Assembly: GCA_041658985.1 (NCBI GenBank) | Contig: JBAZZC010000002.1 | Location: 17,120-81,119, forward strand | Source of the DNA: Minisyncoccota bacterium | Lineage (GTDB): Bacteria > Patescibacteriota > Minisyncoccia > Phycocordibacterales > DATDWN01 | Direction: 5' to 3' | DNA length: 64,000 nt | Shown here: positions 1 through 64,000 of the stretch, one piece after another | Numbering within the stretch: position 1 is the stretch's first letter | How the letters are laid out: every line of letters begins with the position of its first letter | Notes under the pieces: generated by a model | Seen by the model: only the letters and a program-made list of their open reading frames with translations | The model's database searches: none | What the model was told of the DNA's origin: nothing | Made by a program: the position numbers and the translations under genes

Positions 1-1473
1 AGAGAATACGCTCAACAAAGAGGATATGATGTCGTAAAGGTTTTCAGGGATAGTTGCACGGGTGGAGGAGATTTTATGAATAGACCAGCAATGTCAGCCC
101 TTTTAGCCTTTCTGGATAAGGACCCAGTAAATAGTTACTTCGTGGTTTTTGATGATTTGAAAAGATTTGCTCGTGATACTGTATTTCATATCAAGCTAAG
201 ACGAGAGCTTGACGCTAGAGGAGCAACAGTAGGATGTCCGAACTTTACCTTTGAAGAAACACCAGAGGGTCAATTTATTGAAACAATAATTGCTGCTCAA
301 GGAGAGCTAGACAGAAAACAAAACCAAAGACAAGTGATACAGAAAATGAAGGCTAGGTTTGAGAAAGGATATTGGACTGTTGTTGCTCCATTAGGATACA
401 AGATGATGCAGGACCAAGTTCATGGAAAGATACTCAAAAAAGTAGAGCCTCAAGCAAGTATCATCAAAGAAGCTCTCGAAGGATTTGCTTCTGGTAGATT
501 TGAAAATCAGATTGATGTGCAGAATTTTCTACAACTAAATAAATTCAGAGGAGTAAAACCTGTTGCACTTGATTCAGTAAAAAAACTTTTGACTCGGTCA
601 GTCTATGCAGGATATGTTGAGTATGAAAAATGGAATGTGAGTAGACGAGTAGGACACCATGAACCAATTATCAGCTCTGTAATATTCCAAGAAATTCAAG
701 ATAAGCTAAATGGAAAAGTAAAAATCCTAACAAGAAAAGACAACACTAAGGAGTTTCCATTACGAGGATTTGTTCTTTGTCATGGTTGTAATAAAACAAT
801 GACAGCAAGTTGGACCACTGGCAGAAATGCAAAACACCCATATTATCATTGCAAGACAAAGGGTTGTTTTATGAAGGGAAAAAGCGTAAAAAGAAAGGTC
901 CTAGAGGACGAATTTGAGGCTATATTACGCTCTATAAAGCCCAAGGAGAAGACTTTAGCTTTAACAAAGGAAATACTACTAGATGTGTGGAATAAGAGAA
1001 TTGCTAATGTAGATATTATTCATAGAGAGCATGAAAACTCACTAGATGAGATTAGAGGAAAGATAAGAATGTTCTTAGATAGAATTGGAAAAACAGAAAA
1101 CGAAATGACAATCAAGACTTACGAAAAGGAAATGGAGAAGTTAACGCAAGAGGAGCAAACATTAGAGAATCAAATCAAAGTCATGAAAGGTAGTAGACCA
1201 GATTTTGGAACCGCTCTAGATATTACTTTTGATTTTCTGAAAAACCCTTATGTATACTGGAAGAAAGACGATTTAAAAGCAAAACACCTAGTATTGAAAC
1301 TGGTGTTTAGCGACCGATTAACATATGAACGAGGTCTAGGATTTCGAACCGCTAATTTATCCCTACCATTAAGGGTATTTGAGCTAAATCAACTAGACAA
1401 CTCTTCTTATGTGGACCCTAAGAGATTCGAACTCTTGACCTCCTCATTGCAAATGAGGCGCTCTACCAACTAA
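1..1473 (+). CDS. Large serine recombinase, 5'-truncated by the window edge. Resolvase-type catalytic domain, recombinase domain, Cys zinc-ribbon, coiled coil. Its 3' end overlaps tRNA-Ala.
   Basis: The reading frame is open from nt 1 (REYAQQRGYDVVKVFRDSCTGGGDFMNRPAMSALLAFL...). The DDLKRFARD and GATVGCPNFTFEE motifs are typical of the serine recombinase catalytic domain. There is a CHGC...YYHCKTKGC zinc ribbon. Confidence 0.7.
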   Translation, partial: REYAQQRGYDVVKVFRDSCTGGGDFMNRPAMSALLAFLDKDPVNSYFVVFDDLKRFARDTVFHIKLRRELDARGATVGCPNFTFEETPEGQFIETIIAAQGELDRKQNQRQVIQKMKARFEKGYWTVVAPLGYKMMQDQVHGKILKKVEPQASIIKEALEGFASGRFENQIDVQNFLQLNKFRGVKPVALDSVKKLLTRSVYAGYVEYEKWNVSRRVGHHEPIISSVIFQEIQDKLNGKVKILTRKDNTKEFPLRGFVLCHGCNKTMTASWTTGRNAKHPYYHCKTKGCFMKGKSVKRKVLEDEFEAILRSIKPKEKTLALTKEILLDVWNKRIANVDIIHREHENSLDEIRGKIRMFLDRIGKTENEMTIKTYEKEMEKLTQEEQTLENQIKVMKGSRPDFGTALDITFDFLKNPYVYWKKDDLKAKHLVLKLVFSDRLTYERGLGFRTANLSLPLRVFELNQLDNSSYVDPKRFELLTSSLQMRRSTN

Positions 1474-1484
1474 GCTAAGGGCCC
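1412..1484 (-). tRNA. tRNA-Ala (anticodon TGC), 73 nt, with the G3:U70 identity pair. The CCA end is not encoded.
   Basis: Reverse complement: GGGCCCTTAGCTTAGTTGGTAGAGCGCCTCATTTGCAATGAGGAGGTCAAGAGTTCGAATCTCTTAGGGTCCA. It folds as a cloverleaf. Anticodon loop is TT-TGC-AA. T-loop is TTCGAAT. Confidence 0.85.
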
Positions 1485-1718
1485 AATATTATTTAAAAAT
1501 TCTCTACCTTTTCCTGATTTCAAAAATCTTTCCCTTTTTATTGCCTCCACCTTTAAAGCATACGACTCAGTATAGATTAACTTATAAGGACCATTTTGAC
1601 TAGTGAATTTATTGGAACCATTATTGTGTTCAGTCAACCTTTCTACAGCGGTTTTTCCTGTATAGCCAATGTATCCTTTTTTATTTCTTAGACTTCTTAA
1701 TACATACACAACAAACAT
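1470..1718 (-). CDS. GIY-YIG nuclease family small protein; the 3' end of the ORF overlaps the tRNA 5' end by about 12 nt.
   Basis: YVLRS..KGYIGYTGKTAVERLTEHN matches the GIY-YIG motif. Size is about 82 aa. Confidence 0.6.
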   Translation of the reverse strand: MFVVYVLRSLRNKKGYIGYTGKTAVERLTEHNNGSNKFTSQNGPYKLIYTESYALKVEAIKRERFLKSGKGREFLNNIGPLA

Positions 1719-1766
1719 AATTTTTTGAATTCCGCCCCAGCCATAGGCTGGTCAGCCTTCGGCTGA

Positions 1767-1784
1767 AACTAAGCTAAGGGCCCA
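1767..1784. repeat. 18-nt direct repeat (aactaagctaagggccca) duplicating the 5' end of the tRNA-Ala gene (original at 1468-1485); an att-like or target-duplication signature.
   Basis: Exact 18/18 match, read directly. Confidence 0.7.
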
Positions 1785-1831
1785 GTAAATATTAGACTAA
1801 CAAAATTTTAATAACAGCACAAGTTTTATAA

Positions 1832-2422
1832 CTAAGCTACTACCCCGCTATTTTTTATATCATCGTAAAACTTGGCGTTGCTGATTTGTATATATGGTAT
1901 GAGCCAGAAAAAACCAATACCTAAGGTGGGAATACAAAGCAACATCCATCCAATAAATCTTAAACCCAAGCAGAATAATTTCCATTTATTACCCATCATC
2001 ATTTTTTTGCTTCTTTTTATAGCTTCTCTTGCGCCAACAGAGGCGTCATCGACTAGAATGTAAAATGTCATTGAGTATGAAAGGGCAGCTATAATGCCAG
2101 GAATTATCAAAAGCAATGTCCACAGCAACGTAAATAGCATTACAAGCAAGTATGCAGCCAGTGAAACACCAAATCTTTTGAAACCCTCAAAAATTTGTTC
2201 AAACCTAGGATTCTGGTTTCTTGATAACGACAAAGAAAAAATTACCAACCCAAGGGTCATTGGTCCGCTAATAAGTAAAAAAAGAATTGGACCAGCTTTT
2301 GGAATATATTGGATTGCACTACCAATTAAGACGTAAACAAACATAGTTCCTACAGCCAAGCCCCATTTACCAGCCAATGCTTCTCGTGCTTGCCTCATTA
2401 ATAGCGAGTTTTCTATTTTCAT
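1832..2422 (-). CDS. Polytopic membrane protein, DUF975/YciC-like.
   Basis: N-terminus MRQAREALAGKWGLAVG followed by 4-5 hydrophobic helices. Confidence 0.4.
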   Translation of the reverse strand: MKIENSLLMRQAREALAGKWGLAVGTMFVYVLIGSAIQYIPKAGPILFLLISGPMTLGLVIFSLSLSRNQNPRFEQIFEGFKRFGVSLAAYLLVMLFTLLWTLLLIIPGIIAALSYSMTFYILVDDASVGAREAIKRSKKMMMGNKWKLFCLGLRFIGWMLLCIPTLGIGFFWLIPYIQISNAKFYDDIKNSGVVA

Positions 2423-2830
2423 TAATTTAAATTAAATTTTATAACACCAGTATTGTATCATATAAAAACATGTTAAGATATGATTATAAGATAGGACATT
2501 AAAAATTAAATTAGGAACCTCTTTTCTTCTTTTTTGGTCATAGAACTTGGTCAAAAAGGAAGAGGGGGGCGCCTGACATTAGTCAGCCTATTGTGTCTCG
2601 TCAACACAATATACCAGCTTCTCTCAACTTTTATCAGTATGAAGATACTAAGAGTTGTGGGATTTGGGCTGGCTATTGTCATGCTCAAGTTCCTTATGCC
2701 AGAAATTTTCACTGGCATTGAGAACACGCTCCTCGTGTTCTTTCAAACTATCCAGACGATACTTGCAGGAAGCAAGTCGTCCATGACTGCGGGGTGGAGT
2801 CTCCCGATTCTCCCGCAGTAGGGATAGAAA

Positions 2831-2855
2831 CCGGCGCCTTCGGGTGCTGGTTTTT
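2831..2855 (+). terminator. Intrinsic terminator: CCGGCGCC-UUCG-GGUGCUGG followed by UUUUU.
   Basis: 8-bp stem with two G:U pairs, a UUCG tetraloop, then a T5 run. It closes the GC-rich segment 2534-2830. Confidence 0.6.
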
Positions 2856-2877
2856 GAAATATGATAAACTTAATAAC

Positions 2878-3237
2878 ATGGACAAAAATGTGATGAAGGA
2901 TACCTGGGTACCACTTTTGCTGTTTGTATTGTTTTTTGTTATTGAGGTTTTTCTTAAACCTTCAGAATCAACACTTACGACCTTAATTGTTTTTATTACT
3001 TTTGTTATTTTAGTGTTAGAGGTTCATAAGCATGAACCAAAAGTTTTTCTCTTAGGACTTATTATGGGATTGTTTATTGAGGTTGTTTTAGGACTGGTTT
3101 CAAGACAGCAGTTCTGGGATGACGCTTCTCTTATGGGTGTTCCTACTTGGCTACCAATTATCTGGGGAATTGGTTTTGTAATTATTACCCGAGTTGGTAT
3201 GAAGATTGAGGGTGTAAGGTGGCCGAAGGGTCAATAA
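2878..3237 (+). CDS. Small membrane protein, about 120 aa, 3-4 TM helices.
   Basis: ORF with ATG at 2878 (MDKNVMKDTWVPLLLFVLFF...), hydrophobic throughout. Confidence 0.45.
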   Translation: MDKNVMKDTWVPLLLFVLFFVIEVFLKPSESTLTTLIVFITFVILVLEVHKHEPKVFLLGLIMGLFIEVVLGLVSRQQFWDDASLMGVPTWLPIIWGIGFVIITRVGMKIEGVRWPKGQ

Positions 3238-3408
3238 AATGGAAAAAGTCTGGATTTTTAAAACAATTTTTATAATCTCTACTGATTCTGGGTTAAAAAT
3301 AAAAAAGAAAGATAGAAATAAATTTAAAATATTGTTTGGGGTTGGTGGTGAAAACCATTGACATAGTTAGTATTTGTGATATCATTAAGAAAGAAATGGA
3401 GGGAAACC

Positions 3409-3648
3409 ATGGGCCTGACTTTTTCGGGTAATTGGAACAATCACGTTTTGGCGATGGAAGAGTGTTGTGCTGGTCGTGGGAGAATGGAGATCACTCTCTC
3501 CGACGACCAGGAGCGAAAGCTCCAAAACGGCGGACTTGTCTCCCTGAAGGAGCGAGTCTCGCCGAGTCTCGCAGAGTGTCTCTCCGTCCGTCCCCATTGG
3601 CTCTCCGCGCCAGCGGCGCTCGTGGTTGATGCGACGAAGTCGCGCTGA
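3409..3648 (+). CDS. GC-rich small protein, cassette copy 1 (about 80 aa); paralog of 3861..4034.
   Basis: GGAGGG SD 5 nt before the ATG. About 60% GC in a 33% GC context. Followed by its own terminator. The MEITLSDDQERKLQNGGLVSLKERVSPSLAECL segment aligns with MEIDIPTKEYRRLLDGGLDRLKRKCSPNLASRLL of the paralog. Confidence 0.45.
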   Translation: MGLTFSGNWNNHVLAMEECCAGRGRMEITLSDDQERKLQNGGLVSLKERVSPSLAECLSVRPHWLSAPAALVVDATKSR

Positions 3649-3688
3649 CCATAAGCACCTCGCACCTCGCACCTCGTACCTTCCCGAA

Positions 3689-3722
3689 GCCGCACCTCTG
3701 CACAGGTGCGGCTTTATTCTTT
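3689..3722 (+). terminator. Intrinsic terminator: GCCGCACCU-cugcac-AGGUGCGGC followed by UUUAUUCUUU.
   Basis: Perfect 9-bp GC stem plus a T-rich tail. Confidence 0.75.
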
Positions 3723-3860
3723 GAACATAAAAACTTATTGAAATAGATCATAAATGTGTTAAGGTACAAAGCGGAGGGCAAAACATTGCCAAACTAAAAG
3801 TTCTCTGGGGATTGGGACAGACTCATCCCTGTCATGGAGGAGTACGCAAACTCCAACAGG

Positions 3861-4034
3861 ATGATGGAAATTGATATTCCAACTAAGGAATATCGGCGAC
3901 TTCTCGACGGCGGGCTAGATAGGCTGAAGAGAAAGTGCTCGCCGAATCTGGCTTCTCGCCTGCTTTTGCAAGAGGCGTTTGTAGAGGCCAGTCCGTCTCT
4001 CCTAATCTTTCACAAACCACTGCCGACGAGGTAG
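3861..4034 (+). CDS. GC-rich small protein, cassette copy 2 (possibly RHH-like: short strand then helices); the leader ORF is frameshifted relative to copy 1.
   Basis: MMEIDIPTKEYRRLLDGGLDRLKRK... About 55% GC. It has its own terminator with the same stem as copy 1. Confidence 0.4.
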   Translation: MMEIDIPTKEYRRLLDGGLDRLKRKCSPNLASRLLLQEAFVEASPSLLIFHKPLPTR

Positions 4035-4043
4035 TCTTAAGGA

Positions 4044-4075
4044 GCCGCACCCGTGGAGAGGTGCGGCTTTGTTCG
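4044..4075 (+). terminator. Intrinsic terminator: GCCGCACC-cguggaga-GGUGCGGC followed by UUUGUUCG.
   Basis: 8-bp perfect stem; same stem sequence as the terminator at 3689. Confidence 0.7.
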
Positions 4076-4125
4076 TTGAAGATAAAATTAAGGATGTTAT
4101 AATTATTGTATTATTAATTAGCTTC

Positions 4126-4237
4126 ATCCAGGCACTAACTTAGTGAGATGATAACATTTCTGCTAATCATGATTGTACATCGATGAACACGTGTTAACTT
4201 TTTATATAAGTTGTACTCATTAAGTTAGTGCCTGGAT
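4126..4237 (+). repeat. Family A palindromic leader element, divergent copy A1. Terminal inverted repeats atccaggcactaacttagtgag / ctcattaagttagtgcctggat. It ends 9 nt before the ATG at 4247.
   Basis: 21-nt inverted arms with 1 mismatch. Confidence 0.6.
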
Positions 4238-4246
4238 AAATTTATT

Positions 4247-4618
4247 ATGGACATTACACTTTTAGTTGCGAAAATATTAGGTATCTATTTGGTGGTCAGT
4301 GGTTTGTTTCTCATGATAAAAGGGAAAACTATTCCACATCTACTTAGAGATTTTTTTGACCACCCAGCGGTAGTTTATTTGACAGGTATAATTTTAATTT
4401 TCCTGTCTTCTATGTATCTTATTCAATATAATATCTGGGATGGAACATGGCGAGCTCTGGTAACCCTATTTGCCTGGATTGTTATGTTAAAAGGTCTGGC
4501 TTACATTTTTATTCCACAGGCTTTAGGTGAAGCCTCCGTTAAGAAGTTTAAAGGATTGTTTGGTGTTTATGGTTTAATTGCTATAGTGATTGGTGTTTAT
4601 CTGTTTTTTTTAGGCTAA
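4247..4618 (+). CDS. Small integral membrane protein (123 aa, 4 TM).
   Basis: Hydrophobic ORF immediately after the A1 element. Confidence 0.5.
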   Translation: MDITLLVAKILGIYLVVSGLFLMIKGKTIPHLLRDFFDHPAVVYLTGIILIFLSSMYLIQYNIWDGTWRALVTLFAWIVMLKGLAYIFIPQALGEASVKKFKGLFGVYGLIAIVIGVYLFFLG

Positions 4619-4747
4619 ACGAGAAAATGTCAAAATAAAGCCAAAACAGTGTGGGGTTGTGACCTTGCATTGTTTTGTGTCTTAATGGTGTGGATAGTTT
4701 ACGGGTAATTACAAATGTTATATAATACATATATTAATATTAAATTA

Positions 4748-4884
4748 ATCCGCACACTAACATTGGTATTGTGTCTTCCGTTGCTACTGTAAGTTATCAA
4801 AGCAGAGTGATGGAAGATAAGGTAGTATAGATACTAAATCTAAACCAGACACAATTGCAACGATACCAATGTTAGTGTGCGGAT
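4748..4884 (+). repeat. Family A element A2: terminal inverted repeats ATCCGCACACTAACATTGGTAT / ATACCAATGTTAGTGTGCGGAT, with internal paired boxes tgtgtct/agacaca and cgttgc/gcaacg.
   Basis: 22-bp perfect terminal inverted repeats. It ends 10 nt before the ATG at 4895. Confidence 0.7.
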
Positions 4885-4894
4885 AAATAAAAAT

Positions 4895-5080
4895 ATGGAA
4901 ATGAAAGCTTTGTGTATGAGATGTAGAGATGCTAAAAACAAACCTACAATGCAGATTATGAATAGTCCTAAGGTTTCAGAGAAAAAGAATAGATATTCTG
5001 CAAAAGGTCAGTGTGCAAAGTGTGGTGGAAATATGTTTAAATTTTTATCAAAAGCAGATGCAGATAATTTGAAAAAATAG
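4895..5080 (+). CDS. Small zinc-ribbon protein, 61 aa (CxxC...CxxC).
   Basis: MEMKALCMRCRD...CAKCGG. The ORF track began it at the GTG at 4877, which lies inside the A2 arm, so the ATG at 4895 is preferred. Confidence 0.45.
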   Translation: MEMKALCMRCRDAKNKPTMQIMNSPKVSEKKNRYSAKGQCAKCGGNMFKFLSKADADNLKK

Positions 5081-5173
5081 AGACCGCTTTGTTTCTTGTG
5101 AGTAAAAAATGAATATGATAGAATACCTTAGACCTTAATTTTACTTGAAATAAGGAAAATTATTATTAACTTC

Positions 5174-5309
5174 ATCCGCACACTAACATTGGTATTGTGT
5201 CTCCTGTTGCTACTGTGAGTTATCAAACAGAGTAGTAGAAGATAAAAAGGTGTAGATACTAAACCTAAACCAGACACAATTGCAACGATACCAATGTTAG
5301 TGTGCGGAT
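5174..5309 (+). repeat. Family A element A3, near-identical to A2.
   Basis: Same terminal inverted repeats and internal boxes. It ends 15 nt before the ATG at 5325. Confidence 0.7.
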
Positions 5310-5324
5310 AAAAAAGATAAAGAT

Positions 5325-6029
5325 ATGGATAAGAACAAAATTATTTCTATCATAGTTGTAGTGGTTGTTGTTTTGGCTGTTGCTGGGTTTTTTATGTTTC
5401 GTGGAGACAAAATAAACAATCCAACAAGTGGTAATCCAGAAAGTGTGGCTACTGTAAACGGAGTAACCATTTCAAAAACAGTTTATGATGCACAACTTAC
5501 TTCAGCAATTTCTTCATACAAGACTCAAGGAATAGATGTAACAAAAGCAGATGAATTGGCTAAAATAAAGACTCAAGTTTTAAATAACCTCATAGACAAT
5601 GAATTAGTCAGTCAGGGTATTGTAAGCAGTGGAATTAAGGTTGATGACGCTGATATTGAAAAACAAATTCAAGATATCATAAAACAAACAGGAGGGGCAG
5701 ATAAGTTCCAAGTAGAACTTACTAAGGCCAATCTTACAGAGGCGCAACTTAGAGATAATATATCTAAGCAACTTACTCTTCAAAAATACTTAGAAGCTAA
5801 TGTAGATGTGAGCAAGATTACAGTAAGTGACACCGAAATTTCAGAGTTCTATAAACAATACAGTGACGCTCAAAAAACAGCTTCTTCTACCACAAAAGTT
5901 CCAGCACTTAAGGAATTAAGTGACCAAATAAAACAACAAATCACATCAAATAAGCAACAAGCTTTAATTAATGATTTTGTTGCTTCCTTACGAAGTAAAG
6001 CTCAAATAACAACATCTACGGCTTTATAG
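5325..6029 (+). CDS. Membrane-anchored SurA N-terminal-domain-like chaperone/PPIase-domain protein.
   Basis: N-terminal TM helix, then VATVNGVTISKTVYDAQL..., typical of the SurA_N/PpiD-like family. Confidence 0.45.
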   Translation: MDKNKIISIIVVVVVVLAVAGFFMFRGDKINNPTSGNPESVATVNGVTISKTVYDAQLTSAISSYKTQGIDVTKADELAKIKTQVLNNLIDNELVSQGIVSSGIKVDDADIEKQIQDIIKQTGGADKFQVELTKANLTEAQLRDNISKQLTLQKYLEANVDVSKITVSDTEISEFYKQYSDAQKTASSTTKVPALKELSDQIKQQITSNKQQALINDFVASLRSKAQITTSTAL

Positions 6030-6065
6030 TTATTCTTTAAACGATTAACACAAAAACCACCCTCT

Positions 6066-6725
6066 TTATATCAAAAACCTGTTTTTTATAAGTGTCCAGA
6101 TTCCTATAATCGCATCAATTCCGCGAATCTTTTTGCCTTCCTCAAATGTTCTAGAAGTATAGGTGATTGGGATTTCAATTATAAGGGTCTTTGAACGCAA
6201 AAGTTTTGCTGTGATCTCAGCTTCTATTTCAAATCCATTAGATGTTAGTTTGAAAGACTTTAAAATAGGACTAGGAATAACTTTGTAACAAGTATAAATA
6301 TCAAAAAGGTTACTTTTATAGAGAATATTACAAACCCAGGAAAGAATGGTGTTGCCTATTTTATAGAAAAAATATCCTTGTTTTTTGTCACGTTTGCCAT
6401 ATATAGCGACATCATTTTTGGCCTGAAGCGATAATTTATATAATGTTTCTGGGTTATATTCTAAATCTGCGTCTTGTATAGCACAGAATGAACCCTTGGA
6501 TTGTTTTAGCCCCTCTCTTATAGCAAATCCTTTACCGTGGTTTTGTGGAAGTTGTATGTATTTTATATTTAGATATGATTCACAAATTATTCCTGTTGTG
6601 TCGGTAGAACCATCATCTACGACAATTATTTCGTGTTCAGTGTTTTGGAAAGCTCTCTGGGTAGAAGTCAAAACCTGAAATATGGTTTTTTCTTCGTTAT
6701 ATGCTGGGATAATAATTGAAATCAT
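6066..6725 (-). CDS. Family 2 glycosyltransferase (dolichyl/polyprenyl-phosphate sugar synthase-like).
   Basis: MISIIIPAYNEE...IIVVDDGSTD is the GT2 signature. Confidence 0.7.
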   Translation of the reverse strand: MISIIIPAYNEEKTIFQVLTSTQRAFQNTEHEIIVVDDGSTDTTGIICESYLNIKYIQLPQNHGKGFAIREGLKQSKGSFCAIQDADLEYNPETLYKLSLQAKNDVAIYGKRDKKQGYFFYKIGNTILSWVCNILYKSNLFDIYTCYKVIPSPILKSFKLTSNGFEIEAEITAKLLRSKTLIIEIPITYTSRTFEEGKKIRGIDAIIGIWTLIKNRFLI

Positions 6726-6758
6726 TTATATATTGTTAATTACAAACTTTTTGCTTGA

Positions 6759-6845
6759 CATATATTTTCTAGAGCACGCATAAATCGCTGGTGCGATTTT
6801 GCTCTGTCTCGGCTACCCGCCTGCGAAGTCTCTAGAAAATATATG
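6759..6845. repeat. Palindromic intergenic element: 16-17-bp perfect inverted repeats (catatattttctagag / ctctagaaaatatatg) enclosing a GC-rich core with an inner hairpin AAATCGC-tggt-GCGATTTT.
   Basis: Read directly. The inner hairpin motif recurs at 25104-25122. Confidence 0.6.
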
Positions 6846-6869
6846 TCTACGCAGTAATTTTGTAATTGG

Positions 6870-8414
6870 TTATTTTATAGTAAACATGCTTTTTGGTAAT
6901 TCATACTGTTTAATCACTTTAGCATTTTTTTCATTTCTTTTCAGGAAGATAATAGTGTAGTCGTCGACAAAGACCGGTGCCCAAACTGGGTCTTTAACTC
7001 GTGTTATCAAAAATTGTTGGGCCCAAGGGGTCAAGTCGTTTCTATTAAACCAAATCATATTAAAATCCCACTTTTTTAATTCCTCATTCCAAACAAGGTC
7101 ATCATTTTGCATTGGTATGTATTCTTTTTGGAAAAAGTCTGTCGGATATGTTTCTGGTCTATTATCTACAAAAACCTTCTCCTGTGGATACATGTGAAAA
7201 ATAATATATCCGCCAATGTCATAGTTTGAAAAAATTGGCCCAGAGATATTCAAATTTTTTACAAAATCAGCTGAAGCATTAACGTTTGGTTGTAATCCAA
7301 TACCCCAATACGTATTCCAAGGTAAACGATTATTAAAATTAATAAAAATAGACAACAATATTATGAGGGAGAAGACGATTGAAAACACACTATGTAATAA
7401 ACGACAGGATTCATTTTTGGGTTTTTGATAAAGAAGATATCCGTAACAAAGAAGTGTTGGCAAGAGAGTTAGGCTATAAGCGGTTAAATGTCTAATACCA
7501 AAAAAACTAAGAATAGCAAAGACGAAGGTTATACCAAAAAGAGCGATAGGGAATTTTGATTTATCTTTTCGTAAAACAAAAAATGAAGAAACAATGAAAA
7601 CGAGTGTAGCAATTTGCCACCAAAGAAAATTTGGATTACTGACATGCAGGTTTATTAAAAAGGGAATGGATTGATTTTCTACTATTAAATACCCGTAGTT
7701 TTGAAACATAGTAAAAGGATAAAAAACCCCAGTAAACCCATAAGGATTTATACAAAGAACCAAGACCGACAATCCAAAAACTATTGCTAAGTTTTTTATT
7801 TTTTCAGAATCTTTGTGTAGAAACGTTTCAATTAAAAACATCCCGACAAAAAATGGCAGAAAAATAAAATAAATATGTGTATTGACCCAAATTAAAGAAA
7901 TAATTGGTATCCAGTATAACCATTTTTTTTGAATTTGATTTGAGGTGTATAAATACAAAATAGCAATAACAATAGCCATAAAAAAATAACTTAGGCCCTC
8001 TGGTCGTACTTCAGTTCTTTCAGCTATAAGTGGTATTAGGAATAAGATAATAGGGAAAGAGACCCAGATAGACAGTTTATTTTTCCAAAGACCAAAAAAC
8101 AAAAGCACACTTGCTATTATTAATCCTCCGTACATAATAGATAATCCTTTGAAACCAAAACCCAAAAAAACCAGATAAGACAAAAGACCACTACCCCAGT
8201 GGTGGTTTATGAAAGGAAAGTTTGAATAAGTAAAAGAAAAGAAATTGGTATGCAGAAGTGCTTGTCGCGATATTTCAAACGAACCAGCATTTATAAAAAG
8301 TTTGCCGTTAGTGATGTGTCGTCCAATGTCGGCAGTTGTTAAATTTATTTGTTGAAATACAAAGACAGATAACAATAAAACAAGTACAACTGCAATGATA
8401 ATATATGATTTCAT
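6870..8414 (-). CDS. Large polytopic membrane protein, possibly a GT-C-type glycosyltransferase (YfhO/PMT-like).
   Basis: 514 aa, more than 10 TM helices plus a C-terminal soluble domain. The neighbouring GT2 gene could supply a lipid-linked sugar donor. Confidence 0.35.
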   Translation of the reverse strand: MKSYIIIAVVLVLLLSVFVFQQINLTTADIGRHITNGKLFINAGSFEISRQALLHTNFFSFTYSNFPFINHHWGSGLLSYLVFLGFGFKGLSIMYGGLIIASVLLFFGLWKNKLSIWVSFPIILFLIPLIAERTEVRPEGLSYFFMAIVIAILYLYTSNQIQKKWLYWIPIISLIWVNTHIYFIFLPFFVGMFLIETFLHKDSEKIKNLAIVFGLSVLVLCINPYGFTGVFYPFTMFQNYGYLIVENQSIPFLINLHVSNPNFLWWQIATLVFIVSSFFVLRKDKSKFPIALFGITFVFAILSFFGIRHLTAYSLTLLPTLLCYGYLLYQKPKNESCRLLHSVFSIVFSLIILLSIFINFNNRLPWNTYWGIGLQPNVNASADFVKNLNISGPIFSNYDIGGYIIFHMYPQEKVFVDNRPETYPTDFFQKEYIPMQNDDLVWNEELKKWDFNMIWFNRNDLTPWAQQFLITRVKDPVWAPVFVDDYTIIFLKRNEKNAKVIKQYELPKSMFTIK

Positions 8415-8419
8415 TGTGA

Positions 8420-10123
8420 TTAACCGTAGACCTCAATCTTTGGATGTTCGTGTCCGTCGGACAAACGTGCATACAATGATTTTATATGTTCCTCCTTTAT
8501 TTCTTGTCGGTGTTCTGGGTTGTCGTGTATATCCATAACGATTTTTGATGCGTACAGACCACCTAAAAAGTGAGGTAAAATAACGTAATTAACACCATTT
8601 TCATAATGTTCTAGAGCATCTTGTATTTTGTGAGCTACTACTACTACAAGTGTATTCTTGTTTTGTGATTTAACGACATGGTTTATAAGAATATTTGTTT
8701 CGGTGTTTGGTATAGTTGATACGACCAATTCTGTCTGAGAAAAATCTAACGACTCCAAATAATCAAGGTTAATAGCGTCTCCGTAATCAACACTTACTTC
8801 TTGCTGACGAAGTAATTCTATATTTTCTGGGTCATGGTCTACAACTAAAAAAGGTTTGCCCATTCTTTTAAATTCTTTTACGAAATCATACCCAACGCGA
8901 TTACTGCCAAAGAGAATTATTAGGTATTTAATTGTTTCAGTTTTTTCTTCGCGAGTTTTTTTGCGTTCAAATATGGAAAGATATTTGCCAATAACCTTAT
9001 AAATTTTATCCGAGTATAAGATAAGATATGAAGAACCAAATATGGTAATTAGTCCAACTAGGGTTACTAAAGAAAGAACACGATTATCAATGTGTCCATA
9101 ACTCACCCCCATAGCTAATAAAATAAGAGAAAATTCACTGACTTGAGCAACAGTCAGACCAGTTTGCAGACTGGTTCTTTTTTTATACCCCAAGATTCCC
9201 ATAATTATCATCAGGATTAAAGGTTCGCCAACAAGGACCAAGACAGAAAAGATAAGGGCTTGGGGTAAGATTTCTGAAGCAGAAGTTGTAGCCATGTGTG
9301 TGCCGAGCATAATGAAGAAAAGAACGATAAAGAAATCTCGCAGTGGGGCAATTCTCGCGCTTATCTCATGACGAGATGGCAGGTTAGATAAAGCAATGCC
9401 CGCAATTAAAGCGCCAGCTTCAATGGAAAAACCGCTGAACTTAAATATACTAGCAGTACCTAACCCCCAGACAATAGCAAACAAAAATAACAACTCAATA
9501 TTTTTTGAAAGAAATTTGTTAATCTTTGGTAGAAAATAAAAACCGATAATTAAAATGAGAATTATTAGAAGGATACTTCGCCCAAAAATTATACCAATAT
9601 CACCGAGAGAGGAGTTTCCTGTAGAAACAAGTGGAATAATAAAAAGAAGAGTAATGGCAATAAAATCTTGGACTAATAGAAAACCAATGGATATTTTGGC
9701 ATAAAGCGTCTCCATGTCACCTTTATCGGAAATAAGTTTAAGAATCATGATGGTACTACTGAAGGCCAGGGTTATTCCTATATATAGAGAGGCTAGGTCA
9801 GAAAAACCCATAAATGTAGCAATAAAATAGCCGACCACAGAGGTAACAACGACCTGACTAACTCCAGTAACCATAGCCACTGTGCCAAACTCCTTGATTA
9901 TTTTTGGATTAAGATTGATTCCGACAGTAAAAAGCAAGATGGCGATACCTATTTCAGAAAATAAAGTAAAAGTGTCTGGAGATATTGATGAAGCGATAAT
10001 TGGTCCAACAATGAGGCCAGTTAGGATGTGGCCGATGATTAAAGGTTGTCTAAGTAAACTCATTATAATAGACATTCCGAAGGCTACTCCTATGATGATA
10101 CTTAATTCAGCAAATAGAGACAT
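8420..10123 (-). CDS. CPA2-family cation:proton antiporter (Kef/NhaP-like) with a C-terminal TrkA-N (RCK) domain.
   Basis: N-terminal 10-12 TM Na_H exchanger-like region. The C-terminus LILFGSNRVGYDFVKEF...VVDHD is a Rossmann TrkA-N fold. Confidence 0.7.
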   Translation of the reverse strand: MSLFAELSIIIGVAFGMSIIMSLLRQPLIIGHILTGLIVGPIIASSISPDTFTLFSEIGIAILLFTVGINLNPKIIKEFGTVAMVTGVSQVVVTSVVGYFIATFMGFSDLASLYIGITLAFSSTIMILKLISDKGDMETLYAKISIGFLLVQDFIAITLLFIIPLVSTGNSSLGDIGIIFGRSILLIILILIIGFYFLPKINKFLSKNIELLFLFAIVWGLGTASIFKFSGFSIEAGALIAGIALSNLPSRHEISARIAPLRDFFIVLFFIMLGTHMATTSASEILPQALIFSVLVLVGEPLILMIIMGILGYKKRTSLQTGLTVAQVSEFSLILLAMGVSYGHIDNRVLSLVTLVGLITIFGSSYLILYSDKIYKVIGKYLSIFERKKTREEKTETIKYLIILFGSNRVGYDFVKEFKRMGKPFLVVDHDPENIELLRQQEVSVDYGDAINLDYLESLDFSQTELVVSTIPNTETNILINHVVKSQNKNTLVVVVAHKIQDALEHYENGVNYVILPHFLGGLYASKIVMDIHDNPEHRQEIKEEHIKSLYARLSDGHEHPKIEVYG

Positions 10124-10170
10124 GGTTTAGTTGAAAGTTATAAAGTTCATAAAGTTTATAAAGTAAAACA

Positions 10171-10962
10171 CTACAAATATTTTTGAATATTTTTTTTGTG
10201 CTGTTCGTATGTACTAGCACAATGAATATTTCTGTTTTTGTCGTGCAGATAGTAAAGACAACTGGTCTTTTGGGGATTATATGCTGCTTCTATTGCCGCC
10301 AGACCTGGATTGGCAATAGGGCTTGGGGGCATATCATATATATATGTATTGAAGGGGGAATTGATTTTTTTATCTGCTGAGTTTATTTGTGGCCACCACA
10401 TACTCTCATCACCCTTAGCGTATTGGAGAGTGGCATCAATTTGTAATTTCATTCCCTTAAAAATTCTATTCCAAATAATTCCAGAGACAAGTTTCATATC
10501 ACTTTTACCAGCCGCTTCTCGCTGAATAAGAGAGGCTACAATTAGAGCGGTATTTTCATTTATAACCTTTGTTGATTTGGGTTTTTTTATAGATTCAACT
10601 TTTTTTCTAAACTCGTCTGTCATTGTTTTACTGACCACAACTGGGTCGCTGTCTTTGTGTATTAAATAAGTTTTTGGAAAATACTGTCCCTCAAAACTTT
10701 CTCTGGCATAGGCTAAATGGGCATTAAGAAACTCACCCTTTTTTGTTTCGTCCCAGCCAAAGTTTTTTACTAAAACATTAGCTACTTCTTCTTTTCGAAG
10801 ACCCTCCCCAACTCTAACTATTCTCACAGAAGGATTGGCTAGGTCTCCATAAAAAGATAGGGAAGTAAGTAATGACCAGTCTAGGTTGTAGTGAAACATT
10901 GTTCCCAAAAAGAAAATCAAAGACAACGCAAACAATCCAAATGTATGTCTTAGTTTAAACAT
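10171..10962 (-). CDS. mltG: YceG/MltG-like endolytic transglycosylase, paralog 1.
   Basis: NSPFNTYIYDMPPSPIANPGLAAIEAA is the MltG signature. Confidence 0.65.
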   Translation of the reverse strand: MFKLRHTFGLFALSLIFFLGTMFHYNLDWSLLTSLSFYGDLANPSVRIVRVGEGLRKEEVANVLVKNFGWDETKKGEFLNAHLAYARESFEGQYFPKTYLIHKDSDPVVVSKTMTDEFRKKVESIKKPKSTKVINENTALIVASLIQREAAGKSDMKLVSGIIWNRIFKGMKLQIDATLQYAKGDESMWWPQINSADKKINSPFNTYIYDMPPSPIANPGLAAIEAAYNPQKTSCLYYLHDKNRNIHCASTYEQHKKNIQKYL

Positions 10963-11058
10963 AATTGAATAAAGTATATCATATAATATAGTTATTATAA
11001 ATTTTTAATTTATAATTTTCAATTTTACTATCTCACACTTTTTAGGTATTCTTACAGC

Positions 11059-12057
11059 ATGAGTTTATCAATCGGCATTGTTGGTCTACCTAATGTGGGA
11101 AAATCCACGCTCTTTAATGCCCTGACAAAAAAATCAGTTCCGGCAGAGAACTATCCTTTTTGTACTATTGACCCATCGGTCGGCATTGTTCCTGTGCCAG
11201 ATGAAAGATTATGGAAACTATCTGAATTCAGCAAATCAGCCAAAACTATTCCGGCAGTGGTTGAGTTTGTTGACATTGCTGGGCTAGTCAAGGGTGCTTC
11301 AACAGGTGAAGGCCTGGGTAATAAATTTCTTACAAATATCAGAGAAGTAGACGCTATTTTAGAAATGGTTAGAGTCTTTGACGATAAAGATATTATTCAT
11401 GTTCACAATAAAGTAGACCCTTTATTTGATATTGGAGTTATAAATCTAGAACTTATCTTGGCTGACTTACAAACTATCACAAAAAGATTAGTCAGTCTTG
11501 TTAAAGATGTTAAAAGGGGAGATAAAACTGCTGTACTGGAAAATGAGGTACTAGAAAAGGCCCATAAGTGTCTAGAAGGAGAGAAACTGGCATCAAGTAT
11601 GCAGTTGGATGAAACAGAAAAGAAAATTTTATCTACGATGCAACTGCTGACCATGAAGCCAATTTTGTATGCTCTGAACACTTCAGAGGCATCTGTAAAT
11701 AATACAAACATAACAGATAAAATTCCCGGGCCATTTGTAGTAATTGACCCAATTTTTGAAAAAGGATTTGACGATTTAATTAAAAAAAGTTATGAGACGC
11801 TAGATTTGATTACCTATTTTACAACTGGCACTGATGAAACTCGTGCCTGGACAATAAAACGAAACTCAACAGCGCCGGTTGCGGGGATGGCTATACACAC
11901 TGATTTCAAAGATAAATTTATTCGTGCCGAAGTTGTGTTCAATGAAGATTTGCTCAAGGCTGGTTCCTATGTATTGGCTCGTGAAAAGGGATTGGTGAGA
12001 ACAGAAGGAAAGGAATATGTGGTTCGGGATGGAGATGTAATAGAATTTAGGATATAA
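11059..12057 (+). CDS. ychF: Ribosome-binding ATPase YchF (Obg-family GTPase) with a C-terminal TGS domain.
   Basis: GIVGLPNVGKSTLFNALT...ENYPFCTIDPSVG; 332 aa. Confidence 0.85.
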   Translation: MSLSIGIVGLPNVGKSTLFNALTKKSVPAENYPFCTIDPSVGIVPVPDERLWKLSEFSKSAKTIPAVVEFVDIAGLVKGASTGEGLGNKFLTNIREVDAILEMVRVFDDKDIIHVHNKVDPLFDIGVINLELILADLQTITKRLVSLVKDVKRGDKTAVLENEVLEKAHKCLEGEKLASSMQLDETEKKILSTMQLLTMKPILYALNTSEASVNNTNITDKIPGPFVVIDPIFEKGFDDLIKKSYETLDLITYFTTGTDETRAWTIKRNSTAPVAGMAIHTDFKDKFIRAEVVFNEDLLKAGSYVLAREKGLVRTEGKEYVVRDGDVIEFRI

Positions 12058-12108
12058 CTTTCAAATTTACGATAAGTGTGCTAATTTAAATCCAGAAAGG
12101 ACGTGATT

Positions 12109-12264
12109 ATGAGTAACCATCCCGTAGTAGTCACACTGGCTGTTCTTGCGATAGCACAGGCCATACCACTCATCGTGGTGGTTGCCCTGTCGTTTTTCCC
12201 ATGGGCAAAGAAGACACCGTCAGATTTCTTTTGTGATTTGTGGGAACTGATCACGAAAGGATGA
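12109..12264 (+). CDS. Small hydrophobic peptide, 51 aa, unannotated; GC-richer than its surroundings.
   Basis: AAAGGA SD then ATG. MSNHPVVVTLAVLAIAQAIPLIVVVALSFFPWAKKTPSDFFCDLWELITKG. Confidence 0.35.
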   Translation: MSNHPVVVTLAVLAIAQAIPLIVVVALSFFPWAKKTPSDFFCDLWELITKG

Positions 12265-12268
12265 TGAG

Positions 12269-12403
12269 ATGAAGCTGGTCTTCAGCGCCAAGAGAGCGAT
12301 TTGGCTTTTCGTCATTATCATGTTGCTCGGTTGTTGGCTGTCAACAACTGACACAATTGTGGGACAGCTCCTGCGATTGTTTATGTGGCTTGCTCTTCTC
12401 TAG
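12269..12403 (+). CDS. Second small hydrophobic peptide, 44 aa, immediately downstream.
   Basis: AAAGGAtgatgag then ATG. MKLVFSAKRAIWLFVIIMLLGCWLSTTDTIVGQLLRLFMWLALL. Confidence 0.3.
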   Translation: MKLVFSAKRAIWLFVIIMLLGCWLSTTDTIVGQLLRLFMWLALL

Positions 12404-12478
12404 ATGTTCTGTCGTCTGGGCCCTCGCATCGTGCGCGGGTTCTTTCGTTTATGTACAAAAACATGTTATAATTACGGG

Positions 12479-12883
12479 ATGAAAAAAGGATATAAAGACA
12501 ATATTGAAAAATTAACAACAGAGAATATTAGTTTCCGAAAGGTCCTCTATACTGGCGAGGAAAGTCAGCTTGTTTTAATGAACCTAATTCCTGGAGAGGA
12601 AATAGGAAGTGAAGTTCATCCTGACAACGACCAGTTTTTTAGGTTTGAATCTGGCAACGGTGATGTTAGAATAAATGACGTAGATTACTCAGTTACAGAT
12701 GGAGATGCTGTTATTGTGCCAAAAGGGGCAACTCACAATGTAATAAATACAGGCAAAGTGGCTCTGAAGTTTTACACTATATATAGTCCCGCACATCATA
12801 AAGATGGAATTGAAAGAATGACCAAAGAAGAAGCCTTGTCACAGGAAGCAGAATTTGACGGCATAACAACAGAATTAAATTAA
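12479..12883 (+). CDS. Cupin-domain protein.
   Basis: GEEIGSEVHPDNDQFFRFESGNGDVRINDVDYSVTDGDAVIVPKGATHNVINTG is the cupin_2 pattern. ATG at 12479 is preceded by a TGTTATAAT -10-like box; the longer ORF from 12404 is unlikely. Confidence 0.6.
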   Translation: MKKGYKDNIEKLTTENISFRKVLYTGEESQLVLMNLIPGEEIGSEVHPDNDQFFRFESGNGDVRINDVDYSVTDGDAVIVPKGATHNVINTGKVALKFYTIYSPAHHKDGIERMTKEEALSQEAEFDGITTELN

Positions 12884-12985
12884 CACTTGTCCAGTTAGAA
12901 GTAGACGAGGATAAATTAATAAATCTATAATTATTACTTAATTAAAGTTTCAACCAAATAAAAATAAGGTTAGACTTCTAATGGG

Positions 12986-13894
12986 ATGGAATCACAAAAT
13001 AAACCCACAGCAAAAGATTTTTTTCTAAATCTTGGAGCAATTATTGCTCTTGGTGTGTTTGTGGGAAATTTAATAAGCTTATTGTTTACAGTAATAAATA
13101 AAGCCTATCCAATAACTACAGGATATAATTATTATAGTAGTTACTCTATTAGTTTTCCGGTAGCGACTCTAATTATCGTATTTCCTTTATATATACTATT
13201 TATGTGGTTACTGGAGAGAGATTATTCTGTTTATCCTGAACAAAAACGTGGTTTTGTCAGGAGGTGGTTGACCTTCATCACTCTATTCGTGTCTGGAGGA
13301 ACACTGATTGGTGATTTGGTCACAGTTTTATATTACTTTATTGATGGTCAGGAAATGACAGCTGGTTTTATAATGAAGATTTTGTCAATTTTGGTAATTT
13401 CTTTGGCTATTTTCTTCTATTACACCTATGATTTGTTAGGAAAATCAAATAACACTTCCAGAAAAATCTGGGTTGGTGCTTCCGTACTAGTAATTTTATT
13501 GTCTATTGTGTGGGGTTTTTCAGTTTTGGGTTCTCCTAGAACACAAAGACTACTAAAGTATGATGAACAAAAAGTTAATGATTTAGCAAGTATCAGTAAT
13601 AAAATAAACACATATTATTCTCAAAAGGGAGATTTGCCAGTCGTTCTTGCTGATACGGGACTGGATTATTATGTCCCAGAGGTTGATTCCCAATCTCAGA
13701 AACCATATGAATATACTAAAACGGGAAATACAACATATAATATTTGTGCAGAGTTTAACAAGGCATCAACAGAAGGTAATCAGAGATATAAATACCCTAG
13801 TTATCTTAGTACATGGCAACATCCAGCTGGTAGATATTGTTTTAATAAGACAATAAATCCAAATCTATATTCTGAACCTATTCCTGTATACTAG
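12986..13894 (+). CDS. Membrane protein of unknown function (N-terminal 4-TM domain plus C-terminal extracytoplasmic domain).
   Basis: Hydropathy pattern only. Confidence 0.4.
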   Translation: MESQNKPTAKDFFLNLGAIIALGVFVGNLISLLFTVINKAYPITTGYNYYSSYSISFPVATLIIVFPLYILFMWLLERDYSVYPEQKRGFVRRWLTFITLFVSGGTLIGDLVTVLYYFIDGQEMTAGFIMKILSILVISLAIFFYYTYDLLGKSNNTSRKIWVGASVLVILLSIVWGFSVLGSPRTQRLLKYDEQKVNDLASISNKINTYYSQKGDLPVVLADTGLDYYVPEVDSQSQKPYEYTKTGNTTYNICAEFNKASTEGNQRYKYPSYLSTWQHPAGRYCFNKTINPNLYSEPIPVY

Positions 13895-13982
13895 AGAAAA
13901 TTATTTGATAAAAAAACCACGCGGAATTTCTCTGTGTGGTTTTTTTTGCAAATGAGGCATATTTTGGTTAGTATATAGAAAC

Positions 13983-16559
13983 ATGGAGAAAGATAAACAA
14001 AAAGAATACAACCATCTAGAGATTGAGAAAAAATGGCAAAAAGAGTGGGACAAAAAGAAGGTCTACAAAACCAAGAAAATCGCCTCTTCGGCGATCCGCC
14101 GAGGAGGCGGAAAATGTTATGTCTTGGATATGTTCCCATACCCTAGTGGTTTAGGGCTTCATGTTGGACATCCTAAGGGTTACATTGGCTCTGACGTATA
14201 TGCTCGGATGAAAAGGATGCAAGGTTTCAATGTTTTGCATCCAATGGGATACGACGCTTTTGGTTTGCCTGCTGAGCAATATGCCTTAGAACACAAAATT
14301 GCTCCACAAAAAGCCGTAACGGAAAACGTAAAAACATTTGAGAGCCAATTAAATAAAATCGGGCTTTCATACGATTGGGATAGAAGAATAAACACAACAG
14401 ACCCAAGTTATTATCGCTGGACACAATGGATTTTTCTAAAACTTTACAACTCTTGGTACAACAAAGATAAAAACAAAGCTGAACCGATCGGTGAGCTAGT
14501 AAAAATATTTGAGAAATCAGATTTGGAATGGAAGAAAAAAAATTCAAAGGAAAAACAAGATATTTTGATGAAATATCGCCTAGCTTATGAAGGTTACAGT
14601 GAGGTTAACTGGTGTCCAGTTTTAGGTACTGTTCTTGCAAATGATGAAGTTCTAGATAGTCCGAAAGGTCCTATCTCAGAGAGAGGGGGATTCCCCGTAG
14701 TTAAAAAAGAGATGCGACAATGGTTTCTGCGTATTACCGCTTATGCAGACAGGTTGTTGTCAGGTTTGGAGACTCTGAATTGGTCGGAGCACATCAAGGA
14801 AATCCAAAGGAACTGGATTGGAGAAAGTAAAGGTTTGCTTTTTAAAGCAAAAGTGAAAGATTCAAATATTGTCTTGGAAACATTTAACGCACACTTCACA
14901 GCGTGTTACGCAGACACTTTTTTTGTAATTGCCCCGGACCACCCACTATTATCAAAGCTTCTAGAAGGAAGACCAGAGGAAAAAGAGGTTTTAGAGAAGG
15001 CCAAAGAAATTGTAGAAAAAAGAAACAAGTTTCCAGAAGGTGAATATCGGGAAATAGATGGAATTTTTACCGGCAGATATGCGGTTGACCCATTAGGTAA
15101 TGGTGATTTGCCTATTTGGGTGGCCAGCTTTGCTTTGAAAAATTATGGTACTGGTATTGTAAAATGTTCTGCTCATGATGAAAGAGATTTTGCCTTTGCT
15201 AAAAAATTTAATATTAAACTCAAGGTTGTTTTGTTACCCACAGATGAGAATTTAGGTAAAAAAGTTTTTGCTCAAGAAATTTGTTTTTCCGACATGGAGC
15301 GTGGAGTTTTAACTGAGCCACAAGAATTAATGGGTAGACGGGCTGGTGAGGTTAAAAATGAAATAATTAAACATGTTACATCTCGTGGATATGCCAAAGC
15401 TCTTACAATGTACAAGATGCGGGACGCTATTTTTGCCAGACAAAGATATTGGGGTGAACCAATTCCTCTTTTTAAAGATAAGGAAGGTTTAATAGGTGAA
15501 ATTCCTGAAAAAGACCTTCCTCTTAAATTACCAAAAGTTAAATCTTATATGCCGACAGGAACGGGGGAATCGCCTTTGGCCAGTGTGACTTCGTGGGTCA
15601 AAAAGGGGCTAGAAACAAATACCATGCCTGGGTGGGCTGGTTCCTCGTGGTATTTTCTTCGTTACATGGACCCAAAAAACAAGAAAGCTTTTGCTGACAG
15701 AAAAGCTATTAAATACTGGAAGAATGTCGATATGTATGTTGGTGGTCAGGAACATGCTACGGGGCATTTATTGTATTCTCGTTTCTGGAATAAATTTTTA
15801 AAGGATTATGATTTAGTTGTGACAGAGGAGCCGTTTCAGACACTTAGAAACCAGGGAATGATTTTAGGTAGTGATAATCGTAAAATGAGTAAGCGGTGGG
15901 GGAATGTAATAAACCCAGATGATGTTGTCAGAATATATGGGGCAGACACCTTACGCGTTTACGAAATGTTTATGGGGCCTTTTGAAGCGTCACTGCCGTG
16001 GAGTACTGATAATATACTCGGCGCCCGGAGGTTCATTGAGAAGGTTTGGCGCCTCAAGTCGAAAGTTGAAAGTCGAAAGTTTATAAAGTCTTCAGAAAAT
16101 ATTGAAAGAGCACTTCATAAAACAATTAAAAAAGTCACAGAGGATATTGAAAGTTTTGCCTTTAATACTGCTATATCTAGCATGATGATTTTCTTGAATG
16201 AAATGGAAAAACAAGAATTCGTTGCAAAAAAAGATTTTGAATTATTTTTAAAAATACTTTCTCCTTTTGCTCCTCACATAACAGAAGAAGTTTGGAAGTC
16301 TTTCGGACACAAAATATTTTTAGTTTTAGAAAAATGGCCTCAGGTTGATATAAAAAAAATACAGGAATTAGAAATAAAAATTGTTGTGCAAATAAATGGT
16401 AAAATACGAGCAACCATTCAAATCCATTTTGGGGCAAAAGAAGAGGAGGTCATCTCTTTGGTCAGAGGATTGTCGGAAGTGGAAAAATGGCTTCTTAATA
16501 AAGAGGTCAAAAAAACTATTTTTGTCCCAAATAGGCTTATAAATATAGTCACTTTTTAA
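13983..16559 (+). CDS. leuS: Leucyl-tRNA synthetase.
   Basis: MFPYPSGLGLHVGHPKGYIGSDVYARMKRMQGFNVLHPMGYDAFGLPAE, KMSKR, 858 aa. Confidence 0.9.
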   Translation: MEKDKQKEYNHLEIEKKWQKEWDKKKVYKTKKIASSAIRRGGGKCYVLDMFPYPSGLGLHVGHPKGYIGSDVYARMKRMQGFNVLHPMGYDAFGLPAEQYALEHKIAPQKAVTENVKTFESQLNKIGLSYDWDRRINTTDPSYYRWTQWIFLKLYNSWYNKDKNKAEPIGELVKIFEKSDLEWKKKNSKEKQDILMKYRLAYEGYSEVNWCPVLGTVLANDEVLDSPKGPISERGGFPVVKKEMRQWFLRITAYADRLLSGLETLNWSEHIKEIQRNWIGESKGLLFKAKVKDSNIVLETFNAHFTACYADTFFVIAPDHPLLSKLLEGRPEEKEVLEKAKEIVEKRNKFPEGEYREIDGIFTGRYAVDPLGNGDLPIWVASFALKNYGTGIVKCSAHDERDFAFAKKFNIKLKVVLLPTDENLGKKVFAQEICFSDMERGVLTEPQELMGRRAGEVKNEIIKHVTSRGYAKALTMYKMRDAIFARQRYWGEPIPLFKDKEGLIGEIPEKDLPLKLPKVKSYMPTGTGESPLASVTSWVKKGLETNTMPGWAGSSWYFLRYMDPKNKKAFADRKAIKYWKNVDMYVGGQEHATGHLLYSRFWNKFLKDYDLVVTEEPFQTLRNQGMILGSDNRKMSKRWGNVINPDDVVRIYGADTLRVYEMFMGPFEASLPWSTDNILGARRFIEKVWRLKSKVESRKFIKSSENIERALHKTIKKVTEDIESFAFNTAISSMMIFLNEMEKQEFVAKKDFELFLKILSPFAPHITEEVWKSFGHKIFLVLEKWPQVDIKKIQELEIKIVVQINGKIRATIQIHFGAKEEEVISLVRGLSEVEKWLLNKEVKKTIFVPNRLINIVTF
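14081..14109. repeat. 29-nt GC-rich palindrome (CGCCTCTTCGGCG-atc-CGCCGAGGAGGCG) inserted in-frame near the leuS N-terminus (encodes SSAIRRGGG).
   Basis: 13-nt arms with 1 mismatch. Local GC far above the gene average. It interrupts the conserved K.YYVLDMFPYPSG region. Confidence 0.55.
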
Positions 16560-16673
16560 TACATAAGAATCTTTAATAACATAATTCGTCAATGCTTGAC
16601 TTAGATTGACAATAATGATACAAATAGGGTACATTTGTTGTAACTAATTTTAGTAATTATTAGTAGATATTAC

Positions 16674-17711
16674 ATGATAGAAAAAACACCAATCACATTT
16701 AAACCAAAGCAGATAGTAAAAAAACTACTTTCTGTGTTAGGTAATAGGTCACAAGATGTATTAATAAATCGTTTTGGTTTAGGTAGCGATACGAAGCGGA
16801 TGACTCTTGAAGCGATTGGAAAAAAATATAAGATTACTCGTGAACGCGTAAGACAAATTGAAAACTATTCAATTATTAATATTCGCAAATCAAAAGAGTA
16901 CACGAAAGAGAAACTAGTTTTTGATGAATTAAAAAACATAGTCACAAATTTAGGTTCAGTTATCTCTGAAGAACATCTTTTACAACATCTCTCAAAAGAT
17001 AAAAGTATTCAAAATCATTTACATTTTTTACTTGTAATAGGTGAAGATTTTCATAGGGAAAAAGAAGATGACGAGTTTAAACATCGCTGGACAGTTGATA
17101 AAGAATTATCAAAAAAGATTCATTTATCCCTTCGTCAGCTTTATTCAACTCTGTCGGATGACGAAATTTTACTTGAGTCAGATATGATAGAAAAATTTTT
17201 AGACAGTTTGAAAGATGTTTCAGATAAATATAAAAATCAAGAAATAGCAAAAAGATGGTTAGAGCTTTCAAAATTAATTGGTAAAAATCCTCTCGGCGAG
17301 TGGGGAAAGACAAAATCACCAAACATAAATGCCAAAGGCATGCGAGATTATGCTTTTTTGGTTATTCGTCGACACGGTTCTCCTATCCATTTTAGAGAGG
17401 TAGCAAAGCTCATTACCGAATTATTTAAGAAAAAAGCTCATATAGCAACAACACACAACGAATTAATAAAAGACCCTAGATTTGTTTTGGTTGGAAGGGG
17501 TTTATATGCCTTATCCGAGTGGGGATATATGAGTGGGGTAGTAAAGGATGTTATCAAAACAGTTTTAGAGAAAAATGGTCCGATGACAAAGGATGAAATT
17601 ATAAAGAAGGTCTTGAAAGAGAGATATGTTAAGGAGAATACCATCATGGTAAATCTTCAGAATCCGAAATATTTTAAGAAATCTAAAGACGGAAAATATA
17701 ATGTGATTTAG
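16674..17711 (+). CDS. Sigma-70 region-4-like HTH plus C-terminal HARE-HTH domain protein (putative transcription factor).
   Basis: ITRERVRQIE is the region 4.2 signature. The C-terminal ...FREVAKLI...FVLVGRGLYALSEWGY is HARE-HTH-like. Confidence 0.5.
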   Translation: MIEKTPITFKPKQIVKKLLSVLGNRSQDVLINRFGLGSDTKRMTLEAIGKKYKITRERVRQIENYSIINIRKSKEYTKEKLVFDELKNIVTNLGSVISEEHLLQHLSKDKSIQNHLHFLLVIGEDFHREKEDDEFKHRWTVDKELSKKIHLSLRQLYSTLSDDEILLESDMIEKFLDSLKDVSDKYKNQEIAKRWLELSKLIGKNPLGEWGKTKSPNINAKGMRDYAFLVIRRHGSPIHFREVAKLITELFKKKAHIATTHNELIKDPRFVLVGRGLYALSEWGYMSGVVKDVIKTVLEKNGPMTKDEIIKKVLKERYVKENTIMVNLQNPKYFKKSKDGKYNVI

Positions 17712-17763
17712 AAAATCGTCCTCTAAGGGTGGTTTTTTACAGCAGATTAGATATAATTAATTT

Positions 17764-19005
17764 ATGTTTGAATCATTAATTCATTTGTTTCAGAATGACA
17801 GTTTTTTGCTGACATTAAAAATAGTTTATTATTCCTCCTTTATTTTTATTCCATTTTTCTTGGTTTTTATACTTACTGATTTATGGATTCAATATAAAAG
17901 AGCAAAATATTTTGCTAAACAAGAGTACTTGTTACTTGAAATAAAGGTGCCGAGAGATGTTTTTAAATCCCCAAAAGCCATGGAATTTTTTCTTAATGGT
18001 TTGTCTCAACCTTACGGTGAAACTTGGTATACCGTATGGACAAATGGAGCTGCTCGGCCCTGGTTTTCCTTAGAGATTGTTTCTATAAGTGGAGTAATTC
18101 ATTTCTTTATTTGGACAAGAAAATCTTACAAAAATGCAATTGAGGCCAATTTGTATTCTCAATATCCAGGTATAGAGATATTTGTAGTTCCGGATTATGT
18201 ACAATTTATTAAGTTTGACCCAGAAAATGTTGGTCTCTTTACTACTGAGTTTGCCCTGACCAAATCTGATGCATATCCAATAAAAACATATGTTGATTAT
18301 GGTATGGAAAAAGACCCAAAAGAGGAGTTTAAGGTTGACCCATTAACTCCTATGATTGAATTTTTAGGTTCTATCGGACAAGGTCATCAGGTTTGGATTC
18401 AGATTCTAGTTAGGGCACATGTTAGTGAAGATAAAGACAAAACAACTGGTAAAAAAGTGGATTTAAAATGGAAAAAGGCAGCAGAAAAAGAAATAGAAGA
18501 CATTATTAAAAAATCAAAAGGAGAGAAAGATAAAGACGGCAAACCTGTTCCGGGTACAAATAGAATGCCAACTGATGGTGAATCTGAAACAATAAAAGCT
18601 CTAGAGCGTAGTATTTCAAAGTTAGGTTATGATGTCGGTATTCGGGCTATTTATACGGCACCGAAAGATATTTTTGATGGAAGTAAAATAGGCGGAATAA
18701 TTGGAGGAATAACTCATTTTAATTCAGGTAATCTTAACGGATTTAGGCCAAAAATTGCCGGGGGTAGTTATGTGTATCCATGGCAAGACAGGAAAAAAAA
18801 GAAAACTAATTTTGAGAAACAAGATATGTTTGATGCATATAAACGCAGAGCCTATTTTTACAAACCCTATAAGAGAAATCCATTTGTCTTAAATACAGAA
18901 GAACTTGCAACAATTTTTCATTTTCCTGGAAGTGTTTCTAGTACACCAACATTTACCCGTATTGAATCAAGAAAAGGAGAGGCTCCGGCCAATCTGCCAA
19001 TTTAG
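17764..19005 (+). CDS. Hypothetical membrane-anchored protein, 413 aa.
   Basis: ORF with an N-terminal TM helix; no recognised motif. Confidence 0.4.
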   Translation: MFESLIHLFQNDSFLLTLKIVYYSSFIFIPFFLVFILTDLWIQYKRAKYFAKQEYLLLEIKVPRDVFKSPKAMEFFLNGLSQPYGETWYTVWTNGAARPWFSLEIVSISGVIHFFIWTRKSYKNAIEANLYSQYPGIEIFVVPDYVQFIKFDPENVGLFTTEFALTKSDAYPIKTYVDYGMEKDPKEEFKVDPLTPMIEFLGSIGQGHQVWIQILVRAHVSEDKDKTTGKKVDLKWKKAAEKEIEDIIKKSKGEKDKDGKPVPGTNRMPTDGESETIKALERSISKLGYDVGIRAIYTAPKDIFDGSKIGGIIGGITHFNSGNLNGFRPKIAGGSYVYPWQDRKKKKTNFEKQDMFDAYKRRAYFYKPYKRNPFVLNTEELATIFHFPGSVSSTPTFTRIESRKGEAPANLPI

Positions 19006-19019
19006 ATAAACATAAGAAT

Positions 19020-20021
19020 ATGCGAATGACACAGATCTACGAATGGCTACGAATAATAAAAAATTATTTTTTTCCAGAACAGGTAAATAAAAAAAGGGCA
19101 ATAATCGCCTTTTTCATCGCGTTTGTTTTTGCCATGCTTTGTGTTTACATTTACAGACCGCCAACTGATTTTCCTGTGGGTCAAGTTATTACCATAGATT
19201 CTGGGGAGTCACTTCAAAGCATTACTAATATTCTATACAGTAAACACGTTATACGTTTTCCTGTCATTTTTCGTTCTACAGTTATTATATTAGGTGGAGA
19301 AAAGCGGGTTATCGCTGGGGATTATTTGCTTGATGAGCGTGAGGGGCCTGTTGATTTGGCTTACCGCTTGGTTAAAGGTCAATTTCATCTAGAACCCATA
19401 AAAGTTACTATTCCTGAAGGATGGAACGCCTTTCAAATAACCAACTACTTAGAAAAAAATATTTTGAATTTTGATAAGGCTCAATTTTTAACTCTTGCCA
19501 AGAATAATGAGGGTTATCTTTTTCCAGATACGTATTTTATTTCCAAGACAGCAAAACCTAATAATTTGATTGAAATAATGAAAAAAAATTTTGAACAAAA
19601 AATTAATTCTGTCTCTGGTATTGCCACCTCCACTCACAACCTAAAAGAAATTATCATAGTAGCCTCTATTTTAGAAGGAGAAGCTTTACCAAAAGACCGT
19701 AGTGTAGTAGCTGGTATTTTATGGAAAAGATTGGAGATAGGTATGCCTCTTCAAGTTGATTCCACATTTTCATATATAAATGGTAAAAATACATATGAAT
19801 TAACCCTGGATGATTTGAAGATTGATTCTCCTTACAATACCTATAAATACAAAGGTCTTCCCCCTGGACCAATTAGTAATCCTGGTTTAGAAGCTATAAT
19901 CAGTGCCATTATTCCAACAAAGACAAAGTACCTGTATTTTTTAACCGAAAAAGATGGCACTATTCACTATGCCAAAACATTTGAGGAGCATAAGAGAAAT
20001 AAAGAGTTGTATTTAAGGTAA
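19020..20021 (+). CDS. mltG: YceG/MltG-like endolytic transglycosylase, paralog 2.
   Basis: DSPYNTYKYKGLPPGPISNPGLEAI. Confidence 0.7.
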   Translation: MRMTQIYEWLRIIKNYFFPEQVNKKRAIIAFFIAFVFAMLCVYIYRPPTDFPVGQVITIDSGESLQSITNILYSKHVIRFPVIFRSTVIILGGEKRVIAGDYLLDEREGPVDLAYRLVKGQFHLEPIKVTIPEGWNAFQITNYLEKNILNFDKAQFLTLAKNNEGYLFPDTYFISKTAKPNNLIEIMKKNFEQKINSVSGIATSTHNLKEIIIVASILEGEALPKDRSVVAGILWKRLEIGMPLQVDSTFSYINGKNTYELTLDDLKIDSPYNTYKYKGLPPGPISNPGLEAIISAIIPTKTKYLYFLTEKDGTIHYAKTFEEHKRNKELYLR

Positions 20022-20090
20022 TCATAAATCTTTTTTTTCATCACAATCTTTTCAGAGCAACCTTAAGAAATTCCAGCGAATTTCTTAAGG

Positions 20091-20173
20091 CCAGTCCTCA
20101 CCCTCTAGCTGTCAAGAGCCCTCGCTTCGCTCAGGTCTATGACAGCACCATGCTAGAGGGTTGCGGGGTCTCT
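20091..20173 (+). repeat. Conserved ~85-nt stem-loop element, copy 1: outer stem ccctctagc/gctagaggg, inner stem TGTCA/TGACA around AGAGCCCTCGCTTCGCTCAGGTCTA, then ttgcggggtctc. Preceded by a 12-bp hairpin at 20061-20090.
   Basis: Aligns along its full length with the copies at 35396 and 39691; the outer stems covary. Confidence 0.65.
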
Positions 20174-20208
20174 GAAAAAATTATGATTCAACAAGATTTA
20201 TTCTTTGT

Positions 20209-21315
20209 GTGGGTTTGTGGTATAAAAGGGGGATGGAAAAGAGAAAGAGGGTTTTTGTTGGGGTTTCTGGGGGCGTAGACAGCTCTGTGGCTTTGGCTTT
20301 GCTAAAAAGGGACGGATATGACGTAACCGGGGTATTTTTGAGAGTCTGGAGTCCAGATTTTCTACCTTGTGACTGGAAGGAAGAGAGACGAAGTGCTATG
20401 AGAGTTTGTGCCACATTAGGAGTGCCATTTTTAACCTTAGATTGTCAAAAAGAATATAAAAGAGAAGTAGTGGATTATATGATTAGAGAATATAGTAATG
20501 GACGAGTTCCAAACCCGGACGTCTTTTGTAATAAATATGTAAAATTTGGTGTGTTTTTGAAAAAGGCGCTTAAGTTAGGAGCCGATTATGTTGCTACTGG
20601 ACATTACGCAAGGACAGAAGAAAGAACTAAAAGGTTAGAATTAAAAGAGGGAATGGACAAGAATAAAGACCAGAGTTATTTTTTGTACACATTAAATCAA
20701 AAACAATTAAAACACATACTTTTTCCAATCGGGAAAATGATGAAACCAGAAGTCAGAAAGCTTGCCAAAAAATTTGGTTTATCAACAGCTGAGAAAAAAG
20801 ACAGTCAGGGAGTTTGTTTTTTAGGCAAACTAGATATGAAAGATTTTCTTTCTCATTATATAAAACAAAAAAAGGGTAGTGTCTTGAATACTAAGAAAGA
20901 AATTATTGGCCATCATGATGGGGCAATGTTTTTAACTATTGGCCAGAGACATGGTTTTACTATTACAAAAAAAACCACAACGGATCCAAGATATTTTATT
21001 ATTAGTAAAGATTTGAAAAAAAATACAATAACGGTTGCTAACAAAGAGAGTGAGAAAAATACGATTTACTCAACTAGAAAAATATGTCTATCACACATAC
21101 ATTTTATAGGAGATAAAAAACTAAAACTTCCTCTGAAGATGGCGGTTCGTATTCGATATAGACAAGAAAAACAAAAATGTGTTTTAAATAAGGAGAAGAA
21201 TAAATATGTTGTAATATTCAACATACCTCAGAATGCCATAGCTGAAGGTCAGTCTGCTGTGTTTTATGATGGGGATGTTTGTCTTGGTGGGGGCATTATA
21301 GAAAAAACATATTAA
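20209..21315 (+). CDS. mnmA: tRNA-specific 2-thiouridylase MnmA.
   Basis: VFVGVSGGVDSSVALALLK (PP-loop), ...NPDVFCN..; likely start at the ATG at 20233. Confidence 0.85.
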   Translation: MGLWYKRGMEKRKRVFVGVSGGVDSSVALALLKRDGYDVTGVFLRVWSPDFLPCDWKEERRSAMRVCATLGVPFLTLDCQKEYKREVVDYMIREYSNGRVPNPDVFCNKYVKFGVFLKKALKLGADYVATGHYARTEERTKRLELKEGMDKNKDQSYFLYTLNQKQLKHILFPIGKMMKPEVRKLAKKFGLSTAEKKDSQGVCFLGKLDMKDFLSHYIKQKKGSVLNTKKEIIGHHDGAMFLTIGQRHGFTITKKTTTDPRYFIISKDLKKNTITVANKESEKNTIYSTRKICLSHIHFIGDKKLKLPLKMAVRIRYRQEKQKCVLNKEKNKYVVIFNIPQNAIAEGQSAVFYDGDVCLGGGIIEKTY

Positions 21316-21333
21316 ATATGCGATAATCAATAT

Positions 21334-22167
21334 ATGAGCCCTGAACAAATTTATGTCTTAAAAGCCAATGGAGATAGAGAATTATTTGATATAAAAAAAT
21401 TAGAGTATTCTCTAAAAAGAGCCGGTGCCTCAAGTCGTGGAGCAGAACAAACTGTTGCACACGTTACTGAAAATTTAACTCCTGATATAACAACCCATGA
21501 TATATACAGACACGCCTTTGAGTTACTTCACAAAGAAGAGAAGCCTGTTGCTTTCAAATATTCTCTGAAGCGAGCCATAATGGAACTTGGACCATCAGGA
21601 TTTCCGTTTGAGGATTTTGTGGCCGAAATTTTGAGACAAAAAGGGTTTAAGGCTGAAACTGGAAAAATAATAAGAGGATTCTGTGTGGAACACGAGATTG
21701 ATGTCGTTGCTTGGAATACAGAAAAACTTATCATGGTAGAGGCGAAGTTCCATAACGAACTTGGTGTGAAATCTGATTTAAAAATCGCTCTGTATGTGAA
21801 GGCTCGTTTTGATGATTTGAGTAAGATGACCTTTAATTATGACAAGGAAAGAAAACTTGACGAGGGTTGGCTTGTAACAAATACAAAATTTACCTCAACA
21901 GCTATAGAATATGGTTCTTGTCAGGGGGGAATGCGGATGATTGGTTGGAACTATCCTCCAGTTGGAAATTTGCACGATATGATTATTGAATCAAAACTTC
22001 ATCCTCTTACTTGTTTGACAACAATGACCGGACGTGAAAAGAAATTATTTTTGGACAGAGGGATTGTTTTGTGTAAAACTATTTTGGACAACCCAGACCT
22101 ACTGTATTCAATAGGTTTAAATGATGCAAAAAGTAAAAAAGTGATTGATGAGATAAATAGTTTGTAA
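21334..22167 (+). CDS. ATP-cone domain plus Mrr-cat (PD-(D/E)xK) restriction-endonuclease-like protein.
   Basis: The N-terminal YVLKANGDRELFDIKKLEYSLKRAG is an ATP-cone. The central DVVAWNTEKLIMVEAKFH is Mrr_cat-like. Confidence 0.5.
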   Translation: MSPEQIYVLKANGDRELFDIKKLEYSLKRAGASSRGAEQTVAHVTENLTPDITTHDIYRHAFELLHKEEKPVAFKYSLKRAIMELGPSGFPFEDFVAEILRQKGFKAETGKIIRGFCVEHEIDVVAWNTEKLIMVEAKFHNELGVKSDLKIALYVKARFDDLSKMTFNYDKERKLDEGWLVTNTKFTSTAIEYGSCQGGMRMIGWNYPPVGNLHDMIIESKLHPLTCLTTMTGREKKLFLDRGIVLCKTILDNPDLLYSIGLNDAKSKKVIDEINSL

Positions 22168-22229
22168 TATGATCTAGTAGTAGAAAATGAAAACATCAAT
22201 ATTAACAATATATAATATAAAAAATAATT

Positions 22230-22496
22230 ATGAAAATATTTCAAATATTTGTGACTATAATGGGAACTGTGATGTCTTTGGGATATTTTCCTCAAGCATA
22301 TAAAATCTGGAGAAATAAATCTGCAAGAGATATCTCTATTTCGACATATATAATATTTTCTATTGGTACACTCACATGGCTTACATATGGAATATTAATT
22401 CATGACATTACAATTATACTAGGCTTTGTTATTGGAGTAGTAGGTTCATGGTCAATATTATTTCTAACAATTTATTTCAAAAATAAAAAAATTTAA
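22230..22496 (+). CDS. SemiSWEET (PQ-loop) sugar transporter, 88 aa, 3 TM.
   Basis: YFPQAYKIWRNKSARDISISTYIIF; PQ motif with the expected length. Confidence 0.65.
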   Translation: MKIFQIFVTIMGTVMSLGYFPQAYKIWRNKSARDISISTYIIFSIGTLTWLTYGILIHDITIILGFVIGVVGSWSILFLTIYFKNKKI

Positions 22497-22513
22497 GCGT
22501 TGTAATTACTTAC

Positions 22514-23122
22514 ATGTCTCTTTCTACCGAACAAAAATTTGAAAAGATGAAGGAAATTCGCGACGAGCTTTTACATTTTAAAAAATCACCTTTATACACA
22601 TATAGATTAGAAAATAAATATTTTCCTGTGGTGGGAGAGGGAAGTCACAACGCTCGCATTATGTTTATTGGTGAAGCACCGGGAGAAAATGAAGCAAAAA
22701 CAGCTAGACCTTTTTGTGGAAGGTCTGGAAAAGTGCTTGATGAGATGTTAGAGTCAATAAATTTGAATAGAAGTGATGTTTACATAACAAATATAGTAAA
22801 GGACCGTCCACCAGAAAATCGTGACCCAAGTCCAAAAGAAATAAAACTATATGCACCTTTCCTCAATAAACAAATAGAGATAATACAGCCTCGGGTTATC
22901 GCGACTTTGGGTAGATTTTCTATGGTTTATATTTTAGAACTTTTAAAATGTAAAACCCCCATTCTTTCAATTGGGGAAATGCACGGCAAAGAATTTACTG
23001 GTCAGGCTTCTTTTGGCTTGGTAACTGTGGTACCTTTGTATCACCCCGCTGTGGCTTTATATAACGGCAGTAATAAGGGTACGTTACTAGAAGATTTTCA
23101 GATATTAAAGAAATATGTCTAG
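22514..23122 (+). CDS. Uracil-DNA glycosylase, family 4.
   Basis: MFIGEAPGENEAKTARPFCGRSGKVLD...HPA. Confidence 0.8.
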   Translation: MSLSTEQKFEKMKEIRDELLHFKKSPLYTYRLENKYFPVVGEGSHNARIMFIGEAPGENEAKTARPFCGRSGKVLDEMLESINLNRSDVYITNIVKDRPPENRDPSPKEIKLYAPFLNKQIEIIQPRVIATLGRFSMVYILELLKCKTPILSIGEMHGKEFTGQASFGLVTVVPLYHPAVALYNGSNKGTLLEDFQILKKYV

Positions 23123-23293
23123 TAGTAGAAGTCGACACTGTGCTAAAGCACATAAATTGGTGTTAACTTCACTACTAGACTATCCTGTAGTGAAAATGAC
23201 ATCAAGTCCTGTTTTATTTGGTAAAAAGTTTTGTTAAATAAAATTAAAAATTATTATTTATAAATTATTATGTCATTTTCTACTACTGGGATG
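23117..23293 (+). repeat. Composite inter-gene module C1. Hairpin 1 contains the UDG stop codon. Hairpin 2 has arms cctgtagtgaaaATGacat / ATGtcattttctactactgggATG that enclose a 13-codon uORF and the pepF start.
   Basis: Inverted repeats read directly. The module recurs in inverted orientation at 50845-51043 (ftsW->murG). Confidence 0.6.
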
Positions 23294-25072
23294 TCTAAAT
23301 ATAATAATATAAGTGCGAAGCTAACGACAGAATGGAATTTAAAACAGCTGTATAAATCACCAGAAGACCCACAAATTGAAAGGGATTTAATTGTGGCTGA
23401 AAAAGCATATCTGGCCTTTGCTAAAAAGTACAAAACCAATAGCAAATACATGACTTCGGAGGCTAGTTTACTTAGTGCTCTTAGAGGTTATGAAAAAATA
23501 TTAGATATTCCAATTTCAAAGACTTATACGTATTTACATTTAGCCCAAGACCTGGATTCAAAAAACGAAAAAGTCAGGGCAAAAATAAACCTCATCTCAC
23601 AAAGACTGCAAAAAATAGAAAATAATATTTTATTTTTTGAAATTAACCTATCCAAGATTGCACTGAAACACCAGAAACTTTTTCTAAGTAGCAAAAAATT
23701 ACCCAAATACAACTACTTATTAAAGAAAACATTCGAAACTGGAAAGTATGTCTTAACTGAGCTGGAAGAAAAAATCCTATCCTTAAAATCACTTCCTTCA
23801 CATAAACTTTGGACAGATGCCTTTGATAAGGTAGAAAATAAGCAGACTGTAAGGCACAAGGGCAAAGACATTCCTGTATCAGAAGCTGTTTCTATTATTA
23901 GAAATCTAAAGACCCAAACAGAGAGAAAGAAGTTACATGACGCTGTTATGGATAGATATTATGAGATAAGCGAAATGGCAGAAAGTGAACTCAATGCCAT
24001 AGTTACAGATAAAAAAATTAACGACGAATTACGTGGATACAGTAAGGCTTATGACTCCACAATTATGAGGTATGAGAACGATAAAAAAAGTGTTCTAAAT
24101 TTGATAAAGACTATCACAGATAATTTCAACATTGCTCATCGTTTTTATAAAGTTAAAGCTAAAATGCTAAAACTTAAAAGTCTCAATTATTCAGACAGGG
24201 CGGTTGGAGTAGGAAAGACGAAAAGAAAAATATTATTTGATGAATCGTGCGATGTTTTACAAAAGCTTTTTATTTCTATTGACCCAAGGTTTGGTGATAT
24301 TCTAAAAAGCTATCTTACAAATGGTCAGATTGATGCTTATCCTAAGGTTGGTAAAAGAGGTGGGGCATATTGTTCCTCGCATCATAAAGTTCCAACTTTT
24401 GTTTTACTGAACCATACCAACACGTTTGAGTCTCTATCTACTTTTGCTCACGAAATGGGCCATGCAATACATAGTGAATTTTCTAGATCTCAGCCAGTCA
24501 TATATGAAAATTATTCAATTGCAACCGCAGAAGTAGCGAGTACACTTTTTGAATCTTTTTTCTTTTATGACCAGTTTGAAAAATTTTCAAAAGAAGAAAA
24601 AATAGTAGCTCTTCATAACAAAATTCAAGATGATGTTGCAACTATTTTCAGACAAATTGCTTGTTTTAATTTTGAACTAGAAATGCATGAGACGATAAGG
24701 GAGAAAGGTAATATGACCAGGGAAGAACTTGCTGTGTGTATGAATAAACACATGAAAAGTTATCTGGGCAACAAGTTTAAATTAAACGAGATGGACGGGT
24801 ATAACTTTGTCGGATGGTCACACATTAGGTATTTTTTCTACGTTTATTCCTACGGTTTTGGTCAACTTGCAAGTAAGGCTTTATATATGAAATACAAAGA
24901 AGATAAAAAATATATAGAAAAGATAAAACAATTTCTCTCGCTTGGTGGCTCTATGAGTCCAGAGGATATTTTTAAATCAATTGGTGTTGATGTTATTAAG
25001 CCTGATTTTTTCAAGAAGGGGATAGAGAGTATAGAGGAGGATATAAAAATGTTGGAAAAGTTGGTTAAATAA
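23270..25072 (+). CDS. pepF: Oligoendopeptidase F (M3B).
   Basis: HExxH as FAHEMGHAIH; 600 aa. The start may be the ATG at 23291. Confidence 0.85.
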   Translation: MSFSTTGMSKYNNISAKLTTEWNLKQLYKSPEDPQIERDLIVAEKAYLAFAKKYKTNSKYMTSEASLLSALRGYEKILDIPISKTYTYLHLAQDLDSKNEKVRAKINLISQRLQKIENNILFFEINLSKIALKHQKLFLSSKKLPKYNYLLKKTFETGKYVLTELEEKILSLKSLPSHKLWTDAFDKVENKQTVRHKGKDIPVSEAVSIIRNLKTQTERKKLHDAVMDRYYEISEMAESELNAIVTDKKINDELRGYSKAYDSTIMRYENDKKSVLNLIKTITDNFNIAHRFYKVKAKMLKLKSLNYSDRAVGVGKTKRKILFDESCDVLQKLFISIDPRFGDILKSYLTNGQIDAYPKVGKRGGAYCSSHHKVPTFVLLNHTNTFESLSTFAHEMGHAIHSEFSRSQPVIYENYSIATAEVASTLFESFFFYDQFEKFSKEEKIVALHNKIQDDVATIFRQIACFNFELEMHETIREKGNMTREELAVCMNKHMKSYLGNKFKLNEMDGYNFVGWSHIRYFFYVYSYGFGQLASKALYMKYKEDKKYIEKIKQFLSLGGSMSPEDIFKSIGVDVIKPDFFKKGIESIEEDIKMLEKLVK

Positions 25073-25327
25073 AGTACTCTCATCATTATTTTTTCAAGAC
25101 GCGTATAAATCGCTGTTGCGATTTTACTATTCTCACTAATCAAGAAAACAATCTTCCTCAGTACTGGCCCTTTCGCAAACTCCTCGTTGAGTACAACTTC
25201 GTCAAACAGTGCTTCGGGCTGGCGTACTTCGTCGTTGTTTTCTAATTAGTTGCGAAATGTCTTGAAAAAACAATGATTCGAGTAAACTAATAACAAGATT
25301 TTATTTACTGATATTTTATGTAATAAT

Positions 25328-27181
25328 ATGGACATTATGAACGCTAATGAAATTAGGCAGAAATTTCTACAATTTTTTAAAGATAGGGGACACGCGGTTA
25401 TACCGTCAGCTTCCTTAGTACCAGAAAATGATTCAACGACTCTTTTTACTGGTTCTGGCATGCAACCTATGGTTCCATACTTACTTGGTGAAAAGCATCC
25501 ATCAGGAAATCGGATTGTTGATTCCCAAAAATCTTTTAGAACCGTTGATATAGAGGAAGTTGGTGATAATCGTCACACTACATTTTTTGAGATGCTTGGC
25601 AACTGGTCTCTTGGTGATTATTATAAAAAAGAGCAAATAAGCTGGATGTTTCAATTTTTAACGGAAGAGCTGAAGCTTGACCCTAATAGGTTATATATCA
25701 CAGTTTTTATTGGTGATGAAAAAAACAATATACCAAAGGATATAGAATCTGCTGAGTTGTGGAGACAATTGTTTTCTGTAAAAAATATTGATGCCAAAGA
25801 GATAGAAATAGGTAGCGAGCAGAATGGTTATAAAATTGGTATGCAAAATGGCCGGATTTTTTATTATGACGCAAAGAAAAACTGGTGGAGTAGGTCTGGT
25901 GTACCAGAAAACATGCCTGGGGGAGAGCCTGGAGGACCAGATTCCGAAATGTTTTATGATTTTGGGACCCCTCATGACCAAAAATTTGGTGAAAACTGTC
26001 ATCCCAATTGTGATTGCGGAAGGTTTATAGAAATTGGGAATAATGTGTTTATGGAATATAAGAAAAACTCTGATGGTACATTTTCAAAACTTCCACAACA
26101 AAACGTTGATTTTGGTGGTGGGCTTGAAAGATTGGCTATGGCGGTAAATAATCAACCAGACATTTTTGGGGCTAATCATAGAACCATTTTAAACTTTATT
26201 GAAACTGCTTCTGAAAAGACATATGGAACAAGTTATGAAGAAATTAAAGCCTTTAGAATAATTGCTGACCACATGAAAGCCTCTACTTTTCTTATCGCCG
26301 ATGGAATATTTCCTTCTAATACAGACCGGGGATATTTTGTTCGTCGTCTGATACGACGTAGTGTGCGTTATGCAGATTCGCTCGGGATAAAAGAAAGTGT
26401 TTTGTCTGGGATAGTTGGGGTGATAGCAGAGGAATACAAAGAGTCATATTCTGAAGTATTAAAAAATAAGGACAAAATTGAAAACATCATAAAGGATGAA
26501 GAAAAAAAATTTAGAGAAACTTTGACTAAAGGTCTCAAGGAGTTTAAAAAAGGGGTTAGTCCTTTTATTCTGTTTACAACGTATGGTTTTCCACTTGAAA
26601 TGACAATGGAATTAGCTGCTGAGCAAGGAATAAAAATTGATGAGAAGGGTTTTAATGAGGAGTTCAAAAAACACCAAGAGCTCTCTCACACTGCTTCAGC
26701 TGGGATGTTTAAGGGTGGGCTTGCAGATGGAGGAGAGGAGACAAAAAAATTACACACAGCCACACACTTATTACGGCAGGCACTTGAGGATGTCTTGAAA
26801 GAAAAGATTGAACAAAAAGGTAGTAATATAACAGCCGAAAGATTAAGATTTGATTTTACATTTAGTAGAAAATTGACCGAAGATGAAAAAACTGAAGTTG
26901 AAGGTACTGTAAACAGTAAGATAAGAGAAAATCTGAAGGTAAACAAAATAATCTTAACCAAAGAAGAAGCAGAAAAAACTGGAGCAGTCCATGCCTTTGG
27001 GGACAAATATGGTGACGAGGTTAGTGTGTATTATGTGGGAGACTCATTGGAAAGTGCCTACTCCAAAGAATTTTGTGGTGGTCCGCACGTAGAAAAAACC
27101 GGAGAATTAGGACATTTCAAAATTATTAAAGAGGAAGCAGTTTCGGCAGGTGTACGACGAATAAAAGCGATACTCAAGTAA
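25328..27181 (+). CDS. alaS: Alanyl-tRNA synthetase, short form (catalytic plus editing domains; no C-Ala domain).
   Basis: FTGSGMQPMVPYLLG, GNWSLGDYYK; editing-domain HTATHLL and CGGPHV motifs; only 617 aa. Confidence 0.85.
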   Translation: MDIMNANEIRQKFLQFFKDRGHAVIPSASLVPENDSTTLFTGSGMQPMVPYLLGEKHPSGNRIVDSQKSFRTVDIEEVGDNRHTTFFEMLGNWSLGDYYKKEQISWMFQFLTEELKLDPNRLYITVFIGDEKNNIPKDIESAELWRQLFSVKNIDAKEIEIGSEQNGYKIGMQNGRIFYYDAKKNWWSRSGVPENMPGGEPGGPDSEMFYDFGTPHDQKFGENCHPNCDCGRFIEIGNNVFMEYKKNSDGTFSKLPQQNVDFGGGLERLAMAVNNQPDIFGANHRTILNFIETASEKTYGTSYEEIKAFRIIADHMKASTFLIADGIFPSNTDRGYFVRRLIRRSVRYADSLGIKESVLSGIVGVIAEEYKESYSEVLKNKDKIENIIKDEEKKFRETLTKGLKEFKKGVSPFILFTTYGFPLEMTMELAAEQGIKIDEKGFNEEFKKHQELSHTASAGMFKGGLADGGEETKKLHTATHLLRQALEDVLKEKIEQKGSNITAERLRFDFTFSRKLTEDEKTEVEGTVNSKIRENLKVNKIILTKEEAEKTGAVHAFGDKYGDEVSVYYVGDSLESAYSKEFCGGPHVEKTGELGHFKIIKEEAVSAGVRRIKAILK

Positions 27182-27185
27182 ATAT

Positions 27186-28514
27186 ATGATTTCCGACTAT
27201 ATATTTTTAATATCACTTAGTATTATAGTTTTACTTGGTTTGTTTATTTTCTTCACCAGATACTTTAATTTATCTCTAAAGAACAAAATAAATTATTTTA
27301 GTGTTTTATATCATTCTATCAAGGATAAAAAGGATGTGTCCCTTTTGATTGATATTGATAATGGAAGTATAAACATTGCCATTGTTTCTTTTGTCAAAAA
27401 TCAGGTACCCGAATTTCTGTATAGTGTAAACACTTCATTTGTAAAAGGAAAATTAGATACTTCAGAATTATCCAACAAAATAAATCTATTATTAGATTCA
27501 TTATTAAAAGTTGCGATAAAAGAAGGCTCAAATAATAGTCGTTGGAAAAACAAAAATAAAAAATTTTCTCGTGTAGTAATTTCTCTTTCTTCACCCTGGC
27601 TTACATTAAAACAAAAAAATATTCATCTGTCTAAAGATATACCTTTTATTATTACGAAAAAATTTATAGACAATATTACCTCAAACGAAGAAAAATTATT
27701 CAAAAAAGAATTGTTAAAAGATTTTTCTGTAAAAGAATATGGCCAATTTGAGATTATTGAAAAGAGTATTATTCACGCCAAAATTAACGGCTACACTATT
27801 GATGATGTTATTAATAAAAAGACCAAAAATCTAGACGCTTATCTATATATGTCAGCTATTTCCCAGAAAATTGAAGAAAACATATCAGATATTGTACTAA
27901 AACATACACATATTTCGAAAGAGAATATTTTAATACATAGTTTTCCTTTAGTTCTGTTTTCAACAGTCAGGGATAATTTTATGGGAAATTCGGATTTTAT
28001 TATCATAAATATCAATTCTGAAGTCACTGACATTATTTTGGTTAATGACCATATTATTAAATCGACAACGTCTTTTCCTTTTGGTAAGAACACTATTATT
28101 CGTCAAATTGCGAAATCTTTTAAAGTCTCTATGGAGATAGCCCAGTCTGAACTTAATATGTATTTATCAAAAAAGATAGATAACAATATTTATGTATCAA
28201 TACAATCCTTAATGGAAGACTTAGAAAAAGAATGGTCAATTTATTTTGAGGATGCTTTACTCACTCTTTCCCCCAACATGATTCTTCCCAAAAAGATTTT
28301 TATGACGACGGATGCCGAAGTTTCTTCTATTTTTATGGATTTTCTAAAACCGTCAAGGTCTGATGCTACATTCGGTTTCAGAAAGAGCATTGAAGTTGTT
28401 CATGTAGATGAAACAACTCTTTCTAGTTCCTATCAAAATAATTTTAAGATACCGATTAGTGAGTCAACGATTATTTTGGCCATTTTTCATAATAAATTGA
28501 TTCAGAATCAATAA
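27186..28514 (+). CDS. Membrane-anchored protein with an actin-like ATPase fold (PilM/FtsA-like).
   Basis: N-terminal TM helix. LLIDIDNGSINIAIVSF and IININSEVTDIILVND resemble the two phosphate-binding segments of PilM/FtsA. Confidence 0.35.
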   Translation: MISDYIFLISLSIIVLLGLFIFFTRYFNLSLKNKINYFSVLYHSIKDKKDVSLLIDIDNGSINIAIVSFVKNQVPEFLYSVNTSFVKGKLDTSELSNKINLLLDSLLKVAIKEGSNNSRWKNKNKKFSRVVISLSSPWLTLKQKNIHLSKDIPFIITKKFIDNITSNEEKLFKKELLKDFSVKEYGQFEIIEKSIIHAKINGYTIDDVINKKTKNLDAYLYMSAISQKIEENISDIVLKHTHISKENILIHSFPLVLFSTVRDNFMGNSDFIIININSEVTDIILVNDHIIKSTTSFPFGKNTIIRQIAKSFKVSMEIAQSELNMYLSKKIDNNIYVSIQSLMEDLEKEWSIYFEDALLTLSPNMILPKKIFMTTDAEVSSIFMDFLKPSRSDATFGFRKSIEVVHVDETTLSSSYQNNFKIPISESTIILAIFHNKLIQNQ

Positions 28515-28535
28515 GGCACTTTGTGAACACATTTT

Positions 28536-28669
28536 ATCCGCACACTAACTTTAGTATTATCTCTCCGGTTGCTTCTATGGTTGGTTAGATAAAGTAACAG
28601 TAAAAAATAAGTGTGAATAGTAAATCTGTGTTTGACATAATGCAACGATATTAAAGTTAGTGTGCGGAT
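28536..28669 (+). repeat. Family A element A4 (variant arms ATCCGCACACTAACTTTAGTAT / ATATTAAAGTTAGTGTGCGGAT).
   Basis: Terminal inverted repeats with compensating changes on both arms relative to A2/A3. Confidence 0.65.
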
Positions 28670-28711
28670 GAATTTGCATAAACAAACTCATTTACGTTAC
28701 AATAAGGAGGA

Positions 28712-28820
28712 AATGAATCCCGTACGAAGTTTATGTATTATCGTTGTAATGGGATGAATGTTTAATTATTAACTAATTTAAGTATAAGGTGTACATAACA
28801 CATTTACTTCGTACGGGATG
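28712..28820 (+). promoter_or_regulatory. Family B leader, copy B1: AAGGAGG SD, a 14-codon uORF (MNPVRSLCIIVVMG, 28713-28757), and a long hairpin whose 3' arm (acttcgtacgggAUGa) contains the start codon of the gene at 28818.
   Basis: 14-bp perfect complementarity between uORF codons 2-6 (AAUCCCGUACGAAGU) and the region including the downstream AUG. Confidence 0.55.
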
Positions 28821-30197
28821 AAAAAAAAGATTGTTCAAGATGTTATTCCTCCTAAAAAAACTATTCGCAATGTAGAATTGTTGTATAGAGCAAAACGTTC
28901 CGAGAAAATACCCAAAGAGGTAGTAAAACAAAATATTCCAGTTATACCAGAAGTTTCCGAATCAAATTCAACATCAAACACCGAAACCTTTTCCGAAACT
29001 GAAAATTTTTCTTATAAATATGAGTACGATGAACCGGTAAGACATTCAAAAAAAATCTTGTATGTTTCTGTTGTCTTGTTTGTCCTGGCCTTATCTTTTG
29101 GTATATCAGCATTATTTAAAAGTGCAGAAATACGCATTATACCCAGGAGTGAGATTAGCTCTATAGATGAGAATTTTAAAGCCCTAAAAAATCTTTCGAC
29201 AAACGGCTTAGGTTTTCAGACCGTGACAACCACAAAAGATATTGAAAAGACAGTATCGGCAACAGACGAAGAACAAGTTGAAAAGAAGGCCATTGGCAAA
29301 ATTGTTGTTTATAATAATTATAGTGTTCAACCACAGGCACTAGTAAAGACAACAAGATTTGAAACCCCAGATGGGCTTGTCTTTCGGACAGTAGAGGACA
29401 TAACTGTCCCGGGGATACAAATCAAGAGTGATAAGGCTGTTGCTGGAAGCATAGAGGTTGGAGTAGAAGCAGATAAGCCCGGACCAAAATATAATATTGG
29501 GTTGAAAGATTTTTCTATTGCCGGTTTCAAGGGTACTCCAAAATATACAAAGATTTATGGTAGGTCAAGAACAGAAATGTCTGGCGGTTTTGTGGGAACA
29601 CAAAAGACCGTAAGTAAGGAAACTATAAATAAAATTGATGAAGAAATAAAGGAACTTCTAAAAACTTCTCTTTCAAAAGATATTATTTCGCAGATACCAG
29701 AAAATTTTGTGTTATACCAAAACAGTACTTCCTTTAAATTTGAACCAATTACTCAAATCAATGTCACCACAGAGGAGAGTGGTACTACAAACACAATAAT
29801 TTTAAAGAAAAAAGGTTCTATAAGTGCCATTATCTTTGATAAAGGTTCTCTTTCTAGGGCAATAGTTAGTAAGATTTTACCTGATGTGGCAAGTGATATA
29901 ATTAAAATAACCAATCTTGAGAGTTTAAATTTTACTTTTCAATCAGAAACTCAATTTAATCCAAATACTGATACTTTTCTTAATTTTAACCTAAAAGGAG
30001 AAGCTAATTTCCAATGGGTTTTTGACGAAAATAAACTCAAATTTGAGCTCTTAGGAATGTCAAAAAATAATGCAATAACTATAATCAGTAAATACGACAC
30101 AATAAAAGAAGCAAAAATTGAAACCCATCCTTTCTGGAATAAGACCATTCCAAAAGATTCTAATAAAGTTACACTTATAAACACTCTGGCAAAATAA
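28818..30197 (+). CDS. Hypothetical secreted/membrane-anchored protein, 459 aa.
   Basis: ORF with a TM helix near residues 80-100; no recognised motif. Confidence 0.4.
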   Translation: MKKKIVQDVIPPKKTIRNVELLYRAKRSEKIPKEVVKQNIPVIPEVSESNSTSNTETFSETENFSYKYEYDEPVRHSKKILYVSVVLFVLALSFGISALFKSAEIRIIPRSEISSIDENFKALKNLSTNGLGFQTVTTTKDIEKTVSATDEEQVEKKAIGKIVVYNNYSVQPQALVKTTRFETPDGLVFRTVEDITVPGIQIKSDKAVAGSIEVGVEADKPGPKYNIGLKDFSIAGFKGTPKYTKIYGRSRTEMSGGFVGTQKTVSKETINKIDEEIKELLKTSLSKDIISQIPENFVLYQNSTSFKFEPITQINVTTEESGTTNTIILKKKGSISAIIFDKGSLSRAIVSKILPDVASDIIKITNLESLNFTFQSETQFNPNTDTFLNFNLKGEANFQWVFDENKLKFELLGMSKNNAITIISKYDTIKEAKIETHPFWNKTIPKDSNKVTLINTLAK

Positions 30198-30209
30198 ATT
30201 AAAAATTTT

Positions 30210-30758
30210 ATGGCATATGTCTCCAGGGCGGGTGATAAGCTAGAACACATTCTAGTTTTGACTGGTTTTAATTTGGCGGTCTGTGCTGACTTTGGTTCAA
30301 GCACTGGCGGGTTTGTTGATTGTTTGCTGGAACATGGAGCCAAAAAAGTTTATGCGGTGGAAACCGGTTATGGTCTTTTGGACTGGAAATTGCGTACAAA
30401 TAAAAATGTAGTGGTTATGGAAAAAAAGAATGCTATGCACATTGTTCTTCCCGAAAAAGTGGACCTTATCACTATTGATACAAGTTGGACGAAATTGGCT
30501 AAAATTATCCCGAACGCCTTAGCTAACCTAGGAGAGAGTGGTCATATAATTGCTTTGATTAAACCACATTATGAGGCTGAAAAATATATGTTGTACCACG
30601 GAAAACTCAAGGAAGAATTTGTTTCAAACATCTTGGGTGATGTAATGGAGAAATTAAAGCAGTTTCAGTTAGAGGTCCTTTTTGAGACGGAATCGCCTAT
30701 TTTGGGAGAAAAGGGAAAAAATAGAGAATTCTTGGTTCTTATGAGAAGGCGGGGTTGA
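30210..30758 (+). CDS. tlyA: TlyA-family rRNA 2'-O-methyltransferase (FtsJ-like, no S4 domain).
   Basis: RAGDKLEHIL...ADFGSSTGGFVDCLLEHGAKKVYAVETGYGLLDWKLR. Confidence 0.75.
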   Translation: MAYVSRAGDKLEHILVLTGFNLAVCADFGSSTGGFVDCLLEHGAKKVYAVETGYGLLDWKLRTNKNVVVMEKKNAMHIVLPEKVDLITIDTSWTKLAKIIPNALANLGESGHIIALIKPHYEAEKYMLYHGKLKEEFVSNILGDVMEKLKQFQLEVLFETESPILGEKGKNREFLVLMRRRG

Positions 30759-30799
30759 CGAAATAGCCAATGTTCTGCTACTATGTAGCTCGTTGATTA

Positions 30800-30937
30800 A
30801 TCCGAACACCAACTTTAGTATTGTGTCTTCCGTTGCTTCTTTTTATAAGTAATTAGCGGATTCAGTCAAGGTATAGATTTGGTTAGTAAATCTATATTTT
30901 GGACACAGTGCAACGATACTAAAGTTGGTGTTCGGAT
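30800..30937 (+). repeat. Family A element A5 (variant arms ATCCGAACACCAACTTTAGTAT / ATACTAAAGTTGGTGTTCGGAT); ends 9 nt before the infA ATG.
   Basis: Terminal inverted repeats with double compensatory changes. Confidence 0.65.
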
Positions 30938-30946
30938 AAAATTGTA

Positions 30947-31168
30947 ATGCAAGACAAAAATAAAAAAGATACTAGTACATCTGGGGTGGTTGTTGAATCC
31001 TTACCTAACGCTTTTTTTAAGGTAAGGAGGGATGATACTGGAGAAGAGTTATTGACCTATCTTTCCGGTAAAATGAGGCTTCACAGGATTAGGGTCTTGA
31101 TAGGAGACAAGGTAATAGTTGAGATAGATCCTTATGGAGGTAAGGGGAGGATAGTCAAAAGAGTTTAA
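30947..31168 (+). CDS. infA: Translation initiation factor IF-1.
   Basis: GVVVESLPNAFFKVRRDDTGEELLTYLSGKMRLHRIRVLIGDKVIVEIDPYGGKGRIVKR. Confidence 0.9.
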   Translation: MQDKNKKDTSTSGVVVESLPNAFFKVRRDDTGEELLTYLSGKMRLHRIRVLIGDKVIVEIDPYGGKGRIVKRV

Positions 31169-31171
31169 CAA

Positions 31172-31279
31172 AATGAATCCCGTACGAAGTTTATGTATAT
31201 AGTCGTAAAGGGATAGGGGTTTAATTATTAGTTAATTCAAGTATAGAGTGTAGAAACACATTTACTTCGTAACGGGATG
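31172..31279 (+). promoter_or_regulatory. Family B leader, copy B2: a 9-codon uORF (MNPVRSLCI, 31173-31202) begins 5 nt after the infA stop. The hairpin 3' arm (acttcgtaacgggAUGa) contains the rpmJ start codon.
   Basis: Same architecture and near-identical sequence to B1. Confidence 0.55.
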
Positions 31280-31393
31280 AAAGTAAAATCATCAGTAAAA
31301 AAGATTTGTTCCCAGTGTAAAGTAGTCCGCAGAAAGGGCTATGTGTATGTAATATGTAAGGCTAACGCTCGACACAAACAGCGTCAAGGATAG
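31277..31393 (+). CDS. rpmJ: Ribosomal protein L36 (not in the supplied ORF track).
   Basis: [38 protein letters not shown], 38 aa. Confidence 0.85.
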
Positions 31394-31467
31394 ACAAACT
31401 AGGGACTAGTTTCTAGGTTTTAGAAAAAACCTAAAGACTAGAACCTAACAACTAATCACTAATTTAT

Positions 31468-31845
31468 ATGAGAATATTAGGAATAACATTACCAGAAGAA
31501 AAACGTATAGAGATTGGTTTGACTGTTCTTTTTGGCGTTGGTCGTTCTCGGGCACACACCATACTTGATTTAGCCAAAGTAAATTATGGTTTAAAACCAA
31601 AAGAAATTACTGTTGAGCAAGAAAATGCTATTAGAAAAATTGTTGAAAGCTTAAAAATAGAGGGTGATTTAAGACGAGAAGTTGCGGGTAATATTAAAAG
31701 ATTAAAGGATATTAAATCCTATAGAGGTAGTCGTCATTCAAAAAATTTACCAACCAGAGGCCAGCGTACCAAAACAAACGCTCGAACAAAAAGAGGAGCA
31801 AAGAAGACTATGGGTACTGGAAGAAAAATAGCTGAGAAAAAATAA
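31468..31845 (+). CDS. rpsM: Ribosomal protein S13.
   Basis: MRILGITLPEEKRIEIGLTVLFGVGRSRA... Confidence 0.9.
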   Translation: MRILGITLPEEKRIEIGLTVLFGVGRSRAHTILDLAKVNYGLKPKEITVEQENAIRKIVESLKIEGDLRREVAGNIKRLKDIKSYRGSRHSKNLPTRGQRTKTNARTKRGAKKTMGTGRKIAEKK

Positions 31846-31846
31846 C

Positions 31847-32278
31847 ATGGGTAAAAAACGCATAGTAAAAACAGAGGAAAGCAGTGAATCCGAGAAAAAA
31901 ACAGGGGTTGTTTCTACTGTTTCTAAAAGAAAGGTAGAATTAGGTTCTTTATATGTAGAATCAACCTACAATAATACAAAATTAGTTTTAACTGATGCCA
32001 AGGGAAATGTTCTAGGTACTTCTTCAAGTGGTTCAATTGGATTTAAAGGGGCTAAAAAAGGAACCCCTTTTGCCGCAGCGAAAGTAGGGGAGATTGTAGG
32101 AAGTAAGGCTTCTGCTATGGGAATGAAGGAGGTTAATGTTATTGTTAAGGGTGTAGGGTCTGGTCGCGAATCTGGTATAAGAGGTTTTATTTCAAAAGGT
32201 ATAAATATTTTATCAATCAAAGATGTGACCCCAGTACCACATAACGGGCCAAAACCAAAAAAACCACGCAGGGTATAG
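31847..32278 (+). CDS. rpsK: Ribosomal protein S11.
   Basis: ...TPFAAAKVGEIVGSKA...VKGVGSGRESGIRGF... Confidence 0.9.
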   Translation: MGKKRIVKTEESSESEKKTGVVSTVSKRKVELGSLYVESTYNNTKLVLTDAKGNVLGTSSSGSIGFKGAKKGTPFAAAKVGEIVGSKASAMGMKEVNVIVKGVGSGRESGIRGFISKGINILSIKDVTPVPHNGPKPKKPRRV

Positions 32279-32393
32279 GTGTTAGGTGCTAGTTGCTAGG
32301 TTATAGCTTCTAGGATAATACGAAAAATCAAAAAACATAAAAAATTAATAAAAATACTAATTACTAAAACCTAAAAACTAGTCACTAATTCAT

Positions 32394-33002
32394 ATGATAA
32401 TCGGACCAAAATATAAAATAGCAAGACGTTTAGGCGCACCAATTTTTGAGAAAACTCAAACTCAAAAATATACACTTCGCTTGGAACGTAAAGCTAAGAA
32501 ACGAGGATTTTCTAAAGCAAAATCGGAATATGGTTTTCAGATGAACGAAAAACAAAAAGCAAGGTTCACTTATGGTCTTTCAGAAAGACAATTTTCAAAC
32601 TATGTTAAAGAGGCTCTTCTAAAAAAGACTAGTAATGTTTCGCAAACAATTTTTGAATTTCTTGAGTTGAGATTGGATAATGTTCTTTATCGATTAGGTT
32701 TTTCTCCCACTCGTTCTGGTAGTCGCCAAATGGCTTCTCATGGTCACATTTTAGTTAATGGTAGAAGGGTTAATACACCTTCCAAACGTTTGATTATGGG
32801 AGATAAAATAGAAATAGCCAACCGGTCTCTTAATAAAAATATATTTGAGAATTTAGACCAAAAGACCAAAGAAACTGCGATTCCATCGTGGATAAAATTT
32901 GACCCAATAAAGAAAATAGCCGAAATTCAAGGAAAACCCTTAATGCTGAAAACCGAAAGTATGTTTGATTTAAATGCCGTAATAGAGTTTTATAGTCGTT
33001 AG
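32394..33002 (+). CDS. rpsD: Ribosomal protein S4.
   Basis: IGPKYKIARRLG...RLDNVLYRLGFSPTRSGSRQMASHGHILVNGRRVN. Confidence 0.9.
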   Translation: MIIGPKYKIARRLGAPIFEKTQTQKYTLRLERKAKKRGFSKAKSEYGFQMNEKQKARFTYGLSERQFSNYVKEALLKKTSNVSQTIFEFLELRLDNVLYRLGFSPTRSGSRQMASHGHILVNGRRVNTPSKRLIMGDKIEIANRSLNKNIFENLDQKTKETAIPSWIKFDPIKKIAEIQGKPLMLKTESMFDLNAVIEFYSR

Positions 33003-33089
33003 CAAATTTGATTTTTTTGAGAATATAGTGTATATTATTGTTCACATTTATTTCAATTTTATAAATTTTTAATTTTAAAACTTATTTTT

Positions 33090-34046
33090 ATGTCTGATTA
33101 TACAATCATATTACCTTCAAAACCTAGAATTATATCGGAAGTTAGGTTCGTCGGCTCATATGAAATTGATGGATTATATCCAGGCTATGGCCATACCCTA
33201 GGAAATTCTTTGAGACGCATAATTTTATCGTCTTTACCTGGTTTTGCTATAACGGCAGTTAAAATTGCCGGAGTCTCACATGAATTTTCAGTTGTTCCAA
33301 ACATGAAAGAAGATGTTATAACCATGCTTTTAAACTTGAAAATGATTCGTTTTTCTGCTTCTACCGATGAATCACAAACACTGATATTGAAAGTTAAAGG
33401 GACAAAGGTTGTAACTGCCGGTGATATTAAATTGCCTGGTGGAGTGGAGATTTCAAATCCAGAACAAATTATTGCCACACTGACAAATAAAAATGCCGAA
33501 CTTGATGTTGAGATTCTGATTGAAAAAGGATTGGGTTTTGTGTCCAAGGAAGTATTACAAAAAAATAGAGTAGATATTGGTCAGATAACCTTGGATGCTA
33601 TTTTTACACCAATAAAACGGGTAAGTTATGAGGTTGAGAATATGCGCATTGGAGACAGAACTGATTTTAATCGTCTGAAAATTTATATTGAAACGGATGG
33701 CACCCTAACACCAAAAGAGGCTCTTGAAAAATCAATTGAGACAATGATAAATCAATTAAAGGCCATAATTGGTTTTAAAGAAGAAGAGATAATAATTCCA
33801 ACGAGTCCACAGAAAACCAACAATAACGAAAAAACAGATGTTGATGATGATGTTTTAAAGACAAGAATTGAGACACTTAATCTTTCAGCAAGAACATTAA
33901 ATGCACTTTCAAACGCAAATATTAGAACGGTTGGTGGTCTTGCTCGAAAGAAAGAAAAAGATATTCTAGAGATTGAGGGGTTGGGGCAAAAAGCATTAAC
34001 AGAAATAAAAGAAGTTTTAGAGACGTTTGGTATTACGTTAAAGTAG
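33090..34046 (+). CDS. rpoA: DNA-directed RNA polymerase alpha subunit.
   Basis: GYGHTLGNSLRRIILSSLPGFAI...; the C-terminal domain has the helix-hairpin-helix. Confidence 0.9.
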   Translation: MSDYTIILPSKPRIISEVRFVGSYEIDGLYPGYGHTLGNSLRRIILSSLPGFAITAVKIAGVSHEFSVVPNMKEDVITMLLNLKMIRFSASTDESQTLILKVKGTKVVTAGDIKLPGGVEISNPEQIIATLTNKNAELDVEILIEKGLGFVSKEVLQKNRVDIGQITLDAIFTPIKRVSYEVENMRIGDRTDFNRLKIYIETDGTLTPKEALEKSIETMINQLKAIIGFKEEEIIIPTSPQKTNNNEKTDVDDDVLKTRIETLNLSARTLNALSNANIRTVGGLARKKEKDILEIEGLGQKALTEIKEVLETFGITLK

Positions 34047-34064
34047 ATAATCAGAGTTACTGTC

Positions 34065-34412
34065 ATGAATCATCATAAAAAAGCCAGAAAATTTGGACGA
34101 GTAAAAAAAGTAAGAGATGCCCTACTCAAATCTCTAGCTCTTTCCCTTGTTCTGAAGGGTAAAATCAAAACAACAGATGCAAAAGCCAGAGAACTTCGTC
34201 CGTTTGTGGAGAAGTTGGTGACATCAGGCAGGTCTAACAATGTGGCAACACGCAGGTCTCTAGTTGCAAAAATTGGCAGTATTGGGGCAAAGAAAATAAT
34301 TAGTGAATTGTCTCCAAAATATGCAAAAGTATCTGGAGGATACACAAGAATAACAAAGTTACCAGCAAGAGTAAGCGATGGTAGTCTAATGGCTGTAATC
34401 GAATTCGTATAA
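34065..34412 (+). CDS. rplQ: Ribosomal protein L17.
   Basis: HHKKARKFGRVKKVRDALLKSLALSLV... Confidence 0.85.
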   Translation: MNHHKKARKFGRVKKVRDALLKSLALSLVLKGKIKTTDAKARELRPFVEKLVTSGRSNNVATRRSLVAKIGSIGAKKIISELSPKYAKVSGGYTRITKLPARVSDGSLMAVIEFV

Positions 34413-34448
34413 CTTTATGGACTTTACAGACTTTTAACTTTAAGACTT

Positions 34449-34796
34449 ATGACAAAATACACACTAGATGCAGAAAACAAAAAAGTAGGAAGAATCGCCA
34501 CAAAAGCGGCAGAATATTTGATGGGTAAAAATTTACCTGATTTCAAACGCAACACAATTCCTTCTGTTCAGGTTGAAATAGTTAATACTTCAAAGGCTAT
34601 TATTGGCGAGAAAAAAATGAGTCAAAAAACGTATAGTAAATATTCGGGATATCCAGGAGGATTAAAACAACCAAACATGAAAGAAGTTATCTCAAAAAAA
34701 GGATATAGTGAAGTGTTTATAGAAGCGATATCAGGAATGCTTCCTAAAAATAAGTTGAGAGCACCGATGCTTAAAAATTTGATAGTAAAAGAATAA
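34449..34796 (+). CDS. rplM: Ribosomal protein L13.
   Basis: LDAENKKVGRIATKAAEYLMGKN... Confidence 0.85.
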   Translation: MTKYTLDAENKKVGRIATKAAEYLMGKNLPDFKRNTIPSVQVEIVNTSKAIIGEKKMSQKTYSKYSGYPGGLKQPNMKEVISKKGYSEVFIEAISGMLPKNKLRAPMLKNLIVKE

Positions 34797-34801
34797 ATAA
34801 A

Positions 34802-35200
34802 ATGGAAAAAAATTTAGAAAAATATATAGAGGCAGTAGGAAGGAGAAAAACTTCTGTTTCTCGTGTTCGTATTACACCAGCTTCCAAAATAACATTTTTA
34901 GTTAATGATAAAGAATTAGAAAAATATTTTTCAACAAAAGAGATGCAGGCTATTGTTAAACAGCCACTTGTAGATGTAAAGGAAAAATTTAAAATTACTG
35001 CAAAAATAAAGGGTGGGGGAATACATTCACAAGCGGAAAGTTTGAGACATGGAATTGCTCGGGCTCTTGTAAAAAATGACTTAGAACTTAGAAAAGGACT
35101 AAAAAAAGCTGGATTTTTAAAGCGAGACCCTCGTTCAAAAGAAAGACGAAAATTCGGATTGAAGAAAGCAAGAAAAGCCCCTCAATGGTCTAAGCGTTAA
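34802..35200 (+). CDS. rpsI: Ribosomal protein S9.
   Basis: ...GGGIHSQAESLRHGIARAL....RDPRSKERRKFGLKKARKAPQWSKR. Confidence 0.9.
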   Translation: MEKNLEKYIEAVGRRKTSVSRVRITPASKITFLVNDKELEKYFSTKEMQAIVKQPLVDVKEKFKITAKIKGGGIHSQAESLRHGIARALVKNDLELRKGLKKAGFLKRDPRSKERRKFGLKKARKAPQWSKR

Positions 35201-35395
35201 TATTAGATATACTCAATATATTGAACTTTTGTGTATACGCGTTAGCTTTTCGCAGTCCCGTACTGAGCTTTGCTCTAGTACTGGGACAAGCAAGGCTCCT
35301 CAGTGGTCAAAACGTTAGTTTTCTTTTTCACAAAATCTCTTTCTCGTCATATCTTTTGAGAGACCGCTCATCCGCCCCTGCCGGCGGATTTGCTT

Positions 35396-35476
35396 AATCC
35401 TCGGCCATGACTTGTCAAGAGCCTTCGCTTCACTCAGGTCTATGACAAGACCATGCTCATGGCCTGCGGAGTCTCC
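35396..35476 (+). repeat. Conserved ~85-nt stem-loop element, copy 2 (outer stem ggccatga/tcatggcc; inner stem CTTGTCA/TGACAAG).
   Basis: Aligns with the copies at 20091 and 39691. Confidence 0.65.
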
Positions 35477-35506
35477 CAAAAGATACGACTTCGACGAGAT
35501 TTTGTT

Positions 35507-35528
35507 TTGCTACGATATATCGTAGCAA
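35507..35528. repeat. 22-bp perfect palindrome TTGCTACGATAT|ATCGTAGCAA.
   Basis: Read directly. Confidence 0.7.
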
Positions 35529-35587
35529 ATTAAGAAGTCTGTAGTTAAGCATGTAATTACTTATATCATATGTCATAACCGATATAT

Positions 35588-35615
35588 AATTTGGTACAAT
35601 ATATTGTACCAAATT
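35588..35615. repeat. 28-bp perfect palindrome AATTTGGTACAATA|TATTGTACCAAATT; a second copy lies at 36116-36143.
   Basis: Read directly; central ATAT. Confidence 0.75.
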
Positions 35616-35642
35616 AACAATAAGGTTAAGATAATTTAGAAT

Positions 35643-35673
35643 AGGAAAACCGCCAGTCGTGCTGGGCTGGCGG
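35643..35673 (-). terminator. Minus-strand intrinsic terminator CCGCCAG-cccagcacga-CUGGCGG followed by UUUUCC, serving the small ORF 35704..35955.
   Basis: 7-bp GC stem plus a T-run on the minus strand; near-identical copy at 36172-36204. Confidence 0.6.
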
Positions 35674-35703
35674 AATTCCGCACAGCGCCACGATGGCGGT
35701 GTG

Positions 35704-35955
35704 TTACTGTTCAAAAACAATTGAACCGTTGCCCCATTCCATTCTTGACCAGCCTGCGGCCAAGTAACGAGAGGTTAGCTTACGCTCCATCTCTGCACCT
35801 GGCCTCTTACGCTGGAATGTTAGGGCGATTGTTCTGTCGTGAGCGAAATCATTTCGGGCTACCCTAAGAGCCTCGTCAATGATACGTTCCCAACCCAGCT
35901 CCTCTAAGAGTTGGCTTGGTAGAGTGGAAAATAGTCGACTTGGGCCTACTGCCAT
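35704..35955 (-). CDS. GC-rich small protein, cassette II copy 1 (83 aa; C-terminal ...YLAAGWSRMEWGNGSIVFEQ).
   Basis: SD AGGAAAGAAGGTG then ATG; about 55% GC; own terminator; paralog at 36235..36474. Confidence 0.45.
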   Translation of the reverse strand: MAVGPSRLFSTLPSQLLEELGWERIIDEALRVARNDFAHDRTIALTFQRKRPGAEMERKLTSRYLAAGWSRMEWGNGSIVFEQ

Positions 35956-36115
35956 TACACACCTTCTTTCCTCATATAAAATATCATTTTCAAATCCATT
36001 GTCAACTAATTTTGAGTATTTAAAATTTCATATTAAACCATATTTCAATCTATGTTATAGCATAGATTATACAATCTACCACATTATAAGTAGTGAATTT
36101 AATTTAGTTGGATAT

Positions 36116-36143
36116 AATTTGGTACAGTATATTGTACCAAATT
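36116..36143. repeat. Second copy of the 28-bp palindrome (AATTTGGTACAGTATATTGTACCAAATT, 1 mismatch).
   Basis: Read directly. Confidence 0.75.
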
Positions 36144-36171
36144 GAAATCATATATAAATAATTTTGGCATA

Positions 36172-36204
36172 GGAAAAACCGCCAGTCGTGCTGGGCTGGC
36201 GGAA
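36172..36204 (-). terminator. Minus-strand intrinsic terminator, duplicate of the one at 35643-35673.
   Basis: Same CCGCCAG...CUGGCGG stem plus T-run. Confidence 0.6.
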
Positions 36205-36234
36205 TTCCGCACAGCGCCACGATGGCGGTTGTTG

Positions 36235-36474
36235 TCACTTGCTGAAGATGAGAGTTCCGTGATGACGGGTGACATTTGACCAACCCGTCGCTCTGTAACG
36301 GCGAATCAGTTCAGTGGTCACTCTTTGAGACGTGATCTGTCCCACGTGAACCTCGTACTGCTTGTTGTTCAAACCAAAACTGAGCATAAGTGCCCTGTCG
36401 ATCTCAGCCTCGATTTGATTGACTTCGAGCGTTTCCTCGGACGTCAATTCAAGATCCTTCGGTCCCAGTGCCAT
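36235..36474 (-). CDS. GC-rich small protein, cassette II copy 2 (79 aa; C-terminal ...RRYRATGWSNVTRHHGTLIFSK).
   Basis: TTGTTATAAT -10 box and AAGAAGGAGGTG SD before the ATG. Shares its C-terminal GW...(I/L)(V/I)F motif with the 35704 paralog. Confidence 0.45.
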   Translation of the reverse strand: MALGPKDLELTSEETLEVNQIEAEIDRALMLSFGLNNKQYEVHVGQITSQRVTTELIRRYRATGWSNVTRHHGTLIFSK

Positions 36475-36660
36475 GTGGCACCTCCTTCTTGTTGAATTAT
36501 AACATAGTTAGATTGTCTCGTCAAATAGTTTTGAAACTTCAAAAATTTATGTTAAAATAGCGTTATTATTTGAGTTTTGTTTGAAAATTTAGTAATTGGT
36601 TATTGTTTAGAAATTAGGTCAATTAGAAATTAGAAATTTGACTCTAAAATAAAGTAAAAC

Positions 36661-37257
36661 ATGGATACTAATGATGATAATGACAAAAAAATAGACCCCG
36701 AAGTAGAAATAGATACCGACCCTGGGGATGATGTGGTGTTTGAGGATAACACAGAAGTCACAGGGGCAGATTACAAGGCCAAAACAGACAAACTTCGTGC
36801 AAAAATAAAGGAATTAGAGAAGAAGAACGCAGAACTTTTGGATGGTTGGCAGAGAGATAAGGCAGATTTCATTAACGCCAGAAAAAGAGATGAGGAGCAG
36901 AAAATGGAGTTTTTGAAGTTCTCAAAAGCAGATATTATTGCTGAACTTCTTGCAGTTTTGGATTCATTTGAATCAGCTTTCAAAAATAAAGAGGCCTGGG
37001 AAAAAGCAGATAAAAACTGGAGAATGGGGGTTGAATACATTCACACACAGCTTATGAATATAATGACCCAAAACGGTTTAGCTGTTATAAATCCGATTGG
37101 AGAAAGGTACGACCACAACAGAGATGAGGCAGTAGAAACGGTAAAAGTTGACGACGAAAAAGATAATGATAAAATATTGGATGTGGTGCGAGTCGGATAT
37201 GAATTACACGGGAAAGAAATACGTGCACCAAAAGTTCGTGTTGGGCATTATTCGTAG
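36661..37257 (+). CDS. grpE: Nucleotide exchange factor GrpE.
   Basis: Coiled-coil N-terminus then ADFINARKR...AELLAVLDSFE...VGY.L.G.EIRAPKV. Confidence 0.85.
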   Translation: MDTNDDNDKKIDPEVEIDTDPGDDVVFEDNTEVTGADYKAKTDKLRAKIKELEKKNAELLDGWQRDKADFINARKRDEEQKMEFLKFSKADIIAELLAVLDSFESAFKNKEAWEKADKNWRMGVEYIHTQLMNIMTQNGLAVINPIGERYDHNRDEAVETVKVDDEKDNDKILDVVRVGYELHGKEIRAPKVRVGHYS

Positions 37258-37300
37258 CCATTCGTAGATTCGCATAATTTGTATATTTGTATCATATAAA

Positions 37301-37600
37301 ATGAACCAACTAACTAAGCCAATAGGTGAATATGTTGAAAGAATAGTCCGAGATAAGAACGGACAGCTGGTTCGTGCTACATTTTGCGTGTATGAGTGCG
37401 ACGGCCACATAAAAGCTCGCCTCATAAATGCTGAAATAATAAATGAATATTTACAAAAAACCGAGATACTAAAACTTGGCGGTTTAACCGCCAAATGGGT
37501 AAGGAACTATGTTGAATATGTTGGAGCAACAATTTCTCCATACTTTAGTTTAAATACATTATACTTCTCTGGCTCTAAGCCACGTGCACCTACAATTTAA
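37301..37600 (+). CDS. Hypothetical 99-aa protein inserted between grpE and dnaK, flanked by ATTCGTA heptamer repeats.
   Basis: ORF only; no recognised motif. Confidence 0.35.
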   Translation: MNQLTKPIGEYVERIVRDKNGQLVRATFCVYECDGHIKARLINAEIINEYLQKTEILKLGGLTAKWVRNYVEYVGATISPYFSLNTLYFSGSKPRAPTI

Positions 37601-37736
37601 GATACGAATGTAAAATTCAGGGTAATTGGCGAATGTCAACGAAAAATAATTAGTACAAATTCGTATACATTCGTAACTACCCCGATTTATTTTTCGTATC
37701 TTTTATATCTCATTATTTATTAATCTTATTAAATTT

Positions 37737-39635
37737 ATGTCTAAAACAATTGGAATAGACCTAGGAACAACGAACTCCGCCGTCGCCATTATGGAGGCGG
37801 GGAATCCCAAAATATTAGAAAATGCCGAAGGTGCTAGAACAACGCCATCTATTATTGCCATATCAAAAACTGGTGAAAGATTGGTTGGGCTTTTGGCAAA
37901 AAGACAGGCCGTAACAAACCCAAAGAACACAATCTTTGGAATCAAGAGATTTATTGGTCACACCTTTGACGACGAGGGTGTTCAGAAAGATAAGGCTGTT
38001 GTGCCCTTTGAGGTTCTTAAATCGGGAACAGGTGGAGTGAAAGTAAAAATGGCAGATAAAGAATACACGCCAGAGGAAATATCAGCCATGATTCTTTCAA
38101 AGATAAAAGCTGATGTTGAAGCAAAAATCGGCGAGAAGGTTTCTGATGCAATTATTACAGTGCCCGCATACTTTAACGATTCACAAAGACAAGCCACAAA
38201 AGACGCGGGAGCTATTGCTGGTTTGAATGTTTTGAGAATTATAAACGAACCTACGGCCGCAGCATTGGCTTATGGTTTTGACAAAGGCAAAAAAGAAGAA
38301 AAAATAGTTGTCTTTGATTTTGGTGGGGGAACATTTGATGTTTCCGTGCTTGAGGTGGGAGATGCTGTTGTAGAAGTGAAATCAACAGATGGAGATTCTC
38401 ACATGGGAGGTAAAGATATTGACCAAAAAATAATTAACTTTTTGGCTGATGAATTCAAAAAAGAGTCTGGTATTGATTTGAGAACAGATACTCTTGCACT
38501 TCAGAGACTTGATGAGGCAGCAGAAAAAGCGAAGATTGAACTTTCTACTGCAATGGAATCGGAAATAAATATTCCATTTATCACATCAGATAGCTCTGGT
38601 CCAAAACACTTACTTATTAAATTAAGTAGAGCAAAACTTGAGGAGCTAACTACCGAATTCATAGACAGGGCAATGTCTATTACAAAAAGAGCCATGGAGG
38701 CTTCTGGATTTGCAATATCTGACATTCATGAAGTTATCCTTGTCGGTGGTCAAACTCGTATGCCAAAAATGGCTGACAAAGTTAAGGAGTACTTTGGTAA
38801 GGAACCTAATAAGTCAATTAACCCAGACGAAGTTGTGGCTCTCGGAGCGGCTATACAGGGGGGTATTATGTCAGGGGACGTGAAAGATGTCCTACTTCTT
38901 GATGTTATACCGCTCTCGCTTGGTATAGAGACAATGGGAGGTGTTAGTACGAAGCTTGTGGAAAGAAATACAACCATTCCAGCCTCTAGGTCACAGGTTT
39001 TTTCAACCGCAGCCGATAATCAAACATCTGTGGAGATTCATATTGTCCAAGGTGAAAGAGCCATGGCAAATGATAACAAGTCTCTGGGGCGGTTCATTCT
39101 AGACGGGATTCCACCAGCACCACGAGGCATGCCACAAATTGAGGTTTTGTTTGATGTGGACGCAAATGGTATCTTGTCAGTTAAGGCAAAAGACAAAGCT
39201 ACAAGCAAGGAGCAATCAATTCGCATTGAAGCTCGTTCAGGTCTCTCAAAAGAAGATATTGAAAAAATGCAAAAGGATGCCGAGGCTCATGCGTCTGACG
39301 ACTTGAAGAAAAAAGATTTGGTTGAAGCGAAAAATATAGGTGAGCAACTTATTTACACAGCCGAGAAATCACTTCGTGATGCTGGTGACAAAGTTCCTAC
39401 AGAGTTACGAGCCTCAATTGAAAATAAAATTACAGATTTAAAGAAAGCAAATGGAGGTGAGGATATGGAGCAAATCAAAAAAACTACAACCGAGCTTTCT
39501 ACAGAGCTTTCTAAAGTAGGGGAGATAATAAACAAAGCAGCTCAAGAAGCAAATAAAACAGCTGAGGCGGGAGCTACGACAGCAGGGGAGGAGAAAGTTA
39601 GGGATGCGGATTTTGAGGAGAAGAAGGCGGAATAG
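37737..39635 (+). CDS. dnaK: Chaperone DnaK (Hsp70).
   Basis: [13 protein letters not shown]..., [10 protein letters not shown], 632 aa. Confidence 0.95.
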
Positions 39636-39690
39636 TTTTTAAATAATAACTCCTCAAAAACACTCGGCTTCTTCCTGCGGAAGCCTCGTT

Positions 39691-39775
39691 CAGTCCTCGA
39701 CCCCTCGTTGTCAAGAGCCTTCACTTCGTTCAGGTCTATGACAACACCAAGCTCGGGGTCTGCGGATGTTTCTCG
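39691..39775 (+). repeat. Conserved ~85-nt stem-loop element, copy 3 (outer stem gacccc/ggggtc; inner stem GTTGTCA/TGACAAC).
   Basis: Aligns with the copies at 20091 and 35396. Confidence 0.65.
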
Positions 39776-39825
39776 GGGGTATTATTCTAAAAACTATTTT
39801 AGAGAGTGAGAAATGATAAATACGC

Positions 39826-39870
39826 AAAAACCCACCAACGAAAGTAGACTAGTGCGTCCGATCCCAGATG
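39826..39870 (-). terminator. Minus-strand terminator (degenerate copy of the CCCACCAAC...GUUGGUGGG UUUUUGCG hairpin).
   Basis: One of three near-identical about 45-nt sequences (39826, 40113, 40462), each after a small minus-strand ORF. Confidence 0.5.
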
Positions 39871-39877
39871 ATGGGTG

Positions 39878-40048
39878 TTACAGATGTTTCTTTTGGAAGA
39901 GTGTCCAAGCCTCAACAAACTCCTGTTCAGTCAGGTGACTGTTCACCATTCTGAAGTTCGCCTTTATGCTTCGATTGATCTCTGACCAAATAAAGCGACA
40001 GACGATGGTTACTCCCATGAAAAATAGTCCGAGCATGAACCATTCCAC
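39878..40048 (-). CDS. Small single-TM protein, about 56 aa; cassette III copy a.
   Basis: AGGAGG SD about 6 nt before a GTG start; hydrophobic N-terminus; own terminator. Confidence 0.35.
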   Translation of the reverse strand: MEWFMLGLFFMGVTIVCRFIWSEINRSIKANFRMVNSHLTEQEFVEAWTLFQKKHL

Positions 40049-40112
40049 GATATTACCTCCTCTTAGGATAATAAAATATATTGATAATATAGCCAAGTGC
40101 AATAATTAAAAA

Positions 40113-40165
40113 AACGCAAAAACCCACCAACGAAAGTGGACTAGTGCGTCCAGTGCTGGTGGGGC
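40113..40165 (-). terminator. Minus-strand intrinsic terminator CCCCACCAGC...GUUGGUGGG followed by UUUUUGCG.
   Basis: 9-bp stem (1 G:U) plus T5. Confidence 0.65.
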
Positions 40166-40169
40166 AGTT

Positions 40170-40409
40170 TCAGGACTTGGGAAGATTGCGGATGTTGCAG
40201 GTTGTATATCCCATCACAATCTCAGCCTTGTACAGGTCATCTCGCTTTTTGAGTTGCCAGATCTTTGCTCCCAAATGGATCCACCCAAGATCGAATAGAT
40301 GTTTCTCAGCGCTGACGATACTCCTGAGACGCCCGCAATCACGAAGGTGAACGAAAATGAGACCATTGTACCTGCTTACTCGAATTGTCCAAAACCAATT
40401 ATGTGGCAT
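40170..40409 (-). CDS. GC-rich small protein, 79 aa; cassette III copy b (contains the FWTIRVS motif).
   Basis: ACCAGGAGGACAGTTCC then ATG; paralog of 40517..40792. Confidence 0.45.
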   Translation of the reverse strand: MPHNWFWTIRVSRYNGLIFVHLRDCGRLRSIVSAEKHLFDLGWIHLGAKIWQLKKRDDLYKAEIVMGYTTCNIRNLPKS

Positions 40410-40461
40410 GGAACTGTCCTCCTGGTACTGATAATACATTAGAAATAATGAATGTCAATTA

Positions 40462-40510
40462 CGCAAAAACCCACCAACGAAAGTGGACATTTGCGTCCGT
40501 GTTGGTGGGG
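40462..40510 (-). terminator. Minus-strand intrinsic terminator CCCCACCAAC-loop-GUUGGUGGG followed by UUUUUGCG.
   Basis: Perfect 9-10-bp stem plus T5. Confidence 0.7.
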
Positions 40511-40516
40511 TATGAT

Positions 40517-40792
40517 TCAAGCCACTTGCTTTGGGAGTTCAGAGATGTCGAGTTGATGTCGAACCTCGATAAGGATAGCACTATACACGATGCTACCGAT
40601 TTCGAGTCGCCACGGCCTCAGGACTGGTTTATTAGTGTACACACCATCAGCTTTCTGCCAGCCGTTGGTCTTTAGAAGATTTGTGGCTGAATCAAGATGG
40701 TTTTCGTCAAACAACCCGAAATCTCCATGTCGATAACGCAGACTACCCGTTATCATCGACACACGAATTGTGTAAAACTTCGTGGCTTTCAT
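40517..40792 (-). CDS. GC-rich small protein, 91 aa; cassette III copy c (contains the FYTIRVS motif).
   Basis: GGAGG SD 7 nt before the ATG. Aligns with the 40170 paralog at F.TIRVS....G....H..D.G and a GW motif. Confidence 0.45.
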   Translation of the reverse strand: MKATKFYTIRVSMITGSLRYRHGDFGLFDENHLDSATNLLKTNGWQKADGVYTNKPVLRPWRLEIGSIVYSAILIEVRHQLDISELPKQVA

Positions 40793-41008
40793 AGAATGGC
40801 CTCCAACTGGAAATCATATCAGATAATTGTTGAATGTCAAGTATACTTATCATAAAAAAATCATATAATAAGCACTACAATAGAACTTTCAGATTTAAGC
40901 CAAGATCAAGGCGGGATGAGAAAATGTGAGGAGCCTTACTTGTCGTAAGGTGACGAGAATTTTTGAAATTCCAACGCAGATATTGGCCAAATGTGGAAGT
41001 TATAACAT

Positions 41009-42095
41009 TATGGCAAAAGATTACTACCAAACATTAGGCATTGATAAAAAAGCCTCAAAAGACGAAATCAAAAAGGCCTTTAGGACTTTGGCGCACAAGT
41101 ATCATCCTGACAAAAAGACTGGAGATGATGCTAAATTCAAGGAAATCAACGAAGCCTACTCCATACTGTCAGATGATGGTAAAAGAGCTCAATATGACCA
41201 GTTTGGGAGCAATTTTGGTCAATCTGGAGCTGGGTATGGTGGACAGCAAGGAGCTGGTTTTGGTGACTTTGACTTCTCACAGTTTACCCAAGGCGGACCA
41301 GCCTCAGGCTGGGAGTTTGATTTTGGTGATTTATTTGGTAATGCCTTTGGAGGTACTCGTCGTAAGCAAGCCAAAAGGGGGCGAGATATTTCAATAGACA
41401 TTGAACTCTCATTTGAGGAATCGGTTTTTGGCGTGGAAAGAACAGTATTGTTAAATAAAGTTTCAAAATGTGATGTCTGCGAAGGAACTGGGGCAGAAAA
41501 GGGCAGTGAGATGATTAAATGTTCAACTTGTAATGGCAAGGGCCAGATAAGAGAAGTAAAGAGAACCTTCTTTGGACAGTTTGAAACAATGAGCACATGC
41601 GAAACTTGTCTGGGAGCAGGAAAAATTCCAAAAGCAAAATGTTCAGTTTGTCGTGGGCAGGGAATATTGAAAAAAGAAAGTGAAATCAAAGTAAAAATCC
41701 CAGCTGGAATTGACAGTGGGGAAATGATGCGCCTAACAGGCGCAGGTGAAGCTGTTTCTGGTGGCCAAACAGGGGACTTGTATATCAAAATTTATGTTAA
41801 AAAACATCCAACATTCAGAAAAGACGGACACAATCTCTTAATGGACCTAAATATTAAACTCACTGATGCACTTCTCGGCGGTGAGGAGACAATAAATACA
41901 TTAGACGGGGCTTTAAAAGTAAAAATACCGGAGGGAGTAACTCACGGAGAAACTTTACGAATAAAATCTAGAGGGGTTCCATATGACAGAGGTTATCGTG
42001 GAGATATTTTAATAAAACTCCATATCTCCATACCAAAAAAACTTTCCAAAGAAACAAGGCGTGTGATTGAATCTCTCAAAAAAGAAGGAATATAG
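41009..42095 (+). CDS. dnaJ: Chaperone DnaJ.
   Basis: MAKDYYQTLGIDKKASKDEIKKAFRTLAHKYHPD is the J domain. A G/F-rich region follows, then four CxxCxG zinc-finger repeats. Confidence 0.9.
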
Positions 42096-42144
42096 GCAGA
42101 GTTTTTAATTTTCAATTTTTAAACTGGGTGTTATAATATAAGAT

Positions 42145-43245
42145 ATGAAATCAAAAATATTTTTAGTTTTCACTCTAATTTTATTTCTAGTTGTTTTTAC
42201 GACAAATCTCAACGCTTCTACCACCATTAGTACAAATATAAATACAGGAGGTTCGCTGACAGTTAGTAGCACAGGTATTTTTGCTGGGAATGTTGGTATT
42301 GGCACAACCACTCCTGCAACTTCGCTTAGTATAGTCGCTACCCCATCAACGACTAGTTATGTAGATGGTATAGCCACAACTATTTATCCTGCTAATCTTT
42401 TAAGTATTACCGATACCACTGTTTCTGCTGTAAGGAATGCCGGTAGTCTTATTGATTATATCGCCAATCCTCCATCTAATCCTGGTGCTAAAAGATATTA
42501 TGGTCAGGAAGTTACATTATCAACACCCTCAAGCAATGAACAGAGTATGACGTCAGCTTCTTTGACAGGTATCTTTTTAAATGCTTATCATCAAGGTTCT
42601 GGGAGTATATCAAACGTAACTAGTCTTAATGGAACCGCAACTGTTTCTGGAAGTGGGAATGTGGTGGCTGTAAATGGACTTTCTGGAACCGCAACTGTTT
42701 CTGGAAGTGGGAATGTGACTTCTTCTGCAAATGGTCTTACTGGAACCGTAACTTTTACTGGAAACGGTACAAAAGTAACCGCAAGAGGAGTATTTGCTAC
42801 GTTAGTTAATACTGGCTCTGGCACAATAACAAATCTTATCGGAAATGATTTAACGGTAGTTAGTACTGGAGGAACGATAACTAACCTTTATGGTTTTAGG
42901 TTTGATCCTTTATCTAGCTCCTCAGGCACAATTAATAATACTTATGGTTTTTATGTGGGTGATATAACTTCAGGCACCCAAGCTAATACCCCATATTCCT
43001 TTTACGCCTCTGACGCTGGGGCATATAATTACTTTGCCGGCAATACTGGTATCGGGACAACTACCCCACAGACTAAACTTCATGTTTCCTCTGGTGCAAG
43101 TGCCACGACCACAGTAACTGTAGGAGAACTTGGACTGACTACTAGTAAGGCATGTGTTAATATGAATAGAGACGATGGAAATCCAGCAAGTTTCTTTATA
43201 AATGCTGCTGGAACCATAGTTGTTGAACTTAATTATTGTAGATAA
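42145..43245 (+). CDS. Secreted surface protein, family member 1 (signal/anchor, GNVGIGTTTP-type repeats, variable Gly/Ser/Thr-rich core, conserved C-terminal module ending NYCR).
   Basis: N- and C-terminal regions are near-identical at DNA level to 43993..45147. Confidence 0.6.
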   Translation: MKSKIFLVFTLILFLVVFTTNLNASTTISTNINTGGSLTVSSTGIFAGNVGIGTTTPATSLSIVATPSTTSYVDGIATTIYPANLLSITDTTVSAVRNAGSLIDYIANPPSNPGAKRYYGQEVTLSTPSSNEQSMTSASLTGIFLNAYHQGSGSISNVTSLNGTATVSGSGNVVAVNGLSGTATVSGSGNVTSSANGLTGTVTFTGNGTKVTARGVFATLVNTGSGTITNLIGNDLTVVSTGGTITNLYGFRFDPLSSSSGTINNTYGFYVGDITSGTQANTPYSFYASDAGAYNYFAGNTGIGTTTPQTKLHVSSGASATTTVTVGELGLTTSKACVNMNRDDGNPASFFINAAGTIVVELNYCR

Positions 43246-43271
43246 GTATTTATTTTAATCATTATATAGAT

Positions 43272-43976
43272 ATGAATAAAAATTTTTTCTTACTTAGTGT
43301 ATCATTTCTGTTTATCACTATTTTTATTTCCACAAGTCTTTATGCTTCAACCACCATCAGTACAGATATAAATACAGATGGAAATATCAGTATCGGGACA
43401 ACTACTCCATGGGCAATGTTTAGTGTGAATCCGAACGGAATTGGTAATGGTCCAGAGTTTGCAATCGGGTCATCAAGTGCAACGCACTTGGTAGTAACTA
43501 ATTCAGGCAACGTCGGCATCGGAGTGACGAGTCCATTGTCTAAGTTAAGTGTTGGTGGAGCAGGATTAGCCGGTGCAGCTATCTATGGCGGCGGTAACAC
43601 CTACGGTGTGGATGGTGTTGGTACAGCGTATGGTGGTCTCTTTACTGGTACTGCAGGTATTGGTGTATATGGCAGTGGTACTACATATGGTGTTTATGGT
43701 AATGGTGCTGGTTCTGGTGTCGGTGGATATTTTAGCTCTTTTTCTGGCTATGCCTTAATAACAAACAGTGGCAACGTCGGAGTTGGAACAACTACCCCCC
43801 AGACTAAACTTCATGTTTCCTCTGGTGCAAGTGCCACAACTACAGTAACTGTAGGAGAACTTGGACTGACTACTAGTAAGGCATGTGTTAATATGAATGC
43901 ATCAGATGGTTCGGCCGTCAGTTTTTATTTTAATGCAGCACATGCAATGGTAATTGAGTCAAATTACTGTCGTTAA
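43272..43976 (+). CDS. Secreted surface protein, family member 2 (short; shares the signal and C-terminal module).
   Basis: C-terminal ...GNVGVGTTTPQTKLHVSSGASATTTVTVGELGLTTSKACVNMN...NYCR. Confidence 0.55.
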   Translation: MNKNFFLLSVSFLFITIFISTSLYASTTISTDINTDGNISIGTTTPWAMFSVNPNGIGNGPEFAIGSSSATHLVVTNSGNVGIGVTSPLSKLSVGGAGLAGAAIYGGGNTYGVDGVGTAYGGLFTGTAGIGVYGSGTTYGVYGNGAGSGVGGYFSSFSGYALITNSGNVGVGTTTPQTKLHVSSGASATTTVTVGELGLTTSKACVNMNASDGSAVSFYFNAAHAMVIESNYCR

Positions 43977-43992
43977 TTTTATATTAATAAAC

Positions 43993-45147
43993 ATGAATAC
44001 CAAGAGAATTTATTTTATAGTTTTAGGTGTGTTTTTGTTTGTTACTATTTTTATTTTCACAAGTCTTTATGCTTCTACCACCATTAGTACAAATATAAAT
44101 ACAGGAGGTTCGCTGACAGTTAGTAGCACAGGTATTTTTGCTGGGAATGTTGGTATTGGCACGACTACCCCTGCAACTTCACTCAGTATAGTCGCTACCC
44201 CATCAACCACTAGTTATGTAGATGGAATAGCCTCAACTTATTACCCCACAAATCTTTTAAGTATTACTGATACCGCTGTTTCTGCTGTAAATAATACTGG
44301 TATCCTTATTGACTATATAGTTAATCCTTCATCTAATCCTGGCAGTAAAACTTATAGAGGCCAGGTAATTACACTATCAACACCTTCAAGCAATGAACAG
44401 AGTGTGGCGTCTGCTTCTTTGAGAGGTATCCAATCAAATGTTAAACATCAAGGTTCTGGAAATTTATCAAGTTTAATAGGCATAACACTTAATGCAGATT
44501 TCACTGGTTCAGGCACTATTGCGAACCAATATGGTACTAGTGGAAGTATAACCGTTACTGGGAGTGGAAATGTGACAAATCTATATGGCAATGCTTTTTC
44601 AGAAACCGTTACTGGGAGTGGAAATATAAGCAATCTTAAAGGAGAATCAATCACAATAACTCATACTGGTAATGGGAATGTAACAACTCTATCAGGAACT
44701 CTTACCATAATAACTCATACTGGCTCTGGCACAATAACATCATTTGATGGAAGTAGATTAACTCTAGTTAATACTGTCGGGACAATAAACACTGCTTATG
44801 GTTTTAGATTTGAAAGTTTGACTGGTGCAGGCACAGTTGGTAACACTTATGCATTTTATGTAGGTGATATAACTGCCGGCACGCAAACCAATACCCCATA
44901 TTCCTTTTACGCCTCTGACGCTGGGGCATATAATTACTTTGCCGGCAATACTGGTATCGGGACAACTACCCCCCAGACTAAACTTCATGTTTCCTCTGGT
45001 GCAAGTGCCACAACTACAGTAACTGTAGGAGAACTTGGACTGACTACTAGTAAGGCATGTGTTAATATGAATCAAGCAGATGGCAGTGCCGGAAGTTTTT
45101 ATCTGGCAGGAGGTACTGTAAAAGTTGAAGATAATTATTGTAGATAA
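43993..45147 (+). CDS. Secreted surface protein, family member 3.
   Basis: Same termini as member 1 with a different middle segment. Confidence 0.6.
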   Translation: MNTKRIYFIVLGVFLFVTIFIFTSLYASTTISTNINTGGSLTVSSTGIFAGNVGIGTTTPATSLSIVATPSTTSYVDGIASTYYPTNLLSITDTAVSAVNNTGILIDYIVNPSSNPGSKTYRGQVITLSTPSSNEQSVASASLRGIQSNVKHQGSGNLSSLIGITLNADFTGSGTIANQYGTSGSITVTGSGNVTNLYGNAFSETVTGSGNISNLKGESITITHTGNGNVTTLSGTLTIITHTGSGTITSFDGSRLTLVNTVGTINTAYGFRFESLTGAGTVGNTYAFYVGDITAGTQTNTPYSFYASDAGAYNYFAGNTGIGTTTPQTKLHVSSGASATTTVTVGELGLTTSKACVNMNQADGSAGSFYLAGGTVKVEDNYCR

Positions 45148-45171
45148 TCGTCTTATTATTTAATCATTTAG

Positions 45172-45654
45172 ATGTCAGTAATCTTAACAAAAATTACAAG
45201 TGCACTTTCCGGTGATTTAGTCTTTCTCGTCGTTGTTTTTGCCGTCTTATTTATTTGCGCGATGTATTTTGGTAAAAATCAGATGGTTTCTATCGTTCTA
45301 TCATTCTATCCAGCAACACTTCTATACAATAGTTTCCCATTCATTAATAAATTTATTGTACTAACTGGAGAAAAGCTGGTGATTCTAAACAAAGTCGGAA
45401 TATTTCTTATTTTCTTTGTCATAGCAAACTTCGCCATAAGAAAATACATCTCTTCATATAACGAATCATCCAGTATTCTTAAAAACGGGGGATTGGCTTT
45501 TGCCGTTCTTGTTCTTCTCCTTTTATTTTCTTATAGTACTGTGAGTTTAGATATATTTCATAACTTTTCTGGCTCAATAGATGTGCTTTTTGTAAGTGCC
45601 GATAGGGTATTTTGGTGGAATCTGGCTCCTTTGGCCATTTTGATATTTATCTAA
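45172..45654 (+). CDS. Integral membrane protein, 160 aa.
   Basis: Hydropathy only. Confidence 0.4.
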   Translation: MSVILTKITSALSGDLVFLVVVFAVLFICAMYFGKNQMVSIVLSFYPATLLYNSFPFINKFIVLTGEKLVILNKVGIFLIFFVIANFAIRKYISSYNESSSILKNGGLAFAVLVLLLLFSYSTVSLDIFHNFSGSIDVLFVSADRVFWWNLAPLAILIFI

Positions 45655-45773
45655 CCCTACCATTCAAGCACGTTGATTTTTGGCAGTTTTGATGTCTACT
45701 AAAAATTAAGATTATGTGGCTTTATGGAGCCAATATTTAGGCCTTTTCATATCTCATTTTTTGTGTTATTTTG

Positions 45774-45803
45774 TTGACAGGGGGTAGGTAAGTGTGATAT
45801 ACT
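45774..45803 (+). promoter_or_regulatory. Near-consensus sigma70-type promoter: TTGACA, 18-nt spacer, TATACT.
   Basis: Read directly. About 120 nt upstream of the gene at 45927, with a small hairpin plus T-run right after the predicted TSS. Confidence 0.45.
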
Positions 45804-45926
45804 ATACATGACTCAGTAGAACTGAGTTTTTCCGTTCTAAACAGGGATGAAATGAACTAACTTCTTTCATTCCTCCAGAATTACTATTTAATTAAATAAT
45901 TTATTTTAAATTTCACAGCAGTAGGT

Positions 45927-46367
45927 TTGTTTATGGTTTTATCGTCTGTCACAGGCGTTACCAGTCCAGTTACGGTCACAGAGGCTCCAAAAGTGGAAAC
46001 TAGTGCCGTAAAGGAGATATCAAGAAAGGAAGTTGAAAACATAATGAGTACCGAACAATACATTAAACAGTATTTCTCGGATATTCCAATTATGATTCAA
46101 ATTGCCAAGTGTGAATCGAGGTTTAGACAACTCGATTCAGATGGAGATATTCATAGAGGAGTAAATAAAGCTGATGTGGGTGTAATGCAGATAAACGAGC
46201 GTTACCACCTAGACCAGTCAGTAAAGAAAGACTACAATATCTACACCATTGAGGGTAATACCGCTTATGCCCGTGACTTATATGAAAGACAGGGCACACA
46301 GCCTTGGGCGTCATCAAAGGCATGTTGGGGTAAGTATGAGAATAAGGACCTAGCAATAAACAAATAA
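45927..46367 (+). CDS. Secreted transglycosylase-like (Rpf/SLT-like lysozyme fold) protein.
   Basis: IAKCESRFRQLD...GVMQINERYH resembles the catalytic Glu region and the G.MQ motif of lytic transglycosylase-like domains. Confidence 0.4.
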   Translation: MFMVLSSVTGVTSPVTVTEAPKVETSAVKEISRKEVENIMSTEQYIKQYFSDIPIMIQIAKCESRFRQLDSDGDIHRGVNKADVGVMQINERYHLDQSVKKDYNIYTIEGNTAYARDLYERQGTQPWASSKACWGKYENKDLAINK

Positions 46368-46392
46368 TTGTAAAAACAAATTTTACACACGG

Positions 46393-46417
46393 ACCCCTGG
46401 AAACAGGGGTTTTGTGT
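46393..46417 (+). terminator. Intrinsic terminator ACCCCUG-gaaa-CAGGGGU followed by UUUGUGUUG.
   Basis: 7-bp stem plus T-run. Confidence 0.65.
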
Positions 46418-46497
46418 TGTCTAAAAATTTTTAATAGTTTTTATTTTATTGTCTATTTGTAGAGGGGAGTAGTATAAGAGCACGTCGCACAATATAT

Positions 46498-46668
46498 CTT
46501 TAGTGTGTCCTCCTTGAGGGCACACTAAAGATGAATACATTTTACAAACACGGCGCAAAGCTTGTGTCGTAAAATGTATTCTCCCCCATCTACCATTAAA
46601 AAGATTCAACCTGACGCATTATAGGAGGTCGATTCTCGCCTCTTCGGCGAGTCCGTCGTTGAGACGGA
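46498..46668. other. Cluster of four consecutive strong hairpins (10-bp, 13-bp, 5-bp, 6-bp stems) in a convergent intergenic region; candidate structured ncRNA or stacked terminators.
   Basis: CTTTAGTGTG...CACACTAAAG; GAATACATTTTAC...GTAAAATGTATTC; TCGCC-tcttc-GGCGA; TCCGTC-gttga-GACGGA. Confidence 0.3.
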
Positions 46669-46765
46669 TTTAGTATCCAAAAAAATAATTTTACTAGGGG
46701 ATTGGTTATAATCAAAAAACATCCTAAAAATAGGATAACTCCCCTACTCGCACATCATTGTCTTA

Positions 46766-46987
46766 TTAGAAGGTTGGAGCTTTATTAACTATCAAATTTC
46801 TTATTACATCATCCAGCCAATTGTAAAGAATTTTGAAAAATGTTATTGCTGGTTGAATTATTTCTTGGGCCTTAGGTGACCTTAGCCATTCCAATAGGTC
46901 AAAATGCAAAAAATATTTTAAAGCTATTACCGCAATTATTAATAAAATTATTCTTCCTATAAAACCTTTATTGTTAGTTAAATTCAT
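46766..46987 (-). CDS. Small membrane protein, 73 aa.
   Basis: Single TM helix. Confidence 0.4.
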   Translation of the reverse strand: MNLTNNKGFIGRIILLIIAVIALKYFLHFDLLEWLRSPKAQEIIQPAITFFKILYNWLDDVIRNLIVNKAPTF

Positions 46988-47004
46988 ATGGCTATATTAT
47001 AAAG

Positions 47005-48294
47005 TTATTTTGGAAAATATGCCAGAGGGTCCAAATAGGCTTTAATGTCGGCTAGGGGTATTATGGCTTGTTTGCATCCCCTACTATTTACATATTTTTC
47101 TATACGTACACCTTGGGTAGCATAAACACCTACATGTAGGTGTGGTCCTGTAGAATATCCTGTATTACCACTATATCCTATTAAATCACCAGTTTGTAAC
47201 TGTTGCCCAGTAGAGATACTAATTACAGACAGATGCCCATATACAGTAGATAATCCATTATTGTGTTTTATCATAACCCACTTACCAAAGGAATAACATC
47301 CGGAGTACAAATCTGTATTGCCGGTGCCAGCTACCACCCCATCCAAGACGTTTTTTACTCTTGTGCCGACACTAGCTCTAAAATCTATACCATTGTGTGT
47401 CCCCGATGCATATAACTTCTCTGCCCCAACTGTTTTACCGAATTTTTGTGTAATAAACACATTATCTAATGGCCAAGATAATAAACCTGTCTTAGCAACT
47501 GGATATCGCGTCTTATCAATAGCGATATTTAATTGAGATTCATATTCGTAAACCTCTTGTTCAAACTGAGCTTTTTGCTCTTCTTTTGTTTTGACTAATT
47601 GTTTAAAGGCCTCTTCTTTGTTTTTTGTCTGAACCAACAAATTTTCCTTCTCTTTTGTGGTATATATCACCGCCTGTTTTTTTCCATTCAAATCTTGTTT
47701 TAGGTTAATTAAATTATTTTTTTGTCCCTTCAGGGCTGATTGTTTTATTTCCATTTCTGCTTTTAAAACAGACAATTCCTTTGATTTATTTATTATCACA
47801 TCTTGTGTTTCTTTTATATTATCTATTTCATTCCAGATATCACCAATGTTTTTATTTGATAGAATTATTTGGACAATATTTATATCTTCCAAGATACGTG
47901 TCTCTTGTATGGCATTGATTATAGCTTCTTTGTTTACATCAATATTAGTCTTTGTCTTTTCTATCTCGTCACCCAGTTGTTCTATCGTTAAGACCGTCTT
48001 GTTTATCTTATTTTCGGTTAAGTTAATATCTGCTCCTATTTTCTTTTTGGTTAAATCTAATGTTTTTAGAGTATTTTTTAGAGTTGTAGCCTCTTTATTT
48101 GCACTATTAACCTCTTCATTGTATTGTTTTATCTCTTCTTCTAAATGTTTTATCAAAATATTACGTTCCTCAATTTTTATCAGAATATCGTCCTTATTTT
48201 CTATACTAGTTTGGGCTATCACCATAGAAAACGGACTAATACTTAAAAAAAGAGATAATAGAAAAAATAATATATAGATATTTTGTTTAAACAT
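47005..48294 (-). CDS. M23 peptidoglycan DD-metalloendopeptidase with an N-terminal coiled coil (EnvC-like).
   Basis: GTHNGIDFRA...GHLHVGVY is the M23 zinc-site pattern; long heptad-rich N-terminal region. Confidence 0.8.
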   Translation of the reverse strand: MFKQNIYILFFLLSLFLSISPFSMVIAQTSIENKDDILIKIEERNILIKHLEEEIKQYNEEVNSANKEATTLKNTLKTLDLTKKKIGADINLTENKINKTVLTIEQLGDEIEKTKTNIDVNKEAIINAIQETRILEDINIVQIILSNKNIGDIWNEIDNIKETQDVIINKSKELSVLKAEMEIKQSALKGQKNNLINLKQDLNGKKQAVIYTTKEKENLLVQTKNKEEAFKQLVKTKEEQKAQFEQEVYEYESQLNIAIDKTRYPVAKTGLLSWPLDNVFITQKFGKTVGAEKLYASGTHNGIDFRASVGTRVKNVLDGVVAGTGNTDLYSGCYSFGKWVMIKHNNGLSTVYGHLSVISISTGQQLQTGDLIGYSGNTGYSTGPHLHVGVYATQGVRIEKYVNSRGCKQAIIPLADIKAYLDPLAYFPK

Positions 48295-48307
48295 ACATTT
48301 TATTTCC

Positions 48308-49666
48308 TTAGGATAGCTTTTTTATTGCTTGATTAATTCGAGAAACTGTTTCATCTCTTCCCATTATATAAATAAGAGTAAATGGGTCTGGGCTTTTGTC
48401 TCTACCGGACATTGCTACTCGAAGTGGCCACAGGACTTCCCCACGACCATTTTGTGTGGCATAATCAAATAAGAGGTTTTTTATTTCTTCTGAACCCAAA
48501 AAAGATTCTTCTGGTGTGTTTTCCAGAACATTTAACACAAATTGTAGGTGTTTTTTGGTTTCTTCTGGTGTTTGGTTTCCTTTCCAAAACAACAAATCTT
48601 TTTCGTATTGTGGGGGACTCCAATAATAATCTAACTCCCCTCCCCTAACCATCTCGTCTATATCTCCCCATTTTGATATGTGGTCAAAAATTATTGGGCA
48701 CAATTTTTGTAGAAATTTTTCATCACCGTTGATTGAGTTATTTTTTAAACGGCTTAAAATTTCTTGGTTTCGTTCACTTTCCGGCATTAATTTCATGTGT
48801 TCTTTATTAAGCCAGTCCAACTTTTCTGGATTAAAAACCCCACCTCCTTTTTGTATCTTTGAGATATCAAATTTTTCTATGAGTTCAGACAAACTAAAAA
48901 CTTCTTGCTCTCCACCAGGATTCCAACCATTTAAGGCCATGAAATTTAGCAGGGCGTCTGGCAAATAACCGAGCCTTTTATATTCAATGGCTGGAAGAAC
49001 CGACTCATCTCGTTTAGATAGTTTGGCCCTTTCTTTGTTTAGGATAAGCGGTAGATGGGCATATATAGGTCTTGGAGCACCTATAGCCTCTTGAATCAAA
49101 ATTTGACGTGCTGTATTTGGTGTATGTTCTTGGCCTCTAATCACATGTGTTATTCCCATTTCAAAATCATCTATGACAGCTGTTAGATGGTACAAAGGTT
49201 CATTGATATCTCGAGCAATAATAAAATCTCCAAGGTCGGTTGTATCTACTGTTATATCTCCTAGAACTAAATCATTAAATGTAATTTTTTTGTTTGGATT
49301 TTTAAAACGAATAACTTCTTCTCTCTGACCCTCTTCCGTTGGTGTTTCCTTAGAGATGTAGGCAAAACCACCCTCGATCATTTTTTGTATGTATTTTTGA
49401 TGAATTTCCAACCTGTCAGATTGTCTAAAAAACAAATCATGTTTTAAGCCAAGCCATTCAAAGAGTTCAAGAAATTCATCCTCATATTCTCTTCTTGACC
49501 TTTCTTTGTCTGTGTCCTCACTTCGTAATATATAAGTTCCGTTATTTTGTCTCGCAAACAAAAAATTATATAAAGCAGAACGAATTCCACCAACATGAAA
49601 ATGGCCAGTTGGAGATGGCGCAAATCTAGTTATTACTTTATTTGTATTATTCATCATTTGTATCAC
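48308..49666 (-). CDS. gltX: Glutamyl-tRNA synthetase.
   Basis: TRFAPSPTGHFHVGGIRSALYNFLFA...KLSKR. Confidence 0.85.
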   Translation of the reverse strand: MIQMMNNTNKVITRFAPSPTGHFHVGGIRSALYNFLFARQNNGTYILRSEDTDKERSRREYEDEFLELFEWLGLKHDLFFRQSDRLEIHQKYIQKMIEGGFAYISKETPTEEGQREEVIRFKNPNKKITFNDLVLGDITVDTTDLGDFIIARDINEPLYHLTAVIDDFEMGITHVIRGQEHTPNTARQILIQEAIGAPRPIYAHLPLILNKERAKLSKRDESVLPAIEYKRLGYLPDALLNFMALNGWNPGGEQEVFSLSELIEKFDISKIQKGGGVFNPEKLDWLNKEHMKLMPESERNQEILSRLKNNSINGDEKFLQKLCPIIFDHISKWGDIDEMVRGGELDYYWSPPQYEKDLLFWKGNQTPEETKKHLQFVLNVLENTPEESFLGSEEIKNLLFDYATQNGRGEVLWPLRVAMSGRDKSPDPFTLIYIMGRDETVSRINQAIKKLS

Positions 49667-49704
49667 TTTATGGACTTTATAAACTTTACAGACTTTTAAC
49701 TATT

Positions 49705-50844
49705 TTACTTCTCATGTTCTAGAGCTATCGCCAAAATCTCTTGTGCTATTAATTTTGCTGAGTCTCTACGTGCAAATTCTTGTGCACATTTTTCCATTTT
49801 TTCTTTTTCTCCTGGTGTCTCAAGAATTCTATCAATTTCTGAAACCAACAAACTTCCCGCTAAATTTTTTTCTTCTATTACAATCGCTGCTCCAGACCTG
49901 GCATATGAATACGCGTTTGTTCTTTGGTCGTGTGATGTTGGCTCCGGAATTGGAATAATTATGGAAGGTTTTCCCCAAGAGGCAATCTCAAAAATAGTTG
50001 ACCCCGCTCTAGAAACTATAAGATTTGCTACACCGGCGGCAGCTCTCAAATTTAATGTGTTTAAATAATCAAATGGTTTATAGCGATTTTTCAGTGGGTT
50101 ACCCTGTAAAACGACATCTCGTGTTTCTTCAATGATTTTTATGTTTTTTCTACCAGTCTGGTGCACGATTTGATACTTCTTTATTAATTCTGGCAATGCA
50201 TCCATTAAGACTTCATTAATAAAAACTGAACCTGTTGAACCCCCTATGACAAAAATGGTTGGGATACCTTCTGTCAGCTCTAATATTTTAAAAGCCCCGA
50301 CAGTTAATGGTTCTTGCACTTCTTTCCTTATTGGGTTTCCCGTATAGGCTACTTTTTCTTTTTTAAAAAATTTTATAGCTTCAGGATATGAAATGGCGAT
50401 GCGACGGGCAAATTTACCAGCCCAGGCGTTTACTTTGCCCGGGGTACTATCTGATTCATGTATAATCACGGGTATTCGTAATATTCTTGCTGCAAAAAGA
50501 GCGGGAAAACTAGCATAACCCCCCTTACCAAAGACGACATCTGGATATATTACAAAAACTCTCCAGAGCGCACCGAGAGAACCAAAAAATATTTTAAATA
50601 AATCAATAAAGTTTAGAAATATGTTAAGTGGAGAAAGATTCCTTCGTATTTTACCAGAATTTACCGCCTCAAAACTTATATTATTTTGAAATAATAAATT
50701 CTCATTATAGGGCTCAGTAGACATATAATAAATCTGAGGCTGAAGAAGATGGTTTTCTTTTACCATTTGGTTAATTTCTTCCACAATAGCAATAATGGGA
50801 TAAAAATGACCCCCAGTACCGCCTCCAGTAAATAATAGTTTCAT
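49705..50844 (-). CDS. murG: MurG (undecaprenyldiphospho-muramoylpentapeptide beta-N-acetylglucosaminyltransferase).
   Basis: MKLLFTGGGTGGHFYP; GT28 fold; sits in the mraY-ftsW-murG order. Confidence 0.8.
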   Translation of the reverse strand: MKLLFTGGGTGGHFYPIIAIVEEINQMVKENHLLQPQIYYMSTEPYNENLLFQNNISFEAVNSGKIRRNLSPLNIFLNFIDLFKIFFGSLGALWRVFVIYPDVVFGKGGYASFPALFAARILRIPVIIHESDSTPGKVNAWAGKFARRIAISYPEAIKFFKKEKVAYTGNPIRKEVQEPLTVGAFKILELTEGIPTIFVIGGSTGSVFINEVLMDALPELIKKYQIVHQTGRKNIKIIEETRDVVLQGNPLKNRYKPFDYLNTLNLRAAAGVANLIVSRAGSTIFEIASWGKPSIIIPIPEPTSHDQRTNAYSYARSGAAIVIEEKNLAGSLLVSEIDRILETPGEKEKMEKCAQEFARRDSAKLIAQEILAIALEHEK

Positions 50845-51043
50845 CCCAGTAGTAGAAAATGACATCGCTCTGCGAGCTGACAATCTTTTTCTATATTATA
50901 TCCACTAAATTTCGACTTATTCATCGTATGTTTTATTTATTTGGTTATTAATGTCATTTACACTACTGGGTTAATCCCGTAGTGAAGTTGGTATCTAGAC
51001 CTACATGCACTTTAGTGCAATGCCGACTTCTACTATCGGGATT
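50845..51043 (-). repeat. Composite inter-gene module C2 (inverted orientation relative to C1). One hairpin (aatcccgatagtagaagt...acttcactacgggatt) overlaps the ftsW stop. A second hairpin (cccagtagtgtaaATGacat...ATGtcattttctactactgggATG) encloses a 6-codon uORF and the murG start.
   Basis: Inverted repeats read directly; homologous to the module at 23117-23293. Confidence 0.6.
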
Positions 51044-52163
51044 TTTGGTTTTTAGATATATTCAATACTATCCCAACCTCCAAAAGAGTCATAAACAAGG
51101 CTGTTCCACCGTGGCTTATGAATGGAAGAGTAATTCCAGATAATGGCAATACCCCGACCATTGCTCCTATATTTACGAAGGCTTGAGACATTATCATTAT
51201 AACAATTCCCACCACCACAAGTCTACCAAAAAGATCTGGGGTTTTAGAGGCTATTTTCAATCCTCGGAAAGCAAAAAACATGAAAAGCAAAATTATACCA
51301 ATACCACCCACAAAACCAAACTCCTCACAAGCTACGGCAAAAATTGAGTCCCCAATAGGTTCTGGTAAAACATTAAATTTTTGTATACTTTGACCAAATC
51401 CTCTACCGAATATTCCTCCTGAACCTATAGCAATAAGTGATTGTTGAATTTGATATCCACTACCGAGAGCATTTGAAGATGGGTTAATAAAAGTTTCAAT
51501 TCTACTCATAATATATGGTGTTGATAAAGCTACTCCTATAAAAACAAGCATTCCAATAACTCCTGACGCTAAAACATATCTCCACCGACCATTTCCAGTT
51601 AAGAAAATAGCTAGACCAGTCACGGCTGTTATGACAAAAGTGTCGGTGTCTGGTTGTTTTAATAAAATTACTCCAACTAAAACAATCATTATTAAAAATG
51701 GTAAAAATCCATATCTAAAGGTTTGATTTTTATCTTTGACCCGTGCTATCCATGCAGAAAGGAAGATTATAAAGCCTATTTTGAGAAACTCTGATGGTTG
51801 AAAAGTCAAAAATCCGAGATTTATCCAACGACTTGCCCCGCCGTGTTTTATTCCTAAACCAGGCATAAAGACCAAAAGAGTTATAATGATGGAAAACAGA
51901 AAAATAAAAAGAGAATATTTTCTATATATTTTATAATCTATCTGGGAAACAATAGCGCATGCTAAAACACCCAAAAATAAACCAAAAAATGTCTGATTAA
52001 AAGCAACATTTGCGTACTTTGCTGTTTGTGTAGATAAAAGACCAAAAGAGGCAGAAGTAAAAATCAAATAACCAACTCCTACAAGTATGATAATAGAAAC
52101 CAAAAACAGTGTATCAACTTTTATTTTTCTCATTTTAAGTGCACCAGATTTAAAACTCATCAA
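51033..52163 (-). CDS. ftsW: SEDS-family peptidoglycan polymerase FtsW/RodA.
   Basis: 10 TM helices; conserved GASRWINLGFLTFQPSEFLKI. Confidence 0.8.
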   Translation of the reverse strand: MMSFKSGALKMRKIKVDTLFLVSIIILVGVGYLIFTSASFGLLSTQTAKYANVAFNQTFFGLFLGVLACAIVSQIDYKIYRKYSLFIFLFSIIITLLVFMPGLGIKHGGASRWINLGFLTFQPSEFLKIGFIIFLSAWIARVKDKNQTFRYGFLPFLIMIVLVGVILLKQPDTDTFVITAVTGLAIFLTGNGRWRYVLASGVIGMLVFIGVALSTPYIMSRIETFINPSSNALGSGYQIQQSLIAIGSGGIFGRGFGQSIQKFNVLPEPIGDSIFAVACEEFGFVGGIGIILLFMFFAFRGLKIASKTPDLFGRLVVVGIVIMIMSQAFVNIGAMVGVLPLSGITLPFISHGGTALFMTLLEVGIVLNISKNQKSR

Positions 52164-53254
52164 CTGATTAGTGCCAATATTACTCCACTAATAGCAAAAA
52201 CCACACTAATTACCCAGTACCTCATAACAATTTTTTCTCGAGACCAGCCAATCACTTCAAAATGATGATGAAGCGGAGCCACTTTAAAAACTCGATGTTT
52301 GTTGAAATATTTGTAAGAAATCATTTGAATAATAACCGAAAGTGAAGTGGCCACAAGCGGTATGGCGATGATAGGTAAAACCAAAACGGAATTTGTCAAA
52401 AAAGCAATTACAGAAAGAGTTACTGTAAGTCCAAGCATTCCAGTTTCTCCCATATAAAATCGTGCCGGAGGTATATTAAACCAAAGAAAAGCAAGTATTC
52501 CTCCAGCAATAACTCCGCAAAATGCAGCGATATCAATTTGATTGTTTGCAAAAGCTATAATGGAATAAGCAGTAAAAACAGTAGTCATTATTCCGCCAGA
52601 CAAACCGTCCATTCCATCAATAACACTTGTTGAAAAAACAGCAAGCATCACCATTATAAAAAATGGTATAAACAAAAGACCTAATTCCAATTCTCCACTA
52701 AAAGGAATATGAACAGTAGAAATTTCTAATTTATCATAAAACCAAAGACTTATAACTAGACCAATCAGAATCACACAAATGATTTTTATATTTCCATAAA
52801 GAGAGGGGTCTTTGGTGTACCCTTCCTTACCAAATATTTGCAATAAATCATCTAAAAGACCAATAAGAGAAGCAAGAACCAAAACAGCGAGTGGTATTAA
52901 AGTTTGACTACGACTAAAAAAATTAAGTTTTTCGGTTATATCTCCAGGAAAAATAATTGATAATAAATATATTATTAATACAGTCAATAATACTGAAACC
53001 CAAATAATAATTCCTCCTATTCTTGGAGTAGATAATTCTTCTTTAGTGTTGTGTACTTTTGCAAAATCGTCGGTCGTTATATCAGACTCCGTACGTGGAG
53101 ACTTTCTCCACATTTTATATTTATAAAATAAATTTGTAAAAAACGGTGTAATCAAAATAGCTAAAAAGAAGGTTAAAATTGATGGGACCACAACTTTTAT
53201 TACATTCATGATTATCATTTGGAATTTATAGATTTTACAAACACATTGTACCAC
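52160..53254 (-). CDS. mraY: Phospho-N-acetylmuramoyl-pentapeptide transferase MraY.
   Basis: GT4/MraY family polytopic protein (DDxxD-like IDGMDGLSGG) upstream of ftsW-murG. Confidence 0.7.
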   Translation of the reverse strand: MVQCVCKIYKFQMIIMNVIKVVVPSILTFFLAILITPFFTNLFYKYKMWRKSPRTESDITTDDFAKVHNTKEELSTPRIGGIIIWVSVLLTVLIIYLLSIIFPGDITEKLNFFSRSQTLIPLAVLVLASLIGLLDDLLQIFGKEGYTKDPSLYGNIKIICVILIGLVISLWFYDKLEISTVHIPFSGELELGLLFIPFFIMVMLAVFSTSVIDGMDGLSGGIMTTVFTAYSIIAFANNQIDIAAFCGVIAGGILAFLWFNIPPARFYMGETGMLGLTVTLSVIAFLTNSVLVLPIIAIPLVATSLSVIIQMISYKYFNKHRVFKVAPLHHHFEVIGWSREKIVMRYWVISVVFAISGVILALIS

Positions 53255-55077
53255 AAAGAGAGCATCAATAATAAGTAGATTTTTCTTGAATTATCAGCGG
53301 ATTTTAATAGGTGGTCATCTATTAATTTTTTTATAAATTCAACATTCATGTGGCTTTTTATGTAGTCGTTATTTATGATTGTCTCATAGACATCAGTCCT
53401 ACTTTCATTAAACCAACTCTTAATAGGAATTGGAAAACCGAGCTTTTTTCTGTTTCTGGTGGTTTCTGGCACTATTTTTTGAAAAGCCTCTCGAAGCAGG
53501 TATTTAGTTATGCCCCCACGCCATTTAAAACTGTCTGGAAGGGTTTTAGCCAGGTTTGCCACCTCTAAGTCAAGAAAAGGTACCCGAAGCTCTAAAGAAT
53601 TAGCCATAGTCATTTTATCAGCTTTTGCTAGTATATCCCCTACTAACCAGGTATTTATATCTATATATTGCATCTTGGTTGAGTCACTTAAACTAGAGAC
53701 TTTTTTATACAAAGAATCTAAAGAAATTTCTTTCATTTTGTTTCCAACCCAAAGCTTTTCTAAATCCTTATTCTTGAAGACGGAGGCGTTGCCTATGTAC
53801 CAGTTCTCCAGCTTATAATATACTCTACGAATATAATTTTTACCCCAAAATTCAAAAGGTATTTTCAATATTACACCGAGGCCCTGCCTCGGTAACCATG
53901 AGATTTTTTGGGAAGCAAAAGGTGCGAGGTAAATATTGTATCCACCAAAAAGCTCATCCGCTCCTTCGCCCGACAATACTACTGTAACGTGTTTTCTAGC
54001 TTCGCGGGCAATAAAATATAATCCAATAGCCGAAGGGTCAGCAACCGGCTCATCAAAATGGTAAACCGCTTTAGGTAAAATGTTGAAATATTCATCCTCA
54101 TTAATTTTTATTTCAACATGGTTTGTACCAAGATAATCAGATGTTTCACTTGCTTCCTTTCCTTCAGTTAGGGTATCAAAACCAACTGTAAAAGTTCTTA
54201 TCTTCTTATCCCCTCTAATTTCCTGCATTAAAGTTGTAATAATTGAACTATCTATTCCTCCAGAAAGAAAGGTTCCAACAGGAACATCGGCTATCATATG
54301 ATGTGCTACGGAATCCTTAATGGTTTCATAAATTATTTTAGCTGTTTTATGTTCATCAAGACGGTTGTCTTGATGAAATTCAAAAGACCAATACTTTTCT
54401 ATGTGTGTTTCGTTGGTGATAAGGTCAATTAACAGGTAGTGGGCTGGAGGAAGTTTGTAGACATTCTTAAAAAATGTTTCGTTTAGAGGATTGTATTGAA
54501 ACGAAAGATAGTTTATAACAGCGTTGTCATTAATGTCTATTTTAAATGAGGGGAGAGCCAAAAAGCTTTTTATCTCCGATGAAAAAGCAATAACCCTACC
54601 ATCATCATTAACTAGATAGTATATTGGTTTTATACCAAAAAAATCTCTGGCAATAAATAGTTTTTTTGTTTCGGTATTATATATGGAAAAAGCGAACATA
54701 CCCCGCAATTTTGTAAGCATTTTTTCTCCATAAAATTCATACATATGCAGGATAACTTCAGTGTCTGATTCGGTCTTAAAAACACAACCATTTTTAATTA
54801 ATTCCCCTCTCAGTTCTTTGTAGTTGTATATTTCACCATTAAGAATAATTAATAGTTTTCCATCGGCCGAGGAGATTGGTTGCCTTCCTGTGGATAAGTC
54901 TATGATGGACAATCTTCTCATACCCAACCCCACATATTTATCAATATAAAAACCATCATCATCTGGACCACGATGAACTATCTTTGCCACCATATCTAAA
55001 ATTGGCTTTTCTTTTTCGGTTGTTTTTGGGTCAAAAAACCCAGCTATTCCACACATAGGAACAGTATACCCCGACAC
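53215..55077 (-). CDS. asnB: Asparagine synthetase B (glutamine-hydrolysing).
   Basis: MCGIAGFFD (N-terminal nucleophile Cys), SGGIDSS PP-loop; likely start at the ATG at 55056. Confidence 0.85.
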   Translation of the reverse strand: MSGYTVPMCGIAGFFDPKTTEKEKPILDMVAKIVHRGPDDDGFYIDKYVGLGMRRLSIIDLSTGRQPISSADGKLLIILNGEIYNYKELRGELIKNGCVFKTESDTEVILHMYEFYGEKMLTKLRGMFAFSIYNTETKKLFIARDFFGIKPIYYLVNDDGRVIAFSSEIKSFLALPSFKIDINDNAVINYLSFQYNPLNETFFKNVYKLPPAHYLLIDLITNETHIEKYWSFEFHQDNRLDEHKTAKIIYETIKDSVAHHMIADVPVGTFLSGGIDSSIITTLMQEIRGDKKIRTFTVGFDTLTEGKEASETSDYLGTNHVEIKINEDEYFNILPKAVYHFDEPVADPSAIGLYFIAREARKHVTVVLSGEGADELFGGYNIYLAPFASQKISWLPRQGLGVILKIPFEFWGKNYIRRVYYKLENWYIGNASVFKNKDLEKLWVGNKMKEISLDSLYKKVSSLSDSTKMQYIDINTWLVGDILAKADKMTMANSLELRVPFLDLEVANLAKTLPDSFKWRGGITKYLLREAFQKIVPETTRNRKKLGFPIPIKSWFNESRTDVYETIINNDYIKSHMNVEFIKKLIDDHLLKSADNSRKIYLLLMLSLWYNVFVKSINSK

Positions 55078-55196
55078 TAAGTTAATTCAAAATATTCAGA
55101 GATTTGGTTGATATTTTGATATTTCTACACAATAAACACCCGAGATATCTTAGTGTGGGGGTATATCTGAATACCTAAGACTTGTCTAAAAAAGCC

Positions 55197-56309
55197 CTAT
55201 CTTACAGATTTATATCCTCCTTTCACACCGTTTGGAGAAAGAACAATTTGCCAAAGTTCTATGTCTCTAGCCCTGAAAGCTCCGGCACAAGATAATAAAT
55301 AAAATTTCCACATTTTGTAAAATCTTTCCCCATATTTTTTTGATAATTTATCCCAATGATTATTAAAATTTAAGAACCAGGCACAAAGTGTTTTATCATA
55401 GTCCGCGCCAAAATTATGCCAATCTTCTACGACAAAAACATTTTCAACGGCTCTACTTATTTCTAAAAAAGAAGGGATTTTACCATTTGGAAAAATATAT
55501 TTTTCAATCCACGGATTTACTCCAAGGGTTGTAACGTCCTTTCCAATCGTGTGTAGAAGAAATAAACCACCGTCGTTAAGACACTTTTTTGCAATATTCA
55601 TATATACTGAATAATTTTTTACACCAACGTGTTCAAACATACCAAGAGAAACTATATGGTCAAATTTTTCATTTAAATCCCGGTAATCTTGAAGGCGAAT
55701 TTCTATTGGTAAACCAACACAACTTTCTTTAACAAGTGTAAGTTGTTCTTTTGATACAGTAATACCAACAACACTTACTCTATATTTTTCTGTGGCAAAC
55801 TTCATAAAACTTCCCCAACCACAACCTATATCAAGTATTCTTTGTCCTTCATGAAGATTTAATTTTTTACAAACTAAATCTAATTTATGTTCCTGAGCCT
55901 CGTCAAGATTACTGGCGTTTTTCCAATACGCACAAGTATAAACCATGCGCTTATCCAGCATAGCTTCAAATAAATCGTTGCCCAAGTCATAATGTTTTTT
56001 CCCAACCTCAAAAGCTTTTCTGTGTGTTCCAGGGTTTGTTAATAGTGCAGTTAAATATTGCAGTATATTTGGTAAATTAAAAGAGATTTTGTTTTGTGAC
56101 TTTGCTCTGATAATTCGAGACACACATTCATCAAGTTGTTCGCAATCCCACCACCCATCCATATATGATTCACCAAGGGCCAAAGCTCCTCCAACAAGTA
56201 TCCTAGAATAAAATCTATCATCATAAACTTTTATGTCAAAAGATCTTTCGCCATTTATTTTAATATCAGCAGGTTTTAATATATTTTCTATTATTTCTTT
56301 TGAGATCAT
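55197..56309 (-). CDS. cfa: Cyclopropane-fatty-acyl-phospholipid synthase family SAM-dependent methyltransferase.
   Basis: VLDIGCGWGSFMKFATEKY...; 370 aa, CFA-synthase-like. Confidence 0.65.
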   Translation of the reverse strand: MISKEIIENILKPADIKINGERSFDIKVYDDRFYSRILVGGALALGESYMDGWWDCEQLDECVSRIIRAKSQNKISFNLPNILQYLTALLTNPGTHRKAFEVGKKHYDLGNDLFEAMLDKRMVYTCAYWKNASNLDEAQEHKLDLVCKKLNLHEGQRILDIGCGWGSFMKFATEKYRVSVVGITVSKEQLTLVKESCVGLPIEIRLQDYRDLNEKFDHIVSLGMFEHVGVKNYSVYMNIAKKCLNDGGLFLLHTIGKDVTTLGVNPWIEKYIFPNGKIPSFLEISRAVENVFVVEDWHNFGADYDKTLCAWFLNFNNHWDKLSKKYGERFYKMWKFYLLSCAGAFRARDIELWQIVLSPNGVKGGYKSVR

Positions 56310-56314
56310 CTCGT

Positions 56315-57256
56315 TTATTTTTCTATATAATTTAGACTGGCTTTTACTAGTTTTGCAACATCTTTGAATCGTCCATCTACACTGGAACCCAAGACAACCA
56401 CAATAACCGGCCTACCAATGGACGAATCAAAGGCTATAGCCAAATTTCCTCCAGCCATGTTTGTAAAACCAGTTTTTGAGGCTAAAAGTCCAGGTATTTG
56501 GTCAACGTCAATGTTAGTGTTTTTTGCTAGATGTGTTTTATCTAGGGAGGAAATATTTAAAGTTTGATATCTTGTCGCCTCTAAAATTTCAGGGTGATTT
56601 TCTAAGATATACCCCAATAATTTACTGACATCAATAGCAGAGCCATAACCCCCAGATGTAACTCCATCATCCAGACCGCTTTCATTTGTAAAATATGTTT
56701 GTTTTAAGCCCAATTCATTTGCTTTTTCATTCATTTTTAATACAAAATCTTTCCTGCCAAGATTATAATCGTCTGTTTTTAGGTTGGTTGCGCCTATAAC
56801 AGAAGCCACTGACCTTGCGCCGTCATTTGAAGAAACCATTAAAGAAAAGTCTAAAAGGTCTTTTAGTTTCCATGACTCATCAGCCAATAACCCTGTATCC
56901 CCTTCTTCTTTTAGAAATTCTTTTTTGATGGTAACTTGAGAATTGTTTGGTACTAGTTCTGTAGCGGTGAGGGCCATCATCAATTTAGTAACTGAAGCAA
57001 GAGGAAGTTGGGTAAACTCGTTTTTTTTGAAAATAACTTCATTTTTTACAACGTCAAAAACATAAGCAGATTTTGCTTCTAATTCTATTCCGTCAAAAAC
57101 TCTTGAACTTATCTTTTCATTATAAACAATCGTTTCTTTTTTTATTGGTTTGTTTAGTACAGCATAAATCATAAAAACCATACTAACAATCAATATAACT
57201 AAGACGCCGTCTAATACTAATAATTTTTTTGATATTGTTTGTGTTTCTTCTGGCAT
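56315..57256 (-). CDS. Serine-type D-Ala-D-Ala carboxypeptidase (S11, PBP5/DacA-like).
   Basis: SxxK as ASVTKLM, SxN as SSND, KTG as KTGFT. Confidence 0.75.
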   Translation of the reverse strand: MPEETQTISKKLLVLDGVLVILIVSMVFMIYAVLNKPIKKETIVYNEKISSRVFDGIELEAKSAYVFDVVKNEVIFKKNEFTQLPLASVTKLMMALTATELVPNNSQVTIKKEFLKEEGDTGLLADESWKLKDLLDFSLMVSSNDGARSVASVIGATNLKTDDYNLGRKDFVLKMNEKANELGLKQTYFTNESGLDDGVTSGGYGSAIDVSKLLGYILENHPEILEATRYQTLNISSLDKTHLAKNTNIDVDQIPGLLASKTGFTNMAGGNLAIAFDSSIGRPVIVVVLGSSVDGRFKDVAKLVKASLNYIEK

Positions 57257-57260
57257 ATTT

Positions 57261-57818
57261 TTAGTTTAATTCTTCTAACTCTACTTCTTCTTTTTCTTCC
57301 ACAACCTCTAATTGTTTTCTCGTTTCCTCATATTCTGGTAGATCTGAGACCTGACCCAAGCCCAAAAACCTTAAAGCATCACTGGTTACAGTATAACTCA
57401 TAATTCTTGTATCTGTCTCATTATTTTTTCTTTCTATTAAACCTCGGAGTAATAAGGTTCTTAGGGCATATTGTGAGTTAACTCCCCTAATGTATTCAAC
57501 CTCCTTTTTACTAATTGGCCCCTTGTAAGCAATAATTGATAACGTCTCAATTCCAGCTCTTCCCAAGTCTCCCTCTCTTTCCTCTTTGACCATTTTTTCT
57601 ATTATTGCTGAATATTCAGGGGCAGTTACCAAAGTGACCTCATCACTATGCATAACCAGCCTGACCCCCCTATTATCTAGATTTCGTTTTAATTCATTTA
57701 ACGTCTGTTTTGTTTCTTCAGTAGAAATCTCTAAAATCTTGGCCAAAAAATCTATCCTAACTGGTTCAGCAATATAAAAAAGTATGGCTTCTATTTTTTG
57801 AATTAAATTATTTTGCAT
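57261..57818 (-). CDS. scpB: Segregation and condensation protein B.
   Basis: ILFYIAEPVRIDFLAKIL...GRAGIETLSIIAYKGPISKKEVEYIRGV. Confidence 0.8.
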   Translation of the reverse strand: MQNNLIQKIEAILFYIAEPVRIDFLAKILEISTEETKQTLNELKRNLDNRGVRLVMHSDEVTLVTAPEYSAIIEKMVKEEREGDLGRAGIETLSIIAYKGPISKKEVEYIRGVNSQYALRTLLLRGLIERKNNETDTRIMSYTVTSDALRFLGLGQVSDLPEYEETRKQLEVVEEKEEVELEELN

Positions 57819-57819
57819 T

Positions 57820-58620
57820 TTAGTATTTTGGTGTGGCCACTAAATCAGTTTCCATATGAATATCCTGAAAATTCTTGTCTTGACGTACTTGTATAATACC
57901 TTGCTTTACCAATTCTAACATAGCTAAAAAACTTATAATGACATGTATTTTTTTCTCGCGATTAATACCCGCCTGCCCGCCATAGTTTGAGCCTTGCGAT
58001 GACTGGCGGGAAAAGTCTTTAAAACTCATTTTCATGTTTTCCGTGATTCTCTTGGCAAGGTTGTCCATCATTTCTTCTAGAGAAATAACTTTTTGTACAA
58101 TAGTTTTTGGTACGAATTCTTTTTTGGGTATCTGCTGGATAATTAGTTTGATTGTTTCGGTTATTTTGTCGATTGTGGTGTTTTTGTCTGGAGCAAAAAC
58201 CACCACCTTTTCTTTTGACGGCAATCGCAAATATTCAACATGGATGTTAAATCGTTCCCTCAAATGACGGCTTAAAGCTTTGTATTTTTGATATTCTCGA
58301 AGCCTAGCCTCTAAATCTTCAATATTGTGTTCCTCTTCTTCCGAAAGCGTAAGCGTTGGCAACAAAGATTTGGATTTAATTAAAACCAAAGTAGAGGCAA
58401 TGAGAATAAAATGGGCCGAATCAGCAATCGGAAAGTCCTCCAAGCTCTTTATATAGGCAATATAGTCGTCTGCTACTTGGGCTAGAGAAATATCGTTTAT
58501 AAAAAGCTTTCTCTTTTCTATAAGGGAAAGTAGGGTGTCTAACGGTCCTTCAAAAATATGAGTTTTGACTTGATATTCAGAATCCATGACAATGCTAGAG
58601 GTTAGAAGCCCTGTCACCAA
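57820..58620 (-). CDS. scpA: Segregation and condensation protein A.
   Basis: FEGPLDTLLSLIEKRKLFINDISLAQVADDY. Confidence 0.8.
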   Translation of the reverse strand: MVTGLLTSSIVMDSEYQVKTHIFEGPLDTLLSLIEKRKLFINDISLAQVADDYIAYIKSLEDFPIADSAHFILIASTLVLIKSKSLLPTLTLSEEEEHNIEDLEARLREYQKYKALSRHLRERFNIHVEYLRLPSKEKVVVFAPDKNTTIDKITETIKLIIQQIPKKEFVPKTIVQKVISLEEMMDNLAKRITENMKMSFKDFSRQSSQGSNYGGQAGINREKKIHVIISFLAMLELVKQGIIQVRQDKNFQDIHMETDLVATPKY

Positions 58621-59767
58621 ATTTTAAGCTATATTTCTTGTTTTTGTATTTTTTGGCGATTATGTAGTTCATAAACCAGGTCAGACAAAACAGGATTACA
58701 AAATATATAGCCCCAGATTTACTGATTTGGGGGAGTTTATTTGCTGATAGATATCCTAAAACTCCGGAAATAACCCCAATACTTGTTATAGTTTGCAATG
58801 ATTTTAGGTTGTTGCTTGTGGCCTGATTCTTAATTTCAACTAAATTTCCTATAGCCGATGACAGATAATCCCCTGTCATTTTCCAGATTTCTTTTATATA
58901 AGAAAGAGTGTCGGTCAGTGTCTCAAATTTATATTCAAATAAAGAAATTAGGTCTTTTTCAATTTCCAAATTTTTTGCAATAGAAGACCTTGTGTTTATG
59001 TACGAGCCCATCTGATTAATTCTATTGCTAATCAGATTAATGGTTTTCTGGTACCCATCAAGCTTTCCTCTAATGCTATCCACTTCCCTACCCCTTATTA
59101 CCTTGGCTTCCTTTATGTCGGAGATTTCTTCCCAAATTGTTCTGTGAATCGAAAGATATTTTTCAAGTTGGTCTTTAAATTCTCTAAAGAAAATCTGCAT
59201 GGCGATAATTTCATAAATCGGTCGGTGTAGTTCTGAATCAGTCTCAATAAAAATAAAACGAGGAGTTTTTGACACCGTTATGCTGTCACTCGACATTTTT
59301 GTGTAAACCTTGCCAAAACTTGATTCGTCAATAATAAATTTTTTATCTGTGCTATCAAAAATACTGATTACAACTGGGTGCACTGTTTTTATGTTGGCCA
59401 AAATTTTTGGAGTTGGAGCTCCTAGTGAAAAAATGTATGATATCGCTGGGGTGAATTTTTTCTCCAAGTATTCTTCAAGTAATTTTTGTGCTTCTAAGAT
59501 ATCATCTGTATCTTTCTCTAAAATATATAAACCATCCTCATAATAAAAAATTTTAATTTCTGATGATGTTGTGGCTTTTATATATTCCAAATAACCTGAC
59601 TCTCTAGAGATATTAGTCAAATCTAGTTCAGCTTGAAACCTTTTTAGTTCTTTTTTATCTAAATTTAAGTGAGATTCTCCTTCTGCAAATAAATTATAAA
59701 TTTCACTCAAATGGAGTGTTGTTCTCTGATACCAACCCCCATAAGTTACCTTGTATTTATTAGACAT
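58595..59767 (-). CDS. Hypothetical protein with a C-terminal TM anchor, 390 aa.
   Basis: ORF; three hydrophobic helices at the C-terminus. Confidence 0.4.
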   Translation of the reverse strand: MSNKYKVTYGGWYQRTTLHLSEIYNLFAEGESHLNLDKKELKRFQAELDLTNISRESGYLEYIKATTSSEIKIFYYEDGLYILEKDTDDILEAQKLLEEYLEKKFTPAISYIFSLGAPTPKILANIKTVHPVVISIFDSTDKKFIIDESSFGKVYTKMSSDSITVSKTPRFIFIETDSELHRPIYEIIAMQIFFREFKDQLEKYLSIHRTIWEEISDIKEAKVIRGREVDSIRGKLDGYQKTINLISNRINQMGSYINTRSSIAKNLEIEKDLISLFEYKFETLTDTLSYIKEIWKMTGDYLSSAIGNLVEIKNQATSNNLKSLQTITSIGVISGVLGYLSANKLPQISKSGAIYFVILFCLTWFMNYIIAKKYKNKKYSLKFGDRASNL

Positions 59768-59841
59768 ATATGGGTAATTCTATAAGCTTTTTACCTTTTT
59801 TGCAATGTGTTATAATTGGATTAATAAACTAATTAAAAAAT

Positions 59842-60117
59842 ATGGAATTTTATCACTCAACTTTTAGCAATAAAGATACTACACATCCACAGTTTGAGGT
59901 TAGAAATAATAAAGTTTATGCTACTGTCCACAATAAAGATGCTGGTGGAAACAGGTCAATGCCTTGGTATGAAATAAAAGGAAACAACATTCATCCCACA
60001 GCATTTAACCCGCAAGGTCACGATACAAGACCAATGTACGAAATTAGAGGAAACGAAGTTCACACCACATTACACAATCCAAATCACAGCCAAATGCCAG
60101 TTTTTAGTATAAAATAA
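59842..60117 (+). CDS. Small protein built from 3.5 tandem ~22-aa repeats (P.[FY]E[IV][RK].N.[VI][HY].T.[HF]NP).
   Basis: PQFEVRNNKVYATVHN / PWYEIKGNNIHPTAFNP / PMYEIRGNEVHTTLHNP / PVFSIK. Confidence 0.4.
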   Translation: MEFYHSTFSNKDTTHPQFEVRNNKVYATVHNKDAGGNRSMPWYEIKGNNIHPTAFNPQGHDTRPMYEIRGNEVHTTLHNPNHSQMPVFSIK

Positions 60118-60134
60118 GCCTTGAAAATTTTGAA

Positions 60135-61121
60135 TTATCTGCAAGTATTGCTCTCCACAACCATCGTTGTTCCTACAAAATAAAATGAAATATCTGTTCC
60201 GACAGTGTTTTTTGTGTTGAAACATGCGTAGCTTGTTGCTGAACCTAATTCCCCGACGTTTATTGTAGTTGTGGCACTTGCACCAGAAGTTACGTGAAGT
60301 TTACTTTGTGGGGTTGTGGTGCCAATACCGACGTTGCCACCGTCAAGGATACTAAAAATTGTTGAACCATTATCCTGTGCTAAAAAAATTGGTGAGGTCT
60401 GAGAACCGTTATTGGCAATTAATGCTGCGGAAGTAAATGTCGGGGTGGTGTTTTGCAAGCCAAAATATCCGCCAACTTGGATTGGAGATGTAACGGCGGT
60501 ATTAAGAGCAACCCCCATCACAGCAACATTTGTGGCAGAGTCTTTGGCTACTATAGACTTACTACCCACCCCTATATTTAAAATACCACCGACGGCTTCT
60601 GTAAATACTCCCAAATTAAGACCCGTCCCAGTTCCTACGGCTGCACTATAAAGTCCCAGATTACCAAAAGGAGTACCAGTAGATACACTAATGCGTAAAT
60701 TGTTAGTAGTATTACTTACACTGTTTAAGCTTACAGTTCCTATTGTGTTACTTGAAGTAACAGAAGCTGCATTGATGCTTGTATAAAGTCCCCATTGGCC
60801 ACTTGTAGCAGAAGTATTGGGAGTTATGTTAAATCTAACAGCAGAAGTATTAGTTGTCTGGGTGGGAAAAGTTCCAGTAACATTCAGCCAATTCTCAGTT
60901 CCGTCTGTAGCAAGAGAACCGCCAGTAAGTAAAAGTTGATTACCGTCACCTTGAATTTCCAATTTTGCCCCAGGCGTTGCTGTCCCGATACCGACATTAC
61001 CATCCGTTATTATATTTGTACTGATAGTGGTAGAAGCGTAAAGACTTGTTGAAACAAAAATAATTACAGATAAAAACAACGAATAAAACAAAGTTTTATT
61101 GTTACTAAGGTTTGTAATCAT
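60135..61121 (-). CDS. Secreted surface protein, family member 4 (minus strand).
   Basis: STSLYASTTISTNI..., GNVGIGTTTPQSKLHVTSGASATTTINVGELG...CR, same family as 42145-45147. Confidence 0.55.
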   Translation of the reverse strand: MITNLSNNKTLFYSLFLSVIIFVSTSLYASTTISTNIITDGNVGIGTATPGAKLEIQGDGNQLLLTGGSLATDGTENWLNVTGTFPTQTTNTSAVRFNITPNTSATSGQWGLYTSINAASVTSSNTIGTVSLNSVSNTTNNLRISVSTGTPFGNLGLYSAAVGTGTGLNLGVFTEAVGGILNIGVGSKSIVAKDSATNVAVMGVALNTAVTSPIQVGGYFGLQNTTPTFTSAALIANNGSQTSPIFLAQDNGSTIFSILDGGNVGIGTTTPQSKLHVTSGASATTTINVGELGSATSYACFNTKNTVGTDISFYFVGTTMVVESNTCR

Positions 61122-61162
61122 GGCTATAATACTAATACATAAGACTACCTACCACAAGTGTT

Positions 61163-62500
61163 TTAGGGGTTCAATCTCTTAACATCTCGAGGTAGGTATG
61201 TGGCCTCTCTAACGTTTGGTAAATCAAGAATTTTCATAACAAATCTTCCTGGACCAATACCTGCGCCACCATGAGGAGGACAACCATATCTGAAAAAGTT
61301 GATATAATCTTTCAACGGCTCAAGAGACATACCTTTTTCCTCGGCTTGTTTTATCAAAACATCTACCCTGTGTTCGCGTTGAGCGAGTGTTGTAACTTCT
61401 ATTCCTCGGTATAGGAGGTCTGCACGTCTAGAAAAATCACTTCCAGCCTCTAGTCGCATGTGGTAAAAAGCGCTTTTTGATTTGTGGTATTCGGTAATGA
61501 AAACAAAATCATGGTCTTTTTCTTTTTTGACGTGCTCACAGATTGCTCTCTCTTCCTCTGGGGACAAATCATATGGTTCGCCACTTTCAACTCCCAAGTC
61601 AGCTAAAATTTTCTTTGCTTCCAAAATTGTAATTCTTGGAAAAGGTCTCTGTGGGACAGTAATATCTGTCTCTGGAAATTTTTCTAAAACAGCCTTAAAT
61701 CCTTCCACTATCATACCCTCTTCTGCATCCATGACATCATTGTGGGACTCAATATATGAAATCTCAAAATCCCAACCGGTAAATTCTGTTAAGTGTCTCG
61801 TAGTAAACGACAATTCCGCTCGAAAAACAGGGGCAACCATAAAAACCTTCTCAAACCCCGCTGCTTGAGCCATTTGCTTGTAAAATTGTGGTGATTGAGC
61901 TAGATAAGCTTTTCTATCAAAATAATTAACAGTGAATACGTCTGCACCTGTTTCCGAAGCGGTAGACATAAATGCAGGTGGGTAGAGCTGAACAAAATTA
62001 TTTTCACTCCAATATTTTCTAAAACCTTTTTCTAATTCTGTCCAAACTTGAAATATTCTTGTTTTCTCTGGCTTTCGCAAATCCAACCATCTATAATCTA
62101 ATCTAATCGGAGCATCAGTTTCTTCATCTCCACCTTTCATCACAACTGGAATTGGAAGTTCTGGGTCTGCAACAGACAAGACTTCAATGTTTTGTACAGA
62201 TATTTCATTTCCACCCATGGCTTGTTTTGCTTCCTTGACTGTACCAGTGATTTTCACCACGGACTCATGAGAAAGATTTTTTGCCGTTTCAAAAGTAGGA
62301 GAACTTGCCTCAATTACAGTTTGAATTACCCCAGTTATGTCACGAAGCAAAAGAAAAACTATTTTGCTTTGAACACGCAATGTGTGGACAAAACCATTTA
62401 CCATAATTTCCTCTCCCACATGCTGACCTATGTCTTTGTTATAAGTTCTGTTTATCATGTGTTTTACTTTATAGACTTTATAAACTTTAAGGACTCTCAA
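61163..62500 (-). CDS. aspS: Aspartyl-tRNA synthetase, archaeal type (AspRS2, probably non-discriminating).
   Basis: AYLAQSPQFYKQ..APVFRAE...TRHLTEF and the C-terminal GCPPHGGAGIGPGRFVMKILDLPNVREATYLPRDVKRLNP match archaeal-type AspRS, not AsnRS or bacterial AspRS. Confidence 0.7.
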   Translation of the reverse strand: MRVLKVYKVYKVKHMINRTYNKDIGQHVGEEIMVNGFVHTLRVQSKIVFLLLRDITGVIQTVIEASSPTFETAKNLSHESVVKITGTVKEAKQAMGGNEISVQNIEVLSVADPELPIPVVMKGGDEETDAPIRLDYRWLDLRKPEKTRIFQVWTELEKGFRKYWSENNFVQLYPPAFMSTASETGADVFTVNYFDRKAYLAQSPQFYKQMAQAAGFEKVFMVAPVFRAELSFTTRHLTEFTGWDFEISYIESHNDVMDAEEGMIVEGFKAVLEKFPETDITVPQRPFPRITILEAKKILADLGVESGEPYDLSPEEERAICEHVKKEKDHDFVFITEYHKSKSAFYHMRLEAGSDFSRRADLLYRGIEVTTLAQREHRVDVLIKQAEEKGMSLEPLKDYINFFRYGCPPHGGAGIGPGRFVMKILDLPNVREATYLPRDVKRLNP

Positions 62501-62502
62501 CT

Positions 62503-63483
62503 CTAGTATAATTTAACTCCTATTGCTTCCCTAACCTGTTCCATCTTGTGTTCTGCTTTTAATTTTGCTCTTTTGCCTCCTTCTTTCAAAACATCCAAGA
62601 CAAAATCTGTATCATGGGCTAATTGCTCTCTTTTGTCTCGTAGGGGTGCAATGAAAGTATTTATATTTTTAATAAGCAATTCTTTGGATTCTTTATGACT
62701 TATTCCACCCTTCTCATACTTTTGTCGTAAATCAAACAGCTCATCTGGTTTAGAAAATAATCTGTGCAACTTAAACACGTTGTCCTCTTCTGGATTTCTT
62801 GGCTCACTAACCGGTTTAGAATCTGTGATAATAGACATCACTGCTTTTGTGATTTCTTCCAGTGAAGCAAAAAGTGGAATAGTATTGCCATAACTTTTAC
62901 TCATTTTTCTTCCGTCAGTTCCGGGAATAACAGCTACAGTATCTAGAATTTTTGACTCAGGAAGTTTAAAAATCTCTTGTTTGAAAACAAAATTAAATTT
63001 TTGGGCAGTATCTCTAGCGTATTCAACATGCTGTTTCTGGTCTTGTCCAACGGGCACGACTTCTGTATCGTAAAGCAAAATATCTGCAGCCATAAGCATT
63101 GGGTAATTAAACTTGCCAACGCTTATTTCTTTATTGTTTGCTTCGGCATCTTTAAAAGCATGAGCACGCATGAGAAATGGCATGGTGGTTATGGTATCAA
63201 AAATCCAACATAACTCAGTGTGTTCCGAGACGTCTGATTGCTTAAAAATGATTGATTTTTGTGGGTCTAGCCCTAGAGCAAGATAGTCGGTTGCTAGATT
63301 CAAGATATTTTGTGACATTTCTTCCTTATTTTGAACGGAATTCAAAGCATGATAGTCAACTATCATATAAATAGCGTTGTGACTGTCCTGCATGTCCACA
63401 AACTGCCTAATGGCTCCAAAATAGTTACCGATGTGTAGGCTGCCACTTGGTTGTATTCCAGAAAGTAAAGTTTTTTTAGTCAT
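62503..63483 (-). CDS. trpS: Tryptophanyl-tRNA synthetase.
   Basis: LLSGIQPSGSLHIGNYFGAI (HIGH), KMSKS; likely start at the ATG at 63483. Confidence 0.85.
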   Translation of the reverse strand: MTKKTLLSGIQPSGSLHIGNYFGAIRQFVDMQDSHNAIYMIVDYHALNSVQNKEEMSQNILNLATDYLALGLDPQKSIIFKQSDVSEHTELCWIFDTITTMPFLMRAHAFKDAEANNKEISVGKFNYPMLMAADILLYDTEVVPVGQDQKQHVEYARDTAQKFNFVFKQEIFKLPESKILDTVAVIPGTDGRKMSKSYGNTIPLFASLEEITKAVMSIITDSKPVSEPRNPEEDNVFKLHRLFSKPDELFDLRQKYEKGGISHKESKELLIKNINTFIAPLRDKREQLAHDTDFVLDVLKEGGKRAKLKAEHKMEQVREAIGVKLY

Positions 63484-63510
63484 ATGAATATTGTACACAA
63501 TTTTTTTAAC

Positions 63511-63546
63511 AAAAGAAAACCCCGCCTCGTCCGAAGACTTGGCGGG
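63511..63546 (-). terminator. Minus-strand intrinsic terminator CCCGCC-aagtcttcggacga-GGCGGG followed by GUUUUCUUUU.
   Basis: 6-bp GC stem plus T-run, between the ABC transporter gene and trpS. Confidence 0.55.
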
Positions 63547-63562
63547 ATTTGAAAGAACGACG

Positions 63563-64000
63563 TCACACAACAATCCCCTGGTCATCTGCGAGCATCCGAA
63601 ACGTTTTCGAGATGCCATAGAGCTCTTCGAACGACGAGGCTACAGCTTCTACTTGTGAGTCGCTGTTTGTCAGTTCATCGCTGGATTTGAGAACGACAAA
63701 CTTGTCGCAGAGGTGCCTTACAGTTGAAAGTCTGTGGGCAATGACCACTGCTGTGACATCACCCGACAGAAGTTTCTGTAGCCCAGCCTGAACCAGTTTT
63801 TCTGTGGTTGAGTCTAAGCTTGAAGTGGCTTCATCGATGAGCATCATTCGAGGGCGCTTGATGGCGGCCGCTCCAATAATGAGCCTTTGGGCTTGCCCAC
63901 CCGAGAGCTTGATCCCGTTTGTACCGACTTCGGTGTAAATGCCTTTTGTCAGACGTTTTCCGAAGTCAATCTGGAGGTCGCGCATGAGGCTCCAGACTTC
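63563..64000 (-). CDS. ABC transporter ATP-binding domain (exporter type); only the C-terminal part lies in the window; about 52% GC.
   Basis: LSGGQAQRLIIGAAAIKRPRMMLIDEATSSLDSTTE has the ABC signature and Walker B motifs. Confidence 0.75.
   Translation of the reverse strand, partial: EVWSLMRDLQIDFGKRLTKGIYTEVGTNGIKLSGGQAQRLIIGAAAIKRPRMMLIDEATSSLDSTTEKLVQAGLQKLLSGDVTAVVIAHRLSTVRHLCDKFVVLKSSDELTNSDSQVEAVASSFEELYGISKTFRMLADDQGIVV

Follow-up and report, generated by a model that had tools for sequence, protein, structure and literature searches.

TrpR-family proteins bind palindromes of about 20 bp, and hisR genes are often autoregulated (PMC9413887). HisR of the Firmicutes (YerC in B. subtilis) is known mainly from comparative genomics, with lineage-specific 20-bp palindromes (PMC9413887). 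TrpR of E. coli (Pfam family PF01371) acts on the trp, aroH and trpR operators, dyads of about 20 bp with a GTAC in each arm (TGTAcTnGTnnACnAgTACA), and its own gene carries a site. pdif modules, Xer-dif sites and IMEX have 28-bp sites of 11-6-11 geometry that punctuate short gene modules, and in REP/RAYT systems copies of one palindrome stand to either side of a protein gene, and others lie in intergenic DNA, often just past genes. To our knowledge, transcription factors are very few in the genomes of CPR/Patescibacteria, and regulation in these bacteria is almost uncharted.

Here we analysed a 64-kb stretch of DNA, part of a metagenome contig from Candidatus Paceibacterota. In this stretch, called the window and meant at its full length, the rpsI-grpE spacer contains palindromes of related sequence together with two minus-strand mini-gene cassettes:

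35507..35528, no strand: pal2, 22-bp perfect palindrome TTGCTACGATATATCGTAGCAA, of the same motif class as pal1
35588..35615, no strand: pal1a, 28-bp perfect palindrome AATTTGGTACAATATATTGTACCAAATT, putative TrpR-like operator
35646..35700, minus strand: terminator module of cassette A, a long, imperfect hairpin rich in GC, with a T-run
35704..35955, minus strand: ORF of cassette A, 83 aa, 50% GC, orphan small-protein family
35960-35965, minus strand: SD of cassette A, AAGGTG
35978..36005, minus strand: promoter-like site of cassette A, TTGACA-16-TATTTT, TG-extended
36047..36068: pal4, weaker 22-bp palindrome AATCTATGTTATAGCATAGATT with 1 mismatch, between pal1b and the cassette A promoter
36116..36143, no strand: pal1b, second copy of the 28-mer with 1 mismatch, centre GTATAT
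36175..36229, minus strand: terminator module of cassette B, a GC-rich hairpin with a T-run
36235..36474, minus strand: ORF of cassette B, 79 aa, 50% GC, paralogous to the ORF of cassette A at 30% identity
36480-36484, minus strand: SD of cassette B, GGAGG
36496..36524, minus strand: promoter-like site of cassette B, TTGACG-17-TATAAT (11/12), TG-extended

The sequence-only reading had placed the two 28-mers, including the single mismatch of the second, and the perfect 22-mer exactly, and the SD-ORF-terminator cassettes that it described before each 28-mer are those listed as A and B; the gap from terminator module to palindrome, which it put at about 25 nt, measures 30 nt and 31 nt. Perfect symmetry extends to 30 bp in pal1a (35587-35616) and to 24 bp in pal2 (35506-35529), and the mismatch of pal1b is a G at 36127. 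The 28-mer and the 22-mer are variants of one motif, TTTGSTACRATATAYGTASCAAA. No further copy of AATTTGGTACAATATATTGTACCAAATT was found in the window at up to 3 mismatches, nor any in 100 shuffles, and TTGCTACGATATATCGTAGCAA is unique in the window, with a chance expectation of none. A search for inverted repeats (perfect arms of 10 nt or more, loop no longer than 8) gave only seven loci in the window, three of them pal1a, pal1b and pal2, against 0-2 per shuffle. Moreover, pal1a and pal1b are identical at 27 of 28 positions while the adjoining 30-nt spacer has diverged, and this conservation despite spacer drift suggests a constraint on the site.

The terminator modules of the two cassettes are 55 nt each and identical at 55/55 positions, and with a GC-rich hairpin followed by a T-run they fit the description of intrinsic terminators. 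Being A+T-rich and not followed by a T-run, the palindromes do not qualify as intrinsic terminators. None of pal1a, pal1b and pal2 overlaps the promoter of a protein-coding gene: pal1b lies about 110 nt upstream of the cassette A -35 element, and pal1a and pal2 face no gene. The cassette proteins gave no match in Pfam, PHROGs or a PDB sequence search, and the AlphaFold model (pLDDT 80.6) returned only weak matches to Smr/S8-like folds. An Rfam scan produced only sub-threshold chance hits.

Three relatives share the rpsI-grpE synteny, and the palindrome is present in none of them. In two of them the cassette slot persists, its terminator homologous and its ORF different, and in the third a degenerate terminator is all that is left; modules homologous to the cassette A terminator occur in the relatives L074, L075 and L076. 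Since the syntenic relatives keep cassette or terminator without the palindrome, the palindrome is not part of the cassette. Comparison of cassette order across relatives, which had been proposed as a check, thus shows a slot whose ORF varies, but palindromes at none of the three syntenic positions. Further copies of the 28-mer, for which a search of the whole genome had been proposed, were found in other genomes and none in the window. One other genome has three copies, spread over two contigs; rplS, a transporter gene and a UPF0047 gene are flanked by two of them, and the third is found apart. In all loci the sites are intergenic and stand amid housekeeping genes (rplS, rplY, msrA/msrB, recA, efp); copies are found 0-10 nt after stop codons in L004 (twice) and L064, and 345 nt downstream of recA in L053.

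In all eight Paceibacterota loci examined (L040, L051, L065, L067, L069, L071, L072 and L073), a TrpR-family gene of about 135 aa is bracketed by palindromes of this motif class. The upstream palindrome, 20-38 bp long, lies 20-25 nt before the ATG in 7/8 loci and about 45 nt before it in L065; the downstream copy lies 0-19 nt past the stop codon in every locus, sometimes between convergent genes (L067). An RTATAY centre is common to every palindrome of the eight loci. Within a genome the flanking copies are nearly identical, whereas the arms differ between genomes and lineages, and the most divergent recognition helix (P0115, STSTITMIS) pairs with the most divergent arms (TTCACAGCG...). The sites of the window belong to the same set: the 24-bp core of pal1a recurs in further MAGs of Paceibacterota, and in L040 and L051 it stands beside the TrpR-like gene; pal2 is near-identical to TTTGCTACGATATATCGTAGTAGA, which flanks that gene in L067 and L069.

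The encoded protein scores 41 bits with the Pfam Trp_repressor model (cut-off 27) and has a profile hit to 3frw. Like E. coli TrpR, it is a small, dimeric member of PF01371 with an HTH and an all-alpha fold. The best matches of its AlphaFold model are E. coli TrpR and HisR-like structures, with a probability of about 1.0 and a target TM of 0.55-0.77. The fold is HTH only, with neither an HUH nor a DDE catalytic domain. The gene neighbourhood is conserved among lineages, which argues that the gene itself is not mobile.

A position weight matrix was built from 15 sites of six loci, none of which had been found via pal1. Its three top hits in the window were pal2 (32.5 bits), pal1b (18.7) and pal1a (18.6); the next hit scored 12.1 bits and the maximum over 20 shuffles was 14.8, which leaves pal1a, pal1b and pal2 as the sole significant matches in the 64 kb.

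We therefore propose, with a probability of roughly 0.6, that pal1a, pal1b and pal2 are putative operators of a dimeric HTH protein of the TrpR superfamily, of about 135 aa and conserved in Paceibacterota. The support comes from the bracketing of the TrpR-family gene in eight of eight loci, together with the matrix matches confined to these three sites of the window. Binding of the protein to the palindromes is an inference, and so are the regulator's identity in this genome and the role that its sites play in the window. No TrpR-like gene was found in the 64-kb window, nor any remnant of one between pal1a and pal1b, even at E = 50; a UDG gene, neighbour of the TrpR-like gene in L065, is present at 22514-23122, and the ORF adjacent to it encodes a membrane protein. 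A small resolvase or invertase, which like a regulator gene had been suggested as something to look for nearby, was not found in the window either. Taken by itself, the finding is of an ordinary kind, a predicted transcription-factor binding site, and does not amount to a novel system of recombination.

In such a dimer, each HTH would contact one half-site (TTTGSTACR), on either side of the ATAT/GTAT centre, in analogy with TrpR and HisR on their 20-bp palindromes. Autoregulation would go through the upstream copy, which overlaps the -10/start region of the regulator gene; another copy sits straight after the stop codon. In the rpsI-grpE spacer, the three sites each stand just past the 3' end of a foreign-looking, GC-rich mini-gene. 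Their most likely local role would be that of a bound-protein barrier or regulatory point, which may limit transcription that leaves the cassettes and runs antisense into the ribosomal-protein operon; alternatively, they could control weak extended -10-like promoters, TGGTACAAT and TGCTACGAT, inside the palindromes. It should be mentioned that perfect palindromy over 28-38 bp exceeds the needs of a TrpR-type dimer, and that simple repression of a promoter does not explain a copy after the regulator's stop codon; both observations speak against an operator, as do the lack of a TrpR-like gene in the window, the lack of overlap with a promoter of a protein-coding gene and the departure from published consensus sequences.

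The site does not match the published TrpR or HisR consensus, as TTTGSTACRATATAYGTASCAAA differs from both TGTAcTnGTnnACnAgTACA and cacTTTAnnnnnnTAAAgtg, and it would be a new lineage-specific motif if it is a TrpR-family operator. Compared with E. coli TrpR, the CPR protein, of about 135 aa, has an additional helix at the N-terminus and ends in a basic tail, and it falls below the NCBIfam TrpR cut-off. The spacing between the GTAC elements is N8 here and N10 there, the palindromes are perfect over 24-38 bp with an RTATAY centre, a second copy lies past the stop codon, and tryptophan genes are not involved. HisR differs as well, with the consensus cacTTTAnnnnnnTAAAgtg against TTTGSTACRATATAYGTASCAAA here; the CPR proteins reach 18.7 bits where the NCBIfam cut-off for YerC/YecD is 42.2, and their gene neighbours are not histidine genes. 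Some CPR homologues are labelled 'YerC' by JGI.

The palindromes could instead be REP-like selfish or structural hairpins that have spread into intergenic DNA, with the TrpR-like gene serving as a mobilisation or maintenance factor in the manner of RAYT-REP; if they acted at all, it would be as RNA or DNA hairpins (3'-end stabilisers, weak terminators, cruciforms). A gene with its own palindromes on either side and orphan copies scattered elsewhere, often 0-10 nt past stop codons, would be in keeping with such elements. The outer arms change between loci yet stay complementary, extending perfect stems to 28-38 bp, and this covariation points to a hairpin/cruciform or a mutational component. 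Furthermore, sites present here but missing from close relatives indicate gain by insertion, the predicted RNA hairpins are stable, and one homologue of the protein has weak HTH similarity to an IS630 transposase. REP/RAYT systems are nevertheless set apart from these loci by several features. The flanked gene encodes an HTH protein and not an HUH transposase (IS200/IS605-like), and the two arms of each palindrome match perfectly, the loop having zero length. Against the tens to hundreds of copies per genome of REP/RAYT systems, copy number is low, with one locus in the 64 kb and, around the TrpR-like genes, no copies within 5-6 kb beyond the gene-flanking ones. The conserved neighbourhood of the gene and the lack of a T-run after the hairpin weigh in the same direction, and we regard a REP-like origin as unlikely.

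Rather improbable in our view is an extension of the operator reading in which the palindrome unit of about 35 bp would be portable: bound by the TrpR-like protein of CPR bacteria, it would be duplicated or inserted together with orphan mini-genes that are GC-rich and self-expressing. It would then act in Paceibacterota as a junction for the gain, loss or swap of cassettes, or as a roadblock that insulates core operons. Such a unit is indeed duplicated along with a cassette in this window and in one other genome (L051). If this were true, it would amount to a cassette-handling system independent of integrases.

Very unlikely, too, is that the palindromes are bidirectional promoters, with an extended -10 in each arm (TGGTACAAT or TGCTACGAT) and divergent transcripts that include antisense RNAs over the cassettes. 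Both pal1 and pal2 match TGn-TAcaAT on both strands, and a promoter scan, based on consensus only, placed a -10 TACAAT inside pal1b and a TTAACA-17-TAGAAT promoter running from the edge of pal1a. The palindrome 20-25 nt from the regulator's ATG (7/8 loci) is also where a -10 or start site would be expected. However, some members of the family have no -10-like hexamer, such as that of L072 (TTCACAGCGATAT), where a separate TTGACA promoter is found just upstream, and copies between convergent genes or straight after stop codons are poorly placed for promoters. Promoter activity would in any case be compatible with an operator and not exclusive of it.

The sequence-only reading had offered a dimeric HTH operator and a recombination site as equal interpretations, and had then leaned towards a gene cassette with its recombination site. 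The operator is favoured by the bracketing of a TrpR-family gene and by the matrix, whereas the recombination site, in which ORF plus palindrome would form a mobile cassette akin to those of integrons or to the pdif modules of Acinetobacter, is not supported. The geometry would suit crossover sites of a small serine recombinase, with 13-14-bp half-sites (14 + 14 bp) around AT, and equally the 11-6-11 arrangement of Xer/dif-like sites, but it is geometry only. There are as many 28-mers as cassettes in the spacer, cassette ORFs differ between related genomes, and a probable replication terminus, marked by a turn in GC skew, lies about 10 kb away. A parallel to pdif, IMEX and Xer-dif is that the unit of about 35 bp recurs at either end of a cassette, here and in L051. 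Two pal1 copies of L051 exactly enclose a 139-aa cassette where the related L040 has a single pal1, and cassette A is enclosed likewise in this window.

Against this stand the syntenic relatives, two of which have cassette and homologous terminator without any palindrome, the copies flanking rplS and other housekeeping genes, and the absence of these palindromes from arrays I and III, the other cassette arrays of the window. The serine recombinase gene said to open the window does so, as an ORF at 76-1473 with large serine recombinase domains, but it is 34 kb away, beside a tRNA-Ala gene, and is the sole recombinase of the window. No resolvase or invertase gene adjoins the sites in the locus, no tyrosine integrase was seen beside them, and among the called genes and ORFs of about 15 distinct loci (part of them scanned with Pfam) no adjoining recombinase gene was seen. 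Integron attC sites are not indicated, as no R/L boxes (GTTRRRY) are visible at the palindrome ends and the cassettes carry their own promoter and SD. The sites differ from pdif, IMEX and Xer-dif in their perfect symmetry, their position among essential genes and their absence from relatives with the same slot; they consistently bracket an HTH regulator gene, with no link to a Xer gene in the loci examined. A dif/Xer site was rejected on the same grounds, with several copies per genome (two here, three in the rplS genome). The sequence-only reading had named an operator-binding regulator as a refuting condition, and by this measure the link to a TrpR-family gene, whose product is predicted to bind the palindromes, also tells against recombination; crossover sites are a most improbable identity.

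Other candidates were discarded more readily. The CIRCE operator of HrcA, expected near grpE-dnaK, was not found at up to 3 mismatches, and relatives lack the palindrome upstream of grpE. A NrdR or LexA box, to which we take the palindromes to bear a resemblance, finds no nrd or SOS gene context, and the recA site of L053 is downstream of the gene and not upstream. A phage origin was rejected, the palindrome having no match in viral contigs. Full-text literature searches returned nothing relevant on the sequence or on a CPR Trp repressor.

The putative operators thus link a conserved TrpR-like protein of CPR/Patescibacteria with a palindromic motif that co-varies between lineages and brackets its own gene, and this predicted regulator-operator pair of uncultivated bacteria is directly testable. 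The rpsI-grpE spacer appears as a place where close relatives swap orphan mini-genes that look foreign and express themselves, an exchange that bears on how ultra-small genomes gain novelty.

A last palindrome of the spacer, pal4, was missing from the earlier list. It has no score with the matrix, which makes its membership in the motif class uncertain, and it is possibly a degenerate site; its outer arms are similar to the L065 sites AATCTATACCAGTATACTGTGATAGATT.

The palindromes lie, together with two minus-strand gene cassettes (A and B), within a 1.46-kb spacer from rpsI to grpE, with dnaK and dnaJ next, in a window of 35.7% G+C:

34802-35200, plus strand, rpsI
35507-35528, pal2, 22-mer palindrome
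35588-35615, pal1a, 28-mer palindrome, perfect
35704-35955, minus strand, cassette A ORF (83 aa)
36047-36068, pal4, a fourth, weaker palindrome
36116-36143, pal1b, 28-mer palindrome, one mismatch
36235-36474, minus strand, cassette B ORF (79 aa)
36661-37257, plus strand, grpE

The sequence-only reading had placed pal1a, pal1b and pal2 correctly and had rightly described the first 28-mer as perfect and the second as carrying one mismatch; the perfect symmetry is longer than the reported units, reaching 30 bp at pal1a and 24 bp at pal2. No further copy of either sequence occurs in the window at up to three mismatches, and none in 100 shuffles. Long perfect inverted repeats are scarce (7 loci in the window versus 0-2 per shuffle). 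Moreover, pal1a and pal1b are identical at 27 of 28 positions, whereas the adjoining spacer has drifted.

Both minus-strand units are complete, comprising a promoter-like site (TTGACG-17-TATAAT, 11/12, in one and TTGACA-16-TATTTT in the other, both TG-extended), a strong Shine-Dalgarno sequence (SD), an ORF and a terminator, a 55-nt G+C-rich hairpin with T-run that is identical between the two units (55/55). A 28-mer does lie 3' of each cassette, as had been claimed, but 30-31 nt after the terminator and not about 25 nt. Both ORFs have exact protein matches on ENA contig ERZ27249449:k141_991391 (235,949 bp), which NCBI lists under Candidatus Paceibacterota (CPR/Patescibacteria). The two share only 30% identity; a search of 1.8 billion representatives returned 10 further members of ~80 aa each, and the ORFs are a genuine family of orphan proteins, with no relatives in Pfam, PHROG or PDB and weak fold matches only. 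They are 50% G+C within a 36% genome and have strong SDs, in contrast to host rpsI and grpE.

Three relatives (L074, L075 and L076; GrpE 79-90% identical) retain the synteny rpsI-grpE-dnaK-dnaJ, and each has in the rpsI-grpE spacer one minus-strand slot with a homologous terminator module, ACCGCCATCGTGGC...ACGAYTGGCGGTTTTYCCTAT. This slot encodes a membrane protein of ~79 aa in L074 (4566-4945) and a Cys-rich protein of 120 aa in L076 (4476-4960), both with a TTGACT promoter, while in L075 (634-700) the ORF is lost and a degenerate terminator alone is left. No palindrome is present in any of the three (0/3). Since the relatives keep the terminator without a palindrome, it is the terminator that forms the conserved 3' part of the cassette, and the palindromes were gained specifically in this genome; by this comparison, sites appear by insertion, not by descent. 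The region 5' of grpE (window 35640-36530) is an "expression slot" with conserved promoter, SD and terminator module, whose orphan ORF differs in each genome, is duplicated in the window and is deleted in L075.

Among species-representative genomes, further CPR MAGs contain the 24-bp core TTTGGTACANTATANTGTACCAAA, and 58 loci matched when metagenomes were scanned with the 6 central nucleotides left free. The centre RTATAY is found in 23 of the 69 site occurrences when metagenome and genome-scan loci are tallied together, so that the centre is conserved and these 23 constitute the true family; the others appear to be chance matches or different elements. Copies are set in ordinary intergenic DNA: rplS and the genes for an AI-2E transporter and a UPF0047 protein are bracketed by a pair of copies 3139 bp apart (L003/L004), another copy separates rplY from a 2-hydroxyacid dehydrogenase gene (L006), one occupies the 36-nt gap from msrA to msrB (L064), and others are near recA and efp. 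The site was not found in the viral contigs scanned.

In L040 and L051, a 134-aa gene matching Pfam Trp_repressor has this palindrome 20-24 nt 5' of its start codon and a further copy behind its stop codon. Six more homologues, taken from unrelated contigs, all (6/6) carry a palindrome of 20-38 bp centred on RTATAY 5' of the ATG, at 20-25 nt in five loci and ~45 nt in L065, and another palindrome 0-19 nt after the stop. The arms of these flanking palindromes are lineage-specific (TTTGCTACGATATATCGTAGTAGA in L067 and L069, essentially that of pal2; AATTTACTACRATATACTGTAGTAAATT in L071 and L073; ATATTTCACAGCGATATATCGCTGTGAAATAT in L072; AATCTATACCAGTATACTGTGATAGATT in L065), and inside one genome the copies on the two sides of the gene hardly differ. 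The window 28-mer and 22-mer both match TTTGSTACRATATAYGTASCAAA, and thus belong to a single motif class rather than being unrelated palindromes. A position-weight matrix, derived exclusively from 15 sites of the six loci that had been found independently of the 28-mer, ranks pal2, pal1b and pal1a first, second and third in the 64 kb (32.5, 18.7 and 18.6 bits), against 12.1 bits for the next match and 14.8 for the best of 20 shuffles. In 464 kb of other loci, its matches are confined to the sites flanking the regulator genes and to the pal1 loci.

The TrpR-like protein passes the Pfam TrpR model and falls below the NCBIfam cut-offs for TrpR proper and YerC/YecD alike, which indicates a separate subfamily. 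The quality of its AlphaFold model is modest (pLDDT 62), which is to be expected when one chain of an intertwined dimer is modelled alone; the best structural matches are nevertheless E. coli TrpR and HisR-like structures, and a profile search matched PDB entry 3frw. TrpR-family proteins bind ~20-bp palindromes of lineage-specific consensus, and autoregulation is common (PMC9413887). The motif differs from both published TrpR-family consensus sequences (PMC9413887), and full-text literature searches returned no description of it.

We favour, with a probability of roughly 0.6, the reading that each palindrome is bound by a dimer of the TrpR-like protein. The arms include TGnTACRAT in most lineages, and in L072 a TTGACA promoter lies directly 5' of the palindrome. 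The copy 5' of the regulator gene itself thus overlaps the -10/start region, where binding would cause autorepression. By a further inferred step, the copy 3' of that gene and those beyond the cassette terminators may serve as a bound-protein barrier or looping partner; here, the barrier would separate strongly promoted foreign mini-genes from the ribosomal-protein operon, on its antisense side.

Simple operator function does not account for two features, namely palindromy that reaches 28-38 bp, with outer arms complementary yet variable by lineage, and the gain of sites by insertion. A REP-like nature of the palindromes therefore retains some weight, though we consider it unlikely. Hairpin or cruciform selection could be the source of these features; template-switch "correction" of quasi-palindromes, which is a known mutational process, is another possible source. 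That the palindromes are recombination sites is very improbable. One pattern speaks for it: comparison of L051 with L040 shows a 139-aa cassette bounded exactly on both sides by copies of a ~35-bp palindrome unit, mirroring pal1b-cassette A-pal1a in the window. No recombinase gene, however, adjoins any copy examined. Such palindromes are also absent from the relatives' cassette slots and from window cassette arrays I (3376-4090) and III (39812-40800), which removes the basis for equating ORF plus palindrome with a gene cassette plus recombination site. Of the two readings first offered from sequence, the HTH operator is supported, through the link to the TrpR-like gene, and the recombination site is not. 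The palindromes are not a new recombination system; the feature is a previously undescribed, predicted operator motif of a TrpR-family branch specific to CPR bacteria. It provides a testable regulator-site pair in organisms about whose regulation almost nothing is known, and the slot that holds the palindromes, with its exchangeable orphan mini-genes, is intriguing.

Other Paceibacterota genomes contain clusters of 2-4 perfect palindromes that share this design but differ from one another, spaced by no more than 100-200 bp, with cores ACGATATATCGT, CCAGTATACTGG and ACAGTATACTGT (L005 2330-2520, adjoining another G+C-rich cassette; L006 6925-7040; L013 660-790; L053 565-700). The right end of a G+C-rich structured element of ~175 nt, with ~35-nt terminal inverted repeats CAAAATCTC...GAGATTTTG, is abutted by pal2. 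This element (window 35330-35506, ~20040-20200 and ~39650-39800) always follows the 3' end of a plus-strand gene and a variable hairpin, and recurs in other Paceibacterota (L006 7055-7200; L074 4365-4545). It folds as RNA at -73.9 kcal/mol (z = -8.2), has no Rfam match, and is a MITE-like element or else a structured RNA of unknown kind. The end of rpsI (last eight codons, KAPQWSKR, and stop) is present twice with synonymous differences (window 35177-35317), separated by a ~90-nt hairpin-bearing insert also found in L075 (470-610); it looks as if an element inserted there, bringing a replacement gene end.

Arrays I (plus strand) and III (minus strand) consist of small G+C-rich genes, each with its own promoter and SD, and a conserved terminator specific to each array. 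Array I contains two paralogues, the second frameshifted; array III, from dnaK to dnaJ, contains three ORFs (74, 89 and 91 aa) where the public record calls no gene. A leader-like conserved sequence 5' of dnaJ (CAGATTT..GGCGG..GAGAAAA..GTGA, window 40870-40950), also present in a Zambryskibacteria contig (L005 3040-3130) and with no Rfam match at the gathering threshold, is a possible cis-regulatory RNA. Intergenic elements of ~150 nt with inverted repeats ATCCGCACACTAAC...GTTAGTGTGCGGAT at their ends (4733-4888, 5159-5313, 28521-28673, 30785-30941; also 4118-4240) are MITE-like or structured RNAs. The serine recombinase gene noted at the opening of the window is indeed there, as the ORF of a large serine recombinase (76-1484) with Resolvase, Recombinase and Zn_ribbon_recom domains, its N-terminus cut by the window edge; it is unrelated to the palindromes, and its 3' end overlaps a minus-strand tRNA-Ala gene, an arrangement typical of integrative elements sited at tRNA genes. 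Finally, cumulative GC skew is maximal at ~46000-47000 and genes switch from plus (left) to minus (right), so that forks would converge there, at a probable replication terminus.

Follow-up and report, generated by a model that had tools for sequence, protein, structure and literature searches.

The window, by which we mean the whole 64-kb stretch of DNA analyzed here, comes from the genome of an ultra-small bacterium of the Parcubacteria (Zambryskibacteria-like CPR) and contains a dnaK operon with small genes on the opposite strand. On the plus strand, grpE (36661 to 37257; Pfam GrpE, E = 6e-35) is followed by orf99 (37301 to 37600), encoding 99 aa, and dnaK (37737 to 39635; Pfam HSP70, E = 1e-247). 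Directly 3′ of dnaK lies a long stem-loop (SL) element of ∼160 nt (39640 to 39800, plus strand; repeat family D4), followed by three minus-strand mini-genes of 59, 79, and 91 aa (c1, c2, and c3) and then by dnaJ (41010 to 42095, plus strand; Pfam DnaJ, DnaJ_CXXCXGXG, and DnaJ_C). The locus is embedded in housekeeping genes, which include those for ribosomal proteins and aminoacyl-tRNA synthetases, rpoA, and cell-wall genes. Pfam matches and ORF coordinates agree with the gene order of the original prediction, and its view of the dnaK operon as interrupted by autonomous units on the minus strand with a common terminator holds. The dnaK-dnaJ spacer is 1374 bp long, and the ENA gene call overlooked all three mini-genes in it. 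The description of orf99 as an orphan did not survive: it has no Pfam family, and tblastn finds homologs (29 to 74% identity) at the same position in ∼40 of 80 related loci.

The SL element has further copies at 20040 to 20200 and 35335 to 35510, and 24 of its 43 base pairs show compensatory changes among the six copies compared; it has no Rfam match. Immediately 5′ of the dnaJ start is a 118-nt hairpin (40884 to 41001, plus strand; −40.6 kcal/mol, z = −4.75), which is not present in the related loci L003 and L004 (related dnaK loci are given here as L numbers). The putative GGAAG ribosome-binding site of dnaJ sits within its 3′ arm, and dnaJ probably has a promoter of its own. Rfam searches, at the gathering threshold over the whole window and at E ≤ 1 over 35.2 to 41.05 kb, returned nothing except one tRNA and one chance sRNA match.

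Each mini-gene has a GGAGG ribosome-binding site. The c1 ORF (39878 to 40057, minus strand; 59 aa) starts with GTG after AGGAGG and has an N-terminal hydrophobic helix (WFMLGLFFMGVTIVCRFIW) and a polar tail. It is unrelated to c2 (40170 to 40409, minus strand; 79 aa) and c3 (40517 to 40792, minus strand; 91 aa), paralogs whose proteins are 26% identical and which we assign to a GW small-protein family; the fold predicted for c3 is β-β-α-β-β. With its ortholog P0013, c3 shares 58% identity at a dN/dS of ∼0.18; judged from this sequence comparison, c3 is a genuine coding gene under purifying selection. All three ORFs look foreign in their third codon positions: GC3 is 0.55 (c1), 0.53 (c2), and 0.47 (c3), against 0.275 ± 0.036 for 39 long ORFs of the genome, or 5 to 8 SD higher, and overall GC is modestly higher (0.43 to 0.46 versus 0.357).

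A second, sister array (locus II; 35646 to 36524, minus strand; repeat family D16) lies between rpsI and grpE. Its two ORFs, b1 (35704 to 35955, minus strand) and b2 (36235 to 36474, minus strand), are paralogs, and its two minus-strand terminators (35646 to 35700 and 36175 to 36229; 55 nt each) are 100% identical to each other. L015 has a b2 homolog at the same position. In all, the window has three or more arrays of self-contained mini-genes rich in GC; arrays similar to the one between dnaK and dnaJ occupy the S9-grpE spacer and other intergenic sites.

Database searches say little about these proteins. Scans of c1, c2, c3, b1, b2, and orf99 against Pfam, PHROGs, and PADLOC found nothing. 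In a word-indexed homology search, c3 retrieved only itself, c1 nothing, and the family profile only its own seeds. The AF2 model of c3 is of low confidence (pLDDT 68) and had no match with E < 0.03 in PDB or BFVD. The helix-GW-β-hairpin motif led us to consider a HicA-like toxin, an idea that we rejected: at E ≤ 10, 10 family members had no Pfam match, HicA_toxin included. Grouping of the c1-type membrane peptides into a single family was likewise not supported, the only link found being a weak match between c1 and L008.

Predicted promoters and terminators of the units

Each ORF is followed by a predicted terminator on the minus strand: T1 after c1 (39816 to 39875), T2 after c2 (40108 to 40167), and T3 after c3 (40455 to 40513), scoring 66, 84, and 79 bits, respectively, with a covariance model. 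Their near identity, noted in the original prediction, is real: the copies (repeat family D11) are 85 to 92% identical over 48 nt around an invariant 24-nt core, ACGCAAAAACCCACCAACGAAAGT, which occurs exactly three times in the 64 kb (39822, 40114, and 40461) and not once in 100 shuffles. The minus-strand transcripts fold into a 9-bp outer stem and a 4-bp inner hairpin ahead of U5 (−20 to −25 kcal/mol), and so have the GC-rich hairpin and U-tract of Rho-independent terminators; read on the plus strand, the hairpins have no U-tract. Across the alignment, 90% of cells are paired. Where only one side of a pair has changed, which happens seven times, the result is always a G·U wobble able to pair in the minus-strand transcript alone, and the G/U-rich 3′ arm does not vary. 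The wobble-only changes and the invariant arm suggest that selection acts on the terminator at the RNA level. Some unpaired positions (ACUUUC, and GCGU 3′ of the U-tract) are more conserved than a plain terminator requires.

Promoter-like sites precede the ORFs, also on the minus strand: P1 for c1 (40068 to 40096; TTGGCT-17-TATTAT, 9/12 consensus positions), P2 for c2 (40431 to 40458; TTGACA-16-TATTAT, 11/12), and P3 for c3 (40813 to 40840; TTGACA-16-TG-TATGAT, 11/12). P2, P3, and the b2 promoter of locus II are the sole three 11/12 matches across the 7.5 kb scanned, and the scan found no plus-strand promoter at or above threshold facing the cassettes. A block upstream of P1, AATTATTGCACTTG, is common to cassette promoters in L083 and L084, and P3 lies within a block of ∼75 nt with orthologous sequence in L003 and L004. 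P1 to P3 and T1 to T3 are predictions from consensus matches and folding, and the units are probably expressed.

In two sister genomes, unrelated ORFs end in this same terminator, and the 38-nt core of T2 is identical to both L084 terminators. Because neither the loop variants of the terminator nor the promoter types follow ORF type, the units are mosaic. The covariance model found no additional copies in 41 sources, the terminator was not found in viral contigs, and the whole spacer went unmatched in phage and plasmid collections. An exact-match collection scan placed the motif on a 505-kb sister contig in the dnaK-dnaJ spacer only. A dispersed MITE- or REP-like hairpin was therefore rejected, since the exact core occurs in only two metagenome-collection contigs and is confined to the spacer on the 505-kb contig. 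We also rejected a DNA-uptake-sequence pair, the motif occurring just three times in 64 kb, and the notion that repeated terminators are a general feature of multi-ORF spacers, as L005, L018, L082, and others have none.

The dnaK-dnaJ spacer in related genomes

The small-protein family was initially recognized by eye inside the spacers. Its members, related to c2 and c3, occupy the antisense strand of the dnaK-dnaJ spacer in 11 or more other Parcubacteria genomes, among them those represented by L004, L005, L014, L018 (two copies), L030, L032, L033, L082, and L084. An unbiased scan covering 1.84 billion representatives yielded two new small-protein matches, and both are encoded between dnaJ and dnaK. 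Statistical support for placing c2 and c3 in this wider family is modest: a profile-profile comparison (hhalign) of the window subfamily with 12 other members gave P = 78% and E = 1.8e-5, and leave-one-out E-values were 0.006 and 0.48. In the other genomes, GC3 of family members is mostly above that of the neighboring dnaK. To explain why a family of supposedly long residence has such high GC3, our guesses are repeated horizontal replacement or GC-biased gene conversion. A literature search for antisense genes in dnaK-dnaJ spacers returned nothing relevant.

Spacer content and size vary greatly. Over 66 loci, the spacer measures 12 to 2632 bp; in the clade defined by DnaK identity of ≥83%, it has a median of 488 bp and falls below 150 bp in just 3 of 30 cases. 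In these spacers, ORFs with a preceding Shine-Dalgarno motif are mostly antisense (40, versus 11 sense). Among the closest relatives, the number of cassettes ranges from zero in L003 through one each in L004 and L083 and two in L084 to three in the window, and cassette-free L003 retains the orthologous promoter block. Many members of the clade in which the spacer is short (L003, L022, L026) lack the family, and in some other spacers unrelated antisense ORFs take its place. Between the window and the sister genomes, dnaK and dnaJ DNA is only 72 to 78% identical. In yet another genome, an ortholog of c3 (58% identical) with the same 3′ half of the terminator adjoins a DsbA-like gene, suggesting that the unit can relocate.

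These comparisons qualify what had been expected of the locus. A contiguous dnaK-dnaJ pair was anticipated in relatives; this holds for the close relative L003 and for many that are more distant, where 12 to 100 bp separate the two genes, but many other genomes also carry antisense cassettes. The arrangement is ancestral, because many related genomes have c2/c3 homologs on the antisense strand of this spacer; it is variable, however, and not fixed. The condition that the original prediction named for its own refutation, an ancestral and fixed insertion in relatives, holds in part. The idea of a mobile unit carrying its own terminator gains from the copy beside the DsbA-like gene, but the spacer appears to be a long-standing hot spot and not the site of a recent insertion.

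Evolution of the array

We regard as probable that the dnaK-dnaJ spacer is an old, fast-changing hot spot for accessory genes, with moron-like units reshuffled via their promoter and terminator modules. Small accessory genes antisense to the chaperone operon would be long-term residents of this genome. The window would hold three monocistronic units, each with its own σ70-type promoter, a strong ribosome-binding site, an ORF of 59 to 91 aa, and a strong intrinsic terminator that may shield the units from each other and block antisense read-through into dnaK. On this reading, c2 and c3 would be old paralogs of a fast-evolving β-β-α-β-β family whose residence in the spacer dates back to the base of the clade, and c1 a single-pass membrane peptide unrelated to them. 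The array would evolve by gain, loss, and reshuffling of units, the last most likely through homologous recombination via the conserved modules; selection on the RNA hairpin may keep the terminator nearly invariant while ORFs diverge fast or are replaced.

The original prediction offered recent duplication as its first option, that is, tandem duplication of one promoter-ORF-terminator unit. Three head-to-tail units in one orientation with near-identical terminators would fit, as would the paralogy of c2 and c3, but we consider this history very improbable. DNA identity among the three ORFs is 0.47 to 0.55, the expectation for shuffled sequence being 0.50; c2 and c3 have diverged to the extent given above, and c1 is unrelated. 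Moreover, the same terminator variants occur in the sister genomes, with dnaK and dnaJ as divergent as noted, and the modules are therefore older than those splits. An integron-like site-specific system, in which the hairpin is an attC-like recombination site and cassettes are captured and excised as units, is quite unlikely. As in integron cassette arrays and CALIN, arrays of variable length contain unrelated or divergent ORFs in one orientation, each ORF has at its 3′ end an imperfect but conserved inverted repeat, here with an …AAC/GTT… core, and the c3 ortholog carries the same 3′ module at another locus. The repeat itself, however, fails attC criteria: it is ∼45 nt long (attC sites, 57 to 141 nt, with L boxes and an unpaired central spacer), and its perfect 9-bp stem is uninterrupted, has no bulged or extrahelical bases, and runs into U5, as is typical of a terminator. 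The putative R″ and R′ boxes (CACCAAC and GTTGGTG) each match RYYYAAC/GTTRRRY at 5 of 7 positions, and copy 1 (CCCATCATC) has no AAC. Each cassette has its own promoter, the window ORFs include no integrase or other tyrosine recombinase (the only recombinase is a serine recombinase 38 kb away), and the exact motif is absent from the rest of the 64 kb and confined to the spacer on the sister contig.

Two further readings concern what the units might do. Toxin-antitoxin-like or otherwise selfish modules (e.g., type I toxins) could owe their persistence to a position between essential genes. Small membrane peptides do recur here (c1, the 54-aa L084-B, and small ORFs of L008 and L048), the tandem units have conserved noncoding ends and vary in copy number, and homologous peptides occupy different islets, the L048 spacer peptide matching window positions 12109 to 12264 (E = 1e-5). 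Yet among the three cassette products only c1 is both small (<60 aa) and hydrophobic in the manner of such toxins, c2 and c3 being soluble, and c1 has no detectable homologs; with no PADLOC, Pfam, or PHROG matches and neither an antisense RNA gene nor a partner antitoxin identifiable, we think this unlikely. Alternatively, the family might be tied to the chaperone operon, either as a DnaK/DnaJ modulator resembling an assembly factor of the DafA type or through convergent antisense transcription that uncouples expression of dnaJ from dnaK. The antisense position between dnaK and dnaJ is kept in many genomes, the antisense promoter is retained in L003 even without an ORF, and in the window a 5′ hairpin of dnaJ spans the putative ribosome-binding site. 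Against such a tie stand the clade members with short spacers and no family member, the unrelated antisense ORFs in other spacers, the c3 ortholog at a different locus, the similar arrays in the S9-grpE spacer and other intergenic sites, and a sequence turnover too quick for a conserved DnaK partner; we hold it to be doubtful.

The hot-spot reading with moron-like units has precedents. Phage morons are autonomous promoter-ORF-terminator units between conserved genes (the Hendrix/Juhala definition), and the cassettes resemble them in having their own promoter and intrinsic terminator, a small accessory ORF, atypical composition, and conserved flanking genes. They differ in lying among housekeeping genes on a bacterial chromosome, not in a prophage, and in having no matches in phage or viral collections; they are also antisense to the flanking operon, and the family has long resided at one position. 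Chromosomal hot spots of horizontal transfer and genomic islets occur between core genes, and the dnaK-dnaJ spacer shares their core flanks, variable content and size (12 to 2632 bp), and atypical composition. Unlike them, it is tiny (0.3 to 2.6 kb, with ORFs of 40 to 150 aa) and lies inside an otherwise cotranscribed operon; a single protein family recurs in it, and regulatory modules are common to the units. These observations overturn no current concept, and they provide a clearly bounded case of evolution by hot spots and moron-like units in an unusual host.

Although CPR/Patescibacteria genomes are extremely reduced, a mini-gene array persists clade-wide in the middle of the essential dnaK-dnaJ operon while its sequence changes fast. 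If expressed, the small proteins would constitute a compact, uncatalogued accessory gene pool, largely missed by gene callers and protein databases, and may mediate interactions with hosts or phages; our guess at their function is an accessory part in interactions that involve the surface, the host, or phages. A bolder idea, to which we give little credence, is that the promoter and terminator modules are portable docking sequences, with small genes swapped between hot spots and genomes by recombination at the terminator hairpin. Were it true, the system would be an integron analog, integrase independent or served by a not-yet-recognized recombinase, that feeds rapidly changing small proteins to ultrareduced genomes.

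CIRCE and the ATTCGTA motif

The original prediction reported no CIRCE element upstream of grpE or dnaK, and the wider search extends this to the entire window: CIRCE (TTAGCACTC-N9-GAGTGCTAA) has no site with ≤5 mismatches in the 64 kb, and the window ORFs include no hrcA. Across more than 80 related dnaK loci (942 kb), there are likewise no sites with ≤3 mismatches. The absence is thus clade-wide and, because it is true of all 80+ loci, independent of the split operon. A literature search on HrcA/CIRCE in CPR returned nothing relevant. The window shares the grpE-dnaK-dnaJ core order with HrcA/CIRCE operons of the Bacillus type (hrcA-grpE-dnaK-dnaJ) but differs from them in having neither hrcA nor CIRCE, in the rpsI gene before grpE, in the additional orf99, and in an upstream ATTCGTA tandem.

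That tandem, ATTCGTA-N3-ATTCGTA-N1-ATTCGCA (37250 to 37274, plus strand), lies upstream of orf99 and is a candidate operator or promoter element; a second one, ATTCGTA-N3-ATTCGTA (37659 to 37675, plus strand), lies ∼65 bp upstream of dnaK. Together with the clade-wide absence of CIRCE, its recurrence offers a concrete candidate for heat-shock gene control in Parcubacteria. The same motif occurs 47 to 75 bp upstream of orf99, dnaK, or dnaJ in L009, L014, L018, and L034, and it is also found upstream of dnaJ in L083 and L084.

The dnaK locus and its three antisense units

The window comes from the chromosome of a Patescibacteria (CPR) organism, of the Parcubacteria/Zambryskibacteria type. The best 80 DnaK loci among GTDB species genomes all come from Parcubacteria/Paceibacterota MAGs, and the window DnaK is also present on a 236-kb ENA metagenome contig, which differs by one indel across the 21.9 kb compared. 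The neighbors of dnaK are housekeeping genes (upstream, S13-S11-S4-RpoA-L17-L13-S9), and aminoacyl-tRNA synthetases, cell-wall genes, and ScpAB are found elsewhere in the window. Phage genes, tyrosine integrase, and HrcA are absent from the window, and its sole recombinase, a serine recombinase at 76-1473, lies 38 kb from the cassettes. The gene for this large protein (Resolvase, Recombinase, and Zn_ribbon_recom) extends into a tRNA-Ala gene on the minus strand (1411-1484), and 76-1484 may mark the border of an integrated element. After dnaJ, three adjacent family-less ORFs of 366, 234, and 397 aa (42145-45147) carry long repeats, both internal and shared with one another (families D1, D2, and D6 to D8), and are probably paralogous repeat-rich surface proteins.

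Pfam places grpE (36661-37257; GrpE), dnaK (37737-39635; Hsp70/DnaK), and dnaJ (41010-42095; DnaJ) on the plus strand; the original observation of three minus-strand cassettes splitting the dnaK operon was confirmed. The 99-aa ORF between grpE and dnaK (orf99, 37301-37600) has no Pfam family, but it is not the orphan it was taken for, as about 40 genomes have a recognizable copy. In the 1374-bp dnaK-dnaJ spacer, a ∼160-nt stem-loop element comes first, followed by the three units, a ∼75-nt block carrying the promoter of the third unit, and a 118-nt hairpin. In each unit, a predicted sigma-70-like promoter and a GGAGG-type ribosome-binding site precede the ORF, and a terminator follows it. The minus-strand ORFs are c1 (39878-40057; 59 aa, one hydrophobic helix), c2 (40170-40409; 79 aa), and c3 (40517-40792; 91 aa). 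The c3 and c2 promoters match 11/12 consensus positions; only one other such match exists in 7.5 kb, that of b2, an ORF of the neighboring array. GC at third codon positions (GC3) is 0.47 to 0.55 in the cassettes versus 0.275±0.036 (maximum, 0.36) in 39 long ORFs. The ENA gene call of the source contig (L001, 11900-13273) has no genes between dnaK and dnaJ; c3 and c2 are called in the Logan assembly, and c1 is called nowhere. These missed calls show how such mini-genes escape protein databases.

Diverged ORFs and near-invariant terminators

Read on the minus strand, the terminator is a 4-bp inner hairpin enclosed by a 9-bp outer stem (CCCACCAAC/GUUGGUGGG), with U5 and GCGU following in that order. 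The three copies are 85 to 92% identical across 48 nt, in line with the ∼90% over ∼45 nt reported originally, and the terminator segments of the units share 0.71 to 0.82 identity across about 70 nt. The 24-nt core occurs exactly three times in the window versus zero times in shuffles. The recent duplication suggested by this likeness did not hold for the cassettes: DNA identity between the ORFs (0.47 to 0.55) is at the shuffled level (expected, 0.50; maximum, 0.54), the c2 and c3 proteins are 26% identical, and c1 is unrelated to both. We also rejected the terminator as a dispersed element, as no further copies were found elsewhere in the window, in 80 GTDB loci, in viral contigs, or, in an exact 24-mer scan, outside the dnaK-dnaJ spacer on a 505-kb sister contig.

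Each of the seven stem substitutions alters one partner only and yields G·U or U·G, pairing solely in minus-strand RNA, and all fall in the C/A-rich 5′ arm, with the G/U-rich 3′ arm invariant. Since transitions in the C/A arm create wobble pairs and those in the G/U arm break pairs, selection on an RNA hairpin predicts this pattern. The one-sided wobbles thus support a putative true transcript-level terminator, and hairpin selection largely accounts for the difference from the fast-evolving ORFs. It does not explain the invariance of unpaired ACUUUC and GCGU or the 100% identity of the terminators in the neighboring array (locus II); gene conversion or an extra recognition role is possible.

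Locus II (35580-36530, minus strand), in the rpsI-grpE interval, likewise combines diverged ORFs and near-invariant terminators. Its two paralogous ORFs (83 and 79 aa; GC3, 0.45 and 0.59) are 30% identical; after each lies a 55-nt terminator, identical between the copies, with a 28-nt perfect palindrome, AATTTGGTACAATATATTGTACCAAATT, behind it. A b2 homolog lies in the same rpsI-grpE spacer of a relative (L015). A third array, locus I (3340-4080, plus strand), fits as well: local GC content reaches 64%, and the two mini-genes there are paralogous (79 and about 57 aa), each with its own promoter, GGAGG site, and terminator, GCCGCACC-loop-GGTGCGGCTTT. Between ychF and a cupin gene, two GC3-rich ORFs (12109-12264 and 12269-12403) encode small membrane peptides of 51 and 44 aa. 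A peptide from the dnaK-dnaJ spacer of L048 is a homolog of the first (E=1e-5), and thus such mini-genes occupy different islets in different genomes.

Both c2 and c3 belong to a recurrent spacer family (GW) with a β-hairpin, a "G.F..…A…L…GW" helix, a second β-hairpin, and a "(D/E)LP" tail. Pairwise evidence for the family is weak; most members are significant in leave-one-out tests, and profile-profile comparison of {c3, P0013, c2} with 12 other members gave a probability of 78% (E=1.8e-5). An exhaustive HMMER scan of 1.84 billion representatives revealed three new small members, of which P0008 and P0011 are encoded antisense between dnaJ and dnaK. P0013, which adjoins a DsbA-like gene, is a c3 ortholog (58% identical), and their dN/dS of about 0.18 shows that c3 is a real gene under purifying selection. 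The P0013 unit keeps its TTGACT/TG-ATAAT promoter, ribosome-binding site, and terminator 3′ half (CGTTGGTGGGTTTTTGCGT); the inner hairpin differs. The AF2 model of c3 is β-β-α-β-β (pLDDT, 68), with no significant structural neighbor found; no cassette protein matched Pfam, PHROG, or PADLOC families, and the searches yielded no c1 homolog.

The dnaK-dnaJ spacer among relatives

The S9-grpE-orf99-dnaK-dnaJ order is conserved among relatives, with dnaK-dnaJ spacers of 12 to 2632 bp. The spacer is short in the more distant relatives (17/36 are <150 bp), in many of which dnaK and dnaJ are contiguous as originally expected, and long in the clade with DnaK identity of ≥83% (median, 488 bp; 3/30 are <150 bp). 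Spacer ORFs preceded by Shine-Dalgarno sequences are antisense in 40 cases versus sense in 11 and belong to several small families; many spacers are GC-richer than their own genomes. In L003, the closest GTDB relative, the spacer measures 104 bp and keeps the orthologous promoter block but has no ORF; in L004, the block is followed by one family member. Cassette numbers of 0, 1, 1, 2, and 3 among close relatives would, in the simplest reading, indicate an ancestral yet unstable islet.

An exact 24-mer scan of a metagenome collection returned only two contigs, both with the motif in the dnaK-dnaJ spacer: L083, with one unit (a membrane-type ORF with an in-frame stop), and L084, with two (one encoding a family member of 71 aa, the other a two-helix peptide of 54 aa). 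Their dnaK and dnaJ DNA is only 72 to 78% identical to the window, and a 38-nt terminator core is identical among the window c2 unit and both L084 units. Loop variants (CACTAG versus AAATG) and promoter types (AATTATTGCACTTGAC versus TTGACATTCA) are independent of ORF type and position, which makes the units mosaics.

Integron-like, toxin-antitoxin-like, and chaperone-linked readings of the cassettes each fail at least one tested criterion or have no positive evidence. We commit only to architecture and evolutionary mode: the cassettes would be accessory mini-genes, autonomous, insulated, and antisense, at a hot spot prone to recombination. The islet is real but mostly of a familiar kind, a small, variable set of moron-like accessory genes; what is noteworthy is its location inside the dnaK operon of a CPR clade, its new, position-conserved small-protein family, and its unusually high GC3.

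CIRCE and other intergenic elements

The lack of CIRCE was confirmed: there are no sites in the window at ≤5 mismatches and none at ≤3 mismatches in the 942 kb surrounding 80+ related dnaK genes, and the absence is clade-wide. A tandem heptamer, ATTCG[TC]A-N3-ATTCG[TC]A (10-bp spacing), lies upstream of orf99 (37250-37274) and dnaK (37659-37675), and in L009, L014, L018, and L034 it is found 47 to 75 bp upstream of orf99, dnaK, or dnaJ. Among 10 occurrences in 914 kb (versus ∼0.03 expected by chance, by our estimate), 7 are in spacers upstream of these genes; L083 and L084 carry it upstream of dnaJ. The heptamer is a candidate lineage-specific heat-shock operator or promoter element in place of CIRCE. 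A further, inverted copy in the window lies where a YceG/MltG-like gene starts (19021-19054). The window dnaJ lacks the heptamer and has instead a 118-nt plus-strand hairpin (40884-41001; −40.6 kcal/mol, z=−4.75) that ends 9 nt before the start codon, with a putative GGAAG ribosome-binding site in its 3′ arm. This hairpin is single-copy in the window and missing from L003 and L004; it may be an element that was inserted, or a 5′ UTR resembling an RNA thermometer.

The branched, ∼140- to 160-nt stem-loop element that follows dnaK (39640-39800) is also present at 20040-20200 and 35335-35510 and in relatives (L003:2185-2375; L024:4376-4560 and 5770-5990), inserted in different spacers in different genomes. 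Its conserved loops are GTCCTC, TGTCAAGAGCC, GGTCTATGACA, and CTGCGG; 24/43 pairs show compensatory changes, G·U pairs are on the plus strand, and the orientation is always that of the flanking genes. The element has no Rfam match and is a candidate for a novel structured RNA or 3′-UTR element of Parcubacteria. Another intergenic element, a ∼190-nt long hairpin (25085-25275; z=−5), follows a peptidase M3 gene; a 91%-identical copy lies directly 3′ of dnaK in L084 (5586-5747), where the window has the stem-loop element. A ∼150-nt inverted-repeat family with arms ATCCGCACACTAACATTGGTAT/ATACCAATGTTAGTGTGCGGAT has four window copies (4733-4890, 5159-5315, 28521-28673, and 30785-30941), and a related element adjoins the c3 ortholog at L085:590-740.

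Follow-up and report, generated by a model that had tools for sequence, protein, structure and literature searches.

A family of predicted secreted, modular fibre-like proteins in a Paceibacterota genome, with putative gene-conversion tracts in a tandem trio and core replacement at a dispersed locus

The window, a stretch of 64,000 nt from the metagenome assembly of an ultrasmall, groundwater-type bacterium (a Candidatus Paceibacterota MAG), carries four paralogous genes. They are probably members of a family of secreted, modular, tail-fibre-like proteins found across Paceibacterota, in which the conserved ends, or handles, would act as recombination arms, the cores would be exchanged and the products would be surface fibres with ligand-binding cores. 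Direct comparative evidence that variable cores are exchanged between conserved handles comes from a fixed chromosomal locus. The Paceibacterium has a small repertoire of predicted secreted proteins made from the module pool that also supplies Bdellovibrio prey-recognition fibres and phage tail fibres. In the literature drawn on here, cultivated Patescibacteria/CPR live attached to other microbes, and little beyond type IV pili is given on how they identify their hosts and stay bound to them; the family genes are concrete candidates for CPR proteins of host contact or of the envelope. If their function is not adhesion, they would still be a clean case of concerted evolution and cassette replacement in a streamlined genome, of moderate interest.

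All four ORFs are genuine. The sequence-only reading had described a four-gene family with three members in tandem on the + strand and one at 60135-61121 on the - strand, and the ORFs lie where it placed them; tblastn across the window found no extra copies or fragments. The ATG taken as the start of m3 agrees with the public gene call. Only 16-26 nt lie between successive genes of the array, and a promoter-like site ends 8 nt before m1 begins. The dispersed member, m4, is flanked by the aspartyl-tRNA synthetase gene and scpA. The features are as follows.

42109-42137, + strand: promoter-like site, TTTTCA-17-TATAAT with a TG extension, a consensus match only
42145-43245, + strand: m1, ORF of 366 aa, same as public protein P0002
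42214-42376, + strand: m1 5' shared block, pairing with m3 44071-44233 and encoding ASTTISTNINTGGSLTVSSTGIFAGNVGIGTTTPATSLSIVATPSTTSYVDGIA (ASTTISTN...DGIA); putative gene-conversion tract
42625-42763, + strand: 54-nt (18-aa) tandem repeat in the m1 core, 2.5 copies, 83% matching
42985-43167, + strand: m1 3' shared block, pairing with m3 44890-45072 (NTPYSFYASD...CVNMN); putative gene-conversion tract
43039-43242, + strand: m1 C-terminal module, capping motif and two-Cys CTD, ending ...NYCR
43272-43976, + strand: m2, ORF of 234 aa, same as public protein P0008
43770-43973, + strand: m2 C-terminal module
43788-43898, + strand: m2 exact tract of 111 nt, same as m3 44962-45072; putative conversion tract
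43993-45147, + strand: m3, ORF of 384 aa counted from the ATG, same as P0001
44890-45072, + strand: m3 3' shared block, counterpart of the m1 and m2 tracts
44944-45144, + strand: m3 C-terminal module, AF2 pLDDT 83-93 across the last ~35 aa
60135-61121, - strand: m4, 328 aa, dispersed paralogue, same as P0048
60138-60339, - strand: m4 C-terminal module, also the putative 3' homology arm
60340-61009, - strand: m4 core cassette, aa 38-260
61010-61121, - strand: m4 signal peptide and N-handle, the putative 5' homology arm

Inspection of the sequences shows that each protein begins with a positively charged n-region and a hydrophobic stretch of ~18 aa, followed by LNA or LYA directly before S, and AF2 places a helix at residues 3-26 in this signal-peptide region. 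A Sec signal peptide is predicted in each of the four, with a hydrophobic N-terminal helix ahead of A and then S/A, supporting the secretion proposed earlier. The mature N-terminus carries the N-handle, A-S/A-T-T-I-S-T-N-I, within a conserved stretch of 13-50 aa that runs to GNVGIGTTTP. The variable core is bounded by copies of the capping motif GNVGIGTTTPxxKLHV, two each in m1, m3 and m4 and three in m2, and all four proteins have at the C-terminus a domain (CTD) of ~50 aa with two invariant cysteines. In m1 the order is signal peptide, N-handle, capping motif, N-proximal core, six 18-aa repeats, capping motif and CTD. Its paralogue m3 is 68-70% identical at the amino acid level and has, by alignment, seven 18-aa repeats; most of the difference in length between the two arose through a change in repeat number, as read from a 54-nt gap visible in the m1/m3 alignment. 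The description of m2 as a short version did not hold, since it combines an N-handle and CTD like those of m1 with a different, Gly-rich core of the GxGVYG type, and is therefore a paralogue and not a shortened m1 or m3. The AF2 monomer models, in which the repeat core forms long beta-hairpins, were mediocre (pLDDT 68.7 and 64.5), and fold searches returned nothing significant.

The likeness to known fibres centres on the capping motif. Through it, a profile of the C-terminal module matches the crystal structures of Bdellovibrio mosaic adhesive trimer (MAT) fibres, 8ond (Bd2133, E 1e-6), 8ojn and 8ol4, and the family motif equals the capping-loop consensus published for MAT and S74 fibres, V-G-G/N-pi-x-x-P-x-x-x-L, and its listed instances, e.g. 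NVGIGATAPTAKLE (Caulton et al. 2024, PMC10769870), which bears out the earlier comparison of IGTTTP..KLHV with tail-fibre or adhesin proteins. The motif is present in 80,137 cluster representatives, the top matches being proteins of 2,000-7,900 aa with 20-69 copies. Residues 38-333 of m3 align with residues 176-440 of the S74 tail-fibre protein P0022 (36% identity, E 7e-34), the alignment stopping just where the S74 domain of P0022 begins. Modules 33-64% identical to the m4 core occur in at least 15 proteins with other termini, and this core type is also present in proteins that have neither CTD nor N-handle.

The family resembles S74 fibres in that the m1/m3 core is homologous to the shaft of an S74-terminated protein, in that the start of the CTD coincides with the point where the S74 domain would follow, and in that some of the giant motif-repeating proteins end in Peptidase_S74. 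It differs in that none of the four proteins matches PF13884 (Peptidase_S74) at E <= 1, whereas P0022 and P0256 do, in that the CTD with its Cys pair has no similarity to S74, and in that the proteins are chromosomal with predicted Sec signal peptides. With the MATs of Bdellovibrio bacteriovorus it shares being secreted, multi-copy and mosaic, with the same capping-loop motif and with one part of the protein conserved and another diversified, and presumably also a life in contact with other cells. However, the proteins here are 234-384 aa long and MATs ~600-1,900 aa, and the handle after the signal peptide has ~13-50 aa where MATs have a beta-rich N-terminal domain of ~130 aa, a difference in size that argues against the two being equivalent. 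In MATs the tip is variable and adhesive, whereas here conservation is highest at the C-terminus and the middle is variable, so that the analogy of a conserved base and variable tip is not directly transferable. MATs are homotrimeric, intertwined beta-helix/beta-prism fibres, a form that the proteins here may share; the MAT survey of PMC10769870 names no CPR member.

Among 120 homologues the same C-terminal module ends 69, and the signal peptide and N-handle are found in 36. Run against 370 collected proteins, an HMM built from the CTD alone matched 112, and in 109 of these the match stops no more than 3 aa short of the C-terminal end; it matched none of 150 giant motif-repeat fibres. The CTD has no model in Pfam or NCBIfam and would appear to be a lineage-specific domain; it could be used for an inventory of surface proteins across Paceibacteria genomes.

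It is conceivable, at perhaps one chance in a few, that the N-handle and CTD are mainly a Paceibacteria-specific sorting or envelope-anchoring system, in which case adhesion need not be the role of the cores, and the resemblance to fibres would be incidental, via the linker motif. Such a role would fit the position of the CTD at the extreme C-terminus, its ending in Cys and then a basic or polar residue, and its conservation at 60-90% across genomes in which the remaining protein is unalignable. Besides several fibre core types the CTD is found on a GDSL esterase (P0003) and an LVIVD beta-propeller (P0075), for which sorting or anchoring fits better than a role as a fibre tip. A single IMG/VR phage contig (n=1) has a tail-fibre-like gene that ends in the same CTD and adjoins an endolysin gene, an arrangement that would be understandable were the Paceibacterial envelope the binding target of the CTD. 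On the other hand, the CTD always starts with the fibre capping motif, the m1, m3 and m4 cores are homologous to tail-fibre modules, and the CTD has no transmembrane, lipid-anchor or sortase feature, the C-terminus ...NYCR lacking a hydrophobic tail. No known sorting-domain model of Pfam or NCBIfam matched the four proteins at E <= 1, and no candidate machinery was found next to the genes. As a small, beta-rich, extreme C-terminal domain on diverse secreted cargo including enzymes, it is like the T9SS CTD of Bacteroidota and the SLH and cell-wall-binding modules of monoderms; it differs from the T9SS CTD, PEP-CTERM, LPXTG and SLH in matching none of their models and having no such machinery identified, and in its fusion to a fibre capping motif. 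Sorting or anchoring is compatible with the main explanation, not exclusive of it. A related and equally tentative suggestion is that the N-handle and CTD form an undescribed envelope-presentation module, specific to Paceibacteria/CPR, for many cargoes, with the CTD captured by a CPR phage and the handles doubling as recombination arms. The phage would then have taken the CTD as the distal end of a tail fibre since it binds the same envelope ligand, and the handles would let tiny genomes swap adhesin cores without dedicated machinery.

For the preferred reading, of a fibre-like family that recombines through its handles, evidence comes from the DNA shared within the array. Near-identical DNA is limited to the tandem trio and there to internal blocks, the longest exact repeats in the array being 111, 92 and 83 nt. 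The sequence-only reading had put the shared ends of m1 and m3 at ~230 and ~260 nt with near 100% identity. Near-identical blocks are indeed present, but they measure 163 nt (95.1%, including a 92-nt perfect run) on the 5' side and 183 nt (98.4%) on the 3' side, and they are not termini, since the signal-peptide codons (m1 nt 1-69) are only 58% identical and the final 78 nt (last 26 codons) 65%. Identity is 80% in the N-proximal core and 55%, with 60 gap columns, in the 18-aa-repeat core. From the end of the core the 3' block runs through the capping motif into the CTD, of which it covers the first ~40 aa. Within the trio the ~40 aa before the CTD subtype tail are identical, and the last ~27 aa are of different subtypes, each common to other genomes.

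Silent sites argue for conversion in these blocks. Silent-site divergence (pS) is 0 across m1 aa 31-50, within the 5' block, and 0-0.12 in the m1/m3 3' block against 0.4-0.68 in neighbouring windows. Permutation gave P of 0.0013 for m1-m2, only 0.027 for m1-m3 and <1e-4 for m2-m3, where 37 identical degenerate codons form a run; the exact tract shared by m2 and m3 would be the most recent conversion tract. The silent-site identity tracts of the trio exceed chance and are bounded by diverged sequence, the pattern that gene conversion would leave. In contrast, m4 appears to take no part, its similarity to the trio being at family level: it had rightly been called diverged, with 79-85% identity to the other members across only 66-98 nt, and no m4 pair has a silent-site run beyond chance. 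The gene conversion proposed earlier is thus supported for the trio and not for m4, and identical ends are in part a poor sign of it, much of the end conservation being family-wide at the protein level, in more than 100 proteins of other genomes, and so no evidence of conversion by itself. That same conservation, with the lack of excess silent identity in m4 pairs, is what purifying selection after an old tandem duplication, with neither conversion nor cassette exchange, would give. As the whole explanation this is improbable, because synonymous divergence drops from 0.3-0.7 elsewhere to 0-0.12 solely inside the blocks, with exact runs as long as those above, and because three paralogues on another CPR contig (L052), under the same protein constraint, have only 70-77% nucleotide identity in the CTD and no silent-site identity tracts.

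Nor does purifying selection fit the m4 locus of a syntenic relative, L054, where identity changes abruptly. The proteins flanking the locus are 97-99% identical, and the DNA is 94.5% identical, within a 779-nt block, up to nt 112 of m4. The equivalent 670 nt in L054 has no detectable nucleotide similarity to the m4 core, and from the capping motif onward identity is again 86%, or ~90% at the amino acid level to the positional orthologue P0013, an allele found in three independent assemblies. The m4 core has been replaced in L054 by unrelated sequence exactly between the N-handle and the CTD, so that the cassette exchange suspected earlier can be seen directly at the orthologous locus in this close relative. 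Relatives also differ in whether they carry the tandem array, its absence known from one 1.6-kb L057 contig, in which dnaJ is followed after 39 nt by a 160-aa gene with an element similar to the promoter-like site at 42109-42137 upstream of it.

Core swapping is probably a means of varying the cell surface. Cores would be drawn from a general pool of MAT/S74-type fibre modules, interchangeable between the conserved ends, with the CTD taking the position held by the S74 chaperone or adhesive tip in related fibres. The handles would serve as homology arms: short conversion tracts of ~90-180 nt would keep the DNA that encodes them alike in the three tandem copies, and a whole core has been exchanged between handles at the orthologous m4 locus. 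The number of 18-aa repeats also changes within cores. General homologous recombination would suffice, and hence no dedicated diversification enzyme would be needed. From the sequences we infer a surface-fibre or adhesin function: the proteins may form trimeric fibres on the cell surface, the handles mediating folding and/or retention on the envelope and the variable cores binding external ligands, e.g. host-cell or particle surfaces. Recombination could then yield a changing repertoire of surface binders, presumably surface variation in an episymbiont. In Neisseria pilE/pilS and in phage tail-fibre mosaicism, as here, conserved flanks are recombination substrates, variable segments are exchanged and conversion tracts are about 100-200 nt. 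Unlike pilE/pilS, the copies here are complete and apparently expressed, the window has no archive of promoterless silent cassettes, and exchange is on an evolutionary, between-lineage timescale.

Prophage tail-fibre remnants, in place of cellular surface proteins, would account for weak PHROG tail-fibre matches and for the CTD-bearing fibre gene on the IMG/VR contig. They are very unlikely given that the neighbours are housekeeping genes (grpE-dnaK-dnaJ, murG, ftsW, mraY, tRNA synthetases and scpAB) with no phage genes in the annotated neighbourhood, that all four proteins have predicted signal peptides, that many family members are chromosomal and that a search of 50,697 GenBank phage records gave no match to the CTD.

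Programmed variation, in which a diversity-generating retroelement (DGR), a site-specific recombinase or an invertase would drive change in the family, is also very unlikely. DGRs are frequent in CPR, and the L052 paralogue array has one 4-5 kb away, but the target of that DGR is an unrelated 236-aa protein; there, as a positive control, 20 of 21 mismatches fall at template adenines. The mismatches between m1 and m3 have no adenine bias (63 A, 57 C, 50 G, 67 T), the family has no TR/VR-like repeat in the window, and the precomputed Pfam annotation covering the window contains no reverse transcriptase (RVT), so that nothing points to DGR-type diversification. A search for a reverse transcriptase or recombinase, advised earlier, turned up within the window only a large serine recombinase (window <1-1473), which lies 40 kb from the array beside tRNA-Ala, a typical location for an integrase; the array has no flanking inverted repeats, and no invertible element was found.

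That the array or its shared blocks are an assembly artefact (collapse, expansion or strain chimera) is just as improbable, for although this is a metagenome assembly, and the Logan unitig assembly does not contain the three genes in full and is interrupted at the repeat edge, the exact repeats are shorter than the final k-mer that the contig name k141_ would imply, in every array gene the reading frame is unbroken and the core is long and unique, the 236-kb contig passes straight through the array, and a Logan unitig from another run (L050) starts at 45043, the distal edge of the m3 3' block, and is 100% identical onward.

The four open reading frames that the sequence-only reading described as a family of secreted surface proteins are present as it reported, three of them (m1, m2 and m3) in tandem and the fourth (m4) dispersed on the opposite strand.

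Genes of the family (window positions, strand, product)
42145-43245, +, m1, 366 aa
43272-43976, +, m2, 234 aa
43993-45147, +, m3, 384 aa
60135-61121, -, m4, 328 aa

They are identical to the public gene calls WCW47_00490, WCW47_00485, WCW47_00480 and WCW47_00400 on a 235,949-bp contig of a 'Candidatus Paceibacterota bacterium' MAG, and tblastn searches of the 64 kb with the conserved modules found no extra copy, whole or fragmentary. The trio is spaced by 16-26 nt and lies directly 3' of grpE-dnaK-dnaJ, with a promoter-like TTTTCA-17-TGnTATAAT element 8 nt 5' of m1; m4 is flanked by the aspartyl-tRNA synthetase gene and scpA. Regarding the correctness of the assembly, the longest exact repeats in the array (111, 92 and 83 nt) are shorter than the 141-mer, the k-mer size inferred from the contig name, and every gene possesses a long unique core. 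Window 45043-49318 is matched at 100% identity by L050, an independent Logan unitig derived from a different run; its start coincides with the distal edge of the shared block, where a true repeat would be expected to break a unitig. L050 and L046, unitigs from different runs, both stop within the glutamyl-tRNA synthetase gene, where they overlap by 30 nt (49289-49318), a sign of a repeat or of strain-level branching at this position.

No Pfam or NCBIfam model matches m1-m4, which fall in no significant family, and a phmmer search of m3 against PDB sequences gave no match. PHROGs returned weak tail-fibre matches only, by way of the capping motif GNVGIGTTTPxxKLHV. Crystal structures of the mosaic adhesive trimer (MAT) fibres of Bdellovibrio (8ond/Bd2133, E 1e-6, plus 8ojn and 8ol4) were reached only with a profile of the C-terminal module. 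The match runs through the first ~20-30 residues of the module. These correspond to the 'capping loop', V-G-G/N-pi-x-x-P-x-x-x-L, a motif that Caulton et al. 2024 (PMC10769870) established for S74 proteins and for fibres built as intertwined trimeric beta-helices. The module, G-N-V-G-I-G-T-T-T-P-x-x-K-L-H-V-S-S-G-A-S-A-T-T-T-V...C...C-[RKQ], forms the terminus of 69 of 120 m3 homologues, and 36 of the 120 open with a signal peptide whose cleavage site precedes A-[AS]-T-T-I-S-T-N-I, the N-handle. A whole-library C-terminal profile search found the capping motif in 80,137 cluster representatives, a figure swamped by the generic motif that gauges its spread and not the size of the family defined by the ~50-aa two-cysteine C-terminal domain (CTD); the top matches are proteins of 2,000-7,900 aa with 20-69 copies, some ending in Peptidase_S74. 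Likewise, the scan of genome contigs used the generic motif as its pattern, so the taxa recovered (CPR, DPANN archaea, Bacteroidota, Bdellovibrio and others) are those of the motif and not of the CTD. An HMM of the CTD with the motif removed had no match in the giant motif-repeat proteins and matched 112 of 370 collected proteins, in 109 cases no more than 3 residues from the C-terminus, so the CTD is a distinct, essentially C-terminal-only domain. A word-indexed search with the motif-less CTD gave 8 short fragments only. A protein with a C-terminal module 72% identical is encoded on a 213,888-bp contig labelled 'uncultured Gammaproteobacteria bacterium' (L002, CAZWKA010000001.1); either the CTD extends beyond Patescibacteria, or this MAG carries a wrong label or was misbinned.

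Residues 38-333 of m3 align with residues 176-440 of a 'tail fiber domain-containing protein' (36% identity, E 7e-34), whose S74 chaperone (475-534) follows the aligned region, so that the CTD of m3 occupies the place of S74. At least 15 proteins with neither CTD nor N-handle contain modules 33-64% identical to the core of m4. By these matches, the cores belong to a general pool of fibre modules. The AF2 monomer models are moderately confident only (68.7 and 64.5), with the signal helix, the beta-strand repeats and the last ~35 residues well predicted, and fold searches were uninformative.

Within the trio, near-identity is confined to internal blocks.

m1 against m3, nucleotide identity by segment (positions in m1, + strand)
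42145-42213, signal-peptide codons, 58%
42214-42376, 5' block, 95.1% over 163 nt, including a 92-nt perfect run
42377-42614, N-proximal core, 80%
42615-42984, repeat core, 55% with 60 gap columns
42985-43167, 3' block, 98.4% over 183 nt
43168-43245, last 78 nt, 65%

The identical ends ascribed to m1 and m3 therefore hold for the 163-nt (95.1%) and 183-nt (98.4%) blocks, but not for the signal-peptide codons (58%) or the last 78 nt (65%). Their difference in length is mainly one 18-aa (54-nt) repeat, and a 54-nt period was found by TRF at 42625-42763 in the m1 core. A stretch of 111 nt is exactly identical between m2 (43788-43898) and m3 (44962-45072), and the intergenic spacer is part of the tandem unit, 43054-43377 being 78.5% similar to 43785-44104. 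Contrary to its description as a short version, m2 is not a truncated m1 or m3; its core is different, Gly-rich and of GxGVYG type with a third capping motif, and other genomes encode separate relatives of its N-proximal module. As a family member m4 does resemble the trio, but only at 79-85% over 66-98 nt.

The similarity of the trio exceeds what conservation of the proteins would give. In 20-codon windows, m1 and m3 show a silent divergence (pS) of 0 at m1 residues 31-50 and of 0-0.12 at residues 282-341, against 0.2-0.68 elsewhere. When silent differences were shuffled among codons for identical amino acids, with the longest run as the statistic, the longest runs of silent identity were significant for m2-m3 (37 codons, P <1e-4), m1-m2 (19 codons, P = 0.0013) and m1-m3 (30 codons, P = 0.027); by the same test no pair of m4 with a trio member has a significant run. 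The last ~27 residues of the CTD are of a different subtype in each gene, and each subtype is common to proteins of other genomes: ...QADGSAGSFYLAGG... in m3 and P0003, ...R-DG--ASFFINAAGT... in m1 and P0009, and ...ASDGSA-SFY-NAAH... in m2 and P0050. The preceding ~40 residues are identical across the trio, and this combination is of the kind that partial homogenisation through conversion leaves. As a control, three same-strand paralogues on a CPR contig (L052) have CTDs with nucleotide identity of only 70-77% under equal protein constraint. No claim of positive selection in the cores is made: pN/pS, though high (roughly 0.4/0.6), stays under 1, and alignment of the repeats is difficult.

In a related genome m4 has a positional orthologue, P0013, which is found in three independent assemblies (L054, NCBI GCA_964621565.1; L055, an ENA groundwater metagenome; L056, JGI), in the order AspRS, 328-aa gene, 91-aa gene, 390-aa gene, ScpA, ScpB, Peptidase_S11, methyltransferase, AsnB, MraY. 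The flanking proteins are 97-99% identical to those of m4 (AspRS 99%, 91-aa protein 97.8%, 390-aa protein 99.2%). Positions 1-779 of L054 match window 61788-61010 at 94.5% nucleotide identity, over the following 670 nt nothing resembling window 61009-60340 is detectable, and precisely from the GNVGIGTTTP motif onwards the two agree again, at 86%. Between the proteins, identity is 80% in the signal peptide and ~90% in the CTD, but the cores reach only 13-30% and are unalignable. The core at the m4 locus is thus cleanly replaced between the two conserved handles. In a further relative (L057, a 1.6-kb JGI contig) 39 nt separate the dnaJ 3' end (89.8% nucleotide identity) from the gene for a 160-aa membrane protein (83%), so the whole three-gene array is missing there. 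In the block syntenic with L054, a CMAS/SAM-methyltransferase-like gene (55197-56309, -) has 54% protein identity to its positional orthologue between neighbours at 89-99%, and is a second strongly divergent or replaced gene.

We consider it probable that m1-m4 form a Paceibacterial family whose members are secreted and modular and resemble tail fibres and MATs, with handles that are both functional modules and recombination substrates. The handles would serve in folding, capping and/or envelope retention and would double as substrates of ordinary homologous recombination, of which the footprints observed are short conversion tracts between adjacent copies, whole-core replacement, array gain or loss, and changes in repeat number. 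By homology, the proteins may be displayed on the surface and trimerise, with cores that bind ligands. The main alternative, not exclusive with a fibre and in our view unlikely, is that the CTD, either alone or together with the N-handle, serves mainly to anchor proteins in the envelope or to sort them. Pointing to it are the fusion of the CTD to enzyme cargo, a GDSL esterase (P0003), and a single IMG/VR phage contig (L058) that encodes a 743-aa fibre-like protein ending in the CTD; an LVIVD propeller (P0075) carries the domain as well. In this predicted phage contig (UViG_3300033121_000329, 3922-8400) the protein has several capping motifs, a CTD 72% identical and an odd signal-peptide-like N-terminus, and its gene lies just upstream of small holin-like ORFs and an endolysin gene (phrog_435, E 1e-17). 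The CTD had no match in 50,697 GenBank phage records. A prophage origin of the family genes was rejected on gene context, the genes around the array and m4 being housekeeping with no phage genes among the neighbours. Diversification by a diversity-generating retroelement (DGR) was rejected since the window has no TR/VR-like repeat and the m1/m3 mismatches have no adenine bias; the precomputed Pfam annotation covering the window holds no reverse-transcriptase gene. An invertible-promoter or inverted-repeat mechanism was rejected as well, no inverted repeats flanking the array, and no silent-cassette archive lies within the window.

Already known are the capping motif, the fibre superfamily and the occurrence of gene conversion between paralogues of surface proteins. 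New are its occurrence in Paceibacterota, a taxon outside the survey of the MAT paper (PMC10769870), the two-cysteine CTD and the N-handle, neither of which has a Pfam or NCBIfam model, and the inverted layout, in which the ends are conserved and the middle can be exchanged.

A bona fide DGR is present on the CPR contig bearing the three control paralogues (L052:8394-10926; NCBI GCA_040384025.1, JAWVHG010005465.1), with a target outside the CTD family: positions 8973-9088, the 3' end of a 236-aa gene, and 9419-9534 share 82% identity, template adenines account for 20 of the 21 mismatches, and RVT_1 (9925-10926) and Transposase_mut genes come next. In the window, 40 kb from the array, a large serine recombinase gene of integrase-like appearance (520 aa; Resolvase, Recombinase and Zn_ribbon_recom domains) extends from 87 nt ahead of the window to position 1473, overlapping tRNA-Ala(TGC) (1411-1484, -) and abutting a GIY-YIG gene (1470-1718, -). 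Window 1-1718, in which one base differs from the ENA contig, possibly marks the border of an integrated element.

Dispersed intergenic repeats of several families (60-180 nt, 72-89% identity) are neither tRNAs nor members of an Rfam family at gathering thresholds.

Dispersed intergenic repeats (window positions)
4733-5335
20092-20199
28533-28823
30796-31282
35412-35705
36112-36233
39691-39766

The 1.4-kb gap between dnaK and dnaJ (39650-40900), which has no gene in the public annotation, has locally raised GC (0.42), a ~50-nt repeat in three copies (39812-39859, 40104-40151, 40451-40499) and three tandem small minus-strand ORFs (39878-40102, 40170-40439, 40517-40792), the latter two with a common motif (WTIRVSRYNG / YTIRVSMITG). 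Cumulative GC skew reaches its maximum at ~46.5 kb (within 44000-47000), and gene orientation switches from + (to 46.4 kb) to - (from 47.0 kb), the pattern expected of a replication terminus; the tandem array lies immediately beside this point.
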